Shown here in pieces: positions 1-64,000 of a stretch of 64,000 nucleotides of DNA. A program made the translations under genes and the position numbers. Origin of the DNA: Blastocladiella emersonii ATCC 22665 (taxonomy: Eukaryota > Fungi > Blastocladiomycota); contig JANHCV010000006.1 in the NCBI GenBank assembly GCA_025594325.1, forward strand, positions 806,001-870,000. The letters run 5' to 3'. The notes under the pieces are model-generated. The model made no database searches. It worked only from the letters and a program-made list of their open reading frames with translations, and was not told the DNA's origin. The first letter of the stretch is position 1. Every line of letters starts with the position of its first letter.

Positions 1-1344
1 TGCCGCAAGGTGTCGCGCCGCGCACGCGTGGATGCGCGAGGATAGCGTGACGGCGCCGGCTGGGTCGGCTGGGTGCGCGACGGGGGATGACGGCGGGGTC
101 AGCGAGGTGGTGACCGACGCGTAGTGCGCGAGGGCGACAAGTGCGTCGAGGACGGCGAGCAGGTCGACCGGGTCCTGCGCCGGGTCGACGGTGGCCGCAG
201 CGGCGGTGGTGCGCGGGCGCGGGGCGATGGCGGTGGCGATGCTGAAGGGCTGGAACGGGACGGGACTCGCGCGCGCACCGACGCCGACGCCGACGCCCGC
301 GACAGGGCTCACGCGGTTCGGGTACGCGTGCTGCGCGGCGGTGAGCGACAGGCGGTGCATGGCGTGGGTCGCCGCGTCCCACCACCCGGGCGCGCCACTG
401 CCGTTCCCGTTCGTCTGCGTCGTCGGCGTCGGCTGCGGGGCAGAAAGCGGCGCGTGCTGCCAGTAGACGGCCAGCCACGGTCCGCGCTGGACGGGCGACC
501 GGTGGATCGCGGCGTGGGCGGGCGGGATGTCCATGTGCAGGACGAGGGCCTGGGCGAGGCCGTGGATGAGGCTGTCGACGTGCACGGCGTCGTCGAGGTC
601 CGTCAGGTAGGCCGAGTCTTGGTGGTGGTGCCGCGGCAGCTTCTGGCGGAACACGAGGAGCGACTCTAGCAGCGCGCCGACCGCAGCGACCGAGCACGGT
701 TCCTGCAGGCCGCGCTCGTCGAGGATGAGCGCCGGGTGGAGGCGCACGGTCGATGGGGTCGAAGGCAGCGCGACGAGCAGCGGGGTGTAGCTCGAGAGCA
801 GGGCGCGGACCGTCATGTTGAACTGGTGCGCGAGGCGCGCGTCGTGTGGTGGGAGGTCGCGGAAGCTCTGCTGCAGCAGCGCGAGGGACTGGAGCTCTAC
901 ACGTTCACGATCAGGGTGCGGATCAGCAACGGTGGTCATCTCACTGACCCTCCAAAACAGAAGCGTACCAGCGGCAGCATCGCGGCGCAAGATCCGGCCC
1001 GTGGACGCATTGGACTGGCCGCGCACCACGGCCGGGCGGTACTCGTGGTAGAGGCGGCGCGTGTGCGGGTTGACGGCGGTGCCGATGGCCCACTGTTGGG
1101 CGAGCGCGACCGAGGCGTCAATGTGCTCGACGAGCTCGGCCGTCGACTGCGGGCCGAGCGGGGGCAGCACGGCCGAAACGGCGGGTTCCGGATCGAGCGC
1201 GAGCGTGCCGCGGACCGGCGGCTGGATGGGGTGATCGGCGGGCGCCGGGGTCCCGACCGCGGCCCGCGATGCGGTCGGCGCGAGCTGCGCGAGGGTCACG
1301 GGCCCGCGGAACGAGGAGGCGGAGACGGAGGAAGTGGAATGCAT
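1..1344 (-). CDS. Hypothetical protein, 3'-partial (runs off window start); one intron at 897-968
   Basis: ATG at 1344 (MHSTSSVSAS...). A GTACGC...GCTGAT...TAG intron of 72 bp joins frames (DAAA-E-LQSLALL), and the frame then stays open to base 1 with GC3-rich codons. No domain recognised. Confidence 0.7.
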   Translation of the reverse strand, partial: MHSTSSVSASSFRGPVTLAQLAPTASRAAVGTPAPADHPIQPPVRGTLALDPEPAVSAVLPPLGPQSTAELVEHIDASVALAQQWAIGTAVNPHTRRLYHEYRPAVVRGQSNASTGRILRRDAAAGTLLFWRVSEMTTVADPHPDRERVELQSLALLQQSFRDLPPHDARLAHQFNMTVRALLSSYTPLLVALPSTPSTVRLHPALILDERGLQEPCSVAAVGALLESLLVFRQKLPRHHHQDSAYLTDLDDAVHVDSLIHGLAQALVLHMDIPPAHAAIHRSPVQRGPWLAVYWQHAPLSAPQPTPTTQTNGNGSGAPGWWDAATHAMHRLSLTAAQHAYPNRVSPVAGVGVGVGARASPVPFQPFSIATAIAPRPRTTAAAATVDPAQDPVDLLAVLDALVALAHYASVTTSLTPPSSPVAHPADPAGAVTLSSRIHACAARHLAA

Positions 1345-2121
1345 CGACTTGATCGAGTGCGCGTGCGCGTGCGCGTGGGTGTGCGCAGATCGGGAAGGAA
1401 TGGGCGCCGGATGGACGGCGGCGCTCGCGGTGGGCCCGCGCAGGCGGAGGGAGGCGGCACTGGACAGCATGGGTGGACTTTTTTGGAATTGCTGAGCCAC
1501 CCGTGCTGCGCGGCGGCGGCGGCGGGGGAGGCGCAGCCATTTTATACGGCCGGTGGCCGACCGACCTCGTCGCCAGCGCGAGCACGCACTCGCCGCGCGC
1601 AAACGCGCAAGGAGCGTGCTCCCGGCGGGCAGGTGTCAAGCCACCCGCACGCTGGGAGCATCGCGCTCGCGGATCATGGAGGGACGAGGCTCGCGGGCCA
1701 GAGATAGCAGACACGCCGCGATGGCGTCGTCTGCGTCTCCCGGCCGCGCCACGGTCGAGTCAGCGAGGGGATGGCAGCGGGACTGCCGCGCCAGCAATCA
1801 CGCACGGCTGCAGGGTGCCGCCCCTTGCAGCCGGCCAAGTCACCATCGTCGCGGCCGCTGACGGGATGCGGGCAGGGGTGCACGGCAGCGTGCGTGCGTG
1901 CGCGGGCGTTTCGCGGCGGCGAGCAGCAGCGCGCAGCGGAACGCGTTGCGCCATGCGAGACGCGTGTGGCGTGATCCGCGAGAGGCGTGGCGGGCGCTCA
2001 CCTGATGCTCCGCTCGACCTTCGGCCCGCGCGCCTTAGTCTCGGTGCACAGATTCGTTCCCACGTGTGGCACGCCGTTGGACCTGCCAAACGCGTCAAAG
2101 TGGCGCTCGGGCTGACCGTGG

Positions 2122-3817
2122 AAACGAGTCTGGAATCTAGTTTCACCCCCACCCCTCCCGCCACGTATTTCGCGCGGATAATCGTTCGCGCCGCGTTACT
2201 CCCCCGCTCGTAATAAAAGTCGCCTCGGTCAATTCAGACGATGGACATGATTTTACACGCTCTACCCGCTCGGGCAGGTCTGGCCCCGTAAACCCGCACC
2301 GATCACGCTGGAGAGGTGGGTCCCGCCTCGGCGGGGGTCCGGGGTCCTCGGCTGATCCGCGCCGACGTCGCACCGACACCTCCATGGCCCGTTTGGCCTC
2401 GGACCGGGCGCGTTCGAAAGCGCTTCTCCCAGGCTACACACGCTGGTACCAATTTAAAATGTGACGGCCCACGGGGTGGCCAGAACGGGCGAGCATCGAC
2501 TCGGCGCGCCTGTGGAGGTCGGGCACCAAGTGGCGACCTCGCTCAAACAAGCTGGATGTGTTGTATTGTGTTGCAGGAGCCTCCTGTACTAGTTTGCAGT
2601 GAGTGCGCTCGGTGGGGAGTTGGGTATGGTCCGCGAAAGGTCGGGTCGGAGCGCGTCACCGCGATCTACTTGCGCGCGACCCGCCGACCGTGCCACTCGG
2701 TCGATTCTCGAGTTCTCGACGGTTTCTGATAGAGCTCAACGGGTTAAACATCCTGGTGGTCCGAAACGCACGAAGGCCGGCGATCCAAGGCTCCTGGGTG
2801 GGGCGACGCAACTGTTGACCTTACGGTTAAGCGAGGCGGGCTTTACGGGTGTTACCTGGTCGAAACACCGCTCAAACGAACTTAATGAACCTTCTTTATG
2901 TCTCAAGGTGATTGGTTTCGGACACGGCCAGAGGGAGTTGAGTGTGCGGCGAGCACGCGTAGCGCCCAAGTCCCCCGCTGCGCCACCCACTCCCCGTGTT
3001 CCTGGACTCCACTCTTCATGAAACCCCACAGAAGTTGTCGAGAGAGCTCCCCAAGTGACGATATCAAGGTTTGTCGACGTAAAGTTTGAGCTGCCAACGA
3101 CTAGCCGTGCACGTGGCCTTCAGGCAGTGCAACTTGCCGCGGGCTCGCGTTTGTGATCGGGCAGCCCCAGAGTGGGTATCCACCGATGGCCCCGAGTCTG
3201 CTCTTTTGAACAAACATGGTCCGGGGGAAAGTTGTTTGGGTGGCACGTCGAGCGGGTCGCCCGAAAGGTGATCGCGGTTTCGCGCTCCGACCGACCTTCG
3301 GCGCTCACTTTCCACCGTCGTAACAACCCCCCACCACCGACCCACTTGGTGCAACGGTGCCTAATCCGCTCAAATTAAGTTTCTCTTTCCAACGAGACCG
3401 GTTACGGAGCAATCGGATCAGGTGTCCAACGTCAGCAAGGCGGGGAAGTCGGGGTTCGGCCCTGTTCACTCAAAGCTGACTCGAATGAGACGTGACGGGT
3501 ACGAGCGAGTTGCCCCGGCCGAGAGCTTTCGAAAACTGTCAATCGCAGTGAAATCGGCCTCGTGGGGAGCCCGGGCGGGGTGGGTCGGCCTCCGAGCGCG
3601 ACGCCCGCCCGCGCTTCCCGCGCCTGATCCTCCGCACCAGTACGGATTTAGGCTTAGCGGACCGCAGATCCGCGTAGCCCATGATGCGTCGCACGAGAAT
3701 GCTGAATGACCTGAGGCCAAAAGATCAGCGGTGGGGTGGAATTGACGAAAGACCGCGCCGGGGGTAATTATCGGCGAGAAAAGCACTGCTGAGTGAAACT
3801 AGACTCCAGACTCGTTT
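2122..3817. mobile_element. Decayed non-autonomous inverted-repeat (TIR-like) element
   Basis: AAACGAGTCTGGAATCTAGTTTCAC (2122-2146) matches the reverse complement of 3793-3817 at 24/25 positions. The interior is lower in GC with no credible ORF. No TSD found. Confidence 0.45.
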
Positions 3818-4094
3818 ACGCGTCGGCCTGCACGCCGTGACCCCACGTGACCCCTCTGACGCCCCTGCCGTAAGCGGAAACGAGCTGGCACCGAGACTAC
3901 GCGCGCCTTGCTCTCGTTCGACGCGGATGAGCCGCACGCTCCGCAGCGACGCAGCAACTCCATGCATCTTGAACCCCGATCCGGATAGAACCACCTGCAT
4001 CCGAACCCGTACCGCGCCAGGTGCGTGTCCACCTGCTTCGCCCACGCGCTCGAACCAATTGCCAACCAACCCGCCCGTCTAGCCAGCCACCACC

Positions 4095-7000
4095 ATGTCC
4101 GCCGACCCGCGCCAGTTTCTGGCCGAGCTCGAGGCCGAGGGCGCCGACCTCGACCCGATGCAGCACTCGGAGACCCAGGGCGTGACGCGCAAGATCGCCG
4201 AGCGCGAGAGCACCTACCACGCACGCCGCCTGCACCGCGCCCTGTCGCCCGACCGCAAGGATGCCTTTGCCGCCGCCGCGTCCGGCGCCGCTGGCTCCGC
4301 CGACGCGTCGTCCTCGTCCGCCTCTTCCTACGCCGACGTGATGCGCCAGCACGAGCTCGACCGCGAGGAGCACCGCGTGCGCGCCGAAATCGCCCGCCGC
4401 GAGCGCGAGGCCGCCGAGGAGGGCGGTGTCTCCGCCAGCGCCGCTGCCGCCCGCAGCACCACCCCGCCCGCTGCGCCGCTCGGCGAGACCCCGCGCCGCC
4501 GCCGCCGCCGCTGGGACGAGACCCCCGTCGCGCACGAGTCTGGGGCCGGGAGCGGCGTCGCCGTGTCCGAGTGGGACCGCGACGAGCCCGCGCCCAAGTC
4601 GGGCAGCGGCAGCCGGTCGCGGTGGGACGAGACCCCGCGCGACGAGGCCGGCGCCGTGCCCGGCGCAACACCGCGCGCCAAGCGGTCGCGCTGGGACGAG
4701 ACGCCCGTGGCCACCGCTTCCGCGGGACCATCGCGGTCGCGGTGGGACGAGACGCCGCGCGACCTGTCCGAGACCCCGCGCGCGAAGCGGTCACGGTGGG
4801 ACGAGACCCCCGTCAACACGGGGTTGGGCGCTTCGATAGGCGCGAACGGCGTGCTCATGACGCCCGTGGCGCTCGCGCCCGACGCGGCGACCGAAATGGA
4901 CCAGCGCAACGCGTGGATGACGGACGAGGAGCTCGACGTGCTGCTGCCGTCCGAGGGTTACAAGATCCTCGACCCGCCCGCCAGCTACAAGCCGATCCGC
5001 AACCCGGCGCGCAAGCTCACGGCGACGCCCGCGCACCAGGGCTTCTTCATGTCCGAGGGCTCGGCGGCGCCGCGCATGGCCGACATCCCCGGCAACTCGC
5101 TCGCCCTGCAGGACCTGCCGAGCCTCAAGCAGGAGGACCTGCAGTTCTTCGGCAAGCTGCTCGACGACAAGCCCGAGACTGACCTGTCGCTCGACGAGCT
5201 CAAGGAGCGCAAGGTGATGCGCCTGCTCATCAAGATCAAGAACGGCACCCCGCCCGTGCGCAAGGTGGCCATGCGCCAGATCACGGACAAGGCGCGCGAT
5301 TTCGGGCCCGGCCCGCTGTTCAACCAGATCCTCCCGCTCCTCATGAGCCCGTCGCTCGAGGACCAGGAGCGCCACCTGCTCGTCAAGGTGATCGACCGCG
5401 TCCTGTACAAGCTCGACGACCTGGTGCGGCCCTACGTGCACAAGATCCTGGTCGTGATTGAGCCGCTGCTCATCGACGAGGACTACTACGCGCGCATCGA
5501 GGGCCGCGAGATCATCTCCAACCTCGCCAAGGCCGCGGGGCTCGCCACCATGATCGCCACCATGCGCCCCGATATCGACCACGTCGACGAGTACGTGCGC
5601 AACACCACGGCGCGCGCGTTCGCCGTGGTCGGCAGCGCGCTCGGGATCCCGGCGCTGCTCCCCTTCCTCAAGGCCGTGTGCCGGTCCAAGAAGTCGTGGC
5701 AGGCGCGCCACACGGGCATCAAGATCATCCAGCAGATCGCGCTGCTCATGGGGTGCGCGGTGCTCCCGCACCTCAAGAACCTCGTGTCGGCACTCGCCGA
5801 CGGCCTGCAGGACGAGCAGCAGAAGGTGCGCACCATCACGGCGCTCGCCATTGCCGCGCTCGCCGAGGCCGCGCACCCGTACGGGATCGATAGCTTCGAG
5901 GATATCGTCGTGCCGCTGTGGACCGACCTGCGCAAGCACCGCGGCAAGGCCCTCGCGGCGTTCCTCAAGGCGATCGGGTCGCTCATCCCGCTCATGGAGA
6001 CGGCGCACGCCGACTACTACACGACCGAGGCCATGCCCATCATCATCCGCGAGTTTGCGTCGCCCGACGACGAGATGCGCAAGATCGTGCTCAAGGTCGT
6101 CAAGCAGACGGTCGGCACCGACGGCATCACGCCCGATTTCGTCCGCGAGAAGGTGCTCGACGAGTTCTTCCGCAACTTCTGGGTCCGCCGCATGGCCCTC
6201 GACAAGCGCAACGCCAAGCCGCTCGTCGAGACGACCGTCGAGATCGCCAAGAAGTCCGGCGTCGGCGTCGTCCTCGAGCGGCTCGTGCCCGACCTCAAGG
6301 ACGAGTCCGAGGCGTACCGCAAGATGGTCATGGACGCCATCGAGCAGGTCGTGTCGGCGCTCGGCGTCGCGGACGTGGACCTGCCGCTCGAGCAGAGGCT
6401 CATTGACGGCATGCTGTTCGCGTTCCAGGAGCAGTCGACCGAGGACGTGGTCATGCTCAACGGGTTCGGCACCATCGTCAACGCCCTCGGCAACCGCGTG
6501 CGCCCGTACCTGCAGCAGATCTGCACCACTATCCTGTGGCGGCTCAACAACAAGTCGGCCAAGGTGCGGCAGCAGGCGGCCGACCTCGTGTCCCGCGTTG
6601 CTATCGTCCTGCGCACGTGCGGCGAGGAGAAGCTGCTGTCGCACCTCGGCGTCGTCCTGTACGAGTACCTCGGCGAGGAGTACCCCGAGGTGCTCGGCAG
6701 CATCCTCGGCGCGCTCAAGGCCATCGTTAACGTGATCGGCATGACCGAGATGAACCCGCCCATCAAGGACCTGCTGCCGCGGCTCACGCCGATCCTGCGC
6801 AACCGGCACGAGAAGGTGCAGGAGAACGTGATCGACCTCGTCGGGCGCATCGCGGACCGCGGCGCCAGCTACGTATCGGCGCGCGAGTGGATGCGCATCT
6901 GCTTCGAGCTGCTCGACCTGCTCAAGGCCCACAAGAAGGCGATCCGGCGCGCCGCCGTCAACACGTTCGGGTACATTGCCAAGGCCATCGGCCCGCAGGA

Positions 7001-7637
7001 CGTGCTCGCGACGCTGCTCAACAACCTCAAGGTGCAGGAGCGGCAGAACCGCGTGTGCACGACGGTCGCCATCGCGATCGTCGCCGAGACGTGCGCGCCC
7101 TTCACGGTCCTCCCGGCGCTCATGTGCGAGTACCGCGTGCCCGAGCTCAACGTGCAGAACGGCGTGCTCAAGTCGCTGTCGTTCCTGTTCGAGTACATTG
7201 GCGAGATGGGCAAGGACTACGTGTACGCGGTGACGCCGCTGCTCGAGGACGCGCTCATCGACCGCGACCTCGTGCACCGGCAGACGGCGTGCACCACGGT
7301 CAAGCACCTCGCCCTCGGCGTCGCCGGGCTAGGGTGTGAGGACGCCATGGTCCACCTGCTCAACCACGTCTGGCCCAACATCTTCGAGACGTCGCCGCAC
7401 GTCATCAACGCCGTGACCGACGCGGTCGAGGCGCTCCGCGTCGCGCTCGGTCCCGGCGTCCTCCTCAACTACGTCCTCCAGGGCCTGTTCCACCCGGCGC
7501 GCCGCGTCCGCGAGGTGTACTGGAAGGTCTACAACACCATGTACATTGGCGCACAGGACACGCTCGTCCCGTACCTCCCGCGGCTCGAGTCCGACGACCG
7601 GTTCCGCTGGGCGCGCGACGAGCTCGCGTACTTCTGA
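4095..7637 (+). CDS. SF3B1: Splicing factor 3B subunit 1 (U2 snRNP, Hsh155/SAP155), intronless, 1180 aa
   Basis: N-terminal RWDETP repeats, p14-binding-type segment ([17 protein letters not shown]), HEAT region [21 protein letters not shown]...[13 protein letters not shown]...[25 protein letters not shown], and C-terminal [14 protein letters not shown]. Confidence 0.99.
4508..4811 (+). repeat. Five RWDETP (U2AF-ligand motif) peptide repeats in the SF3B1 N-terminus
   Basis: Repeated (c)g(c/g)tgggacgagac(c/g)cc units encoding RWDETP five times, plus one variant (EWDRDE). Confidence 0.9.
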
Positions 7638-7895
7638 GTGGGTCCGCGGGTGCAGCTGAATATATTTCTTACCGTGATCCCTTGTTGAGCAGTGGAGCAA
7701 GGTTCGTGCAAGCGTGATGCGCGCCGTGATTCCTTGTGGCGGGTGGTGGCGACAGGCGGGCGGAGCGCAGGCACTCGGCCCTGAAGGTGAAACCGCCGCT
7801 GGATCCGGGGTCTCCTCGTGAGGTAGATCCCCTGCTCCGACTCGCCCTCTCTCCTCGCTCTCCCACGCCGCCGCATACAAGTAAACTAGACGACC

Positions 7896-8685
7896 ATGTA
7901 TCACTCCAACCGCTCGCGTCCACCAGCGACCGCCCGGCTCGCCGCCGCGGTGATCCTCGCCGTCGCTGCCATCCTCGCCCTCGCCGCGGCCCCCGCCGCC
8001 GCGCAGGGGACCAAGTGCAGCGCCGACAACGACTGCGACCGCACCACGTTCGGGTGTACGTGCCCTTCACGCTCCCGCTCTCTCTGATCCGGCACATGAT
8101 CGCTCACTACTAAGCCCCCGCGTAGCCGAGTTCCGCTGCGGCCCGAACAACATCTGCGTCCCCGAGCGGTGCAACCCCGGGTTCGCCGCGCTGTCGTGCC
8201 AGTCGTACGACCCGACCATGTACTGCGCGGCATTCAAGTGCGTGCCGCGGATCCTCGAGAACGTGGCGTGCGACCGCATGTCCTTCGACAAGCAGTGCAT
8301 CGACGGGCTCGTGTGCAACGGCGGACAGTGCAAGAACTCGACGGCGATCACGGGTGGCGGTAGTGGCGGCAGCGGGCTGCCGGCGTTCTCGCCGCCGACC
8401 GTCCCGTCGACGGGCGCGACCAGCCCAAACAGGTCGACGACGGGCGGCAGCGGTAGCGCGGCCCCGCCAACGTCGTCGTCGTCATCGTCGAACAGCAGCA
8501 AGTCCGAGGGCGGGCTGCCGACATCGTTCTTCACGATCCTCGGCAGTGCGCTCGCGTGCCTCGTCGCCTTCTGCACCACGCTCTGGAAGCTGTACTGGCG
8601 CCGCCGCCGCGCCAAGGCTGCCGAGGCAGCAGCGGCCGCGGCGAACGGAGGTAAGCCGGCGCAGCAGCAGCAGCGCTTCGCGTGA
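7896..8685 (+). CDS. Array gene 1: 12-Cys single-pass surface protein with short basic tail; intron 8056-8125
   Basis: Signal peptide (AAVILAVAAILALAAAPAAAQ). CSADNDCDRTTFG|SEFRCGPNNICVPERC...C is joined by a phase-1 GTACGT..TAG intron, followed by an S/T/G stalk, a TM (FFTILGSALACLVAFCTTLW) and RRRR. Confidence 0.85.
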
Positions 8686-8904
8686 GTGTGGGGCGGGTTC
8701 GTGTCGTGCACGACGGGAGAGAGGAGGAGCAATAGACGAAGGTAGAGCGTGATGTGTCACCCATCATCCACCAGGTTAGCGCAACTGAGGGCCGGGTTTG
8801 GGCAGAGTACGTGGCGTAGGGTCCCTCCCTTCTGGAATCTCTAAAGAGCCGCCACACCCCCTGCTGTGCTCGCTCCCGCTCCCCACACGGTTGAGAGGTA
8901 GATC

Positions 8905-9911
8905 ATGCATCTTCGTCACGTACTCGCCGCGGCCGTCGTCGCGGTCCTCGCGCTGGCCCAGCCGAGCAACGGCCAGCTCCTCCACTGCAAAACCAACAAG
9001 GACTGCGAGTCGAGTACGTCGCCGTCGTTACCTTCGCGCGCTGATCCTCGACTGATCCTGACGCGAGCTCTCACCCAGCCTCGCTCGGCGCCGAGTTCGA
9101 GTGCGGCCCGACCAACACCTGCGTGCCCAAGGTGTGCTCCAAGACCAAGGACGGCATCCTGGGCTGCAAGTCGCCCGACGGCCGCCTCAAGTGCCGGTCC
9201 AGCAAGTGCGTGCGGCTCAACATCACGGGCGAGTGGTGCAACCCGTCGGCGCTCGACAGCGAGTGCGTCGACGGGCTCTCGTGCGATTACACGTACAAGA
9301 TCTGCTGGGCCGGCAACGCGCAGTCGCTCGCCGAGCACATTGCGTCCTCGCCTAAGTCGGTCGTCAGCGGTGGCGGTGGCGGCGGCGGCGGGATGTCGTT
9401 TGGCGAGTGGGCGGTCATCGGGATCTCGACTCTGGTCGGAGTCGCGGGGTTCGCGGCCGTCCTGCGGTTCGGCATGGTCGCGCCGTGGGCGGCGACGAAG
9501 CCCGAGATGATCCAGTCTATCACCATCTCACAGGGCAGCGGCGGCGGTGCGCACGGCGCGGTTGTCATGAACCCGCAGCAGCAGCAGCCCCAGCAGCAAC
9601 CGCAACAGCAGTACGCCAACGACCAGCAGTACCAGCAGTACCTCCAGTTCGTGCAGCAGCAACAACAACAACAGCAGCAGCAGCATCTCTACTCGCAGCA
9701 GCCGACCGGCGCATCGACGCTGCCGTACCCTCCGAGCACCTACCAGTCCGCGTCGACGCCGTACACGCCAGCGCCAGGCTCCATGAACATGCCTACCCCT
9801 TCGCCGGCGCCGCTAGTGCACGCTCCCGGCTCGATGGCCATGCCGACGCCCACGGCGGCAACGGTCTCGGCCGGGTCGCGCGTTGAGGCGCTGATGCGCG
9901 GCAACAAGTGA
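8905..9911 (+). CDS. Array gene 2: 12-Cys single-pass surface protein with Q/P-rich tail; intron 9014-9078
   Basis: Signal peptide MHLRHVLAAAVVAVLALAQ, then CKTNKDCES|TSLGAEFECGPTNTCVPKVC..., TM WAVIGISTLVGVAGFAAVL, and a polyQ/Pro tail with SM(N/A)MPTP motifs. Confidence 0.85.
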
Positions 9912-10154
9912 TGAGAGGTGTCTTCTCGTATAATGCATAGAGTTTCTTTGCATCGAAGGCGTCCGGAGAGGGTTGGCCAGGTTGAGGGCAAACGGGAGAG
10001 AGGGGAGCATAAGCTCAGCGGCCTGCCTGGGGGCGGCGCCACGGCCAACGCCCTCGGCGCCGCCGCTTCTCCGCCACAACGCCGCCACAACACCGGCCAT
10101 GGCCACGGCCTCGCTCGAGGCGATGAACGGCGCGCTACTCTTCCAACGCCACCG

Positions 10155-10898
10155 ATGAAGCATATGAAGATGATATTACTAGATGCACTCCTCTTCCTGA
10201 CCGCGCTCGCGTCGTCGATCCACGCCGTGTGCGCGCAGGTGACCGCGCCAGGTTTGACGCCGACCGCAACCCGCCCTGCAACCGTCTCCGCTACCCGGAC
10301 CGTGATTCCCACGTCCTGGTCGACGTCTGAACCGAGCCTCCGATCAAGCGGCCCGATCGACTTGGGCTTCCCGGCCTTCGCGCTCGCGTTCGTGATCATC
10401 TTGATGGGCGGCTGCGCTCAGCTCTTTGCGCGGAGCAGCAGATCGCCATCGAGAGCGAATGCCGCCGGCCTGACCCCGGCGCCGGAGCCGGCCGGTGCGG
10501 AACCTGCTGCTCCGCTTCCTGCCTACACGCCCTCGCCCGGCCCCGAGACGGTGACGGCGAACGGCGAGCGCGTCGCGTACATACCCGTCATCATTGATCG
10601 CAACGGCAACGTCGTCCAACCCGCACCGCCGAACTACACGTCGCTCGCGCGACCAAGCGTCGCGCCTGGTGGCATCCCGTACCCGCCTGCGGCATCGCAC
10701 TCGGCTCAACTCGCCTCCGCTGAACCGCCGAGTCTTCGCGACCCTATCTTGTCCGCGACCGCGATCCCGTACCCGCCCGCTGCGGCTCGCCCTGATCCGC
10801 CTCTTCCTTCGGGCTTGCCGCCGTTCCCAACTGAAGGGCCGCTCGCGCTACCCGAAGGGCCACTCGCGATGCCCGAGCCGCGGCCGGTTGTGCGGTGA
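10155..10898 (+). CDS. Array gene 3: ectodomain-less member (signal peptide, S/T stalk, TM, PY tail), intronless
   Basis: MKHMKMILLDALLFLTALASSIHAVCAQ is joined directly to a T-rich stalk and TM LGFPAFALAFVIILMGGCA. The tail has LPAY, VAYIPVIIDRNGN, PPNY and LAMPEPRP, motifs shared with paralogs. Confidence 0.8.
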   Translation: MKHMKMILLDALLFLTALASSIHAVCAQVTAPGLTPTATRPATVSATRTVIPTSWSTSEPSLRSSGPIDLGFPAFALAFVIILMGGCAQLFARSSRSPSRANAAGLTPAPEPAGAEPAAPLPAYTPSPGPETVTANGERVAYIPVIIDRNGNVVQPAPPNYTSLARPSVAPGGIPYPPAASHSAQLASAEPPSLRDPILSATAIPYPPAAARPDPPLPSGLPPFPTEGPLALPEGPLAMPEPRPVVR

Positions 10899-11101
10899 TG
10901 GTGACGGTCACAGCGCACGCCCTCCTCGGTTCCTGGTCGCTCGTCCGGAAGTCGGCAGTCACCAGATTCCTCGTCGCCACACTGCTTCACCCCGCTAGCG
11001 CGCAAGTCTCATCGGATTAGCCACCCCTCGCGCCTGTTGCCTGAAATCCTCGCCAGTGTCTGGAAATCGCTACCCCTCCCTCGTCCTTGGCTATATCCTG
11101 A

Positions 11102-11925
11102 ACGTATAAAACCAACTTCACAATCGTTACTCTCGCTGTCCTGCTGCTCGCGCACGTCGCCTCAGCGCAGTCTCTTGTCCGCTGCGACACGAATGACCAG
11201 TGTCCGAGTACGTCTTGACGCTGTCAATTCCAAGTTTCGCGTGCTGAACATCCGCCCAACTCTCAACAGTGCTCAACGGCGAGCCGCACGAGTGCGGCCC
11301 GACCAACGTGTGCGTCCCGACCTCGTGCCGCCCCGATCGGGCGGGCCTCGCTGGCTGCGCGACGGACGACGGACGCCTCGCGTGCATCAACAGCCGATGT
11401 GTCCTGCGCAAGGGCGTCGGTGAGTCGTGCTCAGCTACGCAGGACTGCGCGAATTCCCTCATCTGCCGGAGCGGCGGGTGTACTAGGCCGACCGCGACTA
11501 CCACAACTCTCGCGGCGACCCGTCCGGCTCAGCCGACGGGCGTGGTCACATCGCACGCTTCCGTCCCGGCTATGAACGACGCGGGCGGTGCGAGCGACGG
11601 CACCCGTGGAGCGATATTTGCTGCCGGAGTGATCCTTGTCGTCGTGATGGGATCAATCCAGCTCTACGGCTTCGGGTCGAAGCGCGTCAAGGGACCTTCA
11701 ACCCCGCTAAGGGACCGTCAACCCCGCAAGAAACCGAGCTCTTGGGCGATTCGACCCCGCCGCCTCCGTACACGCCGACCGCTCCCTGTGTCGTCACCGT
11801 GGTTGCTGTGGAGCCCACTTCCCGCGCTTCGATCAATTTGTGCGAAGGCGGGCCTGCATCAGTGTGAATGCCCGGGCGGCGGCCCTCTCGCTCAAGGAGC
11901 TTTACGTTCGCCACAGCCGCTGTGA
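11102..11925 (+). pseudogene. Array gene 4: disrupted 12-Cys receptor copy; intron 11208-11269
   Basis: ACG-TAT replaces the ATG-TAT start of paralogs 5/6, with an in-frame TGA just upstream. A 20-bp tandem duplication (11689-11708/11709-11728) shifts the PPPPYTP tail out of frame, and there is a TGA at 11865 in the ancestral tail frame. Confidence 0.75.
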
Positions 11926-12026
11926 TGCGCGAGCGCCTGTATCTCGCTCATGATTTGGTTGCGAAGTGTGTGTGCCCGAAGCTAGCAGATCAGCATCGCG
12001 ACAGGCTGCGAAGCGAGAGCCGCGGG

Positions 12027-12050
12027 ACGCGTCGATCAATCATGTGACCG
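12027..12050 (+). promoter_or_regulatory. Bipartite motif ACGCGT-N6-ATCATGTGACCG about 400 bp upstream of array gene 5
   Basis: Near-identical ~36-bp block to 18913-18948. It contains an MCB-like ACGCGT and an E-box-like CATGTG. Function is inferred. Confidence 0.5.
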
Positions 12051-12451
12051 CGTGAGACATTTTAGCGCTGCGCGCTCTGCTCGTTGTCGCCGGATTGGCG
12101 CCCTTGCAGCGACTCAGGTAAATCTTTGCGAGCTACAACGTGATAAAGAAGCCTAAACTAATCAGAAACTGATCGGACACAACCGTACATTCGTGTGAAC
12201 CAGTGGGTTGTACCGTTCGCTGCTATGAGGCCGAAGCAGAGACCGAAGCACCCTGCGAGTCGCAGGGATCGGATCCCTGAGCGGCCGCCCTTTCCCGCGG
12301 CATGCTGTGACCCTCGCACCTGCCCTCGCACTGACCGTGATCCGTCCCTTGATCGGGTGCCTGATCCGCGACGTTGTTGCGCCACTACGCCACACGCAAG
12401 TCGCCGACGATATCAGCTCCAGCTCCTTCCCGTCGGACCTCCATACTTGCA

Positions 12452-13569
12452 ATGTATACCCGTAGAATAGCTAGACTTGCTGCAAACTATGTGCTCGGCT
12501 TGCTCCTTGGCGCACACGTCCTCTCGGCTCAGACGGTCATCAGTTGTGGAACGAATGATCGGTGTGCCGCTTCTCGTACGCCAGCGCTCTTGATCGTTCT
12601 CGATTCAGGGCAGCACCGTTGACACAGTGGGTGGCATCTGTAGTCTTCAACGGTGAGCCGTACGAGTGCGGACCAACAAACATCTGTGTCCCGCGCTGGT
12701 GTAACCCGCAGCTCACTGGACTCGCTGGTTGTGTGACGGACGACAACAGTTTGGCATGCATCAACAACCGCTGCGTGTTGCGCAAAGCTTCAGGCCAAGC
12801 GTGCTCGTTGACGCTTGAGTGCGCCGACTTTCTCGCGTGCCGCAGCGGCACGTGCGTTGGGGCGACCGCGGTCACGGCAGCCCCCACGGCTACCCGAACA
12901 ATGCGGCCGACCGGTACAGTAGTCTCGAGTCGCGATCCGGCTCTCGAGGACTACTACATTCCAGGGCTCGACTGGACCGGGATGGCGGCCGGGCTCGTTG
13001 GGGTCGTGCTCATCTCGGGCTGTGTGTTCTTTTGCTGCAACCCTCCAGCACAAGGTGGGGTTCCGAGTCAACCTGCAGCGATGGGAGCAGAGTCCGATGC
13101 GATTCCGCTTCCAGCGTATACGCCGCCCGCCGCCAACCCCGCTCCTCCAGTTGCCGCGAGCCCTTCTGTCATTGACGCGACTGGAACGCGCATCGTTTAC
13201 GTACCCATCGTCATTGACCAGTACGGAAACCTAGTTTCGTCTTCGCCGTCGTATTCGACGCTTCCCGCAACGATCGAGCCCTCCGCCTCGATGCTTCCGC
13301 ATCCGTCGCCCAACGCGCCACCCTCATCCGTGGCTACTGGGACTGCCACCGTGTACCTCCCGCATCATGCTGCTGCCGCTGCCGAGCCACATTCGCTCCC
13401 CTACCCTGCAACGGCCCCGCCCCGCGCAACCTTGCCGTATTCGCCACGACCTGCAAGTCCGGCGAGCCCTGCTGGCGGAGCTGGCGGGTTCGGGACGCTG
13501 AGCATGCCTGAGCCGCGTCCTCACTCGCTCGACGAGCTTGGCACGGCAGCCGAGCCTCAGTCTCTGTGA
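12452..13569 (+). CDS. Array gene 5: 12-Cys single-pass receptor-like protein with PY tail; intron 12576-12643
   Basis: MYTRRIARLAANYVLGLLLGAHVLSAQ signal. Cys spacing is C-x5-C-x11-C-x5-C-x4-C-x9-C-x8-C-x4-C-x9-C-x5-C-x5-C-x4-C. TM MAAGLVGVVLISGCVFFCC; tail LPAY, IVYVPIVIDQYGN, LSMPEPRP. Confidence 0.88.
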
Positions 13570-13779
13570 TCGTCACTCGACGCGACGTCCCAGCGGTGGT
13601 CGCGATCCGTCGAGCCTAATAGTCTAGATTTTTATTTGTCGTGAAGTTCCGTGAGCGAGAGCTGATTGGAGACCTGATCCCCGTGCAGCCACGACGCCAC
13701 GACGACGCGCCCAGCGCCACATCCCTCGCCAGCGCTTCCGCCGGCAAGCTCTCCCCGCACTAGGACCTCTATACTTGCA

Positions 13780-14818
13780 ATGTATACGCTTAGACTATCT
13801 AGACTTGCTGCAATTTGTGTGCTATGGCTGCTGCTTGTGCAGATCGCGTCGGCACAGTTGATCGTCCCGTGCAAGCAGGACCTCGTGCTCCGATCCTGGT
13901 AAGTTTGAATCCGCACACGTGCAGCATTGATGAAACTCACATAGATACATTACAGCGTTTCAAGGCAACACGTACGAGTGCGGTTCGACCAACGTTTGCG
14001 TCCCTCGCTGGTGTCTCGCTGATGTGCCAAATCTCCAAAGTTGTGCGACGGACGATGGTCGTCTGACATGCATCGGCAATCGTTGCGTCCTGCGCAAGGG
14101 CGCTGGCGAGCCGAGCTCGACCACGCAGGAGTGTGCTATTTCCCTCATCTGTCGCGGTGGTGCGTGTATCGGAACGACAACGGCTTTGCCAACCACGGCA
14201 GCTTGTGGTGCGACACAACCGACCGCAACGGTGGCGCGGCAGAGTCCTGAACTCTCGTTTGTCACGGAAACTCCCGCAAACAACGGAACTCAAACCGCCG
14301 TCGCCCTCATCCTCGGCCTCTTGGGCCTCGCGCTCGCAGCCATGTGCTTCCTCACGCCGCGGAAACCGAGTGCACCAACGATCGATGTGCAGCCGGCTCT
14401 CGACGTTGAGGCCGACGCGATCCCCCCTCCCGCGTACTCGCCGCCTGCTCCAAACGTCGCTGTGGCCGTTGCAGTGAACCCGGCTCCTTCCGCTGTATCT
14501 GGCGCACGCGTCGTTTACGTTCTCATGATCGTTGACCAGTTCGGAAACCCTTTGACGTCGGCACCGACGTATGGGACACTCCCTGCGATCCCTCAACAAC
14601 CCGCATCATCTCTTCCATCAGCAGTCGCGTTTCCTCAAGCGACAATCCCGTACACGCCTCGCATATCGAATTCGATCAACTTGCGCGAGAGCGGACCCGG
14701 AAGCTTGTCCATGCCCGAGCCGCGTCCCCTCTCGCCCAACGAGCTTGACGCGACATCTCTGCCTCAACCCGCACAACTCTCACCCGTCGTATCGGCCATA
14801 AACGTTGCACGGCCGTGA
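13780..14818 (+). pseudogene. Array gene 6: 12-Cys receptor copy with an apparent 2-bp deletion in exon 1; intron 13899-13955
   Basis: Exon 1 reads TGC AAG CAG GAC CTC G-- TGC TCC GAT CCT G. Restoring 2 nt gives the paralog pattern C-x5-C-x3|FQG; as written, splicing is out of frame. The rest (TM, PPAY, VVYVLMIVDQFGN, MPEPRP) is intact. Confidence 0.65.
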
Positions 14819-15159
14819 TTTCATGCTGAATATACTGCGCATTATGAACGAATCCACCAAATCGGAACCCGCCACGCTTGGGCGATCGATAAGTGGGCCC
14901 GTCATGAGGATCCGGGGCAAGAACTAGCTTTCGTTTCAATGCGCTGTCGCGCCCACCAACTGCGCGACCAACGTCACAGCTGGTCAGGGAGCGCGTCGTT
15001 CGCTTCGCGCTCCCGCCCCCGCGCCTTGGACTCGCTAAGTTTGAGCGCATTGGTCGCGCGCCACCACTCGAGCACTTCGCGATGCCGCCGGCGGACGAAT
15101 GGAGAGCTAGATCGAACGACTATATGATACAAAAAACGCAAACAGGAGCGATGGACAAT

Positions 15160-16944
15160 CTACGACATGAACGTGGCGAGCGACTTGACAATGAGCGCGG
15201 GGCTCTTGCCGGCCGAGTAGACGGGGATCGGGAACTTGTCGGCGGGCAGGCGCATGAGGGTGGCGACGGCGAGGCGCGCGGCGCGGACCGAGTACTCGAC
15301 GGTGAAGACCACGTCGTCGGGCATCTCGACGTACTGCGACACGAAGGCGAGGTTGGTCGAGCCGCGCGGCACGACTTGCGGGCGGTCCTCGGCAGTGCGC
15401 GTCAGGAACTGCGACGTGATGAAGGGCATGTACGCGGGCACGACCGACGCCGACGCCAGGATCCGGTCGCGGTTGGCCGGCTCGACGAACGCGCCCTTGA
15501 GGTGGAACAGCAGCTCCTCGAGCATCTCGCGGCCCGTGCACTCGCGCATCGTCTTCTGGATGTAGTTGCCCTTGCGGTCCGAGAACAGGCCGTACGCCCA
15601 GAACACCTGCATGTTGGCCGGCTGGTTGCGGAAGTGCGGCTGGTACGCGAGCACGATCGACATGAGCCAGTTCGAGTCCTTGAAGGTGATGAGCGCGCCC
15701 GTGCCGGCCTCGTTGCCCGAGAACTGCTCGACCAGGTCGAAGAAGGTGGTGTCGTCGGTGAAGGTGGTGGTGAAGGACATCCAGTTGGACTCGTGCTCGC
15801 GCGACGTGAAGGCGGCCGGGTTGCCCGCGACCGTCGGGAACTCGTGCGCGATCTGCTGCCACACCTTCCACGCGCCGTCGGCGGCGTGCGCGGGCGCGCC
15901 GTTCGGGATCTCGGGCGCGGGCTTGTCGGTCGACCCGAGCGTGGCGGCCGACGTCATGGACCCGTTGGTGACGAACACGAGGTCGGTGGCCGCGTCAATG
16001 GCGAGCTCCTCGGTCTCGTTCTTGTCGGCGCCCTCGTGGATCAGGTGCAGCGCGCGCACGGTCATGGTGTGCGGCTCGACGGTCGGGCCGCGCGCGAACT
16101 CGACGCGGTCGACCTGGACGCCCTTGGCGAAGACGACGCCGAGGTTGCGCAGGTGCGTGGCGAGCGGGAGCACAATCGAGTCGTACTGGTTGAAGGGCGT
16201 GCGGTCGACGCCGGCGAGCGTGTCGATGCGGGCAAACTCGTGCGAGAAGCGGTGCAGGTAGCGCTTGAACTCGACGGCGCTGTGCCACGGCTCGAAGGCG
16301 AACATGGAGCACCACATGTACCAGAAGGGCGTGGTGAAGAAGTGCTCGCCGAAGCACTGGTCGATGCGCTTGGTGCCGAGCTCGGCCTCGGTCACGGACA
16401 GCACGCTGAGCAGGTCGACGCGGTCGGCGTTCGAGAAGCCCATGTGCGTCACGTCGATGATCTTGCCGTCCTTGTCGACGACGCGGGCCTGCGCGTGCGT
16501 CTTGTGCTCGTGGTTGAAGCACTTCATGTCGTCGAACACGGAGCGCGGCTTGTCGCCCGTGGCGTAGTCGGCGCCCAGCACGGCCTCGACGGTCGCGGCC
16601 GAGACGCCCGGCGGGACGGGCTCGATCGAGGGGACCCAGGCGAGCAGCTCGTACAGGTTGAGGTACGACAGGTTGAGCATGCGGCCGCCGCGGATCACGT
16701 AGCCGCGGTCCTTGTCGCCGGCGCCGTCGAGCGCACCGCCGAGGATGTGGGCCTCCTCGTAGATGGTGATGTTGGCGGGCGGCACGCCCGCGTCGCGGAT
16801 CAGGTACGCGGCCGCGGCCATGCTGGCGATGCCGCTGCCGACCATGAAGGTGCGCGTCGAAGCCGGGTCGCGGCCGGCGGGGATGTCGTCGGGCACGGCC
16901 CGCGAGGTAGCCTGGTGCGACGAGAGGAAGTGGCGGGTGAGCAT
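15160..16944 (-). CDS. Oleate hydratase / myosin-cross-reactive antigen family FAD enzyme, intronless, ~594 aa
   Basis: GSGIASMAAA Rossmann motif, GGALDG, GYVIRGGRM, FWYMWCSMFAFEPWHSAVEFKRYLHRF, RTPFNQYDSIVLPL, VTNGS, FWAYGL, MPFITSQF, DVVFTVEYSVRAA. Start placed at MLTRHF. Confidence 0.95.
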   Translation of the reverse strand: MLTRHFLSSHQATSRAVPDDIPAGRDPASTRTFMVGSGIASMAAAAYLIRDAGVPPANITIYEEAHILGGALDGAGDKDRGYVIRGGRMLNLSYLNLYELLAWVPSIEPVPPGVSAATVEAVLGADYATGDKPRSVFDDMKCFNHEHKTHAQARVVDKDGKIIDVTHMGFSNADRVDLLSVLSVTEAELGTKRIDQCFGEHFFTTPFWYMWCSMFAFEPWHSAVEFKRYLHRFSHEFARIDTLAGVDRTPFNQYDSIVLPLATHLRNLGVVFAKGVQVDRVEFARGPTVEPHTMTVRALHLIHEGADKNETEELAIDAATDLVFVTNGSMTSAATLGSTDKPAPEIPNGAPAHAADGAWKVWQQIAHEFPTVAGNPAAFTSREHESNWMSFTTTFTDDTTFFDLVEQFSGNEAGTGALITFKDSNWLMSIVLAYQPHFRNQPANMQVFWAYGLFSDRKGNYIQKTMRECTGREMLEELLFHLKGAFVEPANRDRILASASVVPAYMPFITSQFLTRTAEDRPQVVPRGSTNLAFVSQYVEMPDDVVFTVEYSVRAARLAVATLMRLPADKFPIPVYSAGKSPALIVKSLATFMS

Positions 16945-18913
16945 CTTGGTTGATGTGGTTGGTTTGTTGGTTGATGAGTTCGGCGAGTGTGGGGGGAGCG
17001 GGCGGTCTTTATATGGCTCGGGTCTAGGTCGGAGGACGCGAGGAGCCGAGGAAACTTTGCGAGCGGCGAGCAGCCGAACGTGCAGAAGACGCGTGAAGGA
17101 CCGCGAGAACAGCGACGCCAAGGACAAGCACGCAGCATGACGCGTCATGCATCAACGCGTAGTCTAAACGTGGTCGGCGGGCTTGCTGTAGAGTAGAGGG
17201 AGTGACGACAGCAAGATTCGGGCTCAAGTGACGTAGCAAGGAGCGGCAGAATCGCGGCGGCGTGGCGCAGCACGTCCCTCCCTCTCCACTCGCGGCTCGC
17301 GGATGGGAGAACGTGGGCCGGCTCGGCCGCGAACAACCGCGCTCTGTGCTCGCGCGCGTGAAAACGTTATGGCGTGGTCGCGCCCGTGGTGATCTCATCG
17401 AGCACGACGCAGCGTGTGTCATGCAAGATCCACAGCTGATGTCACTATAGAAGGAAACAGAGTAGCGTACTTGACAGGGAGGTGGAAGCTAAGCTGGATG
17501 CGCAGCCGTGACGATACAGAGAGGAACAGAATGTATCGACGACGGCTAGACTAGCAACTGAACAATCAAAGGAACAAAAGAGGGGGGAAGCGGGGACGAC
17601 CGGTCGAGATGGCGGTGCGACGGTCGGGCGGGCGGCCGCCCCCCCGGGGCGGCGATCAAAACAGAACAAGTGGTCGGGATGACGCGATTCTCACGTGCAT
17701 CACGCGCGGCTGGTCCGAGACGCGTCTCGCACTCGGTCCCCGCGTGTGCGTGTACACTTGAACTGTCACTCCCTACCCTGCCGTTGAGCGCCACGATCCC
17801 TTCACTCATTAGACTCACATCCCTTCGGCTCGGAGAGGGTCGGGACGGAGGAGGAGAGTCAGAGCGAGTCACTGTGACGCATCTCTGATCAGCCGGCTTG
17901 GGCAGGGCTTGAAGGGAGGGCGGCGCCACACCGCCACGTTGCGGATGCCGTCATCCGATCTCGTTCATTTCACTTCGTGTCGCTCATGTCATTCGTCTCG
18001 CGCAGCTTGAAGTGAGAAAGTCCATACATTGGGAACAGCAAACTCGTGCAGCCATGTCCACGATCGCCGGCATCACGACCGTCGTCAGCTCGGCCGCCTG
18101 GATCATGCCGACTGCGTGCGTCGTGGTCAACGCGAGGACGTCGGCCCTTCTCGAACGTGACTGCGCTCGGATTGAACGTTTGACTCGACTCCTTCGCACT
18201 TGGTCGACTTGTTAAAATGCTATTCGAGCTACATCGTGTCGGTGTGTGTGTGTGCTCCAGTCAACAGAAACACTGCAACCTCCTTGCGACGGGATTGCGC
18301 GACAGCTCCGCCAATGTGTCCCGTAAGTGCGTCATCGCTGCCGCGTTTACACCAGACGTTGCAGTTCCCACATCGCTTGCAGCGATAACTGGGACGCGTG
18401 AGCCCGCTAACGTGACGGTGGCCATTTATTCAATGGCTTCCCTTGATCAGTCATCATCGTCCTGGCGACGCCGCTAACGGAGGAGGTGGCCAATGCGATT
18501 TAGTGACGGGTGCTGGCGGCTTGGGAAGTCAATGATCATGATGCGGAAGCCGCCGCGGCCGCTACCGTCCGACTTAAAGGTTCCAAAGATGCCGCCGTTG
18601 CTGAATTACTTGCGGCCATTGGCGTCGCGCACCCCATCGTTGCGCACGGTGCCGTCGGGCTAGCTGATGAGCATGATGCAATAAACGTTGTTACCGCTCT
18701 GGAGCGCGTCGCCGCAGTGGTTGCGGACCGATTACGGCGCGTCGCAATGCGCTTGGTACGAGGTCAGCGCAGTCGCCTTGGCGTTGACCTGGTGCGAGCG
18801 GCAAGAGTACTGCGCGGCTTCATGTCGAGCTCACGCGTGGAACACCTTCACCTAGTGCCGAGCCGAACATGGCCAAAGAATGCGCGATGACCCGGCGAGA
18901 AGCGAGGCGAAAG

Positions 18914-18937
18914 ACGCGTCGATCAATCATGTGACCG
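18914..18937 (+). promoter_or_regulatory. Second copy of ACGCGT-N6-ATCATGTGACCG, about 85 bp upstream of array gene 8
   Basis: gacgcgtcgatcaatcatgtgaccg is identical to the copy at 12026-12050. Confidence 0.5.
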
Positions 18938-19021
18938 TGCGAGACATTCTGATCTGGTGCTTTCCACGACGCCACACCTGCTCGGCGGCCACTCTACCCT
19001 GCCCACACCTCTACAACTACA

Positions 19022-20054
19022 ATGCATCCATGTAAACTAGATAGACTTGCTGCAATTTATGCGTTCGGACTTCTGCTTCTCCATGCCGTGTCAGGCCAGA
19101 CGATCGTCATGTGCGAGTCAGACTTCTGGTGCCCCGATACTTGTAAGACATGCCTGGTCGCTGCTGAGCACTCGGAAAGCTCACACGATGGCTGATATAG
19201 TGTTTAACGGTGAGCCTTATGAATGCGGTCCCACAAATTTATGCGTTCCTCGCTGGTGCCGTCCCGATCTGAAGGGGCTCGCGGGCTGCGTGACGGGCGA
19301 CGGTCGGCTGGCATGCGTCAACAACAGGTGTATCCTACGCAAGAGCTTGGGCGAAAGATGCTTGGCCGCGCTGGAATGCGCGGACTCGCTCACTTGCGAA
19401 CGCGGGATCTGCAACGGGACGATCATGGCCACCGCCACCGTTCCAGCAACGAATACGATGCGACCAACCGGAACTGTGACGTACAAGTCTCGCGATACAA
19501 CGCTAGTGGAGAACGGCGACAAACGATTCGGCGTTGGCACCGCGATTCTCGTCGTCTTGGGACTTGCATTGCTTGGTGGGTGTGCCGTGTTCACTTTCCG
19601 CACTCGCAAGTCGAACCAAGTCCCAGCACCTGGTGGACAGCAGCCGGAACTCGAAGCCAATGCGAGCGCAATCCCACTACCCGCATACTCGCCGCCCGCC
19701 CCCAACGTTGCTGCCGTAGTCGTCCCTTCTGCTTCCCTCGTCGCTCCACCCGGAGGCCACGTCGTTTATGTTCCCGTGATCGTCGACCAGTTTGGAAACC
19801 TCTTTCTGAGGGTTCCGGCACAAGCTGGTCCTGCTTTGACCACTGGGCCGTTTGCGCCGCATGCAGCCGCGGGTGCGGTTGCCGATCTCGGCTCTTCGGC
19901 GCCCGCCGTGGCCGATCCACGTCATGTCTTCTCGGAAAACGCGCCTGGGACCCCTCCTATGCCGGAACTACGGTCCAACTCGCCAACTGGCCGTACTAGT
20001 GTGGCCGTCCCTCAACCCGCTCAAGCTTCACCTGCCGCAGCGACCTCCGCTTGA
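19022..20054 (+). CDS. Array gene 8 (numbered counting the hydratase as 7): 12-Cys receptor-like protein; intron 19143-19200
   Basis: MHPCKLDRLAAIYAFGLLLLHAVSGQ, then CESDFWCPDT|LFNGEPYECGPTNLCVPRWC..., TM VGTAILVVLGLALLGGCAVF, and tail LPAY, VVYVPVIVDQFGN. Confidence 0.87.
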
Positions 20055-20262
20055 CGCTATGAAGCAACACCGTGTACACGATCTAAATAGCTCAATAGAA
20101 TAGACTCTGTTTCCTCCACCCAAATCTTGCGGCGCAACGACGCGAGCTGGGCGACGTCGAAGACGCGCGGCGCCGTGGCGCAGGTGTGGCGCAAGGCGTC
20201 GCCATCGCCTCAACGCCTTCGCCACATCTTCCTCGCTCCTTCATGCCTCATAGACCTCTGCC

Positions 20263-21312
20263 ATGCAACTTTATAGAACAAGACGACTTGCTGCAATTGC
20301 TTCTCTCGCATGTGTCCTGGCTCTCGCATGGACCGCGAGCGCGCAGATCATCGTCAAGTGCAAGTCGCAGGATGGATGTCCCGCCATGCGTACGTGAAGC
20401 GGCGATCCTCGGCGGATCCTCTCGCCTTTCTGACACTCGGCGCAACTAGTCTTCAACGGCGAGCCGTACGAGTGCGGTCCAACCGGGATCTGCGTGCCCA
20501 AGTGGTGCAACCCAAACTTGACGGGTCTAGCTGCGTGCCATGACCCGGACTACAGCCTTGTGTGCATCGCCAACCGCTGCGTGCTGCAGAAAGGTGCCGG
20601 CGAGGCATGTAGCACCTCGAACGAGTGCAGCGTCTACCACACGTGCCGAGCCGGTGTCTGCAAATCCGTCCTTGGCACGACGACGCTTGTCCCAAGGGCC
20701 ACTTCCGCGCTTCGGACACCGCGACTCACCGACGTACCGCTATCCGACGGCACAACCGGCACCTACTTGGTCATCGGTGTCCTCTCGGTGCTCAGCGTGT
20801 CAATGGCTTGTATGTGCGTCACGCGCCGGCAAAATCCAAAGCAGGCTTCGCCAAACGGCGACGACCCGCTTCCCGCATATACGCCGCCAGCGCCCGGCGC
20901 GCCGATCGCCGCGGATCCAGCTCCTCAAGTCGGTAACGGCGCTCGGATCGTCTACGTCCCCGTCGTCGTTGATGCGGACGGCAACCCGATCCCGGCGCCG
21001 CCCGGGTACCAGGCGCCGCTGTCCGCAACCGCTCGGATCACGGCGCAATCACCGACCGTCCCCGCGGCCACCGCCGCCGTGTCATCCGCACGCGGCTCGC
21101 AGATCTCACCCTCGATCAACGTTGTCACCACGACCGTTGCTCAGTCCAGGCCAGCGCCGCTCACGATCGAGGACTACGGCTCGCTCGCCATGCCCGTCCC
21201 GCAGCGCGTCACCGCGGACGAGCTCGGGTCCCTTGCGATGCCGCAGCCGGCGATGCTTGCGCCGCTCACGCGCTCGCTCTCGGCGTCGCCACCGCGCTCA
21301 CCGCAACCATAG
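20263..21312 (+). CDS. Array gene 9: 12-Cys receptor-like protein; intron 20390-20449
   Basis: MQLYRTRRLAAIASLACVLALAWTASAQ, then CKSQDGCPAM|LFNGEPYECGPTGICVPKWC..., TM YLVIGVLSVLSVSMACMCV, and tail LPAY, IVYVPVVVDADGN, PPGY, two LAMP motifs. Confidence 0.87.
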
Positions 21313-21425
21313 AACTAGATATAGAACTTGTGACACCCTTGCATGAAGACCACTGTAGCCAGGCTCGAACGCGGGCTGCGCCTCTCGGGCTTCGACTTCT
21401 CCACTTGACAACATAGATCCCCGCA

Positions 21426-22438
21426 ATGTACCATTATAGACTAGCCCAACTTGCTGCAATAGTGATATCGGCAGTGATCCTCGCGCCGGCGCGAGTCGCG
21501 GTCGCGCAGGGCTTGGTGCCGTGCCGGTCGGCCGACGACTGCCCCGAGTTGTGTACGCTGGTTTCTCCCTGCTGTTGGAGTGCAACGGCAGATTGCCCCT
21601 CACACGAGCGACTCCAGTGTTTAGTGGCGCGCCCCACGAATGCGGGCCGACCGCCTTCTGCGTCCCGCTGCAGTGCCGCGCGGACCTCCCATGCGCCGAC
21701 CCCAACGAGCACCTGACGTGCATCGACGGCCGCTGCGTGCTCCGCCGGCACCTCGGCGAGCCGTGCTCCTCCACACCCGACTGCCGCCCCGGGCTGTGGT
21801 GCCCGAGCGGGGGCGACGTCTGCGCGGCGCTGGGCGGCTCGTCGGCGCGCACCGCGACGCGGACGGCGACGGCGACTCGAACGATGCGAACTGCATGGGC
21901 GACACGGACCGCGTGGCCGACGGCCTCGGTGAGCTGGAGCTCGCCGCCGCCGTCGCTCGCCGAACCCGCGACCAACTTTGCGGCAACGAGCTCCATCGCG
22001 CTCGTCGCCGGCTTCGTCGTGTTCGTCGCGACGGCGGGGCTCATGTACGGGTTCCGGAAACGGCCGCCGCCGAGCCCCATCACGTCTCGCGTCGGCCAGG
22101 TCATGCACGACGAGGAGATCTTTGGGTCCGCGTCGTCGATCCAGCTGCCCGCCTACGCGCCGCCCGCGACGTCGGATCTTGGCCACTTTGCCGTCGCGGG
22201 CGACCATATCGTGTTTGTGCCGCCCGACGGGAGCACGGTCGCGTCGCCTCCCGACTACGCGACGCTTCCGCCGATGGTCGAGGAGGAGTCCGGGGTGCCG
22301 TTGTCGCCGCACAGCGCGTCGGCAGTAGCCGCGGTTGCGGACGGAGCGCTCTCGTATCCGCCGCGACACGCGTCCATCATGCTCTCCACGGCCGCAGCAT
22401 CATCCACGCCAAGATCTTCATCACCATCGCCATCATGA
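21426..22438 (+). CDS. Array gene 10: 12-Cys receptor-like protein; intron 21553-21617
   Basis: MYHYRLAQLAAIVISAVILAPARVAVAQ, then CRSADDCPEL|LFSGAPHECGPTAFCVPLQC..., TM IALVAGFVVFVATAGLMYGF, and tail LPAY, PPDY. Confidence 0.86.
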
Positions 22439-22781
22439 GCGTTGACGCGACCACCATCTCGTATATACCCCATGGCCGCGCTCGACGGCATCTTGACGCG
22501 TCCGTCGGTCGAGTCTGATCCGCGTCACTCTCTCGCGTCCACCATTACGGAATAGCATAAAGAATACAGCAGGGACTTTTCCGAAACTCGGCGCACATCC
22601 CCCGGATCTGAAACGGCCCGTACATCGGGTGACTTGGAGGGCGGCGCCCACAGGCACACCGAGCGGCGATGCTGCCGCAGCCCTCGTCGCCTCGACCTCG
22701 CTTGTTCCGTCTGAGCTCTCCTCGTGGCGTCGGCGAACTAGAGCCGACCATAGACTTGCAACCTCGCTCAACAACTCGTCC

Positions 22782-24721
22782 ATGATGCACGCGCGCCGGC
22801 CCTCGTCCATGACCGTCACGGCGGCCCTCGCCGTCGTCGCCGTGGCCGTGCTCCTGGCCACGACCGCGAGCCCCGCGCTCGCTACGTCGTGCCGCTCGGA
22901 CAACGACTGCGACCGGTCGAGCTTCGGGAGTACGTTGATCCGCCGCCGACCTCGCCCCGACGGCCGCGAACTCACCCCCTCACCCTTCGTGTAGACGAGT
23001 TCCGCTGCGGCCCGAACCGCATCTGCGTCCCTGAAAGGTGCAACCCCGGGTTCGCGGTGCGGTCGTGCCAGTCGTACGACGCGTCGCTGTACTGCGCCAA
23101 CTTCCAGTGCGTGCCGCGCCCCGGCGAGGGCGGGTTCTGCGACACCTTCGACCCGTTCCAGAAGCAGTGCGTCGACGGGCTCGTGTGCGACGGCGGCCGC
23201 TGTAAGCGCAGTGGCGGTGGCGGCGGCGGTGGGGGTTCGCGCCCGGACCCGCCGCCTGACCCGAAGCCCGTCGATCCACCAAAGCCCGTCGATCCGCCTA
23301 AGCCCGTCGACCCGCCGAGCGGCGGTGGTGGTGGCAGCTCGGGCGGGGGCGGCTCGGGGTCCGGCAACAGCGGGGGCGGGAACAGCAACAACGGTGGTGG
23401 ATCCTCGAGCGGCGGGAACGGCAACAACTCGGGCTCAAACCGCGGCGGGAACAGCAACAACAACAACTCGGGTGGCAACAGCGGCTCGGGCTCGAACGGT
23501 AGCGGCTCCGGCGCGAGCGGCTCCAACAACAACAACGGCGGTAGCGGCAGTAACTCGGGCTCGAGCAACCGCGGGTCCGACGACACCTCGAACAACGGCG
23601 ACGACGACCGTGCCGCGACCACCGTCAACGGCACGCGGATCCCGAGCGCGACGCGCTCGTCCGCGACGATCCCGACGGGTACCACGCGCGGCAGCAGCGG
23701 CAGCAACAACCCGAGCGCGTCGGACGACACGGCCTCGTCGACGTCCAGCACCTCATCCATCTTCAGCAACCCGGCGGTCCTCGTCGGCGGCGCGGCGGCC
23801 GCGGGCGTCGCCGCGACACTGACCATGTTCGTGCTCAAGCAGATGGGCAAGGTCAGCGTGTCGCACAAGAAGGAGTCCAAGGTCGTCTACCACGGCCCCG
23901 GCGGCGGCGCGCAGCAGTCGCAGCAGTTCCAGACGCCACCGCCCGCTCCGGCGCCTGCCCCGGCGCCTGCCCCGGCACCAGCCGCGGTCCAGGCCAACAC
24001 GACGGGGTCGCCGGTGCCGCAGCTGACGCCGGTCTCGACGGGCGACGCTCCCGCGCCGCGACCGTTCATCCCGACGTCGATGGCCGCCATGGACTCGACC
24101 GCGCCTGCGGCTCAGCCGCAGCCCGATCTCACGTACCACACGCTCGGCCGGCCGACGTCGTACACGGTCCCGTACCCGCACCCCGGCGCCTCGTACCCCG
24201 CGGCCACGTACCAGCCGCAGCCGCAGCCGCAGCCGCAGCAGGGCTACGCGTACCCGACCGAGTTCAACACCACCAGCAACCCGGCCGACGGCGCCGGCTA
24301 CCCGCCGACCATGGACGCGTCGTGGGCGCCGATGCACACGCCGCTGCCCATGTCGCCGCCCGTGTACGCGACGGCCCCGCCGCTCGCCACGCCGCCGCCG
24401 CCGCTCGTCGTCACGTCGCCCGCCGACCGCGGCTTGTACGGGACCATGTCGATGCCGCAGCCGACGCCGCTCGGCTCCCACTCGCCGCAGCCGTCGCCGC
24501 TCGCGATGCCGTCCCCGACCCCGATCCCGCCGTCTCCGTCGCACCTGCCCTCGCCGTACCCGATGGCGCCGCCGGTCCTCGAGGCGGTCCCCGGGTACGC
24601 GGCGCAGGGCCCGAGCGGGCCGATCCTCGTCGCGGCGCACGAGACGGGCGGGTCGCTGATCCTCCCGCAGCAGACGCAGTCCCGCACGCAGACGCCCGCG
24701 CAAACGCAGCCACGGGCGTGA
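22782..24721 (+). CDS. Array gene 11: 12-Cys receptor-like protein with PKPVDP repeats, long G/S/N stalk and Pro-rich tail; intron 22930-22994
   Basis: Signal peptide, then CRSDNDCDRSSFG|NEFRCGPNRICVPERC... (very similar to gene 1), (PKPVDP)x3, a TM around VLVGGAAAAGVAATLTMFVL, and a tail with PPVY and MSMPQP. Confidence 0.87.
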
Positions 24722-25102
24722 TGTCGTTGTTGATGATGATGTTTCATAGAATAGCGGGACCTCGGCGGTGCGCGAGCTGGCAGCCACGCGGCCGCGTTTC
24801 ACGCGTGAGAGCGTGTTGCGCCACGGAATCGCGGGCCGACTATTTCAGGGAGGACTTCATTAACGCCTGCGGTTCGGCCCGCGTCGCGTCCGCGCCGGCG
24901 GGGGTGGCTAGTAAAATCATCGGCTGAGACAAAGAGGGAGGGACGTGCAACGTCACGCACACGGCGCGCCGCAGCAGCCAGAAGCTGGTGCCCATCGATG
25001 CTGCCGTGAGCGTTGCCGGATGCCCTTGAAAAGGGCGGAGCGCCGGTGCTCTCTCTCACGATTCGTGTAAGGTAGACAACGACAACGAGCAGACAAGATA
25101 CC

Positions 25103-25720
25103 ATGAAGCCGAGTAGACTGGCAACGACGCGATACCTCACCATGGCCGCCGTCGTGATCGCGACCCTGATCGCCGCGGTCGCGGCCCAGTCGGGCGCCAA
25201 GACGGCGAACCATGCCAGTAACGAGAGTCTGCCGGCACTCCCTCAAGCGTGCAAGACGTCGGCGGACTGCGAGTCGCTCGGAGCGAACATGAACGGTACG
25301 CTGACGCGTTGACCACTTGTCGCCTCGATGGACCGCAGCTCATCGCTTACCTCCCCTCTAGTCTCCCTGATCTGCATGCCCGACACCAAGACGTGCGTCC
25401 CGCGGCTGTGCGCGGTCTCGAGCTTCGCCGACCTTTCCTCATCGCCGACGCGCTCGTGCCCGCTGTTCGACCAGAACACGTTCTGCAACCGCGACAGCGG
25501 CGACGAGTCGGCCTTCACGTGCGTCGTTCGGCGGCCCGTCAGCAGCCCGTGCGATCCGGAAAGCATCGAGTCCATGTGCGCGGCCGGATCCGTGTGCGTG
25601 TCAGGGACGTGTATCCGCAGCGCCAAGGCGGTGCTCGAGTCGTCGCACGGCGCGAAGAGCGCGGCGGGATCATGGATGGCGATGCTGGCGGTTGCGGTGG
25701 GAACGAGTTTGAGTGTATAG
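25103..25720 (+). CDS. Array gene 12: 12-Cys protein ending in a hydrophobic C-terminus (putative GPI anchor, no cytosolic tail); intron 25296-25361
   Basis: Signal peptide, then CKTSADCESLGANMN|VSLICMPDTKTCVPRLC...CVSGTC, with the same phase-1 intron position. Ends SSHGAKSAAGSWMAMLAVAVGTSLSV*. Confidence 0.8.
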
Positions 25721-25761
25721 AATCAAAAGTAGTGGAATCAATCAATCAGAGCGTGTACGAG

Positions 25762-26940
25762 TTACTGAGCGCCTGCCTCGGCGGCGAGCGCAGCGTTGGT
25801 CGCGGGCGCCGTCGCTGGGCGCGGATGCACCGCGGCCACCAACACGGACGTGCCGATCGACGAGACGGGCAGCGAGTTGACGCGGCGGCGGGCGAACCCC
25901 GGCGCCGCCGGCGCGACGGGCGACGCGACCGCGGCGAACCGCGAGCCCATGGTCGGCGACGCGGACGCGAGCCGGCTCGCCTGGTACGGGACGCGCGTGA
26001 ACGTTGACGACGACACGCACGTGGCGCCGCGGTTGTACGGTCCCGTGCCCGTCACCGCCGCCGCCGAGGACCTCGCGGCGAGGACGTGCGTCGGCGACGC
26101 GGGCGTGATGGGCAGGCCCGCGGGGCCCGTGAACTGGAACTGGAACTCGGCGAGCGAGGCGGTCACGATCGGCGGCGGCGGGGGTTTCCGCTTTCGCGCG
26201 TCGCCCGCAGCCGCCGCGGCCGCTGTTGTTGTTGGCGATGCGGATGTCGCGAGCAAGGAGTGTCGCGCGACAGGCACGCGGCGGAAGATCGAGAGCCCGG
26301 TGGGGCCGAGCAGTGCCGCGTCCGAGAACATGGTCATGGGCCCGCCCTTCGGGCGCACGGGCCGGTGCTCGATCCACGCGCGGACCGACTCGATAGCGGC
26401 GGGTTTGCCGTCATCATCTGCGGTAGCCGATCCAGTAGTAGAAGCCGATGGGCTCTGCGCGGCAGCGGAGCCCGCGGAGGGCGGTGGCGACGGGAGCGTC
26501 GAGTCCGCGGCAGTGCGCCGGCGCTTGGACGCGCGGTCCGGCGACGCGGGCGCGTCCTCGTCGTCGGACCCGGGAATGTCGTTCACGAGCACGTCGGCCA
26601 GTCGCTTCCCAGAGCGGTTCCGTTTCGGCCGAGCAGGAGCGGCAGGGGCGGATTCGGGCGCAGCCTCCTCAGCTACCGCTGCCGGTGCCGCCGGCGCGTC
26701 GCCCTTGCCCGCCTTGGCCTTACTGCGCGTCGTGACGCCCAGGGTGCCGGGCCACGCGAGCCCCGTCGCGAGCCGGCGCTTGGCGCCGCGGACCGTCGCG
26801 GGCGAGTCGGGCGCGGGCACATTGCGCGGAGTGACGAGCTTGGGTCCGGGTTTCGCGGCAGCGGGAGCGGTCGCGGGCGCGGCTGCAGCCGCTCGAGTGG
26901 AGGCGCGGGTTGAAGTCATGGTGGTGGCGGTGCGTTGCAT
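25762..26940 (-). CDS. Hypothetical low-complexity A/P/S/T-rich protein with basic (NLS-like) patches
   Basis: Open frame with GC3-rich codons from MQRTATTMTS; KRNRSGKR, SKRRR and RKRK clusters. No domain recognised. Confidence 0.65.
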   Translation of the reverse strand: MQRTATTMTSTRASTRAAAAAPATAPAAAKPGPKLVTPRNVPAPDSPATVRGAKRRLATGLAWPGTLGVTTRSKAKAGKGDAPAAPAAVAEEAAPESAPAAPARPKRNRSGKRLADVLVNDIPGSDDEDAPASPDRASKRRRTAADSTLPSPPPSAGSAAAQSPSASTTGSATADDDGKPAAIESVRAWIEHRPVRPKGGPMTMFSDAALLGPTGLSIFRRVPVARHSLLATSASPTTTAAAAAAGDARKRKPPPPPIVTASLAEFQFQFTGPAGLPITPASPTHVLAARSSAAAVTGTGPYNRGATCVSSSTFTRVPYQASRLASASPTMGSRFAAVASPVAPAAPGFARRRVNSLPVSSIGTSVLVAAVHPRPATAPATNAALAAEAGAQ

Positions 26941-27128
26941 GCAGTGGGTTCCTGGCGGATGAGTCGAGGGTAGGGGGAGATGAGTCTGCGGTCGAGTCGA
27001 AATCAACGGACACGCATGGGCGGCGGAACGCGCACGTTTCCGCGGCGCGTCGCGTCGAGGCGCACGGCCCGCGTGAGCGCCTGCCACTCCTGTCGAGCTC
27101 ATCTCGACACGCGTTTCGCGATCACGGA

Positions 27129-28913
27129 CAGGGGTTCTAAGTGGGGTGGTCAAACCTGTGTTGGTGCATCCTACGGCCCCCTCTTCTGGAACAGTGGCTT
27201 GACGGTGGCTTGACGCTCACGCGGGCACGTTCCAGAGCTCCCGCATGTGCGCGGCGCCGCCCACGTAGGCGCGGCGCGACGCGTCTCTCACCTCGCGCGC
27301 ACGATGAACGGCCTCATCGAACGAATACTTTGCTTCAGCTAGCGGCGTGAGAGTAGGTGCACTCAGTTCAAGTCAAGGGCCAAGTGAGCGGCGCCCCTGC
27401 TGCCCAGCGTGAAGGCAAGTGTGCCGCTGCGACCTGAGGGAGGAGTGGCGGCGTGGGATGCCCACAGCTTGGAAAGTAAGCTTGAGTGGTCCTCGTACTA
27501 CACACGGACCGTGCCCTCGAGCGAATCGCCCACGAGGAAGCCTGCGCCAACTGCGGTTGCTGTCGGTATGTGCCGTGGAGCGCGGGAGGTTCAAGCAAGC
27601 GGTTTCGTCTGCGAATCCGCGGGTCTCATTGACGGGATCGAGCGAGAGTTGTTTCACGGAGTACGAGTAAGCGGGCTCAGAACTCGCAGCCGCGTCGGCG
27701 CAAGCTGCAAAGCGCGGGCCGCGGACGCTGAGCTCGCGACGGGCAGTAGGATAGCGAGCGGAAGTACTGCGACGACGAACTATTGAAGTTGACTACATGG
27801 TCCGGGTCGCACCTGCGGCCACGAGCTCTCGACGGCGCGGCCTACACATCATTAATGTAAGCATGTGAGCGTACATGCGCAGCCTGGCGGAAGTGGTGAG
27901 CGGCGCACCTAGGATCTCAACGATCTCTGGTAAAGCCAGCTAAGCGGATGGCCGCGATTCTCAGGCCCGCGCGATGATGATCATTGTCGTACGTCCGCGC
28001 AAACAGCCCACCGTTCGCGACGCGAAGTGTAAGACAAGCAAAATTCCGCGGTGCTGCTGTCCGCGCGGTGCTCGGACCACAAGACGAGCGCTGCACGCGG
28101 GACGGAGCCCTAACGCAAGCGGAACTCGCCGTGTTTGCTGAGGATTGAGCGCTGCGGTAAAAATGAACGAGAGTACCATGGCCTACGGATGATGAGCCGG
28201 CGCATGAAGCACGACGGACGAGTGTTTTATCAATACGACGAGCTGCCGCCGGGACGGAATGTGAAACTTGGAGTCGAAGGTGCCTGAGCTGTGCGCTGAG
28301 CGTGGTGGCCGCCTGATACCTTGCTGTTTAGCAATAGAATCTCATGGGAATCGGACGGTATGGTATCGACCGAGAGCTGAACTTCGTGCGAGGTCGCATA
28401 GAGCACGAAGGTGACGCACTATTGTCGCTGAGTGGGTCATGAACGAGCTGGATGCGATGAACGAGTTCCGCGTCAAGGGTGACTACGTGAGCAGGCTCGC
28501 ACACAGCGTCTGAGCGCTCACATAGACCTTACAAGTGACTATTCAGCGAGCGGCGGTTTACGGAAGCCGGCCTCAAGAGCTCAGCCTGACAGACGCGGCA
28601 TTCCGCATCTGCGGATCGGGCGGGGACACGTAAATCAGCAAGTCATGACGCTGCAGCACGCGTTGCATGGAGTGTGCATGATTAACGAGTACTATTGATG
28701 CCACAGAGCGGCCGTACGGCCATGTGGAGGGGTGTGAGCGCCGGCGCGAGGTGAGAGACGCGTCGCGCCGCGCCCACGTGGGCGGCGCCGCGCACGTGCG
28801 GGAGCTCTGGAACGTGCCCGCGTGAGCGTCAAGCCACCGTCAAGCCACTGTTCCAGAAGAGGGGGCCGTAGGATGCACCAACACAGGTTTGACCACCCCA
28901 CTTAGAACCCCTG
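27129..28913. mobile_element. Non-autonomous DNA transposon, 170-bp TIRs (5'-CAGGGG...CCCCTG-3'), 7-bp TSD TCACGGA (P- or hAT-type)
   Basis: 27129-27298 and 28744-28913 are inverted copies with 2 mismatches. TCACGGA lies at 27122-27128 and 28914-28920, and the TIR contains (GTGGCTTGACG)x2. No transposase ORF inside. Confidence 0.9.
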
Positions 28914-29042
28914 TCACGGAGCTCATCAGCGACGCGTTTTCAACTAGAGACCAAAGATTGCGAAGCAAAGAGCTGAAAAACTGATTTATGATAATAAAAA
29001 ACAGACGAACAAAGAACAACGAAATCGAGGTCGGGGTCCCGC

Positions 29043-31055
29043 TCACGCGACAATGTCCTCCGAGCGCACGTCATCGTACACCTCGACGGTACTCTCGAAC
29101 GCGTCACGGCAGCCGTCGACGAGCTTTCGGCGCTCGATCCACGCCTCCTTCTTCAGGTCGAGCAGGTCGTCGACGAACGCGTTGACGTTGTGCACGATGC
29201 GCACCTCGGTGCGGCTGACAAGCTCGACCGCGACCGTGAACACGGCGTCGCCCGCGCGCGCCACCAGCTCCTTGCGCCCGTCGAGCTCGAGCATCGACCG
29301 CTGGTCGCTGACCGTCGACGCCGTGATCCCGCCGAAAATGTCGCGCAGCTCGCGGTTGCGCAGCACCGACGCCAGCGACCCGTGCACCGTGGCCACGATC
29401 GCGAACACGCGCGTCGAGACCGACCGCGCCGCCTGCGCCTCGCGTCCGTTGCTGATCTCGTCGACCGCCACGACGTCGGGCGTGTGGTTCTGCACGGCCT
29501 CGAGCATCGACTCGTGCTGCAGAGAGCGAGCTGGGACGTGCATGCGGCGGCAGCGGTGCAGCGACGGGTGCGCGACGTCGCCAGGCCCGCCGACCTCGCC
29601 CGACGTGTCGACGATCATCACGTTGCGCCGGCGCCGCGCGAACGACGACGAGCTGGTCTTGTCGCCCTCGCTCAGCCGCGCGCAAATGTCGCGCAGCGTG
29701 TGCGTCTTGCCGGTCCCGGGTCGCCCGACGACGAGGATCGACTCGCCGCGCGCGAGCAGGTCGCGCAGGAGGACCGTCGCGAGGCCCGAGTGCAGCGGCG
29801 CGGCGCGCCCGATGCGAAGCGTCAGGCCGACGGGCGTCTTGTTGTCGCGGCCCGCGATCCACGAGATGCGGTGTAGCTGCCCGTCGATGCCGCCGCGCCG
29901 GTCCGACGAGAAGCTGCGGCTGTTGAAGATCGAGTACAGCATGTCGTGCGTGACGGGACCGAAATCGTCGAGATCCATGACGCCGTCGGGCACGACCGCA
30001 TCGGCGCCGTTCGCGAGTGCCGAAACGTCGAGGTAGCGAAGTCGCGGCGGCATGCCAAGATCGAGCGAGATTTCGTCGAGCTCGTTGATCGGGTCGCCCG
30101 GAAACTCGTCCTCTATGCAATCGCGAAGGTCGTCGGGAAGAAGCGCGAGCAGGTCCTCGACCTCGGCGCGCACCTGGCCGCGGAACTCGGCCTCCTCGGG
30201 ATCGTCGATGTCGGCGGCAAGTTCGGTCACGGCGGAACTGCCGCGCCACTGGAGGCGCGCCGGGTTCGAGGGATTAAAGCGCGCCTGGACCGTGACGTTG
30301 AGAGGAAGCGCGGCATTGGACCAGTCGCGAACGAGCAAGGGATCAAAGATGGAGATGCTCGGAGGCTGCGAAGTTGCGCCATGAATCGGTGACGGAGCAG
30401 CGGGAAATTCGACGAGAGCAGGTTGGGCAGAGAAAGTAGGCTGATCAGCGAGTGCAGGTTGAGCAGGTCGGGCAACGGTAGTCGGCTGAGCTGGTTGAGC
30501 AGCAGGAGCAGGTCGAGCAGCGGGACTCGGTTGAGCATCTCCAGTCGGCTTGGGCAAGGTCGATGGGCCGGAGGAAGTCGGTTCAGTGAGGATAAGGTCA
30601 TTGCGATCAATTCCCTTGAGCACAAAGAGTCGGCCATTTACATCGACTCCAAAGCGGGAAGTGAGAGACGCAGTGAGCTTGCGAAACGAGCGTGTTTGAT
30701 AGCGCATGGCATAATGATATTTGAACTCTTCGTTCAGCTGAGCAAAGGTGCGAGGCCCGTTTTTGTAAAGGTACAGTTGAAGATCGAAGAGCAAAACGCG
30801 ATCCGTGGTAAACTCGAGTATCGATCTCCCCGAACCAAGAGCACGGAGCAGCTGATACCGTTTGGGTTTCTTGGTAGCGAGGCCAAAGATCTGGGGGAAC
30901 GCCGAGGCCAGACCGGCCATGCCACCAAGCGCAAAGTAAAGGGGTCTCGAGCCGAGAAGTGCGTCAAGCTCGCTGGCAGGAAGCGTTTTGTCCTCGGCCT
31001 TGGCCAGGAGTTCGACTGCTGCATTGGCCAAAGTTTGCACTGCGTTGATTTCCAT
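29043..31055 (-). CDS. SpoIIIAA/ycf45-like P-loop (AAA-type) ATPase with divergent N-terminal extension, copy A (670 aa)
   Basis: LDEISLDLGMPPRLRY, QLHRISWI, VGLTLRIGRA, Walker A GRPGTGKT, IVDTSGEVGGPGD, QHESMLEAVQNHTPDVVAVDEI, IVATVHG. Intronless. Confidence 0.85.
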   Translation of the reverse strand: MEINAVQTLANAAVELLAKAEDKTLPASELDALLGSRPLYFALGGMAGLASAFPQIFGLATKKPKRYQLLRALGSGRSILEFTTDRVLLFDLQLYLYKNGPRTFAQLNEEFKYHYAMRYQTRSFRKLTASLTSRFGVDVNGRLFVLKGIDRNDLILTEPTSSGPSTLPKPTGDAQPSPAARPAPAAQPAQPTTVARPAQPALADQPTFSAQPALVEFPAAPSPIHGATSQPPSISIFDPLLVRDWSNAALPLNVTVQARFNPSNPARLQWRGSSAVTELAADIDDPEEAEFRGQVRAEVEDLLALLPDDLRDCIEDEFPGDPINELDEISLDLGMPPRLRYLDVSALANGADAVVPDGVMDLDDFGPVTHDMLYSIFNSRSFSSDRRGGIDGQLHRISWIAGRDNKTPVGLTLRIGRAAPLHSGLATVLLRDLLARGESILVVGRPGTGKTHTLRDICARLSEGDKTSSSSFARRRRNVMIVDTSGEVGGPGDVAHPSLHRCRRMHVPARSLQHESMLEAVQNHTPDVVAVDEISNGREAQAARSVSTRVFAIVATVHGSLASVLRNRELRDIFGGITASTVSDQRSMLELDGRKELVARAGDAVFTVAVELVSRTEVRIVHNVNAFVDDLLDLKKEAWIERRKLVDGCRDAFESTVEVYDDVRSEDIVA

Positions 31056-31259
31056 GGTGTTGATAATGGCGAGAGCTCCAGCAGTGTTCCGGGACGACTA
31101 GCTTCTTATAGTCGCGACTGGGAGGATTCGGTCCGTGTCAAGGTCATGTCCACGGCCATGTCCAGCAGCGGTTCGGATCGGATCACTTCGGCCATCACAC
31201 GCGTCAAACTTATCACGTCAAACAACACGGTAATCAAATTTACAACGAAGCCATCAACC

Positions 31260-33314
31260 TCAAATAACAATGTCCTCGGAACGCACCTCGTGGTACTCCT
31301 CGACGATGCTCTCAAACACGTCGCGATCGCCAGAAACGAGTTTGCGCCGCTCGATCCACGCCTTGGCGTTGGCGTCGAGGAGATCGTCGACGAACGCGTT
31401 CACGTTGTGCACGATGCGCACCTCGGTGCGGCTGACGAGCTCGACGGCCACCGTGAACACGGCGTCGCCCGCGCGCTGAGCGAGAAGTTTGCGTCCGCCG
31501 AGCTCCATCTGTGAGCGCGTATCGGAGACAGCCGACGACGTGATCCCGCCGAAAATGTCGCGCAGCTCGCGGTTGCGGAGCACCGACGCGAGCGACCCGT
31601 GCACCGTGGCCACGATCGCGAACACGCGCGTCGACACGGACCGCGCCGCCTGCGCCTCGCGCCCGTTGCTGATTTCGTCAACGGCGACCACGTCGGGGGT
31701 GTGGTTCTGCACGGCCTCGAGCATCGACTCGTGCTGCAACGAGCGAGCCGGAACATGCATGCGGCGGCAGCGGTGCAGCGACGGGTGAGGAACGTCGCCC
31801 GGCCCGCCCACCTCGCCCGACGTGTCGACGATCATCACGTTGCGACGGCGGCGCGTCGAGTCGCCCTCGCTGAGCCGAGCGCAAATGTCCCGAAGCGTGT
31901 GCGTCTTGCCGGTCCCGGGACGGCCGACGACCAGAATCGACTCGCCGCGAGCAAGCAGGTCGCGGATCAGGACGGTCGCGAGACCCGAGTTGGGCTGAGC
32001 GGCGCGCCCGATGCGCATCGTCACGCCGATCGGAGTAGTACCGTCACGACCAGCAATCCACGAGATTCGGTGGAGCTGACCGTCGATACCGCCGCGACGA
32101 TCCGAGGAGAAGGTGCGACCAGCGATAATCGCGTTGAGCATCTCGCGAGTAACAGGCCCAAAATCGTCGAGATCGATGACGCTCGAGGTCAAACCGTCGT
32201 CGCCAGGGTGCGAGACGGACGACTTGCGAGTGCCGACAAGACTTGCGTCGAGAAAACGAAGGCGAGGCGACATGCCAAGGTCGAGACAAATCTCGTCGAG
32301 CGCGTCCATGTTGTCAGCAGACAAGCGACCGCGGACGTGCTCTTGAAGCGCGAGCGGAAGCAGACCGATCAAGTCGTTGATCTCGGTGCGGACTCGTGTC
32401 GCGAAGCTTTGGGCTTCGGGGTCACGATCGGGTGAAGATTTCGAAGACTCGTTGGGCAAGTGGCGCCAAAGCAGCTGCGACGGCCGATCCGGGGAAAAGC
32501 GAGCTTGGACGAGTCGACCGCGAGGCATCGGTTCCTTGCTCCAGCCAGGAATATGAGTGGCCGGCGAAACGGAAGCGTGCGAAGTTGTCAAACGGGCGCC
32601 GTAGAGCTTGTCAGCAAGAGATTGCGTCGGAGTAGAGGTGACAGCGTGGTCGTGCGCGTCGGCTGGTTTCGCAAGCAGACGGTTCAAGAGCTCGCTTGCG
32701 GGTTTGGCCTCCGCGTAAATAGTCGGATCAGGCCGCTCCTGTCCGTCAAGCAAGAGAATCTTGTTTCTGCCCTGCGTAACCGCCTCGATGGTGTCGAACA
32801 TGTTGAGAGAGAAGTGGGTCTCGAGAGGCCGCGCGAGCTGGCAAATTGAGAGCGTTGGGTCAGCGAGGCAAGCAGGGTGGGCGAAAAAGTGCTTGGTGAG
32901 CTTGCCGACGTCGGTTGAGCCCGATTTGTAGAGATGACCGTAGACGTCCATCATGAGCACTCGGGGACACTTGAGCACAGCTTCATCGGCGACTGGTTGA
33001 CGGAGGAGAAAATACTTTTTGGGACCCTCCTGCGAGGAGCGGACGACGACGTCGGGGAACAGAGAAGTGAGACCATCGAGGCCTCCAACAAGGTGAAAGG
33101 CAAGCTCCTTGCAAAGAATCCGGGATAGAATATTGGCCTCTTCGCCCCCAAGGATGTTCGGGCCGACCTTCATCTGCATGGCAGTCTTGTGCAGAAGCTG
33201 CCGGACAATACTATTCGGTGGTTTCATGGTAGCCGATTTAAGTGGAGAGGGCAGGGGAAACGCGACGTCGGAGCTCAACGTCATCGCGGGCGTGTCCAAA
33301 GCGTGTCCATTCAT
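31260..33314 (-). CDS. SpoIIIAA/ycf45-like ATPase, tandem copy B (~684 aa)
   Basis: Same ATPase motifs as copy A, with a near-identical core. The N-terminus aligns to copy A only weakly (GGLDGLTSLFPD vs GGMAGLASAFPQ). Start taken at MNGHAL. Confidence 0.85.
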   Translation of the reverse strand: MNGHALDTPAMTLSSDVAFPLPSPLKSATMKPPNSIVRQLLHKTAMQMKVGPNILGGEEANILSRILCKELAFHLVGGLDGLTSLFPDVVVRSSQEGPKKYFLLRQPVADEAVLKCPRVLMMDVYGHLYKSGSTDVGKLTKHFFAHPACLADPTLSICQLARPLETHFSLNMFDTIEAVTQGRNKILLLDGQERPDPTIYAEAKPASELLNRLLAKPADAHDHAVTSTPTQSLADKLYGARLTTSHASVSPATHIPGWSKEPMPRGRLVQARFSPDRPSQLLWRHLPNESSKSSPDRDPEAQSFATRVRTEINDLIGLLPLALQEHVRGRLSADNMDALDEICLDLGMSPRLRFLDASLVGTRKSSVSHPGDDGLTSSVIDLDDFGPVTREMLNAIIAGRTFSSDRRGGIDGQLHRISWIAGRDGTTPIGVTMRIGRAAQPNSGLATVLIRDLLARGESILVVGRPGTGKTHTLRDICARLSEGDSTRRRRNVMIVDTSGEVGGPGDVPHPSLHRCRRMHVPARSLQHESMLEAVQNHTPDVVAVDEISNGREAQAARSVSTRVFAIVATVHGSLASVLRNRELRDIFGGITSSAVSDTRSQMELGGRKLLAQRAGDAVFTVAVELVSRTEVRIVHNVNAFVDDLLDANAKAWIERRKLVSGDRDVFESIVEEYHEVRSEDIVI

Positions 33315-33469
33315 GAGTGACGCGATCACGAGGTGGCTGCGCCACACCACTCGACGCGCTGCGCCACCCTGATCAAGTCTCCCCGCTGCCCGCTTGAATC
33401 GAGTAAACCGCGAAAAAAAACACCACTACGCAGTAACTAAACATTTAATTTACGCATTGAAGCGCCTCG

Positions 33470-35377
33470 TCAATCAAGTTGCAACGCAACCCAAGCGAAC
33501 GACGCGGTCTCTGCAGCCAGCTCGGGACGCTGGTGCGCACCCGCGAGCTTCTCGTACAACTTGGCAGCTTGAGTGTTAACGATCGATGAGGCAACATCAG
33601 GGCATCCGGCCATGATACACCTAAACGCGTATTTCCACGGCGTCCAAGCGCGCTTGCGCGACTGAGGAAAGATCGTTGGGAACGGAATCGCAGGAAGCGC
33701 GCGATAGCTCTGGTGCGCGTCAATGATGCGCAACAACACGTAGAACCCACGGCGCTCGGGCTGCTCCGAACTGCGGCTGCACAGGAAATGCATGGTTGAC
33801 GAGTATGTTGCCGGGTCGCACAGGAGGTGGATGGCAAGGGCTGCAGTGAAATCGTTCAAGTCTTTAGAGGTGTCGATGCTGATCGCTGCACGGAGTATGT
33901 TTTCATGGCCACCAACAAGCATGCTGCAGTAGGCGAGATGCGGAATCAGCTTTTTCTGAGCCGACCTTTGCTTGAGGAGCGAGGTCAGGAGCTCGACCCG
34001 ATCAAAGCCAAAAGCGGAAGCGCGGTCAAAGTGAAAGGCAAGGGGCCCAAGTCCCTCGGTTCCAATGTCGACACGAGCGAGAGCTACATGATGATTAGTG
34101 ACTCAAAGTTCGGAAAAGGAGCGATGCGTAAGGGAGTAACGCGTACCATCAACAAGGATCGAGTACGTGTCATTATACTTCTGCGAGCGTTTCGTGACGG
34201 CACACTGAACCTCGCGCGGGGCCCAAGGCGCAATCAACCACAGTCCAGCCCAGTCACTGTCCGCAAGTAAGTTTGCGCGTTCGAGCTCGAGGAACAGCGA
34301 CACGTTTGCCGGCGACAGGAACCAGGATGCAACAATTCGCTGGGGACCCGACACTCCGAAGTGGGGGCGGTTTTTCCACGCTTCGCGATCCGCAATGTTC
34401 CAAAGCGCCTTGAAGAGGTGGAAACAGTTGCGAGTCACAACACGTTCAAAGAACTCGGTGCTCTTGTTGCGAGGTAGTGATTCAAAGGTCCATCCACGGC
34501 TCGCAAGCCAGTGGACGAGTTCAACGGCGTCACCTTCAGTGTCTGCGCTGAGGTCGCAGAGGGTGGCGGACATTCGATCGCACGGGCCGTGTTGCGTCAA
34601 GATGGCTTCTGCCATTCGGGAAGCGAGGGTCTCGCTAACGAACGCTGGCGTGAGCGAGTTCACGGCCTTGAGGTTCCACCCGCTAATGGCGAGGATGAGA
34701 AGAGAGGCTGGGAAAGTTGAAGCGCCCCAGGTGGGGCGACCCGTGTCGCCGTACAAGCATTCTTCAAAGATATCCAGGATATTGCCGCCGTGGGCCAGAT
34801 CTACGATCAAACTTGCAGCCTCATAGCGCGGCTCGCACGAGTAGCGCATCCAGAACCGAACCAGCTCCTTTCGCAAAAGGCAATCCGGGCCCGAGTCGCG
34901 ACGACAACAACTGCCCGCTGCAAGAGGTCGTGATCTTGAACCAAAACAGCATAGAACGCTAGCGCCATCGCGATGGTGCCAATTATGGTGGGTGTCGAAA
35001 GATCCGGCAGGCGGGTCAAGAGAATCGAGCGGGGGTGCGGGAACGCGAGCCAAGCAAGTAGTGAATCGGGCTGAGAACGGGTGCAGAACTCGTTTGCGAG
35101 AAGACTGGAGTCGATTGACTTGGAGGTAATACTGCCAAGTGTCTTGCTCCAGATAGTCAAGAAGCGGCCAACCTGTAGGGTAGTTTGAACGGGACGCCTC
35201 GCGGGCGATGTGGCGCCGCATCCAAAACCAGGTGACGATCGGCTCCGAAGCAACGTTGTGCAGCTCGCCGGAAGCGACGAGGATCCGAACCGCCGGCCGC
35301 GTCAGCGCGATGACCTGGCAGATCAGCTCGGTCGGGAGTTGGCCGAGCGAGCAGCGCAAGCAAGCCGAGTCATCCAT
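33470..35377 (-). CDS. F-box-like protein with degenerate helical repeats; intron 34084-34146
   Basis: N-terminal LGQLPTELICQVIAL is F-box-like. A GTACGC...CTAAT...TAG intron joins the 34103-35377 and 33470-33922 ORFs in frame. Codon usage is lower in GC than core genes. Confidence 0.6.
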
Positions 35378-35572
35378 TTATTGCATGAACGCAGTTGCAT
35401 GTAGTTCAAGCAAGTTTTGTGAAGTGTGGATCCGGTCCTATGAGAGCTGGGACGTGAGACGCGAGGACAATCTTTCGCATGTCTCGCGTTCTGACCATCA
35501 GATGACGGAGCGCCACTTTTTTCGCGACGTTCATCCCGCCGCTCGCCTCCTCTCCAGCGCACCACCAGGGCA

Positions 35573-36393
35573 ATGAAATCGCAGCGAATGGCATTCCGAC
35601 TACTTGCAACAGCCGACCCGGCGCACCTCGCGACCTGGCCTTCCGCCACGGCAGCGGCCACCGCCAAGCCGGCCCGCATCGCGGTGCTTGACTCGTCGCA
35701 CAACCCGCCGACGGTCGCGCACTACACGCTGCTGAAGCACGCACTCGAGGCAAGTCCTGAAAGGTAGCTCTTGCCCGTCACCCCACTCTCTTGGGCGAAC
35801 CTAACACTCGCAAGTCTAGCTATGACGCAGTCCTGATCCTCCTCGCAACGCGCAACGCCGACAAGGGCCACCTGTCCGACTCGGCCATCGACCACCGCGC
35901 CGCCATGATGCACTCCGTCGCTCGCTCCCTAAACTCTTCTCTCCCCGTCGCCGTCGCGACGACCGAGCACGCGCTGTTCCTCGACAAGGCGCGCGCGGTG
36001 CGCGAGCACGCTCCCGGCGCATCGCTCGCGTGGATCGTCGGGACCGACACGCTGCACCGCATCTTCCACCCGAAATACTATTCCCCGAACGTCCCGCTCG
36101 TCGAGCACCTCGCGCCGCTGTTCGACGCGTCGTCGCTCGTCGTAGCCGCGCGGCCGGACCTGCCGCCGCTCGTGGGCGTGGACGCGGGCGCGGTGGCTGA
36201 GGCCGAGCGGCGCGGGTGGGTGCGGCCGCTTGTGGTTCCCGAGGCCGAGGCAAAGGAGAAGGTAGACGGTGTGAGCTCGTCGGCGGTCCGCGAGCAGGTC
36301 AAGAAGGGCGACTGGGACGCGGTGCGCCGGCTGGTGCTGCCGGAGGTGTACGATTATATCCGGCGGCACGACTTGTATCGGTCGTTGGAATAA
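35573..36393 (+). CDS. Cytidylyltransferase-family nucleotidyltransferase (NMNAT-like, yeast POF1-like); intron 35764-35819
   Basis: IAVLDSSHNPPTVAH, ILLATRNADK, WIVGTDTLHRIFHPKYY, VSSSAVR. Confidence 0.85.
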
Positions 36394-36549
36394 AGGAGCG
36401 CGGTGTTTATTTCAGCAAGGCTGCCGCGAACAACGGAGCAGAGCAGGCGGGGTGGCGCGGTCGCTGCCGACCTTGGACGCGCGCTCTCGCTCCTTGATCT
36501 CCCCGTAAGCGTAGACTCTCTTGCTACTAGCACTCCCTCACTTATTGCA

Positions 36550-37140
36550 ATGCCGTCAGTCCTGTTCGTCTGCCTCGGCAATATCTGCCGCTCTCCTATG
36601 TAAGCCTATGCATGCCACTCTCCACCGCCAACAACCCCATCTCACGCCCTGCCCCCGCCGCTCAGGTGCGAGGCCGTGTTCGCGCAGCTGGTCCGCGAGC
36701 GCGGTCTCGAGTCCGAGTTCCGGATCGACTCGGCGGGGACGGCGGGCTACCACATTGGCAGCACGCCCGACGAGCGGTCGGTCGAGACGTGCGTCGCGAA
36801 CGGCGTGCCTGTCAAGCACGTTGCGCGCCAGGTCCAGAAGCGCGACTTTGACGAGTTTGACTACATTCTGTGGTACGCGCGCACGCATGCCTCGCGTCGC
36901 GTCGAGTCGCTGGAGTAACGTTCGTTGTGGGAGTGTAGCATGGACCGCAGCAACCTCAAGGACCTGCAGCGGATCGCGCCGCGCGGGAGCAAGGCCGTGG
37001 TCAAGATGTTCGGCGAGTACGATCCGCAGGGCGAGACGATCATCCTCGACCCGTACTACGGTGGTATGGACGGCTTCGAGCGCAACTTCCAGCAGGCGAA
37101 ACGGTGCTCGGCCGCGTTCCTCGCCGAGCTCGGGTTCTGA
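36550..37140 (+). CDS. ACP1: Low molecular weight protein-tyrosine phosphatase; introns 36600-36665 and 36873-36938
   Basis: Active-site VLFVCLGNICRSPM, IDSAGTAGYHIG, ARQV, DFDEFDYILCMD, DPYYG. Confidence 0.95.
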
Positions 37141-37189
37141 TCGAATCCGAAAACTACTGTATTGCGCAACATCGCCCAAAATGCTACCC

Positions 37190-39076
37190 CTACTGCTGCT
37201 GCTGCTGCTTGTGCTTGAACCACCGCTTATCGACGACATAGTAGTTAAGCACGACGTCGCGCCCCGAATGCAGAATCGGCAGCGCGCGCGTGTTGAGGCA
37301 GCCGCGGACAACCCAGCCGGGCGGGACCTGGGCCTTGAACATGCGGTACCGCGGGGTCGCGCGCCGCGTCACGTCCTTGGGGTCGACGCGCACCGCGGAC
37401 CGGTCGCCGCCGAGCTCGAGCCCGCGCTCCGTCACCGCGACGGCACCCGCCGACTCGCCGAGGTACTTGACGATCGGCACCCGCGAGTTGGCGGTGACGC
37501 GCGCGTACAGGTCGTGCAGGGCGTACACGTGCGCGGGGCGGCCGTCCGCGGGCTTGGTGAGATCGAGCGGGACCGGGAGCTGCGCGTCGGTACTCGCAGC
37601 CGCGACCTCGGCGCGCTCGCCGACCGTCGCCACCTCGCACCGGACCAGGAACGGGTGCCGCTTGCCGCACGTGCACGTGGCGTGCTGCTGGAGCAGGACC
37701 GTGGCGGCGGCGCGCAGCGCGGTGCGGTCGAGGTCGTGCGCGGCGTGCACGCGGATCGCGAGGTCGTGCGGGCGCGGGACGTCCAAGGTCTGCGCGGCGA
37801 GGGTGCGGATGAGGGAGGCGAGCGCGTCGGCGGTGCCCGGGCGCGCGGCCCACCGGTCGCCCGAGAAGATCACGTCCGAGACGCCGTTGAGCTGGTTGGC
37901 GTCGAGCTGGGCCTGCCACACGGCGAGGGCGCGGTCGCTGACCGTGTCGCCCCCGGCGACGCCGTCGAGCGGGGCGCCGGTGCCGCACGTCGGGTCGGCG
38001 CCGCCCGGGACCATCTCGAGGAAGCTGCTGAGCGGGGCGGCCGTGTACTTTGCCGAGAAGCAGCCGCGGGCGTAGTGGACGTGGAGCACCGTGAGCGGCG
38101 TGTGGAGACACTCGCCGAGCTGGTCGAGCGCAGTGGCGTGGATCGACGAGTACTCGCGGTAGATGAACCGGAGCACCTCGACGGGGGTCCCCGGGCGCAC
38201 CGTCGACCCGGACGCGAGCGCCGCGACAGCGCCGCGCACGCGCTTCTCGACGTCATTCGCCTCGTACCACTGCGGGACGACGGGGAGCACCGACGACACG
38301 GTGCCGCGGTCCTCGGCCCGCACCGCGCGCGTGTTGATGTGCCGCGCCACCGCGTCAAAGACCCGCGACAGGTAGATGGCGAGCAGCTGCGGCGGCGTGA
38401 AGGTCGCGACGCGGTGCAGGTCGGCTGGCTTGTGCAGCTGCCAGTACGCGCGCACGTCGGCAATCCCGCCGCCCTGCTTGAGCTCGGCGCGCGTCACGGG
38501 CGCCCGGAACGCGTACACGCCCGTCACGTCGCGCTCCACGGCCTGCGCCAGGTTCGTCCACGCGCGCGACCCGTCGGGCGCGTCCGTCGCGTGCAGGTAG
38601 CTGAAGTGCGGCGGCAGCGCCTTGTCGGCACCCACGAAATCAGCGGGATCCGATCCGTCAGCGAACGACACCCGCTCGGGCGCCGGCGTCGCGCGCGCGA
38701 GCACCGCGTCGTCGACGGCGTAGTCGCACAGCGCGAACCGCTGCGCGGCGCCGGGCCGCTCGACCAGGCACGCGGGCAGCGTCAGGTACTCGACCTGGTC
38801 CGTGGTCGCGTTGACGTAGCCCACGGTCGTCTTGGCGGCGCCCAGCTCGTAGCTGATCAGCAGGCCGCGCGCGCCAACGTCCCACAGACGCATCGGCTCG
38901 TGGTCGGGCACGTCCTCGGGGTTGGCCGGGTCGTGCGCAGCGCCGTGGGCGTGGCCGTGCTGGTCGCCGTGTGTGCGCGCGGTGGTGGCGGAGAGCAGGC
39001 CGAGGACGGCGAGCGCCGCGAGGACGCGGAGCGCGCCGGCGACGGCGGCGCGGGCGCGTGGCGGGCGGCGATGCAT
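37190..39076 (-). CDS. Hypothetical secreted protein (~628 aa) with His-rich N-terminus
   Basis: Signal peptide (VLAALAVLGLLSATTA) then HGDQHGHAHGAAHD; long open frame with strong GC3 bias. No family recognised. Confidence 0.75.
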   Translation of the reverse strand: MHRRPPRARAAVAGALRVLAALAVLGLLSATTARTHGDQHGHAHGAAHDPANPEDVPDHEPMRLWDVGARGLLISYELGAAKTTVGYVNATTDQVEYLTLPACLVERPGAAQRFALCDYAVDDAVLARATPAPERVSFADGSDPADFVGADKALPPHFSYLHATDAPDGSRAWTNLAQAVERDVTGVYAFRAPVTRAELKQGGGIADVRAYWQLHKPADLHRVATFTPPQLLAIYLSRVFDAVARHINTRAVRAEDRGTVSSVLPVVPQWYEANDVEKRVRGAVAALASGSTVRPGTPVEVLRFIYREYSSIHATALDQLGECLHTPLTVLHVHYARGCFSAKYTAAPLSSFLEMVPGGADPTCGTGAPLDGVAGGDTVSDRALAVWQAQLDANQLNGVSDVIFSGDRWAARPGTADALASLIRTLAAQTLDVPRPHDLAIRVHAAHDLDRTALRAAATVLLQQHATCTCGKRHPFLVRCEVATVGERAEVAAASTDAQLPVPLDLTKPADGRPAHVYALHDLYARVTANSRVPIVKYLGESAGAVAVTERGLELGGDRSAVRVDPKDVTRRATPRYRMFKAQVPPGWVVRGCLNTRALPILHSGRDVVLNYYVVDKRWFKHKQQQQQ

Positions 39077-39312
39077 GGTGGTGGGTGTTTGGTCGATCCG
39101 TCCGAGGGAGGGAGAGAGGATCGCCAAGCAACCAAAGGGGCCACGTCAAACTTTGTGCAGCGGCAACGGCAACGCAGCGGCACGAGAGACGCGCGGCGGC
39201 CGCTGCGAGACAAACGTGACGCTCAACTCTTGACTCGCGGATTTTCTTCTCCCCATCATCCCGTCAACCCATCACAGAGGCCTCCCTCGCGGAGAGACTG
39301 AGCCGCCACTCT

Positions 39313-40809
39313 ATGCACTCGATCCTGCGCCGCCGCGGCCCCTCCGCCGCTGCCTTGGCCATGCGCGCCGGCGTGCGGCTCGCGATCCGCCCCGCCTCAA
39401 CCGCGGCCACGGCGCAGCGCGAGTACCGCCCGCGGATCACCAACTCTGCCACGTCTCTGCCGACGCGGCCCGCGCTAGACTTCAAGGCCATGGTCGCGAA
39501 CGCGGCGGCCCTGCAGCGCAACGCCGACGAGCGCGCGGTCCCCGGCATCGACCTCGCGCGCGTCGCGTCCCTCTATGAGCAGTGGGGCAAGGCCAAGCAC
39601 CGCCTGCAGACGCTTCAACAGCGCCAGAACACGGTCGCTGCCGAGATGAAGGTGCTCGCGAAAAAGGGCGACAAGCAGGCCATGGCCGCGCTGCGCGATG
39701 CCGGCGCCCAGGCGAAAGCAGACGCCAAGGCGCTCGCGCCCGAGGTCGCGGCACTCGAGGACGCGCTGTATGCCGAGGCCGGCGCGGTGCCCAACCTGAC
39801 GACGCCCGGGACGCCCATCGGCGACGAGTCCAAGGCCGAGATCGTTGAGGTGCTCGGGACGATGCCCACCGCCCTCCCTTCGCCGCCGCGCGACCACGTC
39901 GAGCTGGCCACCAACCTCGACCTGCTCGACCTGCCCGCCGGCGCCAAGGTGACAGGCCACGCCTTCTACTACCTCAAGAACGCGGGCGCGCTGCTCGAGC
40001 TCGCCATCGCGTCGCTCGCGACCCGCATCGCCGTGCGCCACGGCTTCACCCCCGTCAGCGCCCCCGACGTCGTGCGCACCTCGGTCTCGGCCGCGTGCGG
40101 GTTCCAGCCGCGCGACGCGCGCCAGACGCAGAACTACTCGGTCGTCCACCACGACGTGGCCAACCCGACGTCCGCCGAGAACCCCAACTCGCTCGTCCTC
40201 GCGGCCACCGCCGAGATCCCGCTCGCCGGCATGTACGCCAACGCGACGCTCCCCGCGACCGCGCTCCCGCTGCGCATGGTCGCCTTCGGCCGCGCGTTCC
40301 GCGCCGAGTCTGGCGCGCGCGGCGCGGATACCCGCGGGCTGTACCGCGTGCACCAGTTCTCGAAGGTCGAGCTGTTCGCCCTGGCCTCGCCCGATCCAGC
40401 GGCGGCGGACGCCGCGTGGCAGTCGATCCTCGCCGTGCAGCGCGAGCTGGTCTCCGCCCTGGAACTGCACGTGCGGGTCCTGCGGATGCCGACGCAGGAG
40501 CTCGGGGCGGCGGCCGCGCACAAGATCGACATGGAGGCGTGGATGCCCGGGCGCGGCGCGTGGGGCGAGATCTCGTCGGCGAGCAACTGCACCGACTACC
40601 AGAGCCGGCGCCTGGGGATCCGGTGCGAGCCCAAGCGCGAGTTTGTCCACACGCTGAACGGGACCGCGGCCGCGATCCCGCGCCTCATCGTCGCGATCCT
40701 CGAGCAGCACCAGATGCCCGACGGACGCGTCAAGGTGCCCAAGGCGTTGCAGGAGTTTGTGGGGGTGGAGGTGCTCGAGTCGCCGTTCGGGCCGCACGAG
40801 AGCGAGTGA
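39313..40809 (+). CDS. SARS2: Seryl-tRNA synthetase, mitochondrial type
   Basis: Arg-rich presequence, coiled-coil arm, LAATAEIPLAG, FRAESGARGADTRGLYRVHQFSKVE, EISSASNCTDYQSRRL, HTLNGTAAAIPRLIVAILE. Confidence 0.93.
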   Translation: MHSILRRRGPSAAALAMRAGVRLAIRPASTAATAQREYRPRITNSATSLPTRPALDFKAMVANAAALQRNADERAVPGIDLARVASLYEQWGKAKHRLQTLQQRQNTVAAEMKVLAKKGDKQAMAALRDAGAQAKADAKALAPEVAALEDALYAEAGAVPNLTTPGTPIGDESKAEIVEVLGTMPTALPSPPRDHVELATNLDLLDLPAGAKVTGHAFYYLKNAGALLELAIASLATRIAVRHGFTPVSAPDVVRTSVSAACGFQPRDARQTQNYSVVHHDVANPTSAENPNSLVLAATAEIPLAGMYANATLPATALPLRMVAFGRAFRAESGARGADTRGLYRVHQFSKVELFALASPDPAAADAAWQSILAVQRELVSALELHVRVLRMPTQELGAAAAHKIDMEAWMPGRGAWGEISSASNCTDYQSRRLGIRCEPKREFVHTLNGTAAAIPRLIVAILEQHQMPDGRVKVPKALQEFVGVEVLESPFGPHESE

Positions 40810-40914
40810 TGATGATGATGATGTGTGAGCGATCCCTAGGAATATTTATACATGTGTACAAGCTATGCAATCTCTGAAAACTCGCGACGTCACGCAATCT
40901 CGCTAATCTTTCTC

Positions 40915-41630
40915 TTACTGCTGCTGCGGCCGCGGCGGCGGCGGGGGCAGCGCTTGCTGCTGCTGGACGTGTGCACCGGCGGGCGGCGGGGGCGGCGCCT
41001 GGTAGTAGTACGTCTGCCCGTTGTGCGCCGCGTACGCGTAGTGCGCCTGCTGCTGCGGGTGCTGCTGCCGCGCGGCCGGGGGTGGTGGCGGCGGGGGCGG
41101 CGGGCGGTAGTAGCTCGCCGCGGCGCCGGCCGACGGACCACGGCCGTTCCCTGGCTGCGGCGCGGCCCGCGCGGGCGGATCGTGACGCTGGACTGGCGCC
41201 GGCGGGGGTGGCGGCGGTTGGTGGTGCTGCTGCGACGGCGGCTGCGCCGGGTGGTAGTAGTAGTACTGCGGCGCCGGCGCCGGCTGCTGCTGCTGCGGTT
41301 GACGTGGTGCGGGTGCCGGGGCAGGGGCGGGAGCCGGAGCGGTCGCCGTCGTTGCCGTAGGTCGAGCTGCCGCGACGTGCGCGTACGACGGCGCGGACGC
41401 ACTCGCCGCAGCGGTCGGCGCGGCGGAAGCGGGCGCAAGGGCAGGTGCGCGCGCGGGAACGTGGTGCGGGTGGCTCGCGACCACGGGAACGGGCACGGGC
41501 GGGAGCGCGCGCTGCTGCTGCTGCTGTTCCTGGCGCTGGTGCTGCTCCTGCTGCCGTTGGTACTGCTGCTGATAGTGGTGGTAGTACGCTGCGTACTGCT
41601 CCTGCTGGTGCTGCTGGGCCGCTGTCAGCG

Positions 41631-41662
<32 letters not shown>

Positions 41663-41849
41663 TGGGCCGCGGTGGGCGGCGGCGGCTGCTGCTGCTTCTG
41701 CGCGGGAGGTGCGGGTGGTGGCGGCGGCGGTTGGTGAGCGTGCCGCGGCTGCGTCGAGTGCTGCGCTGGATCCGTGCGAACGCGGGCGACTTGCGCGGGA
41801 GCGACGGGGCGGGTCGCGGCAGGCGCTGGAGCGCTTGCTGGCTGCGCTT

Positions 41850-41880
<31 letters not shown>

Positions 41881-44800
41881 TGCGGGAGGAGCGGGTCCAG
41901 AAGGCTGCGGCGGCGGGCGGTGATGGACATGCACGGGAGCAGCGGCGGGGATCTGAACCGGTGCTGGCGCGGGCGCGGACGGGGGCTGGGCGTGCGTTGA
42001 TGCCGGCGCGGGCGCGGCGGGAGCAGAACTCGACGGCTGCGACTGCGACTGGCGCTGGATCTCCTGCTGGCGCCGCGCCTGCTCCTGCTGCCACTGCTGG
42101 TGCTGGTGCTGCTGCGCTTGCTGGAGCTGGTGGTGATATAGCTGCTGCTGATGAACGCGCTGCTGGTGGGTCTGCTGCTGCTGTTGAAGCTGCTGCGCGT
42201 GAGGGTCAGCCCCGTTCGCAACGCGAGTTGGTGCGGGCTGCTGCTGTTGCTGCTGCTGCCGCTGCTGTTGCTGCTCCTGTTGCGGCGGGAGCTCCTGCGT
42301 GGTCGGCGTCGGGGAGGCGAGAGCGAGTGCCGACGGCGCAGTCGCGGGGCGAGCCGGCGCGGGAGCGGAAGCGGGCGCTTGGACCGAGCGCACACCCTGC
42401 GCCGCGGCAGATGTGATGATCAGGTGCGGGTGCGGGTGAGCAGCCGGTGCCGCGGGCACGGTACCCTGCTCGTACCCCGTCGCGCTCGGGTTGCGCGCTG
42501 CCGCCGCCTGCTGCTGCTGGTGGTGGTGGTACTGCTGCTTCTGCTGCGCGTGGAACGACTGGCGGGCGTGCTGCACCTCACGCGTCTCGATGACGGGCGT
42601 CGCTGACGCTGACGAAGGCCGCGTGTCGGCGGACCCGGGCCGACCCGACTGCGGCGCGGAGGAGCCTGAGGGCGCGCGAGCGAGAGCGGGCGGGTGTTGA
42701 TGACCTTGCGCCGCGACGCGGGCATGGGCGGGATGGACTTGGTGTCCTTGCGGCGGCTGCGGCGGCTGCGGCGGCTGCTGATGAATGTGGAAGACGATCT
42801 GCTGCGGCGGTGGCTGAGGCTGCTGCGCCTGGTGGTACTGCTGCTGCTGCTGCTGGGGATGAGCAGGAGCCGCTGGTTGAGGTGGGCGCGCAGCGGGCGG
42901 TTGAGCGGGTTGCGGCGCGTTCGCGGCGGCGGCGGGCTGAGACCGCACGACGGCAGCCTGCGTCGCGTGGTACTGCTGCTGCTGGTGGTACGACCGCTGC
43001 TGCTGGGCCTGGGCCTGGGCCTGCTGCTGCTGGGCGTGAGTCTGCTGCTGCTGCTGTTGCTGGTGCGCTTGCTGCTGGGGCTGGACATGGGCGTGGGCCT
43101 GGTGCTGTTGCTGCTGCTGCGACCCACGATCATCTCGCACGAGCTGGGTGCCCGGGTGCGTGTGGCGGTGCTGAAGTCGCGGCGGCAGCAATTGCTGCGG
43201 GACCAGTGGTCGGGTCGCGGTGCTCGCGCGAGGAGGATTCGGGAGTGACTGCTGGCCGTGGGCGGCGGTTCCGCTTGACGTGACGGGAGCCGGTTGATGA
43301 GCAGGAACGAGTGCGAGCGCGGGAGCCGGTGGTGGAGCGGGCGCAGGTGCAGGAGCGGGAGTCGGCGCAGAAGTGGAAGCTGGCGCGGTGGTAGTAGGCG
43401 GAACCGTCGATGACTGCTGCTGCTGATGGTGGTGGTACTGGTACTGCTGCTGCTGCTGCTGCTGCGGCGTCGGCGCCGGCGCGTGGTACACGTAGTACTG
43501 CTGGCCGGGAACTGGCGCGTGGGTCGCCCACACCTGCTGCAGCTGCTGGATCTGCTGCGGCTGAGACGACGGCACCGAATGGTGCTGGAACGGCTGGATC
43601 TGGCCGACCTGCGAGTTGACCACGATATGTCGTTGCAGCTGCTGGGTCGGGACGAGCGGCTGCGACAGGACCTGCGGTTGCCGCTGGTCGACCTGCTGCT
43701 GCTGCTGCTGCTGCTGCTGAGAGGGGACCGCCTGCGCGTTTTGAGAGGCGGCGAGCTGCTGCGGTTGCTGCTGCTGCTGCTGCTGCTGCTGCGGCTGTTG
43801 CTGGCGCACGAGCGAGGCGGGATGGGGAAGCTGGTGCTGCTGCGGAACGGGTTGCTGCTGCTGGGCCGGCTGGCGTGGTTGCTCGATCCGCGGCTGCTCC
43901 TGCTGGATCTGCGGTTGGTCGGTCTGGATCTGCGACTGCTGGACCTGCGACCGGTGGATGTGCGACGGCTGCCGATTCTGCGACGACTGCTGGTTTTGCG
44001 ACGGTTGCTGATTCTGCGACTGGTGCATGTGCGACTGCTGCTGCTGCTGCTGGAGCTGGATCTGGTAGGCCTGCTGCTGGTAGGCCTGCTGCTGCGCGAA
44101 CTGCTGCTGCGCGTACTGCTGCGCCTGCGCCTGCGCCGCGTTCAGGTCGCGCTGCGAGAACGCGGGCGAGATGGGCGTGCTCGCGGCCGAGACCGGGACC
44201 GAGTTGGTGGTGGTCGCGGCCGCGGCGGCCGCCGCTGCCGCCGCGGCATTCGCGACGAGGAGGAGCTGGTGCAGCTGCGTGTGGTCGTGGTGGGTGTGCA
44301 GCGGGAACGCGGATGCCGATGCCGACGAGGAAGATGACGCGCCTGCGACGTTGTGCGCGAGCTGCGGCTCGATCGGGAGCGGGCGGATGGCGGACGCGAG
44401 CTCGACGGCCTCGAGCGACATGGACTCGACGGTCGGCTGTGACTGCTGCGACTGCTGCGACTGCTGCTGCTGCTGCGCGGTCTCGGGCAGCGGACCCGAC
44501 GGCGGGGTTGACGCGGCCGAGGGAGCGGCCGAGGGCGCGGCGCTCGCACTCGCGCTCGTGTCGGCCGCTGCCTGCTTCTTAGGCCGGCCGCGCTTCGATT
44601 TCGGCTTGCTCGCGGCGGCGGCGGGTGCGACAGCAGGAGCAGCGACGGCGGCGGGATCGACGGGCGCCGGAGGAGCACCATCCTGGACCGCGGCGGCGGC
44701 GGCAGAGACGGCGGCCGCGTCCTCGGCCATCGGCTTGGCCTTGGCCTTAGCGCGAGGCTTCGGCTTCGGCTTCGCCTTGGCCTTTCCGGCCTTGGAAACG

Positions 44801-47700
44801 GTCGTCGCGGGGACATCAGCAGCGGGGTCGTCGGCGGTGGCCGAGGAGGATGGTGCCGGCGCGTCAGCGCCAACGGCCTCGGCGTTCGCGGCGGCCGGAG
44901 CCTTCTTCTTCTTCGGCCGCGGCGCGCGCTTACGCGGCGCAGGCGCGGATGCTGCATCGGCCGACGGAGCGGCGGGGACCTGCTGAGTCTCGGACACGGC
45001 GGGAGCGGCGGCGGCGAGCTCGTGCCGGAGCAGCTGCTCGAACGTCTGCGCCGACGCCGACGACGGTGGTGGTGGCGGTGCGGGCGCAAACTGCGCGGGC
45101 GCGGCAGGCGTCGACGCGATCAGGGCCGCGGCCGCCATGGACGCGAGAGCGGCGAAGGGCTCGTCGGTCGCGGGGACGGTGCCGAGCGTGAGCGGGTCGT
45201 CGTCGGCGGTAGGAACCGGTGCGGCGGGCGCGGCGGGCGCGGATGGCGCAGCGGGAGCGGCCGGTGCGACTCGCGCCGCCTTAGACCGAGCCTTGGACAC
45301 GCGAGCCCGTTTCGCGGGCGGCGGCGCGGTTCCGTCAGGAGCACTCGCTGCGGCCGCGGCGGCAGCAGCCGCAGCAGCAGCAGCAGCCGCGGTTGCAGGC
45401 GCGGGCATCGGCATCGGGACCGCGATCGAGACGGGCGACGGCAAGGCGGGCGACGCGGGGAGCGACATGGCGTGGTGGTGGTGGAAGTTGAGGGGCGACG
45501 GGAACGCGCTGGCAAGGCTGCCGCCGCTGCTACTCGCGCCGCTGCCGCTGGCGGCACCCGCTACGAGCGCGAACGGCGACCCAGCAGCGTCCGGCGCGGG
45601 GTTCCGCCGCGGGTCGTTGATAACGAGTTTCGCGGCCTTGAGGTTATTGACCTGCTCGCGGTGGTGGTGGACGGCGACGCGGTCGGCCTCGGCGAGGTCG
45701 TCGTAGAACTTGCGGTCCGTGTCGGAGAGGGCGCGCCACGCCTCGCCGACGAGGCGCGGGATCTCGGTGAAGGGGACGCCCGGGTTGGCGCGGAACACAT
45801 TGTCGCGGTTGCGGGCCATGAAGAAGTTGTAGGCGGAGAGGGCGCGGCGCACCTCGCGCTTGTTCGCCGTCTTGCGCGTCTGGATCATGCGCGCCGACCG
45901 CTCGCGCCGCGCCGCCTCGACCTGCTCGTTCCACGCCTTGAGCTCGGTCGCGTACCGCTGCTTGTCCTGCGCCGCGATCGCCTCGTAGTACTGGGCGATG
46001 GAGCGACGGCGAGGTCAGATCGAGCCGCGTGTGTGCATCGGGAGCGAAGAGGTGAACGTACCGCGCGTTCCTCAGCCGACAGCGCGTGGAACCGGGCGCC
46101 CATGATGCGGCCGACGGCGCCAAACGCCTCGCGGCCGTCCCGCTCCTCGTCGCCGGCCTGCGCCTGTTCCTCGGCGGCGATCGTCTTGTGCACTACATGC
46201 AGGCGTCAGCACCCGGACCCATGAACCCGCACACACGCGCAAACACGTACTGGCTTTCATGAAAGCGAGGTAGGCGGTGAGCGGGCGCTTGGGCTTGAGC
46301 GGGAGCGGCGGGATGTCGAACATGGGGTCGTCGGGGTTGAAGTCATTGCGGATCGCGACAATGGACCCGTCGGGCGCGTAGTAGTAGGACGCCGGGTCGC
46401 ACCGCGACTTGGCCGCTGCCGCCGCCGCCTTCTTCGGCTTGGCCGCCGTCGTCGCGGCCACGCCGGTCTTGGGTTTCGCCTTGGCCTTGCGCTTCGGTTT
46501 GGGTTTCGGCGCGTCCTCGGCGTCGGCGTCGTCAGCAGCATCGGCAGGTGGCGCAGCGTCCGCGTCCATTGCGGCGGCGTCGACGACCGCCGACGAGGAC
46601 GGCGAGGCAGCCGCGCTCGGGTCGGGGTCCGCCGGCTCGCCGCATCCGGCCGACGACGCGCGCGATGCCGCCGCCGCGGCAGCAGACCGCTCCATGTCCG
46701 CGATCGACGCGCTGGCCGACGATGACGCGGTTCCCATAATGGAGTCCGCGCCGAGCCCCATGGCGAGCGGGTCGGCGGCGAACGCGTCCATGGCGCCGCG
46801 AAAGCTGGCGCTGGCGGGTCCGTCGGCGGCGAGCGGGTCGACGTCGTCAAAGTGGGCCGACATCCCCGCCATGGCCATGGACATGGACATGGACATGGGG
46901 AATTCGCCGTTGAAGAGCGGCGGCGGCGGGTGCGGCGAGGCGAGGCGCGGGAGGAGGCCGAGGCCGAGGCCGAGCTGCGGCGACGGCAGGTGCAGCGTGC
47001 TCGTGAGCGGGGTGCCGCGCGTCAGCGTCAGCGACGGGGTCCCCGCACCCGTCGTCGATAGCGTCGAGCTGGATGGGAGCGGCGTGGATCGCGAGCTCGC
47101 GGCGGTGCTGGTGCCGCCGGTGCTCAGATGCGACGAGAAGGCGGCAAACGACGACGTGACGCTGCCGTGGTCCGCGACGGACCGGTGGTGGTGGTGATGG
47201 AACGGGTATGACCGCTGGTATGCGTGATGGTGGTGGTGGTGGTGGTGGTGGTGCGGCGAGCTGGCCGCGACCGAGTCGTGCGGGTATCCCGAGCCGCTGG
47301 CGGGCACGGCGGCCGCGAGCGACGGGAGCGACGACGACGACGACGCGGCGGCCGAGACCGGGGTTGCGCTGCTGCCGGAGACGGTGCCGGTGGCGGAGCG
47401 GGGCAGGAGAAAGGCGGGCGTCGCGTCGTAGCCCGCGTAGTGGTGGTGATGGTGATGGGCGCTCGCGCTGCTGGCCGGGTATGACGACGCCGACGACGCC
47501 GATGGAGTCGCGGCGGCAGCAGCAGAGGCGACGGGGTGGCCCGCGGCCCCATCCCCGCCGGTCCCGGAGGCCGCGGGGTCCGCGGTGGAGCCAAACGGTC
47601 CGTAGGGCGGCGACACGGGCGCGTGGCCGAACGAGGCGACCAGGTTCGGCAGGCCCATGCCCATCCCGAGCGGGTACAGCGGGTCGGGGTTCGGGTCCAT
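40915..47700 (-). CDS. Large (~2218 aa) protein with two tandem HMG boxes and extensive polyQ/polyH/A-P low-complexity regions; introns 46193-46250 and 45991-46061
   Basis: Box 1: KPKRPLTAYLAFMK...FGAVGRIMGARFHALSAEERAYYEAIAAQDKQRY. Box 2: RRALSAYNFFM...PFTEIPRLVGEAWRALSDTDRKFYDDLAEADR. Exon lengths 1450+131+5076 are in frame. Confidence 0.85.
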
Positions 47701-48179
47701 GGCGGGGGCTGCGCCGAATAGGTTGCACGAGGTTAGATCAGGGTTGCATGGCAGGGTGTGGAGCAGGGGTTCTGGTGTGGAGGGTGCGAGGTGGGGGTCG
47801 ATCGCGCGCTCCGTGGTGCGCGGCCGAGTCACCGTTCGCCGAGTGCCGAGTGACACCGGTGACCGCGACCACGACGGCGATGGCGACAAGCGCACGACCG
47901 ACCATGGCCAGAAGAGCGATCTCGACGTACTTGCAGCGGCCAACTAGGCGCGCAGACGGCAGCGACGGCGGCGGGAGCGGCGCAGCACGGCCACGGCGGC
48001 GGTGTGGGGGTGGCGCAGCGAACAAGCGTGTCCACGCGCGTGTTCTCCGATGGCGCAGGGAGACGCGCGCGGCGACCACGGGAAGCGGGTGCAGCTACCC
48101 GGGTAGCACGTATTGGATATGGGGGCGGGAGGGTAGCTAGCCCCCGCTCTGCGCTTTCCTAGCGATCGGGGTTTCGCCA

Positions 48180-50119
48180 GGCGATTCCTATTCTGCCCCC
48201 CAGCCGGTTATCCTGCCCCCCGCGGCTATTCTGCCCCCTCGGCTATTCTGCCCCCAAGCCACGGTCACATGATATCGCGACGCGTCGATTTCCCGCGGCC
48301 GGCCGCCGTTATCACGGCCCCGTCGACTTGTACTGACTCCGCAAAAAATCACACACATAAAAAAGAGTTCATGCAACGTGATGAAAAATGCTGAATGAAA
48401 AGCTCACGCGAAGCGATGTCGCTGCCAAATGAAAAACAGAAGCGTATTTATTCAACGGGTCGACAGGCTCAACATTTCTTGCTCTTATCCAACTCTAGTG
48501 CCTCTTTTTGAGCAGCTCCTGGAGCGCGCGCGCGCCGGACGTCATGGGCGCGTTCGCGATTGCCGCGGGCGTGGTCGTGGTGGTCGCCGTGGCGGTCGCG
48601 GCGGTCGAGCGCGCGGCAGTCGTTGACGACAAGGTCGCGAGCTCCACAGTCGTGACCGCGGTTCTCAAATCAGTTGCGTTTGTTGACTCGACTGTACCGC
48701 GCCGTGCGCGCTTGCGCGCGGGGCCCGAGTTCGCCTTGGCGGAGCTCTTCCGCTTCGCTACACGCCAGATGGTGAGATCCGAACGTCCTTCAAACGCGGC
48801 GACCAATCGTACCTTGCGTTGCAAAGTCTTTTGGGCAACTTGCGGGACGAGGAGGAGATTTCGGCGGCCGGCCGCGGTTGCTCCCGTACTTTCTGGGCGG
48901 GTTGCGGACGTCAGGAAGGCTGTCCGCTCGTCCTTGCACCGGCTGCCGCGCCGCGGGAGCCTTGCCCTTCCCTGCAGCTGGGCCAGGCTCCTCGTCGTCG
49001 TCCGGCGGGAGCTCGCCGTCGTACTCGTCCTTGTCAAGCACAAGGACGTCTGCGTCGGCCGCGTCGAGATCCTCCTCGAGAGCTCTGGGCGTAGTCGGCC
49101 GCATGTGCTCGCGGATCAGCTGCCCGAAATCCGGACCTACAGGCTCGGGCGGCAGCACTTCGCCGCCGTTGCTGTTCTTGCCCAGACTGCCGTGTTCGCT
49201 AGGAAAAATGAAGTCGCGGTCGACCAGGCTCTTGCCCTTGCCCATGAGGTAGGCGTCATCAATCATGCTTAGCGTGAACCACACGTCCCCGGCGTGATAC
49301 ATCACGGCGAACGCGTGATCGCATGGATGTGTCACGCCGACGCGACACGAGCAGAGAATCGCGCCGTCGTTGAAGACAATGAGGTAGTACAGCTCGCGCG
49401 ACGACCGCCGAAGGCCCACCCGCCATACCGATCGGGCGCACTCGTTGTTGGCGAGCTCGCGGAACTGGTCGTACGGCATTTCCGCGAGATCGCGCTCCTG
49501 CAGCCGCACTGGAGTGCAGTTGTGCACGTTTTGCAGACTACTTAAGAGCGCGTTAGCGACGTTTGGAGTGCAGTTTTGCGCGATTGCCCTGGCAATGGCG
49601 CGTAGGTCCGCATTGAGGTCGCTGAACGAGCGACCCAAATTATTGCGGTACACGGCCTCCATCTTGTTGGCCTGATCCGCTTCGCGAACGAGCTCGCGGC
49701 CGACCGCACTGTCGACCCCCATCAAGCGAGTGTTGGTGTCGAGGCCGAACCGCTTGAGGAGGCCGTTCATGCCCTCGACATGCTGGTCTCCTTGATCGGC
49801 CGCGCTCAGTGTTTGTCCGATCTGCTTTGACGCGACGCGTGGTGAGCGACGCGTCAAGACGGTCGCGCCGACGGCACTAGGAATCCGCGTAATAATTTTT
49901 TTGGTTGGAAATTTCACGCGGGAAGCGGTCACCTTTTTTTTTCGGTGCGTGCAGCGTGCCACATTTTTTCGAGGGAGTTGGTTGTGGTGCGCGGAGTTGA
50001 GCTGGGTCATTTCACGCGTTTTTTTATCATGTGACCGCGTCTGGACGGCAGAATAACCTGGGGGGCAGAATAGCCGAGGGGGGCAGAATAACCGACTGGG
50101 GGGCAGAATGACCGCCTCC
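48180..50119 (-). mobile_element. Mutator/MULE deletion derivative: ~106-bp TIRs with 4 GGGGGCAGAAT subrepeats each, 9-bp TSD GTTTCGCCA
   Basis: TSD at 48171-48179 and 50120-50128. Imperfect TIRs at 48180-48285 and 50014-50119 begin with GG. Internal SWIM-finger ORF. Confidence 0.9.
48790..50010 (-). pseudogene. Truncated MULE transposase (C-terminal part: post-catalytic E motif, SWIM zinc finger, AT-hook-like)
   Basis: HVEGMNGLLK resembles the ExxNxxLK motif at the third DDE residue. CSCRVGVTHPCDH is a SWIM CxC-x7-CxH, and RGRPPK is AT-hook-like. No upstream D..D core is visible. Confidence 0.7.
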
Positions 50120-50449
50120 GTTTCGCCACCCGGCCATGAACCTGAAACGCCCGCCCTGTTCTGCCACAGCTTTCCCGCGTCGCCGGCCGCCGCGCACTTA
50201 CCCGAGCTCGCGGAATGTCTCGCGCGGAATGTCTCGCGCGTCGTGTTGCGTCGCGTCGCGTCCCGCGTTCTGGGCCTGAGAGGTGGTTGGCTCCATATCG
50301 CCGAGTGTCTCCAACCGCGCCAGCCGCGGTCACGCCATTTCGCGACGCGTTGGACCGCGAGACACGCACGCGTCGCGCCGCGCCGCGCCGCACCTCAGCC
50401 ACCTCCCTCTCTGCTCCTTGCAGCTCCTCGCCCCTCGCACGCAACCACC

Positions 50450-51557
50450 ATGAGACCACCACTCGAGCCCCGCCAATGCATTCTCGCGAGCATCCTGCTC
50501 TCGCAAGCCGCCGCGTTCCACGCGCTCGTCGCGGCCGAGCCGCTCGCCGCGCTGCGGCCCGCCATCGAGCCCCTCGGCCTGGCCTTACTCCTCGCCACGT
50601 TCATCCTCGGCATCGCGCTGAGCCTGTCCCCGTCGCACGACCGGCACCTGCCAAGCGCGTCCGGCCGCCGCGGGTGGTGGTGGCCATGGCCGCGGTCGCG
50701 CCCAACGTACCCGCTGACCGTGGCCGACGAGAAGGCCGCGGTCGCCGCGGCGCTCAAGTCGATCCCGGCGCCGGGGACCAAGTGGTGCGCCATCTGCGCC
50801 GTGTACGTGCGCGCCGACTCGCTGCACTGCCGGTACTGCGACGCGTGCGTCGAGCGCATGGACCACCACTGCTTCTACGCCAACAACTGTATCGGCCGGC
50901 GTAACTACCGGTACGGCGAGCGAGTTCACGGTCCGTTGACGCGGGATTGACATGGGTTGTGTGCGCGTAGGCTGTTCCTCGTCACGCTCGCGACCATCCT
51001 GCTGCACTCGGGCTCGCAGCTCGCGGCCAACCTCGCGGCCGTCGTGGTCATCTTCGGTGCGCTTATCCCCTCTCAACCCCGTTCAACCCGACCTCACACA
51101 ATCTTCGCGCTTGATAGTCTCCGGCACCACCCCACTCGCGACCGCCGCGTGGCAGACGTCGCTGCTCGTCGCGCTTGCGCTGCCGCTGACGGCCATCTTC
51201 CTCTTCTCCGCGTACCTCGTGATCCTGCACGTCGAGCTCGCGCGCCGCGGCCTGACCACCATCGAGTACTCGCGCCTCATCTACGCGACGGATCCGCCAC
51301 CAGCGCCAGCAGCGGTGTCCATCGACCTCGAGTCGGGCTCGACGGTATCGCCAGCGGTGCGGGAGCCGTGGACCGCGCGCATCGTGCGGCGCTTCTGGTG
51401 CTGGAGCCGCCGCGAGCGGCGTTCGACCGCGACTGGTAAGACCAACGACTGCAGCACGAGCTCGGCGCCGATGCCCGAGGGCAACGTGCTGCAGGTGTGG
51501 CCCGTGGCGCTTGAGGAGGCGACGACGCTGGGTCATGGTGGTAGTGGCAATCAATGA
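50450..51557 (+). CDS. DHHC palmitoyltransferase; introns 50911-50970 and 51057-51117
   Basis: [45 protein letters not shown], four hydrophobic segments, and the TTxE motif GLTTIEY. Confidence 0.93.
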
Positions 51558-51649
51558 CGTTCTGTTTAAACTCTGGAAACTGGTACGAGGGGAGGGAGGG
51601 GGAAGAAGCAAATCAAGTGAGACGAGACCGGGGCGACGCGAGCCAGCCT

Positions 51650-52880
51650 TCATGCGGCGTGCGGGTCGAGCAGCGCCTTGGTGGCCTTGGGCACGTCCTG
51701 CGAGTTGAACGTCTTGGTCGAGTACCGCAGCGAGTTGAGCAGCGTCTCGCTGGCGCTGCCGCCGTGCGTCTGGATCGTGCGCACGAACACGCGCATCTAC
51801 ACACGGTTGCGACGGGTGAGCGCTCGCTCACTCGAGCACCGTTGCCGAAGCGACGTACGTTGACCTCGGACGCCTTGGGGAACAAGCCGACCGGGTGGAT
51901 GAAATCGTACATGACGAGGCACCCGGTCATAACGCGGAGGGCGAACAGCGCAGGGACCGACGACTGGGTGTTGACGGCGTTCTGGCACACGGTCGCGATG
52001 AGGAGGAGCGACGCCGCGACCGCGTCGGCGAGCGAGTGCTGCGTCACGTACGCGGCCACGGTATCGGTCATGAGCTTGAGGAACGGCGACGGGTACGCGT
52101 AGAAGAGGGACATGCGGTTGGCGAGCTCGTCGGGGACGGGCAGCGTCGCCGCTGTTGGCGCGGCCGGGTTGCTGCGCGTGCGACTGACGGTGCGCCGGTA
52201 GTACGAGAAGTCGTTCTGGATCGCGGGTTTGCCCATCTTGACCTCGTCAAACTCCCACGAAAACGACAGCAGGTCCGCAAACGCCTTGGCCGTCGCCTGG
52301 TTCGCCTCCAGGTTCGCCTGCACGTTTACCCCGCCGTTCGTAGGCGCGCAGAACTTGGCCAGGATCTGCGGCAGGATTTGCTCTACACGGATGCACGCGG
52401 ATCAGCGCGCGTCGCGGTTGATCGGGTCGAGGCGAGGCTACCGTACCAATCTGCGTCGCGTACTCGTAGTACTCGCGGAGCCGCACCACACATGGCACCA
52501 CGGCGTTCCACGCCTCGGTCTCGGTCTGCGTGTTCGGCGTCGAGATGGCCTACAAGTCTCGCTGAGTGAGCACCCGCGTCACCACGACAAGTAGCAGGGA
52601 CGAGACACGTACCGCGCGGATCGCCTGGTCGCATCCGTGGTACTCCTTGAGCCCTGCCAACACGGCGGGCGAGCGCTGCAGGATCGCGGTCACGGCGTTC
52701 AGCAGCTCCTGCTCGAGCGCCGACACGGCGGGGTCTACACAGCGGGGGAGGTCAGCGACACTGCCACGGCCGCAATGAAGGAGCTGTCGCCGTCGTCGTC
52801 GTCGTACCGATCAGGTTGACGGTCGCGAGCGGTGCGGACGGCGGGTCGGACGACCGCAGCAGGGCGAGGAGCTGGCCCAT
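51650..52880 (-). CDS. CYRI: CYRI / FAM49 Rac1 interactor; introns 52735-52807, 52550-52612, 52383-52446, 51797-51858
   Basis: MGQLL N-myristoylation-type start, EAWNAVVP, FDEVKMGKPAIQNDFSYYRRTVSR, DELANRMSLFYA, LRVMTG..MYDFIHPVGLF, LLNSLRYSTK; all are hallmark FAM49 motifs. Confidence 0.93.
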
Positions 52881-53700
52881 GGTGCTGTAGGGGTGAAGGA
52901 GGGTATGGTACGAGGCAGATCTACGGCAACCGCGCTCTACACGCCGCGGGCGGTGATCGAATCAGATCCACGGTGTCGAGCGCGCGCGTAGCCGTCGTGG
53001 CTGCAACGCAGCCGGCCTGGTGGATGGGATCCCGGCGGCGAGTATGGCGGCCATGTGTCGCCGTCGTGGTGGACGGGTGGCGCAGCATGTCGCCAGGTTC
53101 CCCACGCCATGGCCGCGACAGGCCGTGGCGGTGGCGCGGGGAGGCGCTCGTGTCCCGGTCCAGCGCTACGCCACCCTGGCCTCCCCGCACGGGTGGATTG
53201 GATTGCGTTCAAGCACGCTCAGGTCGCGACGACGACGACGAAGGCGGGTCGCTGCATGTGGCCGGCCGGCTGCGTTGCATTCATGGGTGGTGTGTGCGTG
53301 CGTGACATACGAGGGGGGCAGAGGTCGCTGGTGAGGGGGAAGCGTGGGGAGAGAGCGAGGATGCGCCGACTTCAACAACAAGGTGGGCACGGGGAGGGGA
53401 GGATGGGGATCGTCGCAGTGCGGCCGGAGACGCCGCTCGTCGGGCCCGGCGCATGCCGCGAGACTGTGGCGGAGCGGCGGGGCGGAGGCGGCGGCGGCGG
53501 CGGGCGTGCGGCACACGCGTGCGAGAAACCGAAAAATTGCATGCACGTGACCGCGCCGAAATGAAAGGAGTTGCGCCACACGCGCGCGACGGCCGGCGAC
53601 CGCCGAGACGCGGCCATGGCGCACTCTCTCTCGACCCTGCGTGTCGAGGGGGAATGGAAGTGTGTATTGCTAAGGATGTGCCATGAAGGGAGGAGCCAGT

Positions 53701-54745
53701 CTACTCGAGAATGTCAATGTACGCCGAACCGATCGACTCGGTCCCGCGCTGCTTGTTGCGGTGCACGATCACGGACACGTCCGTGTCGTCGAGGACGCAC
53801 GCCACCGAGTCCTGGCCCGACAGGAACACGAGCGTGTACAGCATCAGCTCAAACTCGGGCGACACGCCGAGCAGCACCGTCGAGATGGGCTTCAGCTTGC
53901 CCTTGTACGTGAACTGCAGCTTGAGCAGATGCGTGTCGTTCGACGGCTACATCGCGCGCGGACGTCAGTGATGAACGGGAGCGACGCGACATCCGCAGAA
54001 AGATGCGTACCTGGCACGCGTGACGGCGGCGCGGGAAAATGTATCCACGGTAATCGAGCACCTTTTTGCGCTCAGCGAGGAAGATGGTGACCCAGTTGTG
54101 GAACCCGATCACCTGCCCGTTGCGGATCTCGCCGACGAAAACGTGCTCGAACGCCGACGAGTCGTCTACACACAGTTGCGAGTACGGTGAGCACGAGCGT
54201 CGCCTCGCACGACCACCCTCCCACACGCAACACGTACTCATGGACTCGCGGCGATACAGCGTGAACCAGAGCTTGCGCAGGTACAGGACCCACTCGGCCG
54301 TCGACCCGCGCCACCAGCCCTTGGCGTTGACGTAGCTGAACACGGCCTTGGCAATGTCGGTCGCGACCACGGCCTGGATGAACTTCATCTCCTCGAGCTT
54401 CTCCTCGGCCGTGACCTGCTCGGCAATGCCCGTCTCGTCGACGTAGTTGTCGAGCAGCGCGTAGAAGTTGGCAAACGTCGGGACCCGCATAAACTTGTTC
54501 TTGTCGACCGACTCGAACAGCGGCTTGGCCGCCGCGTCGTGCCGCTGGTGCATCGACTTGCCGTCCTGGATGTCAATCACAAAGTCGCGCATCGCCGCGA
54601 ACCGGTTCACGTCCGCGTGCCACAGGTCGCTGATGAAGTCGCTCAGCGACTTGTTCTTGTTGTTGTTGCCGCCGTGGGCCTGCCCGTGCATGAGGCCCTG
54701 CGCGAGGCCCTGCGCGTGGTGGAGGAGGTTGCTGTGGGCGACCAT
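53701..54745 (-). CDS. ENDOU: Poly(U)-specific endoribonuclease EndoU/XendoU family; introns 54166-54237 and 53947-54010
   Basis: LLDNY, LWFTLYRR, DSSAFEHVFVGE, GFHNW, KPIST, GVSPEFELMLYTLVF. Confidence 0.93.
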
Positions 54746-55054
54746 GGTGCGATGAGGTGTTCTAGGCTGCGTCGTTGCGCAAGCTCTGCTTCATAAAGTG
54801 GGGGTTGGGTTGGGGAGAAGAGGCGAAGCGCGGGTCGCGTCGTGGCTTTTGAGGCTCGAAGCTTCCACCGACCGTTCGAGCGCTCGTTTCGGCCTCGCTC
54901 GCCGCTCCCTGAGGTCGGAGAAAAGTGTGGCCAAAAGGTTCGTGATGTTATTCTTGAAGCTTCCTATTCCTACGTTTCGAGAGTACAAAAGTGGTCTTGT
55001 TCCTGGCAATGCTCGACTTCGACGTCCACGACGCGCAACCCGACCCGCCCGCGC

Positions 55055-56231
55055 TCAGAAAGTCTCCATGTCCTCCTCGCCTGGCGGCAGCATCTGGTCG
55101 CCGAGGTACTCGCCGTCCATCATGTCGCCGGGCAGGGCGTCCTCGGGGACCTCGAACCCGTCGTCGGTCGCGTACAGGATCTGCTGGGTGAGCGTGATCA
55201 GGTCCGACTGCACGCCGCGCGCCGCCTCCTGCTGGATCAGGATCTCGATGTCGCGCAGCTTGCCAAAGTAAAAGTCGCGCTCCTTCTCGAGCGCCGCGAG
55301 CGACGCCACCTGCTCCTCGTTGACCTGCGTCAGCTCCGCGACCTGCCGCTGCAGCGCCTGCATCGCGGCGGCGCTCGCGCCACTACCGGCCGAGTGGCCG
55401 TGCGACGAGCCCGGCCGCGACAGCGCGGACCCGGACCGCGCCGTCGGCGGGTGGTGCGCGGCGGAGCGCGTGTTGCCGTTCGGGTGCAGGCTGTTCGCGC
55501 TGCCGCCGCCCATGGACGCCTTGGACCGCGCGGCACCGCCGGGACCGGCCTTGCGGCGCGCGGCCGCGTCGTAATACCCGCCCGGGTAGTACATGTCGTG
55601 GAACCGTTTGGCCCACTGCGTGAACTCGATGTTGTCCTGGAACTTGCACTTGATCAGGCGCTCGACTGGAGGGTCGCTTTGGCGTTAGTGGGGGGGTTTG
55701 GGGGCGTAGACGCAAGCGAGCATACCGGGAATGGCCTTGTCGATCTTGTGCTGCTCGAACGCGAGCTGCAGCACCTTGTAGTTTTGCACGTACTCGTACT
55801 CGTGGCGCGCGTCGTACTTGACCTTGTGCATCTGCAGGTCGCCTAGCGCAGGGATCCCTGGGTCAGTCGCTGGACGAAGATGGTCAAATGGTCAAATGGT
55901 CAACAGCGAGCTCGCGTACCCCAGATCGAGTCAAACACCTGGCAGTAGCTGTACGAGGTCGCGGTGAGCGTTAGATCTCGAGGATGGGCTCGACGAGCGG
56001 TTCGAAGCGTACGCGGCACCTACACGGGCGCGGTTCGGGTCAGCGACTGATACATAGGCCACAGTCACGGCAATCCTATCGCACCAGTGCCAAGCTGCTC
56101 GATCTTGGTGTAGTTGAGGCCGAGGAGCGCATTCACCCACGCCAGAAGCTCAACGCGAGACTCGCCCTAGCGACCGATCGCGGGTCAGATCGCGCTCTAC
56201 TCGCGAACCCAAGGCTCTACCACCGCACCAT
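55055..56231 (-). CDS. BIM1: Microtubule plus-end protein EB1/Bim1; 6 exons (56231-56229, 56166-56085, 56019-56013, 55948-55920, 55842-55726, 55665-55055)
   Basis: CH domain ESRVELLAWVN...KIEQLGTGAAYCQVFDSI...EYEYVQNYKVLQ...KFQDNIEF, EBH domain LEKERDFYFGKLRDIEIL...ILYATDDGF, and acidic tail ending ETF. Confidence 0.95.
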
Positions 56232-56831
56232 GGTTGCAAGAAAGGAAGACCGGCTCGACGGGAAAAGTGACAAGTCGATGGACTACACGCGGCCGGCGGC
56301 ACCATTCAGCCCAGCCATTCATCAATCGATTCACGGTGCGTTGCGGCAGCTTACATGAGTAGCCCTCGCTGACGAGTGTGTGCTATGGTCAAGGTTGGAG
56401 AGGGGAGGCTCGGCGCGGAGACTTTGGGTGCCGCCAACGCCGAGGAGGCTTTGATCGGCGCGCGCGGGCAACGTGGGCCCACCTGAGTGTCTCGCGTCTC
56501 CCAAACCAGACGCGTCGCGACACGACAAAAATGTCTCCACCCGGGCCCTCCTTTGCCGGAGGAGGCCACACGGAGGCGGCGTCACACACACGCGCCCGCC
56601 CGCACGCACGCGGACAGACCTAATATGCGCTCTCATTGCAACCCACGCGCGCGCCCAATGAACCGCTCATGGATTGCGTCCCATCGCACTTGATACAGTG
56701 ACGCCAGCGACGATCGCATCTCGCGACTTCTCCATCCCAAACGCATACACGCACACGCGGTGGTCAACACCCTGATCACCCACGCCGACTCAACTCGGAC
56801 CTCGACCATCGACACTCGACCACATCCGGCC

Positions 56832-58805
56832 ATGATGGCCGCCGCCAACGACAAGGGCGGCGGCGGCGGGGGAGGCGGACCGGCCAACCCCGCCGCTACC
56901 GCGGGCGAGCCCGCGCAACGGCCGCCCGTCAAGGAGACCGGGCTCACGCCGTCGCAGCTCCCGCAACCGCAACAGCAGCTCCCGCCCGTGCAACGGAAGC
57001 AGACGGCGCCGCGCGCGCAGCCACCGCGCTCCTCGGCTCCGGCCAACGGCAGCGGGACCCCGACGCTTCCGCCCGTCGGACCTGGCGGCAACGGCGCCGC
57101 GCTGACGGCGACCAAGCAGCAGTACTTTGCGCGCCGCATCTGGGTGTACCGGAACGGCGACCCGCACTTTTCGGGCAAGCGGGTCCTGGTCAACTCGAAG
57201 CGGTACCGCAACTTCGAGCAGTTTCTCGGGTCGCTGACGAGCGACGTCGGCCTGCGCACGGGCGCCGTGCGCAAGATCTTCACCACCAAGGGCGTCCGCG
57301 TCGACTCCATCACCAACCTCACCGAGGGATCGCACTACGTCGCCGTCGGCAACGAGCCGTTCCGCCTCATCGCATACCCGGAGCACGTCGATCCGGCCAC
57401 GGCGACGGCGGCGGCACCGCGTGGCCGCGCTGATGCGCGTGACGGAGGTGAAGAGGACCCGGGCGCGCACCAGCGCGTCGCCGTCAGCCGCCGCCGGTCC
57501 ATGACGGGATCACGCGCGCGGTCGTCCGGGCCGCCCGGGACCGAGACCAAGCCCGGCACGCCCGAGTCAGAGAAGCCCATCTTCCATCCCGACGTACGTG
57601 TGGCACGAAAGTTCGTGCATGGTCACCCGCTAACGCTGTCCGCCCGCGACTGTGTAGAGCAAGGGATACCGCGTCGCCGTGTTCCGCAACGGCGACCTCA
57701 TCACGCCGCCGCTCCGCATCGTGCTCGGGTACCGCAACTGTCTGATGTTCGACCAGGTACGGTTTTTTTTGTCGAAAGGGTGATGGACCCATCACCAACG
57801 ATCGCGGCACTGTAGCTCATGAACGAAATGACGAGCGCGGTGCGGCCCAAGGAAGGCCGGGTCCGCCGCCTGTTCGACGCCGAGTCATACCGGCCGATCC
57901 GTTCGCTGCACGACCTACACGACGGGCAGAACCTGATCGCGAGCGGGACCAACGCGCCGGCGCAGCAGCTGGCGTACGCGCGCATCGACTTCTCGCAGCC
58001 GACGGACATCCGACGAGCGACGCAGATGGCGCAGGACCGCGGCAAGGTGATCACCGTGTATCCGAACGGCGACCCGATGCACACGGGCGTCAAACTGACG
58101 GTCACGTCGTACCGGTTCCGCGACATGGACCGCCTGCTCGCGTACCTCGCGGGCGAGATCCCCATGTACACGGGCAAGGCCACGCACCTGTGCCAGCTCG
58201 ACGGGACGCGTGTCCCGGACCTCGCCTCGCTCGTTGGCAACGGCAGCTACGTCATGGTCGCCGGAACCGACCCGTTCCGCCACGTCCTCTACAACGCCGA
58301 CGGGTACAAGCGGCCGTCGGCGCCCGTCGCGACTACCCAGCAGTCCATGTCCCGCGCCAACGAGGTCCTCGAGCGGTCCAAGAAGCTTCTCGAGGAGAAG
58401 ATGCAGCAGCAGAAGCCGCCCGCTGCCGCCGGCGCACCGCCGGCCGCCGCGACGGACACGGCCAACGACCCGAACGCGCGGCGCAAGCCCAACGCGCGCC
58501 CGACCGCGTCGCTGACGATCGGCAACATCACGGTGACCGCGTCGGGCGACGGCGCCGGCGGGGTGAACGCCAAGATCGCCATCGAGGACGGGTCGCACCC
58601 GCCGCCGCCGCCCGGCGCGCTGTCGCCGATCCCCGAGGCGGCCGGAATCGCGCGTGCGGCGTCTCCGGCACCACAAGCGTTTGAAACGGCGGCAGGCGGC
58701 AAGGACCTGTCGCTCAAGCGGAAACCGGAGAGCGCCAGTGAGCAGGGTGCGCCGCCGCCGGCCGACCCGTTGCGGTGCCCCGAGTCCCGGCAGACGGCAG
58801 TATGA
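56832..58805 (+). CDS. Doublecortin-domain protein with three DCX domains; introns 57594-57657 and 57757-57815
   Basis: DCX1 RIWVYRNGDPHFSG...AVRKIFT...YVAVGNEPF; DCX2 VAVFRNGD...VRRLFD...LIASG; DCX3 ITVYPNGDPMHTG...YVMVAGTDPF. Confidence 0.88.
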
Positions 58806-59055
58806 TGATGGAGCTATTGGTGGTGGTGGTGGTGTCGCGTTTGCTGTTGTTTAGTGATGTCGAGGAGGAGCGAGTGCGCTCGTAAATTCTGTACAGTTTC
58901 TTCGACCAGTACCGGTTCGTGTGTGGCCGAGCTAGGTACCGCGGCCATGGCCATGGCCATGGTCATCATTAAGTGCCTGCTGCAACTGTGGTCTTGTTAA
59001 AAACAGCGTTTATTACGTATGACTAGGTCGATCCAGTGTCGCACCATTGTCCGAC

Positions 59056-60044
59056 TTACAAAGTTGCGAGCCTGAGCTTCGTATCAAGGCGCACCACGGC
59101 GTCACGGAACGCGAGCTTGAACGTGGCCGCGATCTCGTACATGGCCAACTTGAGATCAGCGATGTCCACAAAGTCGGACTCGTCGTCATCAACATCATCC
59201 TTGGCATCACTGACGGCGGATAGCTCATCTGCCAGGACGGCAAACTCGAAGCTGAGCGACGGCGAATAGTACGCGAGCACGCCGCGCGCGTGAAGCTGCA
59301 CGAACCCGTCCTACGTGTGCGAGAACTCCTCGATTGAGTCCTCGTCGTATACCTCGTCGCGCATTCAGTTGAGACACTCGACTTGCGTGTACTGGGCGGC
59401 CTTGGCAAAGTCGTCGGCCGAAACGCCGTCGAGATTGTCCGTGACCGCGTGCTCGCGGAGGTGAGCGAGCTTGATGAACTCGGGCGCGATGGCCATGAAC
59501 ACGTCGCCATACGTGTCGTGATCGGACATCGTTCGAAGGCGCAAGTTGGTCCCGCGACAGAGCATGGCGATCTTGCGAAGATTACACACGGCGATCAAAG
59601 TTAGAACACGCCATCCACGCTGAAATGGTGGGATATGGCGCACGTACAGATCGTTCTCGATCTTGCGCAGGTGCACCGACGTGATCAGCGCATACGAGAT
59701 GGGCGAGAGGTCGAACGTGAAAGGTCGTTGAGCACGCCAACAGCCACGACGCCCGTCTCCTCGCACAAGATCGCGTGGAGATGCTCGCGGAACCCGGCCA
59801 TCATGTAGTTGTGGACGTCTAAGTTCTTGTCGGCGGCAAAGTCCTTACACGCGGACTCGGCCTTATCCAGGAGCGCGTCGATGAACTCATCAACGGGGAC
59901 GGTTACGCCCCACTCGCGCTCCTCGGTCCACAAAACACGGAGGTGGTTGAAGAGCTCGGCACCCGCGGACTGGGCTCCCGTCTGATCTTTGAGCTCGTCA
60001 AGAGTGACGGTGGACAAGGCCGAGGCGATGTCGGCTTCGGCCAT
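59056..60044 (-). pseudogene. Disrupted paralog of the 60355-61280 gene (unknown family)
   Basis: Aligns with its neighbour (LWTEEREWG, GFREHLHAIL, IAPEF, YTQVECL, YEIAATFKLAF). It has a frameshift near 59750, an intron acceptor AG mutated to AA (~59580), TGG>TGA at 59365 and a further in-frame TAG. Confidence 0.75.
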
Positions 60045-60354
60045 GGTGATGCCGGGTGTGATGCTGGAGGTGTGTAAGGCTTAGGCTCGCATCGCGGGTC
60101 GCGGATCTCGCGAAAAGTAACGCCGTTCCACAGCCGGGGCGGATCTGGACACCACATCGTGGTGAGCGGGCGGCAAGTGGTGGTCACGCTGTGGCGCTGC
60201 GCGAACCAGCTTCATCGGCTGAACTGTGGCGAGAGGATGTCGCGTGCGGGCACTTAGCTCAGGGATGCGAGTACGAGAAAGTAAGTCAATCGTCGTATAT
60301 TCCTGGAAACTGAGCCGACGCGCAACCGCTAGTCCACGCGATCCTCAACGCGAC

Positions 60355-61280
60355 CTAGATCGTGGCCATCTTGAGCGCCGAGTCGAGGCGCACGACCGCA
60401 TCGGGGAACGCGAGCTTGAACGTGGCAGCGATCTCGTACACGGCCAGTTTAAAGGCGCTCAGGTCCGACTCGCCCGCGTCGCTGGCCGACATTGCGGTCA
60501 GCCCGCCAATCGCCTTGACGAGCTGGGCAAACTCGGACTTGGCCTACGGCGACATGACCTCGAGAGGTCCGCGTGCATGCATTTCGACGAACGCGTCGTG
60601 CGCGTGCGAAAACTGCTCGAGCGAGTCATTGCCGTACACCTCGTCGCGCATCCAGTCGAGGCACTCGACCTGCGTGTACTCGGCGGCCATCGCAAAGTCC
60701 TTGGCCGCGACGCCGTCGAGGTTGTCGCTGATGGCGTGCTCACAAAGGCAGGCAAGCTTGGTGAACTCGGGCGCAATGGCCTCAAACAGCGGGGCGTGTT
60801 CGGTGTCGTCAGAGACGTCGCGGAGGCGGGCGCTGGTGTCGCGGCAGAGCGTGGCGATCTCACCAAGACTACATAGCCACGAGCGATGATCAGTATCCGT
60901 CCTGCCTACCACTACGGCGGGAATCTGGTCACATACAGCTTGTTATCCTTCTCGCGCAGGTGCACGGTTGTGAGCAGCGCGAACGAGATGGGCGAGAAGT
61001 CGAACGCAAAGACCTCGTTGGCCGCGTCGACGGTCACGACACCGTCGCCCAGGATCGCGTGCAGGTGCTCGCGGAACCCGTCCATCATGTGGTCGTGGAC
61101 GTCAAAGCCCTTGTCGGCGGCAAACGCAGCGTACGCGTTCTCGGCCCTGTTGATGACCGCGTCAACGAACGTGCCAACGGGGACCGTGTGGCCCCACTTG
61201 CGCTCCTCGGTCCACAGCACGCTGATCTGGTGGTTGTGGATGTCGTTGGCGGACGGACGAGATTCGGTGTCGTTGGTCAT
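60355..61280 (-). pseudogene. Unknown-family gene with one in-frame TAG (60544-60546); intron 60869-60936
   Basis: GTATGT...CTGAT...TAG intron; the frame continues after the TAG to ...FKLAFPDAVVRLDSALKMATI*, matching the paralog, which has TCG at the aligned codon. Confidence 0.65.
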
Positions 61281-61787
61281 GGTGGTGATACTGGGCGCAA
61301 GATGTGGGTCGCGAGGAGAGCACGCCGTAGGGGCGGGGGCGCCCGCATTTGTATCAACGGCGGGGCACGCACGCACGCACACATCAACTTTGTTTCGGCA
61401 AGCCCGTGGAAGAAGAGATCCTAAATAGTGATCCCGACCGTCGGGTGCTCCCCGCGTGGCCACGAGTCGAGTCGCGAGTGTCGCGGTTCCGACCTCGGCC
61501 CCTCATTTGGTCGTGTTCGACTTGCAGGGTCTCTCGTCACAAGGTGCAGCAAGTGATCAGTTCCGCTTCCATGTTTCTACTTCGTCGGTGAGAGGAGAAA
61601 ACGTTTGAGGTGCCCTCGAAGGAGCTCGGCGGCAGCGAGCAGTTCGGCGCAGTCACGCGGTGGCGCACCGCGACTTCTCTTCACTGGTCCGCCCGCGTCA
61701 TGCGTCTATAGTCACCTCAAGTCGACCAGGCGGCGCCAGCGGTCGGGATAGGGTTGGAGTAAACCAAAAGGCGTGTATAAGTCTCTC

Positions 61788-63646
61788 CTAACTCGTCACG
61801 GACGTCCTCGACTGCAGCGCGCTCGAATCGAAGCTGAGGAAGCTGCCGAGCTCATCGACCATCTCGTCCAGCGTCGCCGTGTGCCACGTCGACCACGGCG
61901 CCGTTACTGTGGTGCGCGTGGCCGACGTGGGCGCCGAAATGCCCGTGAACATGGACTCGGACCCCGTCGAGAGCATCGGGAGCAGCTGCGACGTTGCGTT
62001 CGAGTCCTCGGTGCTGCTGCTGTGTTCGGCGGCGCCGAGGGGAGGGCTGGGTGGCGCGACGGCAAGCGGGTCTGGGAGAAGCGCAGATCGAGCTGGCGAT
62101 GGACGCGATGGAACGACTGATGGTGCGGACTTCTGGCGGTGCGGGACAGGTGGGACGGGCACAGGTTGCGCTGGCGGTGAAGGCCGTGAAATCGACGCGG
62201 TGGCCTTGTCAGCGACCACGGCGGGCGCCGACTTGGTCCGCGTGGTCGGCGGCTGCTTGTGCTGCGGCACAGTGGAACTTTCTGTCCTCGGCTCGGGCAC
62301 GGGCGCCTGTGCTGTAGTCGCCGCCGCGGCCGCTGGACGACGCGCCGTTGCTGCGAGTACAGGCGTCGTCGCTGCCCGACGTGCAACCGGCCGCGACGCG
62401 GCAGCGGACGCAGGCTTGTCCACCTCGGTCGCGACCTTCTTGACGCCCTTCTTGACCGGCAAGCGCGTCCTTGCTGCCTTCTCCGGATCCACCAGCTTCT
62501 CGACCTCGGGGAACGCCTCCACGAACGCGCGCTCGAGCTGCGACTCGGGTGGGACCTGGACGCGCGTTGCTGCGCGGTCGACGATATAGTCGGCGAACGC
62601 GACTTTGCGCCGGTCCCAGTCGCGCGCGCGGGCCGTCGCGAGGGCGCGGTGCACCTCCTCCTGGTCGCGCGCCGCGCGCGTCTTCCGCAGGGCCTCGATC
62701 CCACGGGTCTGTGCGCGGTCCGCGAGCTCGGCGGTGCGGCGCGCACGTTCTGCGGCAGCGGCCACGAGTTCCGCCTCGGACGCTACTGCCTCGGTCGCAG
62801 CAGCGGGAGCCGCGTCGGCGGCGGGCCGTTCGACGGCGTGCGGGATCCCCGTGCGCAGCAGCGTCGAGTGGAACCGCGTCGACTGGTAGTCGACAACGGG
62901 CGTGCGTTTCTCGGTCCCGGCGGCCGATCGAGGCCGCGACCGCGGGACCTCGACGGCCGCGAGCGTCGGTTTCGGGACATGCGTCCGCGCGCGCGTCACG
63001 GACCGCGTGTTAGCCGTCTCGAGCGCCTCGCGGCGGACCGACGCGCGCAGCGCCGCGACGGCCGCGGGCACCTGCCGCTGCTCGTGCTCGACGGCGAGCG
63101 CGTGCCGCGCGCGTTCGGTTTCGGCGAGCTGCATGCGAGATTGCCGGTTCACCTTGGACGTGACGGCGCGCTCGCGCTGCGCAGTGGCACCGGCGGCGGA
63201 CCGGTGCGCGGCGCCGAGCTCGGTGGCGGGCGAGGCGGAGGCCGGGTCGAGCAGGTGCGACTCGACGTGTACGCCGTTGCGCGCCCGCGGCTTCTTGCGC
63301 GACTTGGCGACCGCGGCTTCCTATACCACGCGCGGGGTGAGAATCGGGGTGGGACCATGGCGATGGGGAGGGGAGGGCCCCGTACCGCGATCTCACGCAG
63401 GAGCGCCGGCTCGGCCTTTTCGCGCACTTCCTTGTAGCACTCTCGTCGTTCCCGCGCGAGCTCGCGTTCACGTTCTCTCACCTACTCACTCTTCGTGTGT
63501 GAGGACTCGGAAGGTGTGTGATGGTTCCCAGCGATGGACGGCGATCGGACCTGCGCCAACGTCGCGAGCCGGCCCTCACGCTCCCTCTCCCTGCGCAACC
63601 GCGCAATTTCATTCGGGCTGAGCAAGTAGTGCGACGGCGAGTTCAT
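61788..63646 (-). CDS. Coiled-coil protein with CEP295/Ana1-like N-terminus; introns 63482-63550 and 63321-63385
   Basis: Spliced N-terminus MNSPSHYLLSPNEIARLRREREREGRLATLAQVRERERELARERR resembles, from recall, human CEP295 LRLSPNEEAFILKEDYERRRKLRLLQVREQERDIALQIR. A later ERARRTAELADRAQTRGIEALRK segment also fits. Confidence 0.6.
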
Positions 63647-63735
63647 TGCAAGGAGTGGGGTGCATGGAAACGGCGCTGCATGTATGAAGTGTGTGTGAGA
63701 GACGCGTCGGCGCGGCGCGGCGCGGCGCGTCCGTC

Positions 63736-64000
63736 TCACCGCGGCGCCTCCCCGCTTCCGCTGCCGTTCGTGTTGGGCGGCGACATGCTCCGCAGCGGCG
63801 GCGACCCTTCACGACGGGCGTTCGCGACGCCGAGCGGGATCCCGACCGTGGGCGGGAGCCCGACGGCTCCGGGTGGGATGGCCGAGGTGCGGGGCCCGGT
63901 CCCGCGGCGCCGCGGGCCAAAGAAGTCGTCGAACATCTCCTTGCGGCGGCGGCGCTGGATCTCGCGCTCAAGCTCGCGTTCCGACATGGGGCCCTCGGGC
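63736..64000 (-). CDS. C-terminal end of a hypothetical protein (5'-partial, extends beyond window)
   Basis: Open frame ...PEGPMSERELEREIQRRRRKEMFDDFFG...GEAPR* from the window edge. Confidence 0.55.
   Translation of the reverse strand, partial: PEGPMSERELEREIQRRRRKEMFDDFFGPRRRGTGPRTSAIPPGAVGLPPTVGIPLGVANARREGSPPLRSMSPPNTNGSGSGEAPR

Follow-up and report, generated by a model that had tools for sequence, protein, structure and literature searches.

The stretch of the Blastocladiella emersonii ATCC 22665 genome that we analysed (64,000 nucleotides, hereafter the window) contains between positions 7896 and 25720 a tandem array of eleven paralogous genes, g1 to g11, all on the + strand (Table 1). 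A profile of the exon-2 part of their Cys-rich head, searched against all six frames of the window, found exactly ten copies, all on the + strand and inside these limits, with E values from 3e-18 to 1e-34, while the next-best match had an E of 0.14. The remaining member, g3, is headless, yet it has the stalk, transmembrane segment (TM) and tail in common with the family and was recovered by the tail profile. The eleven co-oriented homologs of the original prediction were therefore all recovered. The array is broken up by one unrelated gene of the MCRA family (oleate hydratase), and one further paralog lies 135 kb away in the same genome. Actually, the public annotation of this assembly is ab initio; GenBank protein KAI9178918.1 corresponds to g1 and g2 joined, using the same g1 splice as our model, and at least g3 to g7 were left uncalled.

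Table 1 Members of the array and the interrupting gene (positions in the window)
Feature	Position	Strand	Exon 1	Intron	Exon 2	Remarks	Match
g1	7896-8685	+	7896-8055 (signal peptide, Cys1-2)	8056-8125	8126-8685
g2	8905-9911	+	8905-9013	9014-9078	9079-9911
g3	10155-10898	+				single exon, headless, own signal peptide	tail profile, E 2e-28
g4	11102-11925	+		11208-11269		probable pseudogene
g5	12452-13569	+	12452-12575	12576-12643	12644-13569	intact
g6	13780-14818	+				probable pseudogene or head-truncated copy
MCRA-family gene	15160-17148	-				unrelated, non-member	PF06100, E 1e-180
g7	19022-20054	+	19022-19142	19143-19200	19201-20054	intact
g8	20263-21312	+	20263-20389	20390-20449	20450-21312	intact
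g9	21426-22438	+	21426-21552	21553-21617	21618-22438	intact
g10	22782-24721	+	22782-22929	22930-22994	22995-24721
g11	25103-25720	+	25103-25295	25296-25361	25362-25720

The head has about 85 residues and 12 Cys, with spacings in the spliced models of 5 / 9-12 / 5-6 / 4 / 5-15 / 8 / 4-11 / 9 / 5-9 / 5 / 4-6. The spacing of Cys9-12 is 5/5/4 in g4, g5, g7 and g8, and 8-9/5/4 or 5/5/6 in the others. This agrees with the 12-Cys pattern described before, although two copies, and not one, lack an intact gene bearing such a head. A phase-1 intron of 58-70 nt following Cys2 is predicted in nine copies, with donors GTACGT, GTACGC, GTAAGA or similar and a YAG acceptor, these calls being based solely on sequence signals and ORF continuity. 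The common intron phase that had been proposed holds for these nine but not for g6, where the predicted intron (57 nt) has a GTAAGT donor at 13899 in phase 2 and exon 2 (from 13956) requires phase 1. Within the signal-peptide codons (CDS +23 to +34) a 12-mer, GACTTGCTGCAA, is conserved; it was found in g5 at 12474-12485 (+), again exactly at 13802, 19044 and 20285, and with one mismatch at 21448 (5 matches versus 0.23 expected).

In the intact members a signal peptide precedes the head, and a stalk rich in Ser, Thr and Pro lies between it and the TM. All copies have one TM, and behind it the members differ. Exon 2 of g1 codes for Cys3-12, a Ser/Thr stalk, the TM and a basic tail of 33 residues without PY motif, and g2 has a 12-Cys head, TM and a Gln/Pro-rich tail in which the canonical PY is absent. 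In g3 the conserved tail bears LPAY and PPNY. The g5 product has the 12-Cys head, stalk, TM and a 176-aa tail with LPAY, RIVYVPIVIDQYGN and LSMPEPRP, and the tails of g7 (LPAY and VVYVPVIVDQFGN), g8 (LPAY and PPGY) and g9 (LPAY and PPDY, with a shorter hydrophobic block) are of the same type. The head of g10 is 69% identical to that of g1, and is followed by a 185-aa Gly/Ser/Asn stalk, the TM and a 295-aa Pro-rich tail of a different type with one PPVY. The most divergent head of the family is that of g11, which has no cytosolic tail; its C-terminus consists of a small-residue stretch, about 15 hydrophobic residues and the stop (ending in HGAKSAAGSWMAMLAVAVGTSLSV) and looks like a GPI signal, or alternatively there may be a short third exon.

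Two copies are probable pseudogenes. In g4 the position that had been taken as the start codon, 11102, reads ACG and not ATG, and an in-frame TGA lies shortly before it. A tandem duplication of 20 bp at 11689/11709 causes a frameshift in the tail that puts PPPPY out of frame, while the head retains 12/12 Cys codons. In g6 Cys2 and Cys9 are lost, and the tail ORF is intact with PPAY, VVYVLMIVDQFGN and LSMPEPRP. Contigs of DNA from the source sample, which are not independent of the assembly, agree with it at the defects of both genes. Together with the headless and the GPI-like copies, these two make the proposed birth-and-death evolution visible in the array. Furthermore, anchors and tails have been swapped among the family members, which carry a PY tail, a short basic one, a Gln/Pro-rich one or a GPI-like end.

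The head, a triple hairpin, is related in diverged form to the 4-Cys modules DUF7107, EB and Dickkopf_N. Its AF2 model (pLDDT 86.4, pTM 0.70) has three beta-hairpin fingers, and its nearest fold neighbours are EB and Dickkopf_N models. Matches of the fold to known structures were weak, with Z no higher than 3.6 against the PDB and E over 0.1 in Foldseek, and do not convey a function. In the Pfam scan nine of the ten heads matched these families below threshold, the best scores being 23.0 for DUF7107 (g5, gathering cut-off 24.6), 21.2 for EB (g7, cut-off 24.3) and 20.4 for Dickkopf_N (g11, cut-off 25), and no copy reached any gathering cut-off; P0001 and P0021 had no match to the three at E 0.01. 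With hhalign, A1 aligned to seven DUF7107 units at a probability of 95.4% (E 2e-8, 39 columns), and the alignable part is the last ~40 residues of the head. An exhaustive profile search had as outside matches DUF7107/EB/Dickkopf_N repeat proteins only. The head, for which no named fungal family had been recognised, does have relatives. Among 121 profile hits, P0001 and P0021, both from B. emersonii, were the only ones with head, TM and cytosolic tail, and across the searches made no genome but this one yielded the full head-stalk-TM-tail architecture, in agreement with the lineage-specific family that had been proposed.

In-frame [LP]PxY motifs are present in 7/11 tails, and none was found in those of g1, g2 and g11. 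Most tails do carry the motif, as predicted, but an aligned and conserved LPAY/PPAY is confined to six copies (g3 and g5-g9, the PY-tail group), and the single PPVY of g10 is at chance level (shuffling P 0.58). The tails of this group contain 15-25% Pro, and in so Pro-rich a sequence one [LP]PxY alone is not significant in g5-g7 either (P 0.08-0.32 on shuffling). P-A-Y-x-P is, on the other hand, invariant across the group, and the PY block is the best-conserved part of a divergent tail, with 76% pairwise identity versus 52% in the hydrophobic block, 58% in the MPEP block and 28% in the remainder. AF2 modelled the tail as disordered, and pLDDT comes near 75 only in stretches that overlap with the PY block and the hydrophobic block. 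In addition, the tails are free of lysine beyond the first 12, membrane-proximal residues: the distal parts have 0 Lys versus 30 Arg in 856 residues, K/(K+R) being 0.17-0.37 in other proteins of the window. The lysine count comes from paralogs, that are not independent of each other, and the genome is rich in GC. The layout of signal peptide, Cys-rich head, Ser/Thr/Pro stalk, one TM and Pro-rich PY tail is real for six members. The conserved tail is absent in five family members (g1, g2, g10, g11 and P0021), indicating that the head functions without it.

[LP]PxY is the established class-I WW ligand on which Nedd4/Rsp5 adaptors such as Shisa-like proteins, Comm/PRRG4 and CYYR1 rely (PMC10531659, PMC5578492, PMC11399591). 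The PY tail of the array fits such a ligand and is a candidate for it. The head would be a protein- or glycan-binding module at the cell surface, and in the PY-tail group the disordered tail would act via short linear motifs: a WW-domain ligase of Nedd4/Rsp5 type would be recruited by the invariant [LP]PAY[TS]PP block, and the RIVYVPVIVD..GN block, which holds a YxxPhi signal, would serve as an endocytic or partner-binding signal. From these two blocks we infer that the proteins may be sorted from the surface, or may act like PY adaptors and carry the ligase to membrane proteins nearby; with no lysine in the distal tail, action on partners in trans would be favoured over tagging of this part of the proteins themselves. 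We consider this explanation as a whole, type-I cell-surface glycoproteins restricted to Blastocladiella whose motif tail recruits a ligase, quite possible if still short of probable.

The same order of parts (signal peptide, Cys-rich head, Ser/Thr-rich stalk, one TM, disordered tail) would also suit wall or matrix sensors or adhesins like Wsc and Mid, in which a head carried by an O-glycosylated stalk would probe the wall, the cyst coat or the substrate and the tail would signal to cytosolic partners, while the role of PY and YxxPhi would be limited to controlling how fast the sensor turns over. The long stalks of P0021 (mucin-like) and g10 point in this direction, and the language-model look-alikes of g3 include Mid2-domain clusters (0.79, a lead only). 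However, neither WSC nor Mid2 appeared in the Pfam scan up to E 10, the PY group has short stalks of 30-48 aa with just 24-37% Ser/Thr, the headless g3 has retained the tail, and the strongly conserved PY block would be left without a role, so that we regard such sensors as somewhat unlikely.

Another reading takes the array as decaying or silent, the working genes being only the GC3-rich ends (g1, g2, g10 and g11) and the central copies functionless relics. It would account for the broken g4 and g6, for the uncalled g3-g7, and for the GC3 of g4-g7 (0.60-0.71), which is near the intergenic GC (0.54-0.65); a look for RNA runs found none listed. GC3 is 0.60-0.78 in g3-g8 versus about 0.95 in neighbours, which suggests weak expression or relaxed constraint and, like the uncalled g3-g7, also counts against the PY-adaptor explanation. 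Against the relics, the exon-2 ORFs of five copies (g5-g9) are open over 272-307 codons despite synonymous sites that are saturated between copies, when by our own estimate DNA of this GC content would run into a stop roughly once per 35 codons, which argues that these are real coding genes. All 12 Cys have been conserved, as have the blocks of the tail, and the annotation that left copies uncalled also mis-joined g1 and g2. Codon models gave an omega below 1 in all eight head pairs (0.17-0.5 in g1/g2/g10, far below 1 in the g5 group), significantly different from omega = 1 in 6/8, the exceptions being g1-g2 and g2-g10. The copies are ancient and the selection acting on them is purifying, so that the diversifying selection that had been suggested finds no support, and we regard a largely decayed or silent array as improbable. 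As a third rival, the heads may be tethered knots that resemble inhibitors or toxins (such as colipase, prokineticin or protease inhibitors) and that shield the wall-less zoospore or hit competitors, with the tail as anchor only. The weak structural neighbours of the head are of this kind (Bv8, colipase, Dkk, a fungal-protease inhibitor, spider knottins), but all are below significance by the Z and E values given above. This reading is very improbable, and it leaves the conserved cytosolic motifs and the headless copy unexplained.

The array is a real, lineage-restricted family, for which the PY-adaptor mechanism is a plausible candidate. A bolder version, which we judge quite unlikely, would be a convergence of blastoclads on animal adaptors of the Shisa/Comm type: an EB/DUF7107-type head wired to Nedd4/Rsp5 by a lysine-free PY tail, in which outside binding removes partner membrane proteins, for instance at the zoospore-to-germling switch, with the headless g3 as constitutive form or decoy, while members with a short tail or a GPI-like end would compete for the same ligand without signalling. 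B. emersonii is being built up into a model for zoosporic fungi, and the paper on its genome reportedly emphasises tandemly diversified membrane-tethered sensory proteins. The array adds a family largely missed by public annotation. Should the PY tails recruit Rsp5, the design of Cys-rich head, TM and PY tail that is known from animals would have arisen here independently, and the headless, tail-less and GPI-like copies would be natural variants for dissecting adaptor design; if they do not, it is an ordinary family of orphan surface proteins.

Compared with known systems, the C-x5-C-x5-C-x4-C spacing of DUF7107 (PF23416), EB (PF01683) and Dickkopf_N (PF04706) equals that of the third module of the head, while modules I and II have other loop lengths. 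The array head is a single fixed 12-Cys unit, in contrast to the long repeat arrays of those proteins, and unlike all profile hits but P0001 and P0021 it continues into a TM and a cytosolic tail. Animal Shisa, WBP1, VOPP1, CYYR1 and Comm/PRRG4 combine a Cys-rich ectodomain at the N-terminus with one TM and a disordered, Pro-rich tail bearing [LP]PxY, as g5-g9 and the tail part of g3 do. The likeness to Shisa, WBP1, VOPP1 and Rcr1 that had been pointed out stands as an analogy of architecture and of how the proteins may work, but homology was rejected, since the Shisa, WBP1, VOPP1 and RCR families, like WSC and Mid2, had no match at E up to 10 in the ten proteins scanned. The array head differs from Shisa-like adaptors in its 12 Cys without CC doublets and its fold class, and five family members are without a PY tail. 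The small yeast Rsp5 adaptors Rcr1 and Rcr2 (PF12273) are single-pass with a PY cytosolic tail as in the PY group, and RCR clusters are among the language-model look-alikes of the headless g3 (0.75, a lead only), but they have neither a Cys-rich head nor a signal peptide of the array type. Finally, the fungal sensors Wsc1-3 and Mid2 share with the array the order of Cys-rich head, Ser/Thr stalk, TM and disordered signalling tail, whereas the Cys pattern of the array is different from that of Wsc (PF01822) and Mid2 (PF04478), neither domain being detected in it, and its tails carry PY where those of Wsc and Mid2 carry Rom2-binding or NPFxD signals.

The co-oriented tandem homologs proposed at 7896-25720 are borne out, with corrections. 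A profile of the exon-2 alignment of the head (the 12-Cys extracellular domain) run against the six-frame translation of the window found exactly ten head copies, all on the plus strand within this region (E 3e-18 to 1e-34), and its next best match had an E of 0.14. The remaining paralog, g3, has no head. Neither head nor tail profiles found a further degenerate copy at 17149-19021 or anywhere else in the window. The array is interrupted by an unrelated oleate hydratase gene on the opposite strand, with a GC3 of 0.95. The MCRA family to which this gene belongs is mostly bacterial.

Features of the array and its surroundings (window positions unless a locus is named; percentages are pairwise identities)
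Feature	Position	Strand	Remarks
SF3B1	4095-7637		upstream of array
g1	from 7896	+	
g2	from 8905	+	
g3	10155-10898	+	no head; stalk, TM and tail in common with paralogs
g4	from 11102	+	
g5	from 12452	+	
g6	from 13780	+	
MCRA-family oleate hydratase	15160-17148	minus	PF06100, E 1e-180
g7	from 19022	+	
g8	from 20263	+	
g9	from 21426	+	
g10	from 22782	+	
g11	from 25103	+	
KAI9178868.1, solitary twelfth member	L001 10001-11417		contig JANHCV010000006.1, ~135 kb before array
12-mer GACTTGCTGCAA	12474-12485, 13802-13813, 19044-19055, 20285-20296, 21448-21459		g5, g6, g7, g8, g9, respectively
21-mer CGTCGATCAATCATGTGACCG	12030-12050, 18917-18937		exact copies
Tail block 1			[IL]P[LP]PAY[TS]PP; 76%; P-A-Y-x-P invariant
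Tail block 2			G-x-R-[IV]-V-Y-V-P-[IV]-[IV]-[IV]-D-x-x-G-N; 52%; contains Y-x-x-Phi
Tail block 3			second P-P-x-Y or P-x-Y-x-T-L-P; 37%; canonical PPxY in g3, g8, g9
Tail block 4, C-terminal			L-[SA]-M-P-E-P-R-P; 58%

In the head-bearing copies a short exon 1, coding for the signal peptide and Cys1-x5-Cys2, is followed by an intron and a long exon 2 that continues to the end. The predicted introns have 57-70 nt, donors GTACGT, GTACGC, GTAAGT or GTAAGA, CTGAC/CTCAC-like branch sites and a YAG acceptor. The phase-1 intron claimed just after Cys2 would restore a single ORF in nine head-bearing copies and fails in g6, whose phase-2 donor is incompatible with the frame of exon 2. Cysteine spacing in the spliced models is 5 / 9-12 / 5-6 / 4 / 5-15 / 8 / 4-11 / 9 / 5-9 / 5 / 4-6, and in the solitary paralog KAI9178868.1 a phase-1 intron of 61 nt occupies the matching position. 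The GenBank models of g1 and g2 are spliced at the same sites, which does not corroborate the introns independently, since that annotation was produced ab initio with funannotate (PMC9730499). It merges g1 and g2 in one 531-aa model (KAI9178918.1, 7896-9911) and calls no gene at 9911-15160, where g3, g4, g5 and g6 lie, nor across the start of g7.

Two copies, g4 and g6, look broken. In g4 the paralogs' ATG is replaced by ACG, directly preceded by an in-frame TGA, and a 20-bp tandem duplication at 11689/11709 puts the tail out of frame, PPPPYTP being still readable in the old frame. Gene g6 also lacks Cys2 and Cys9 and keeps its tail ORF and tail motifs intact. The four sequencing runs found, all of DNA, match the assembly over 8880-14879, including the g4 and g6 defects, and, coming from the assembly's own source sample, could only confirm it. 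The low-depth run X3 of this sample differs from the window by T>C at 10770 and by the loss of 1 nt at 11073, differences not seen in the two deep runs. The g11 head is the most divergent of the array, and the end of this gene (25640-25720) codes for a Ser/Ala/Gly-rich stretch, some 15 hydrophobic residues and a stop, which looks like a putative GPI-anchor signal, the alternative being a short third exon with a possible acceptor at 25793. The g1 tail has 33 residues and is basic, and those of g2, g10 and KAI9178868.1 are Gln/Pro-rich and of other types, the last being a Gln-rich tail without the conserved PY block that follows a Thr/Ser-rich run of about 70 residues between head and TM. Given these varied anchors, the head is the common unit, displayed on several anchor types, and a second unit, the conserved tail, can occur without a head.

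The tail common to g3 and g5-g9 (the PY group) spans 130-176 residues and has four blocks above a pairwise background identity of 28% (see table). AlphaFold2 models it as disordered (pLDDT 56), and the sole stretches near pLDDT 75 overlap blocks 1 and 2. It was claimed that most tails carry LPxY/PPxY; this stands as a conserved block in g3 and g5-g9, while the g10 motif is at chance level (P 0.58 on shuffling). In Pro-rich tails such as these a single [LP]PxY is not significant in g5-g7 either (P 0.08-0.32), so the argument rests on conservation of the motif and not on its occurrence. The VPIVID block was not taken for a clathrin box, as it does not fit L-Phi-x-Phi-[DE]. Leaving aside the 12 residues next to the membrane, the six tails together have 856 residues, of which 30 are Arg and none is Lys; K/(K+R) is 0.35-0.37 in proteins of neighbouring genes and 0.17 in the N-terminus of SF3B1, which is also disordered. 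The tail is a disordered segment with conserved short motifs, one of them a textbook class-I WW ligand, and the proteins have a predicted type-I topology reached via the secretory pathway. Our tentative preference, short of an even chance, is that a Nedd4/Rsp5-type ligase would sort the PY-group proteins or be recruited by them, and the lysine-free distal tail would suit a protein that acts in trans on its partners better than one that is tagged itself. A sensor or adhesin of the Wsc/Mid type would show the same order of parts, but Pfam finds no WSC or Mid2 domain, and we regard this reading as rather unlikely.

The family had been described as diversifying, which codon models do not support as far as selection is concerned. 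Head DNA identity between copies is 65-73%, and within the g5 group (the copies grouped with g5) synonymous sites are saturated (pS 0.57-0.78), with a head pN of 0.20-0.37. Nei-Gojobori dN/dS values near or above 1 among g1, g2 and g10 (above 1 in g1-g2 and g2-g10) were rejected as an artefact because a GC3 near 0.9 caps synonymous differences, and were replaced by pairwise Goldman-Yang ML estimates with F3x4 codon frequencies. Omega was then 0.17 for g1-g10, significantly different from 1 (LRT 13.2), 0.33 for g2-g10 (LRT 3.8) and 0.51 for g1-g2 (LRT 1.9), neither of these two differing significantly from 1, and far below 1 for the g5-group heads. There is no sign of pervasive diversifying selection, although a few loop sites could still be selected in paralogs so saturated, and the head is a stable, disulfide-rich domain under purifying selection. 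A tree of the heads had no well-supported branch. Despite their divergence, g5-g9 all have exon-2 ORFs of 272-307 codons still open, which argues that these five still code for protein or did so until recently. Counting against this argument, GC3 is 0.87-0.93 in g1, g2, g10 and g11, 0.85 in g9, 0.75-0.78 in g3 and g8, and only 0.60-0.71 in g4-g7 (neighbouring housekeeping genes ~0.95; spacers 0.54-0.65 GC). The drop points to probable low expression or relaxed codon selection at the array centre. That the array consists mostly of silent relics, a reading on which the open frames and the GC3 drop both bear, seems to us improbable.

Within g5-g9 the 12-mer GACTTGCTGCAA lies at CDS +23 to +34, identical except for one mismatch in g9 (five matches against 0.23 expected). 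Its codons (AGA CTT GCT GCA) end in A/T in a GC3-rich genome and have been kept while synonymous sites elsewhere are saturated, which suggests constraint at the nucleotide level, for example a candidate regulatory or RNA element. The near-palindrome ATACTTGCAATGTAT spans the ATG in both g5 and g6. The two copies of CGTCGATCAATCATGTGACCG precede g5 by 422 nt and g7 by 105 nt and are inside a 36-bp match of 94% identity. DNA contigs break at this sequence and have about five-fold greater depth over it, so that it looks like a short dispersed repeat.

The AlphaFold2 model of the head (11-row alignment; pLDDT 86.4, pTM 0.70) has three beta-hairpins, each predicted to close one 4-Cys module, in agreement with the proposed three-module ectodomain. 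The 12 Cys were not read as a granulin or a TNFR-CRD, there being no CC doublets and only low TM-scores to TNFR-family chains. No named fungal family with this ectodomain had been recognised, and the Pfam scores are indeed below the cut-offs (DUF7107 23.0 vs 24.6, EB 21.2 vs 24.3, Dickkopf_N 20.4 vs 25), but hhalign aligned the last 39 columns of the head profile with seven DUF7107 units at 95.4% probability (E 2e-8). An exhaustive profile search of 1.84 billion protein representatives returned two full-length matches only, KAI9178918.1 and KAI9178868.1, both from B. emersonii. Judging from their sequences, most of the 119 others resemble bacterial lipoproteins that carry numerous Cys-rich repeats; all five tested were true DUF7107/EB proteins, four of them also with Dickkopf_N. 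Fold neighbours in AlphaFold DB were EB- or Dickkopf_N-named models (E 4e-3 or worse) and one uncharacterised 172-aa protein (E 3.7e-4, TM 0.58); the best is A0A0L0T2H1, which we take from its accession series to be an Allomyces macrogynus protein. ESM Atlas models of EB/Dickkopf_N/DUF7107 clusters had TM 0.5-0.56 to the head. PDB fold matches were below significance (Foldseek E >0.1; VIA-align Z <=3.6 to Bv8, Dkk4-N and colipase), and a PDB sequence search gave no match. Membership in DUF7107/EB is thus supported at the profile level, below Pfam cut-offs, and with the weak but agreeing fold searches makes the head a diverged representative of a disulfide-rich module class that is very broad and has no specific function. 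That the heads are tethered inhibitor-like modules appears very improbable.

Word-based protein searches with g5 and a six-member alignment had no match, not even to themselves, because the genes are unannotated, and none of the 143 and 331 matches that patterns for head and tail gave in metagenomes was confirmed. As the whole architecture was not found outside B. emersonii by word-based, exhaustive profile or the two metagenome searches, the proposed lineage-specific family agrees with our results; within the searched proteins and metagenomes the array is a lineage-restricted variant of a known design. The receptor/ubiquitin-adaptor architecture of the original prediction holds, for six members, in its layout and in the conservation of the PY block and not in its kinship, the family being no member of Shisa, WBP1, VOPP1 or RCR (no Pfam match at E up to 10). 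By analogy, it would work like the animal Shisa-like or Comm-type PY adaptors (PMC10531659, PMC5578492, PMC11399591).
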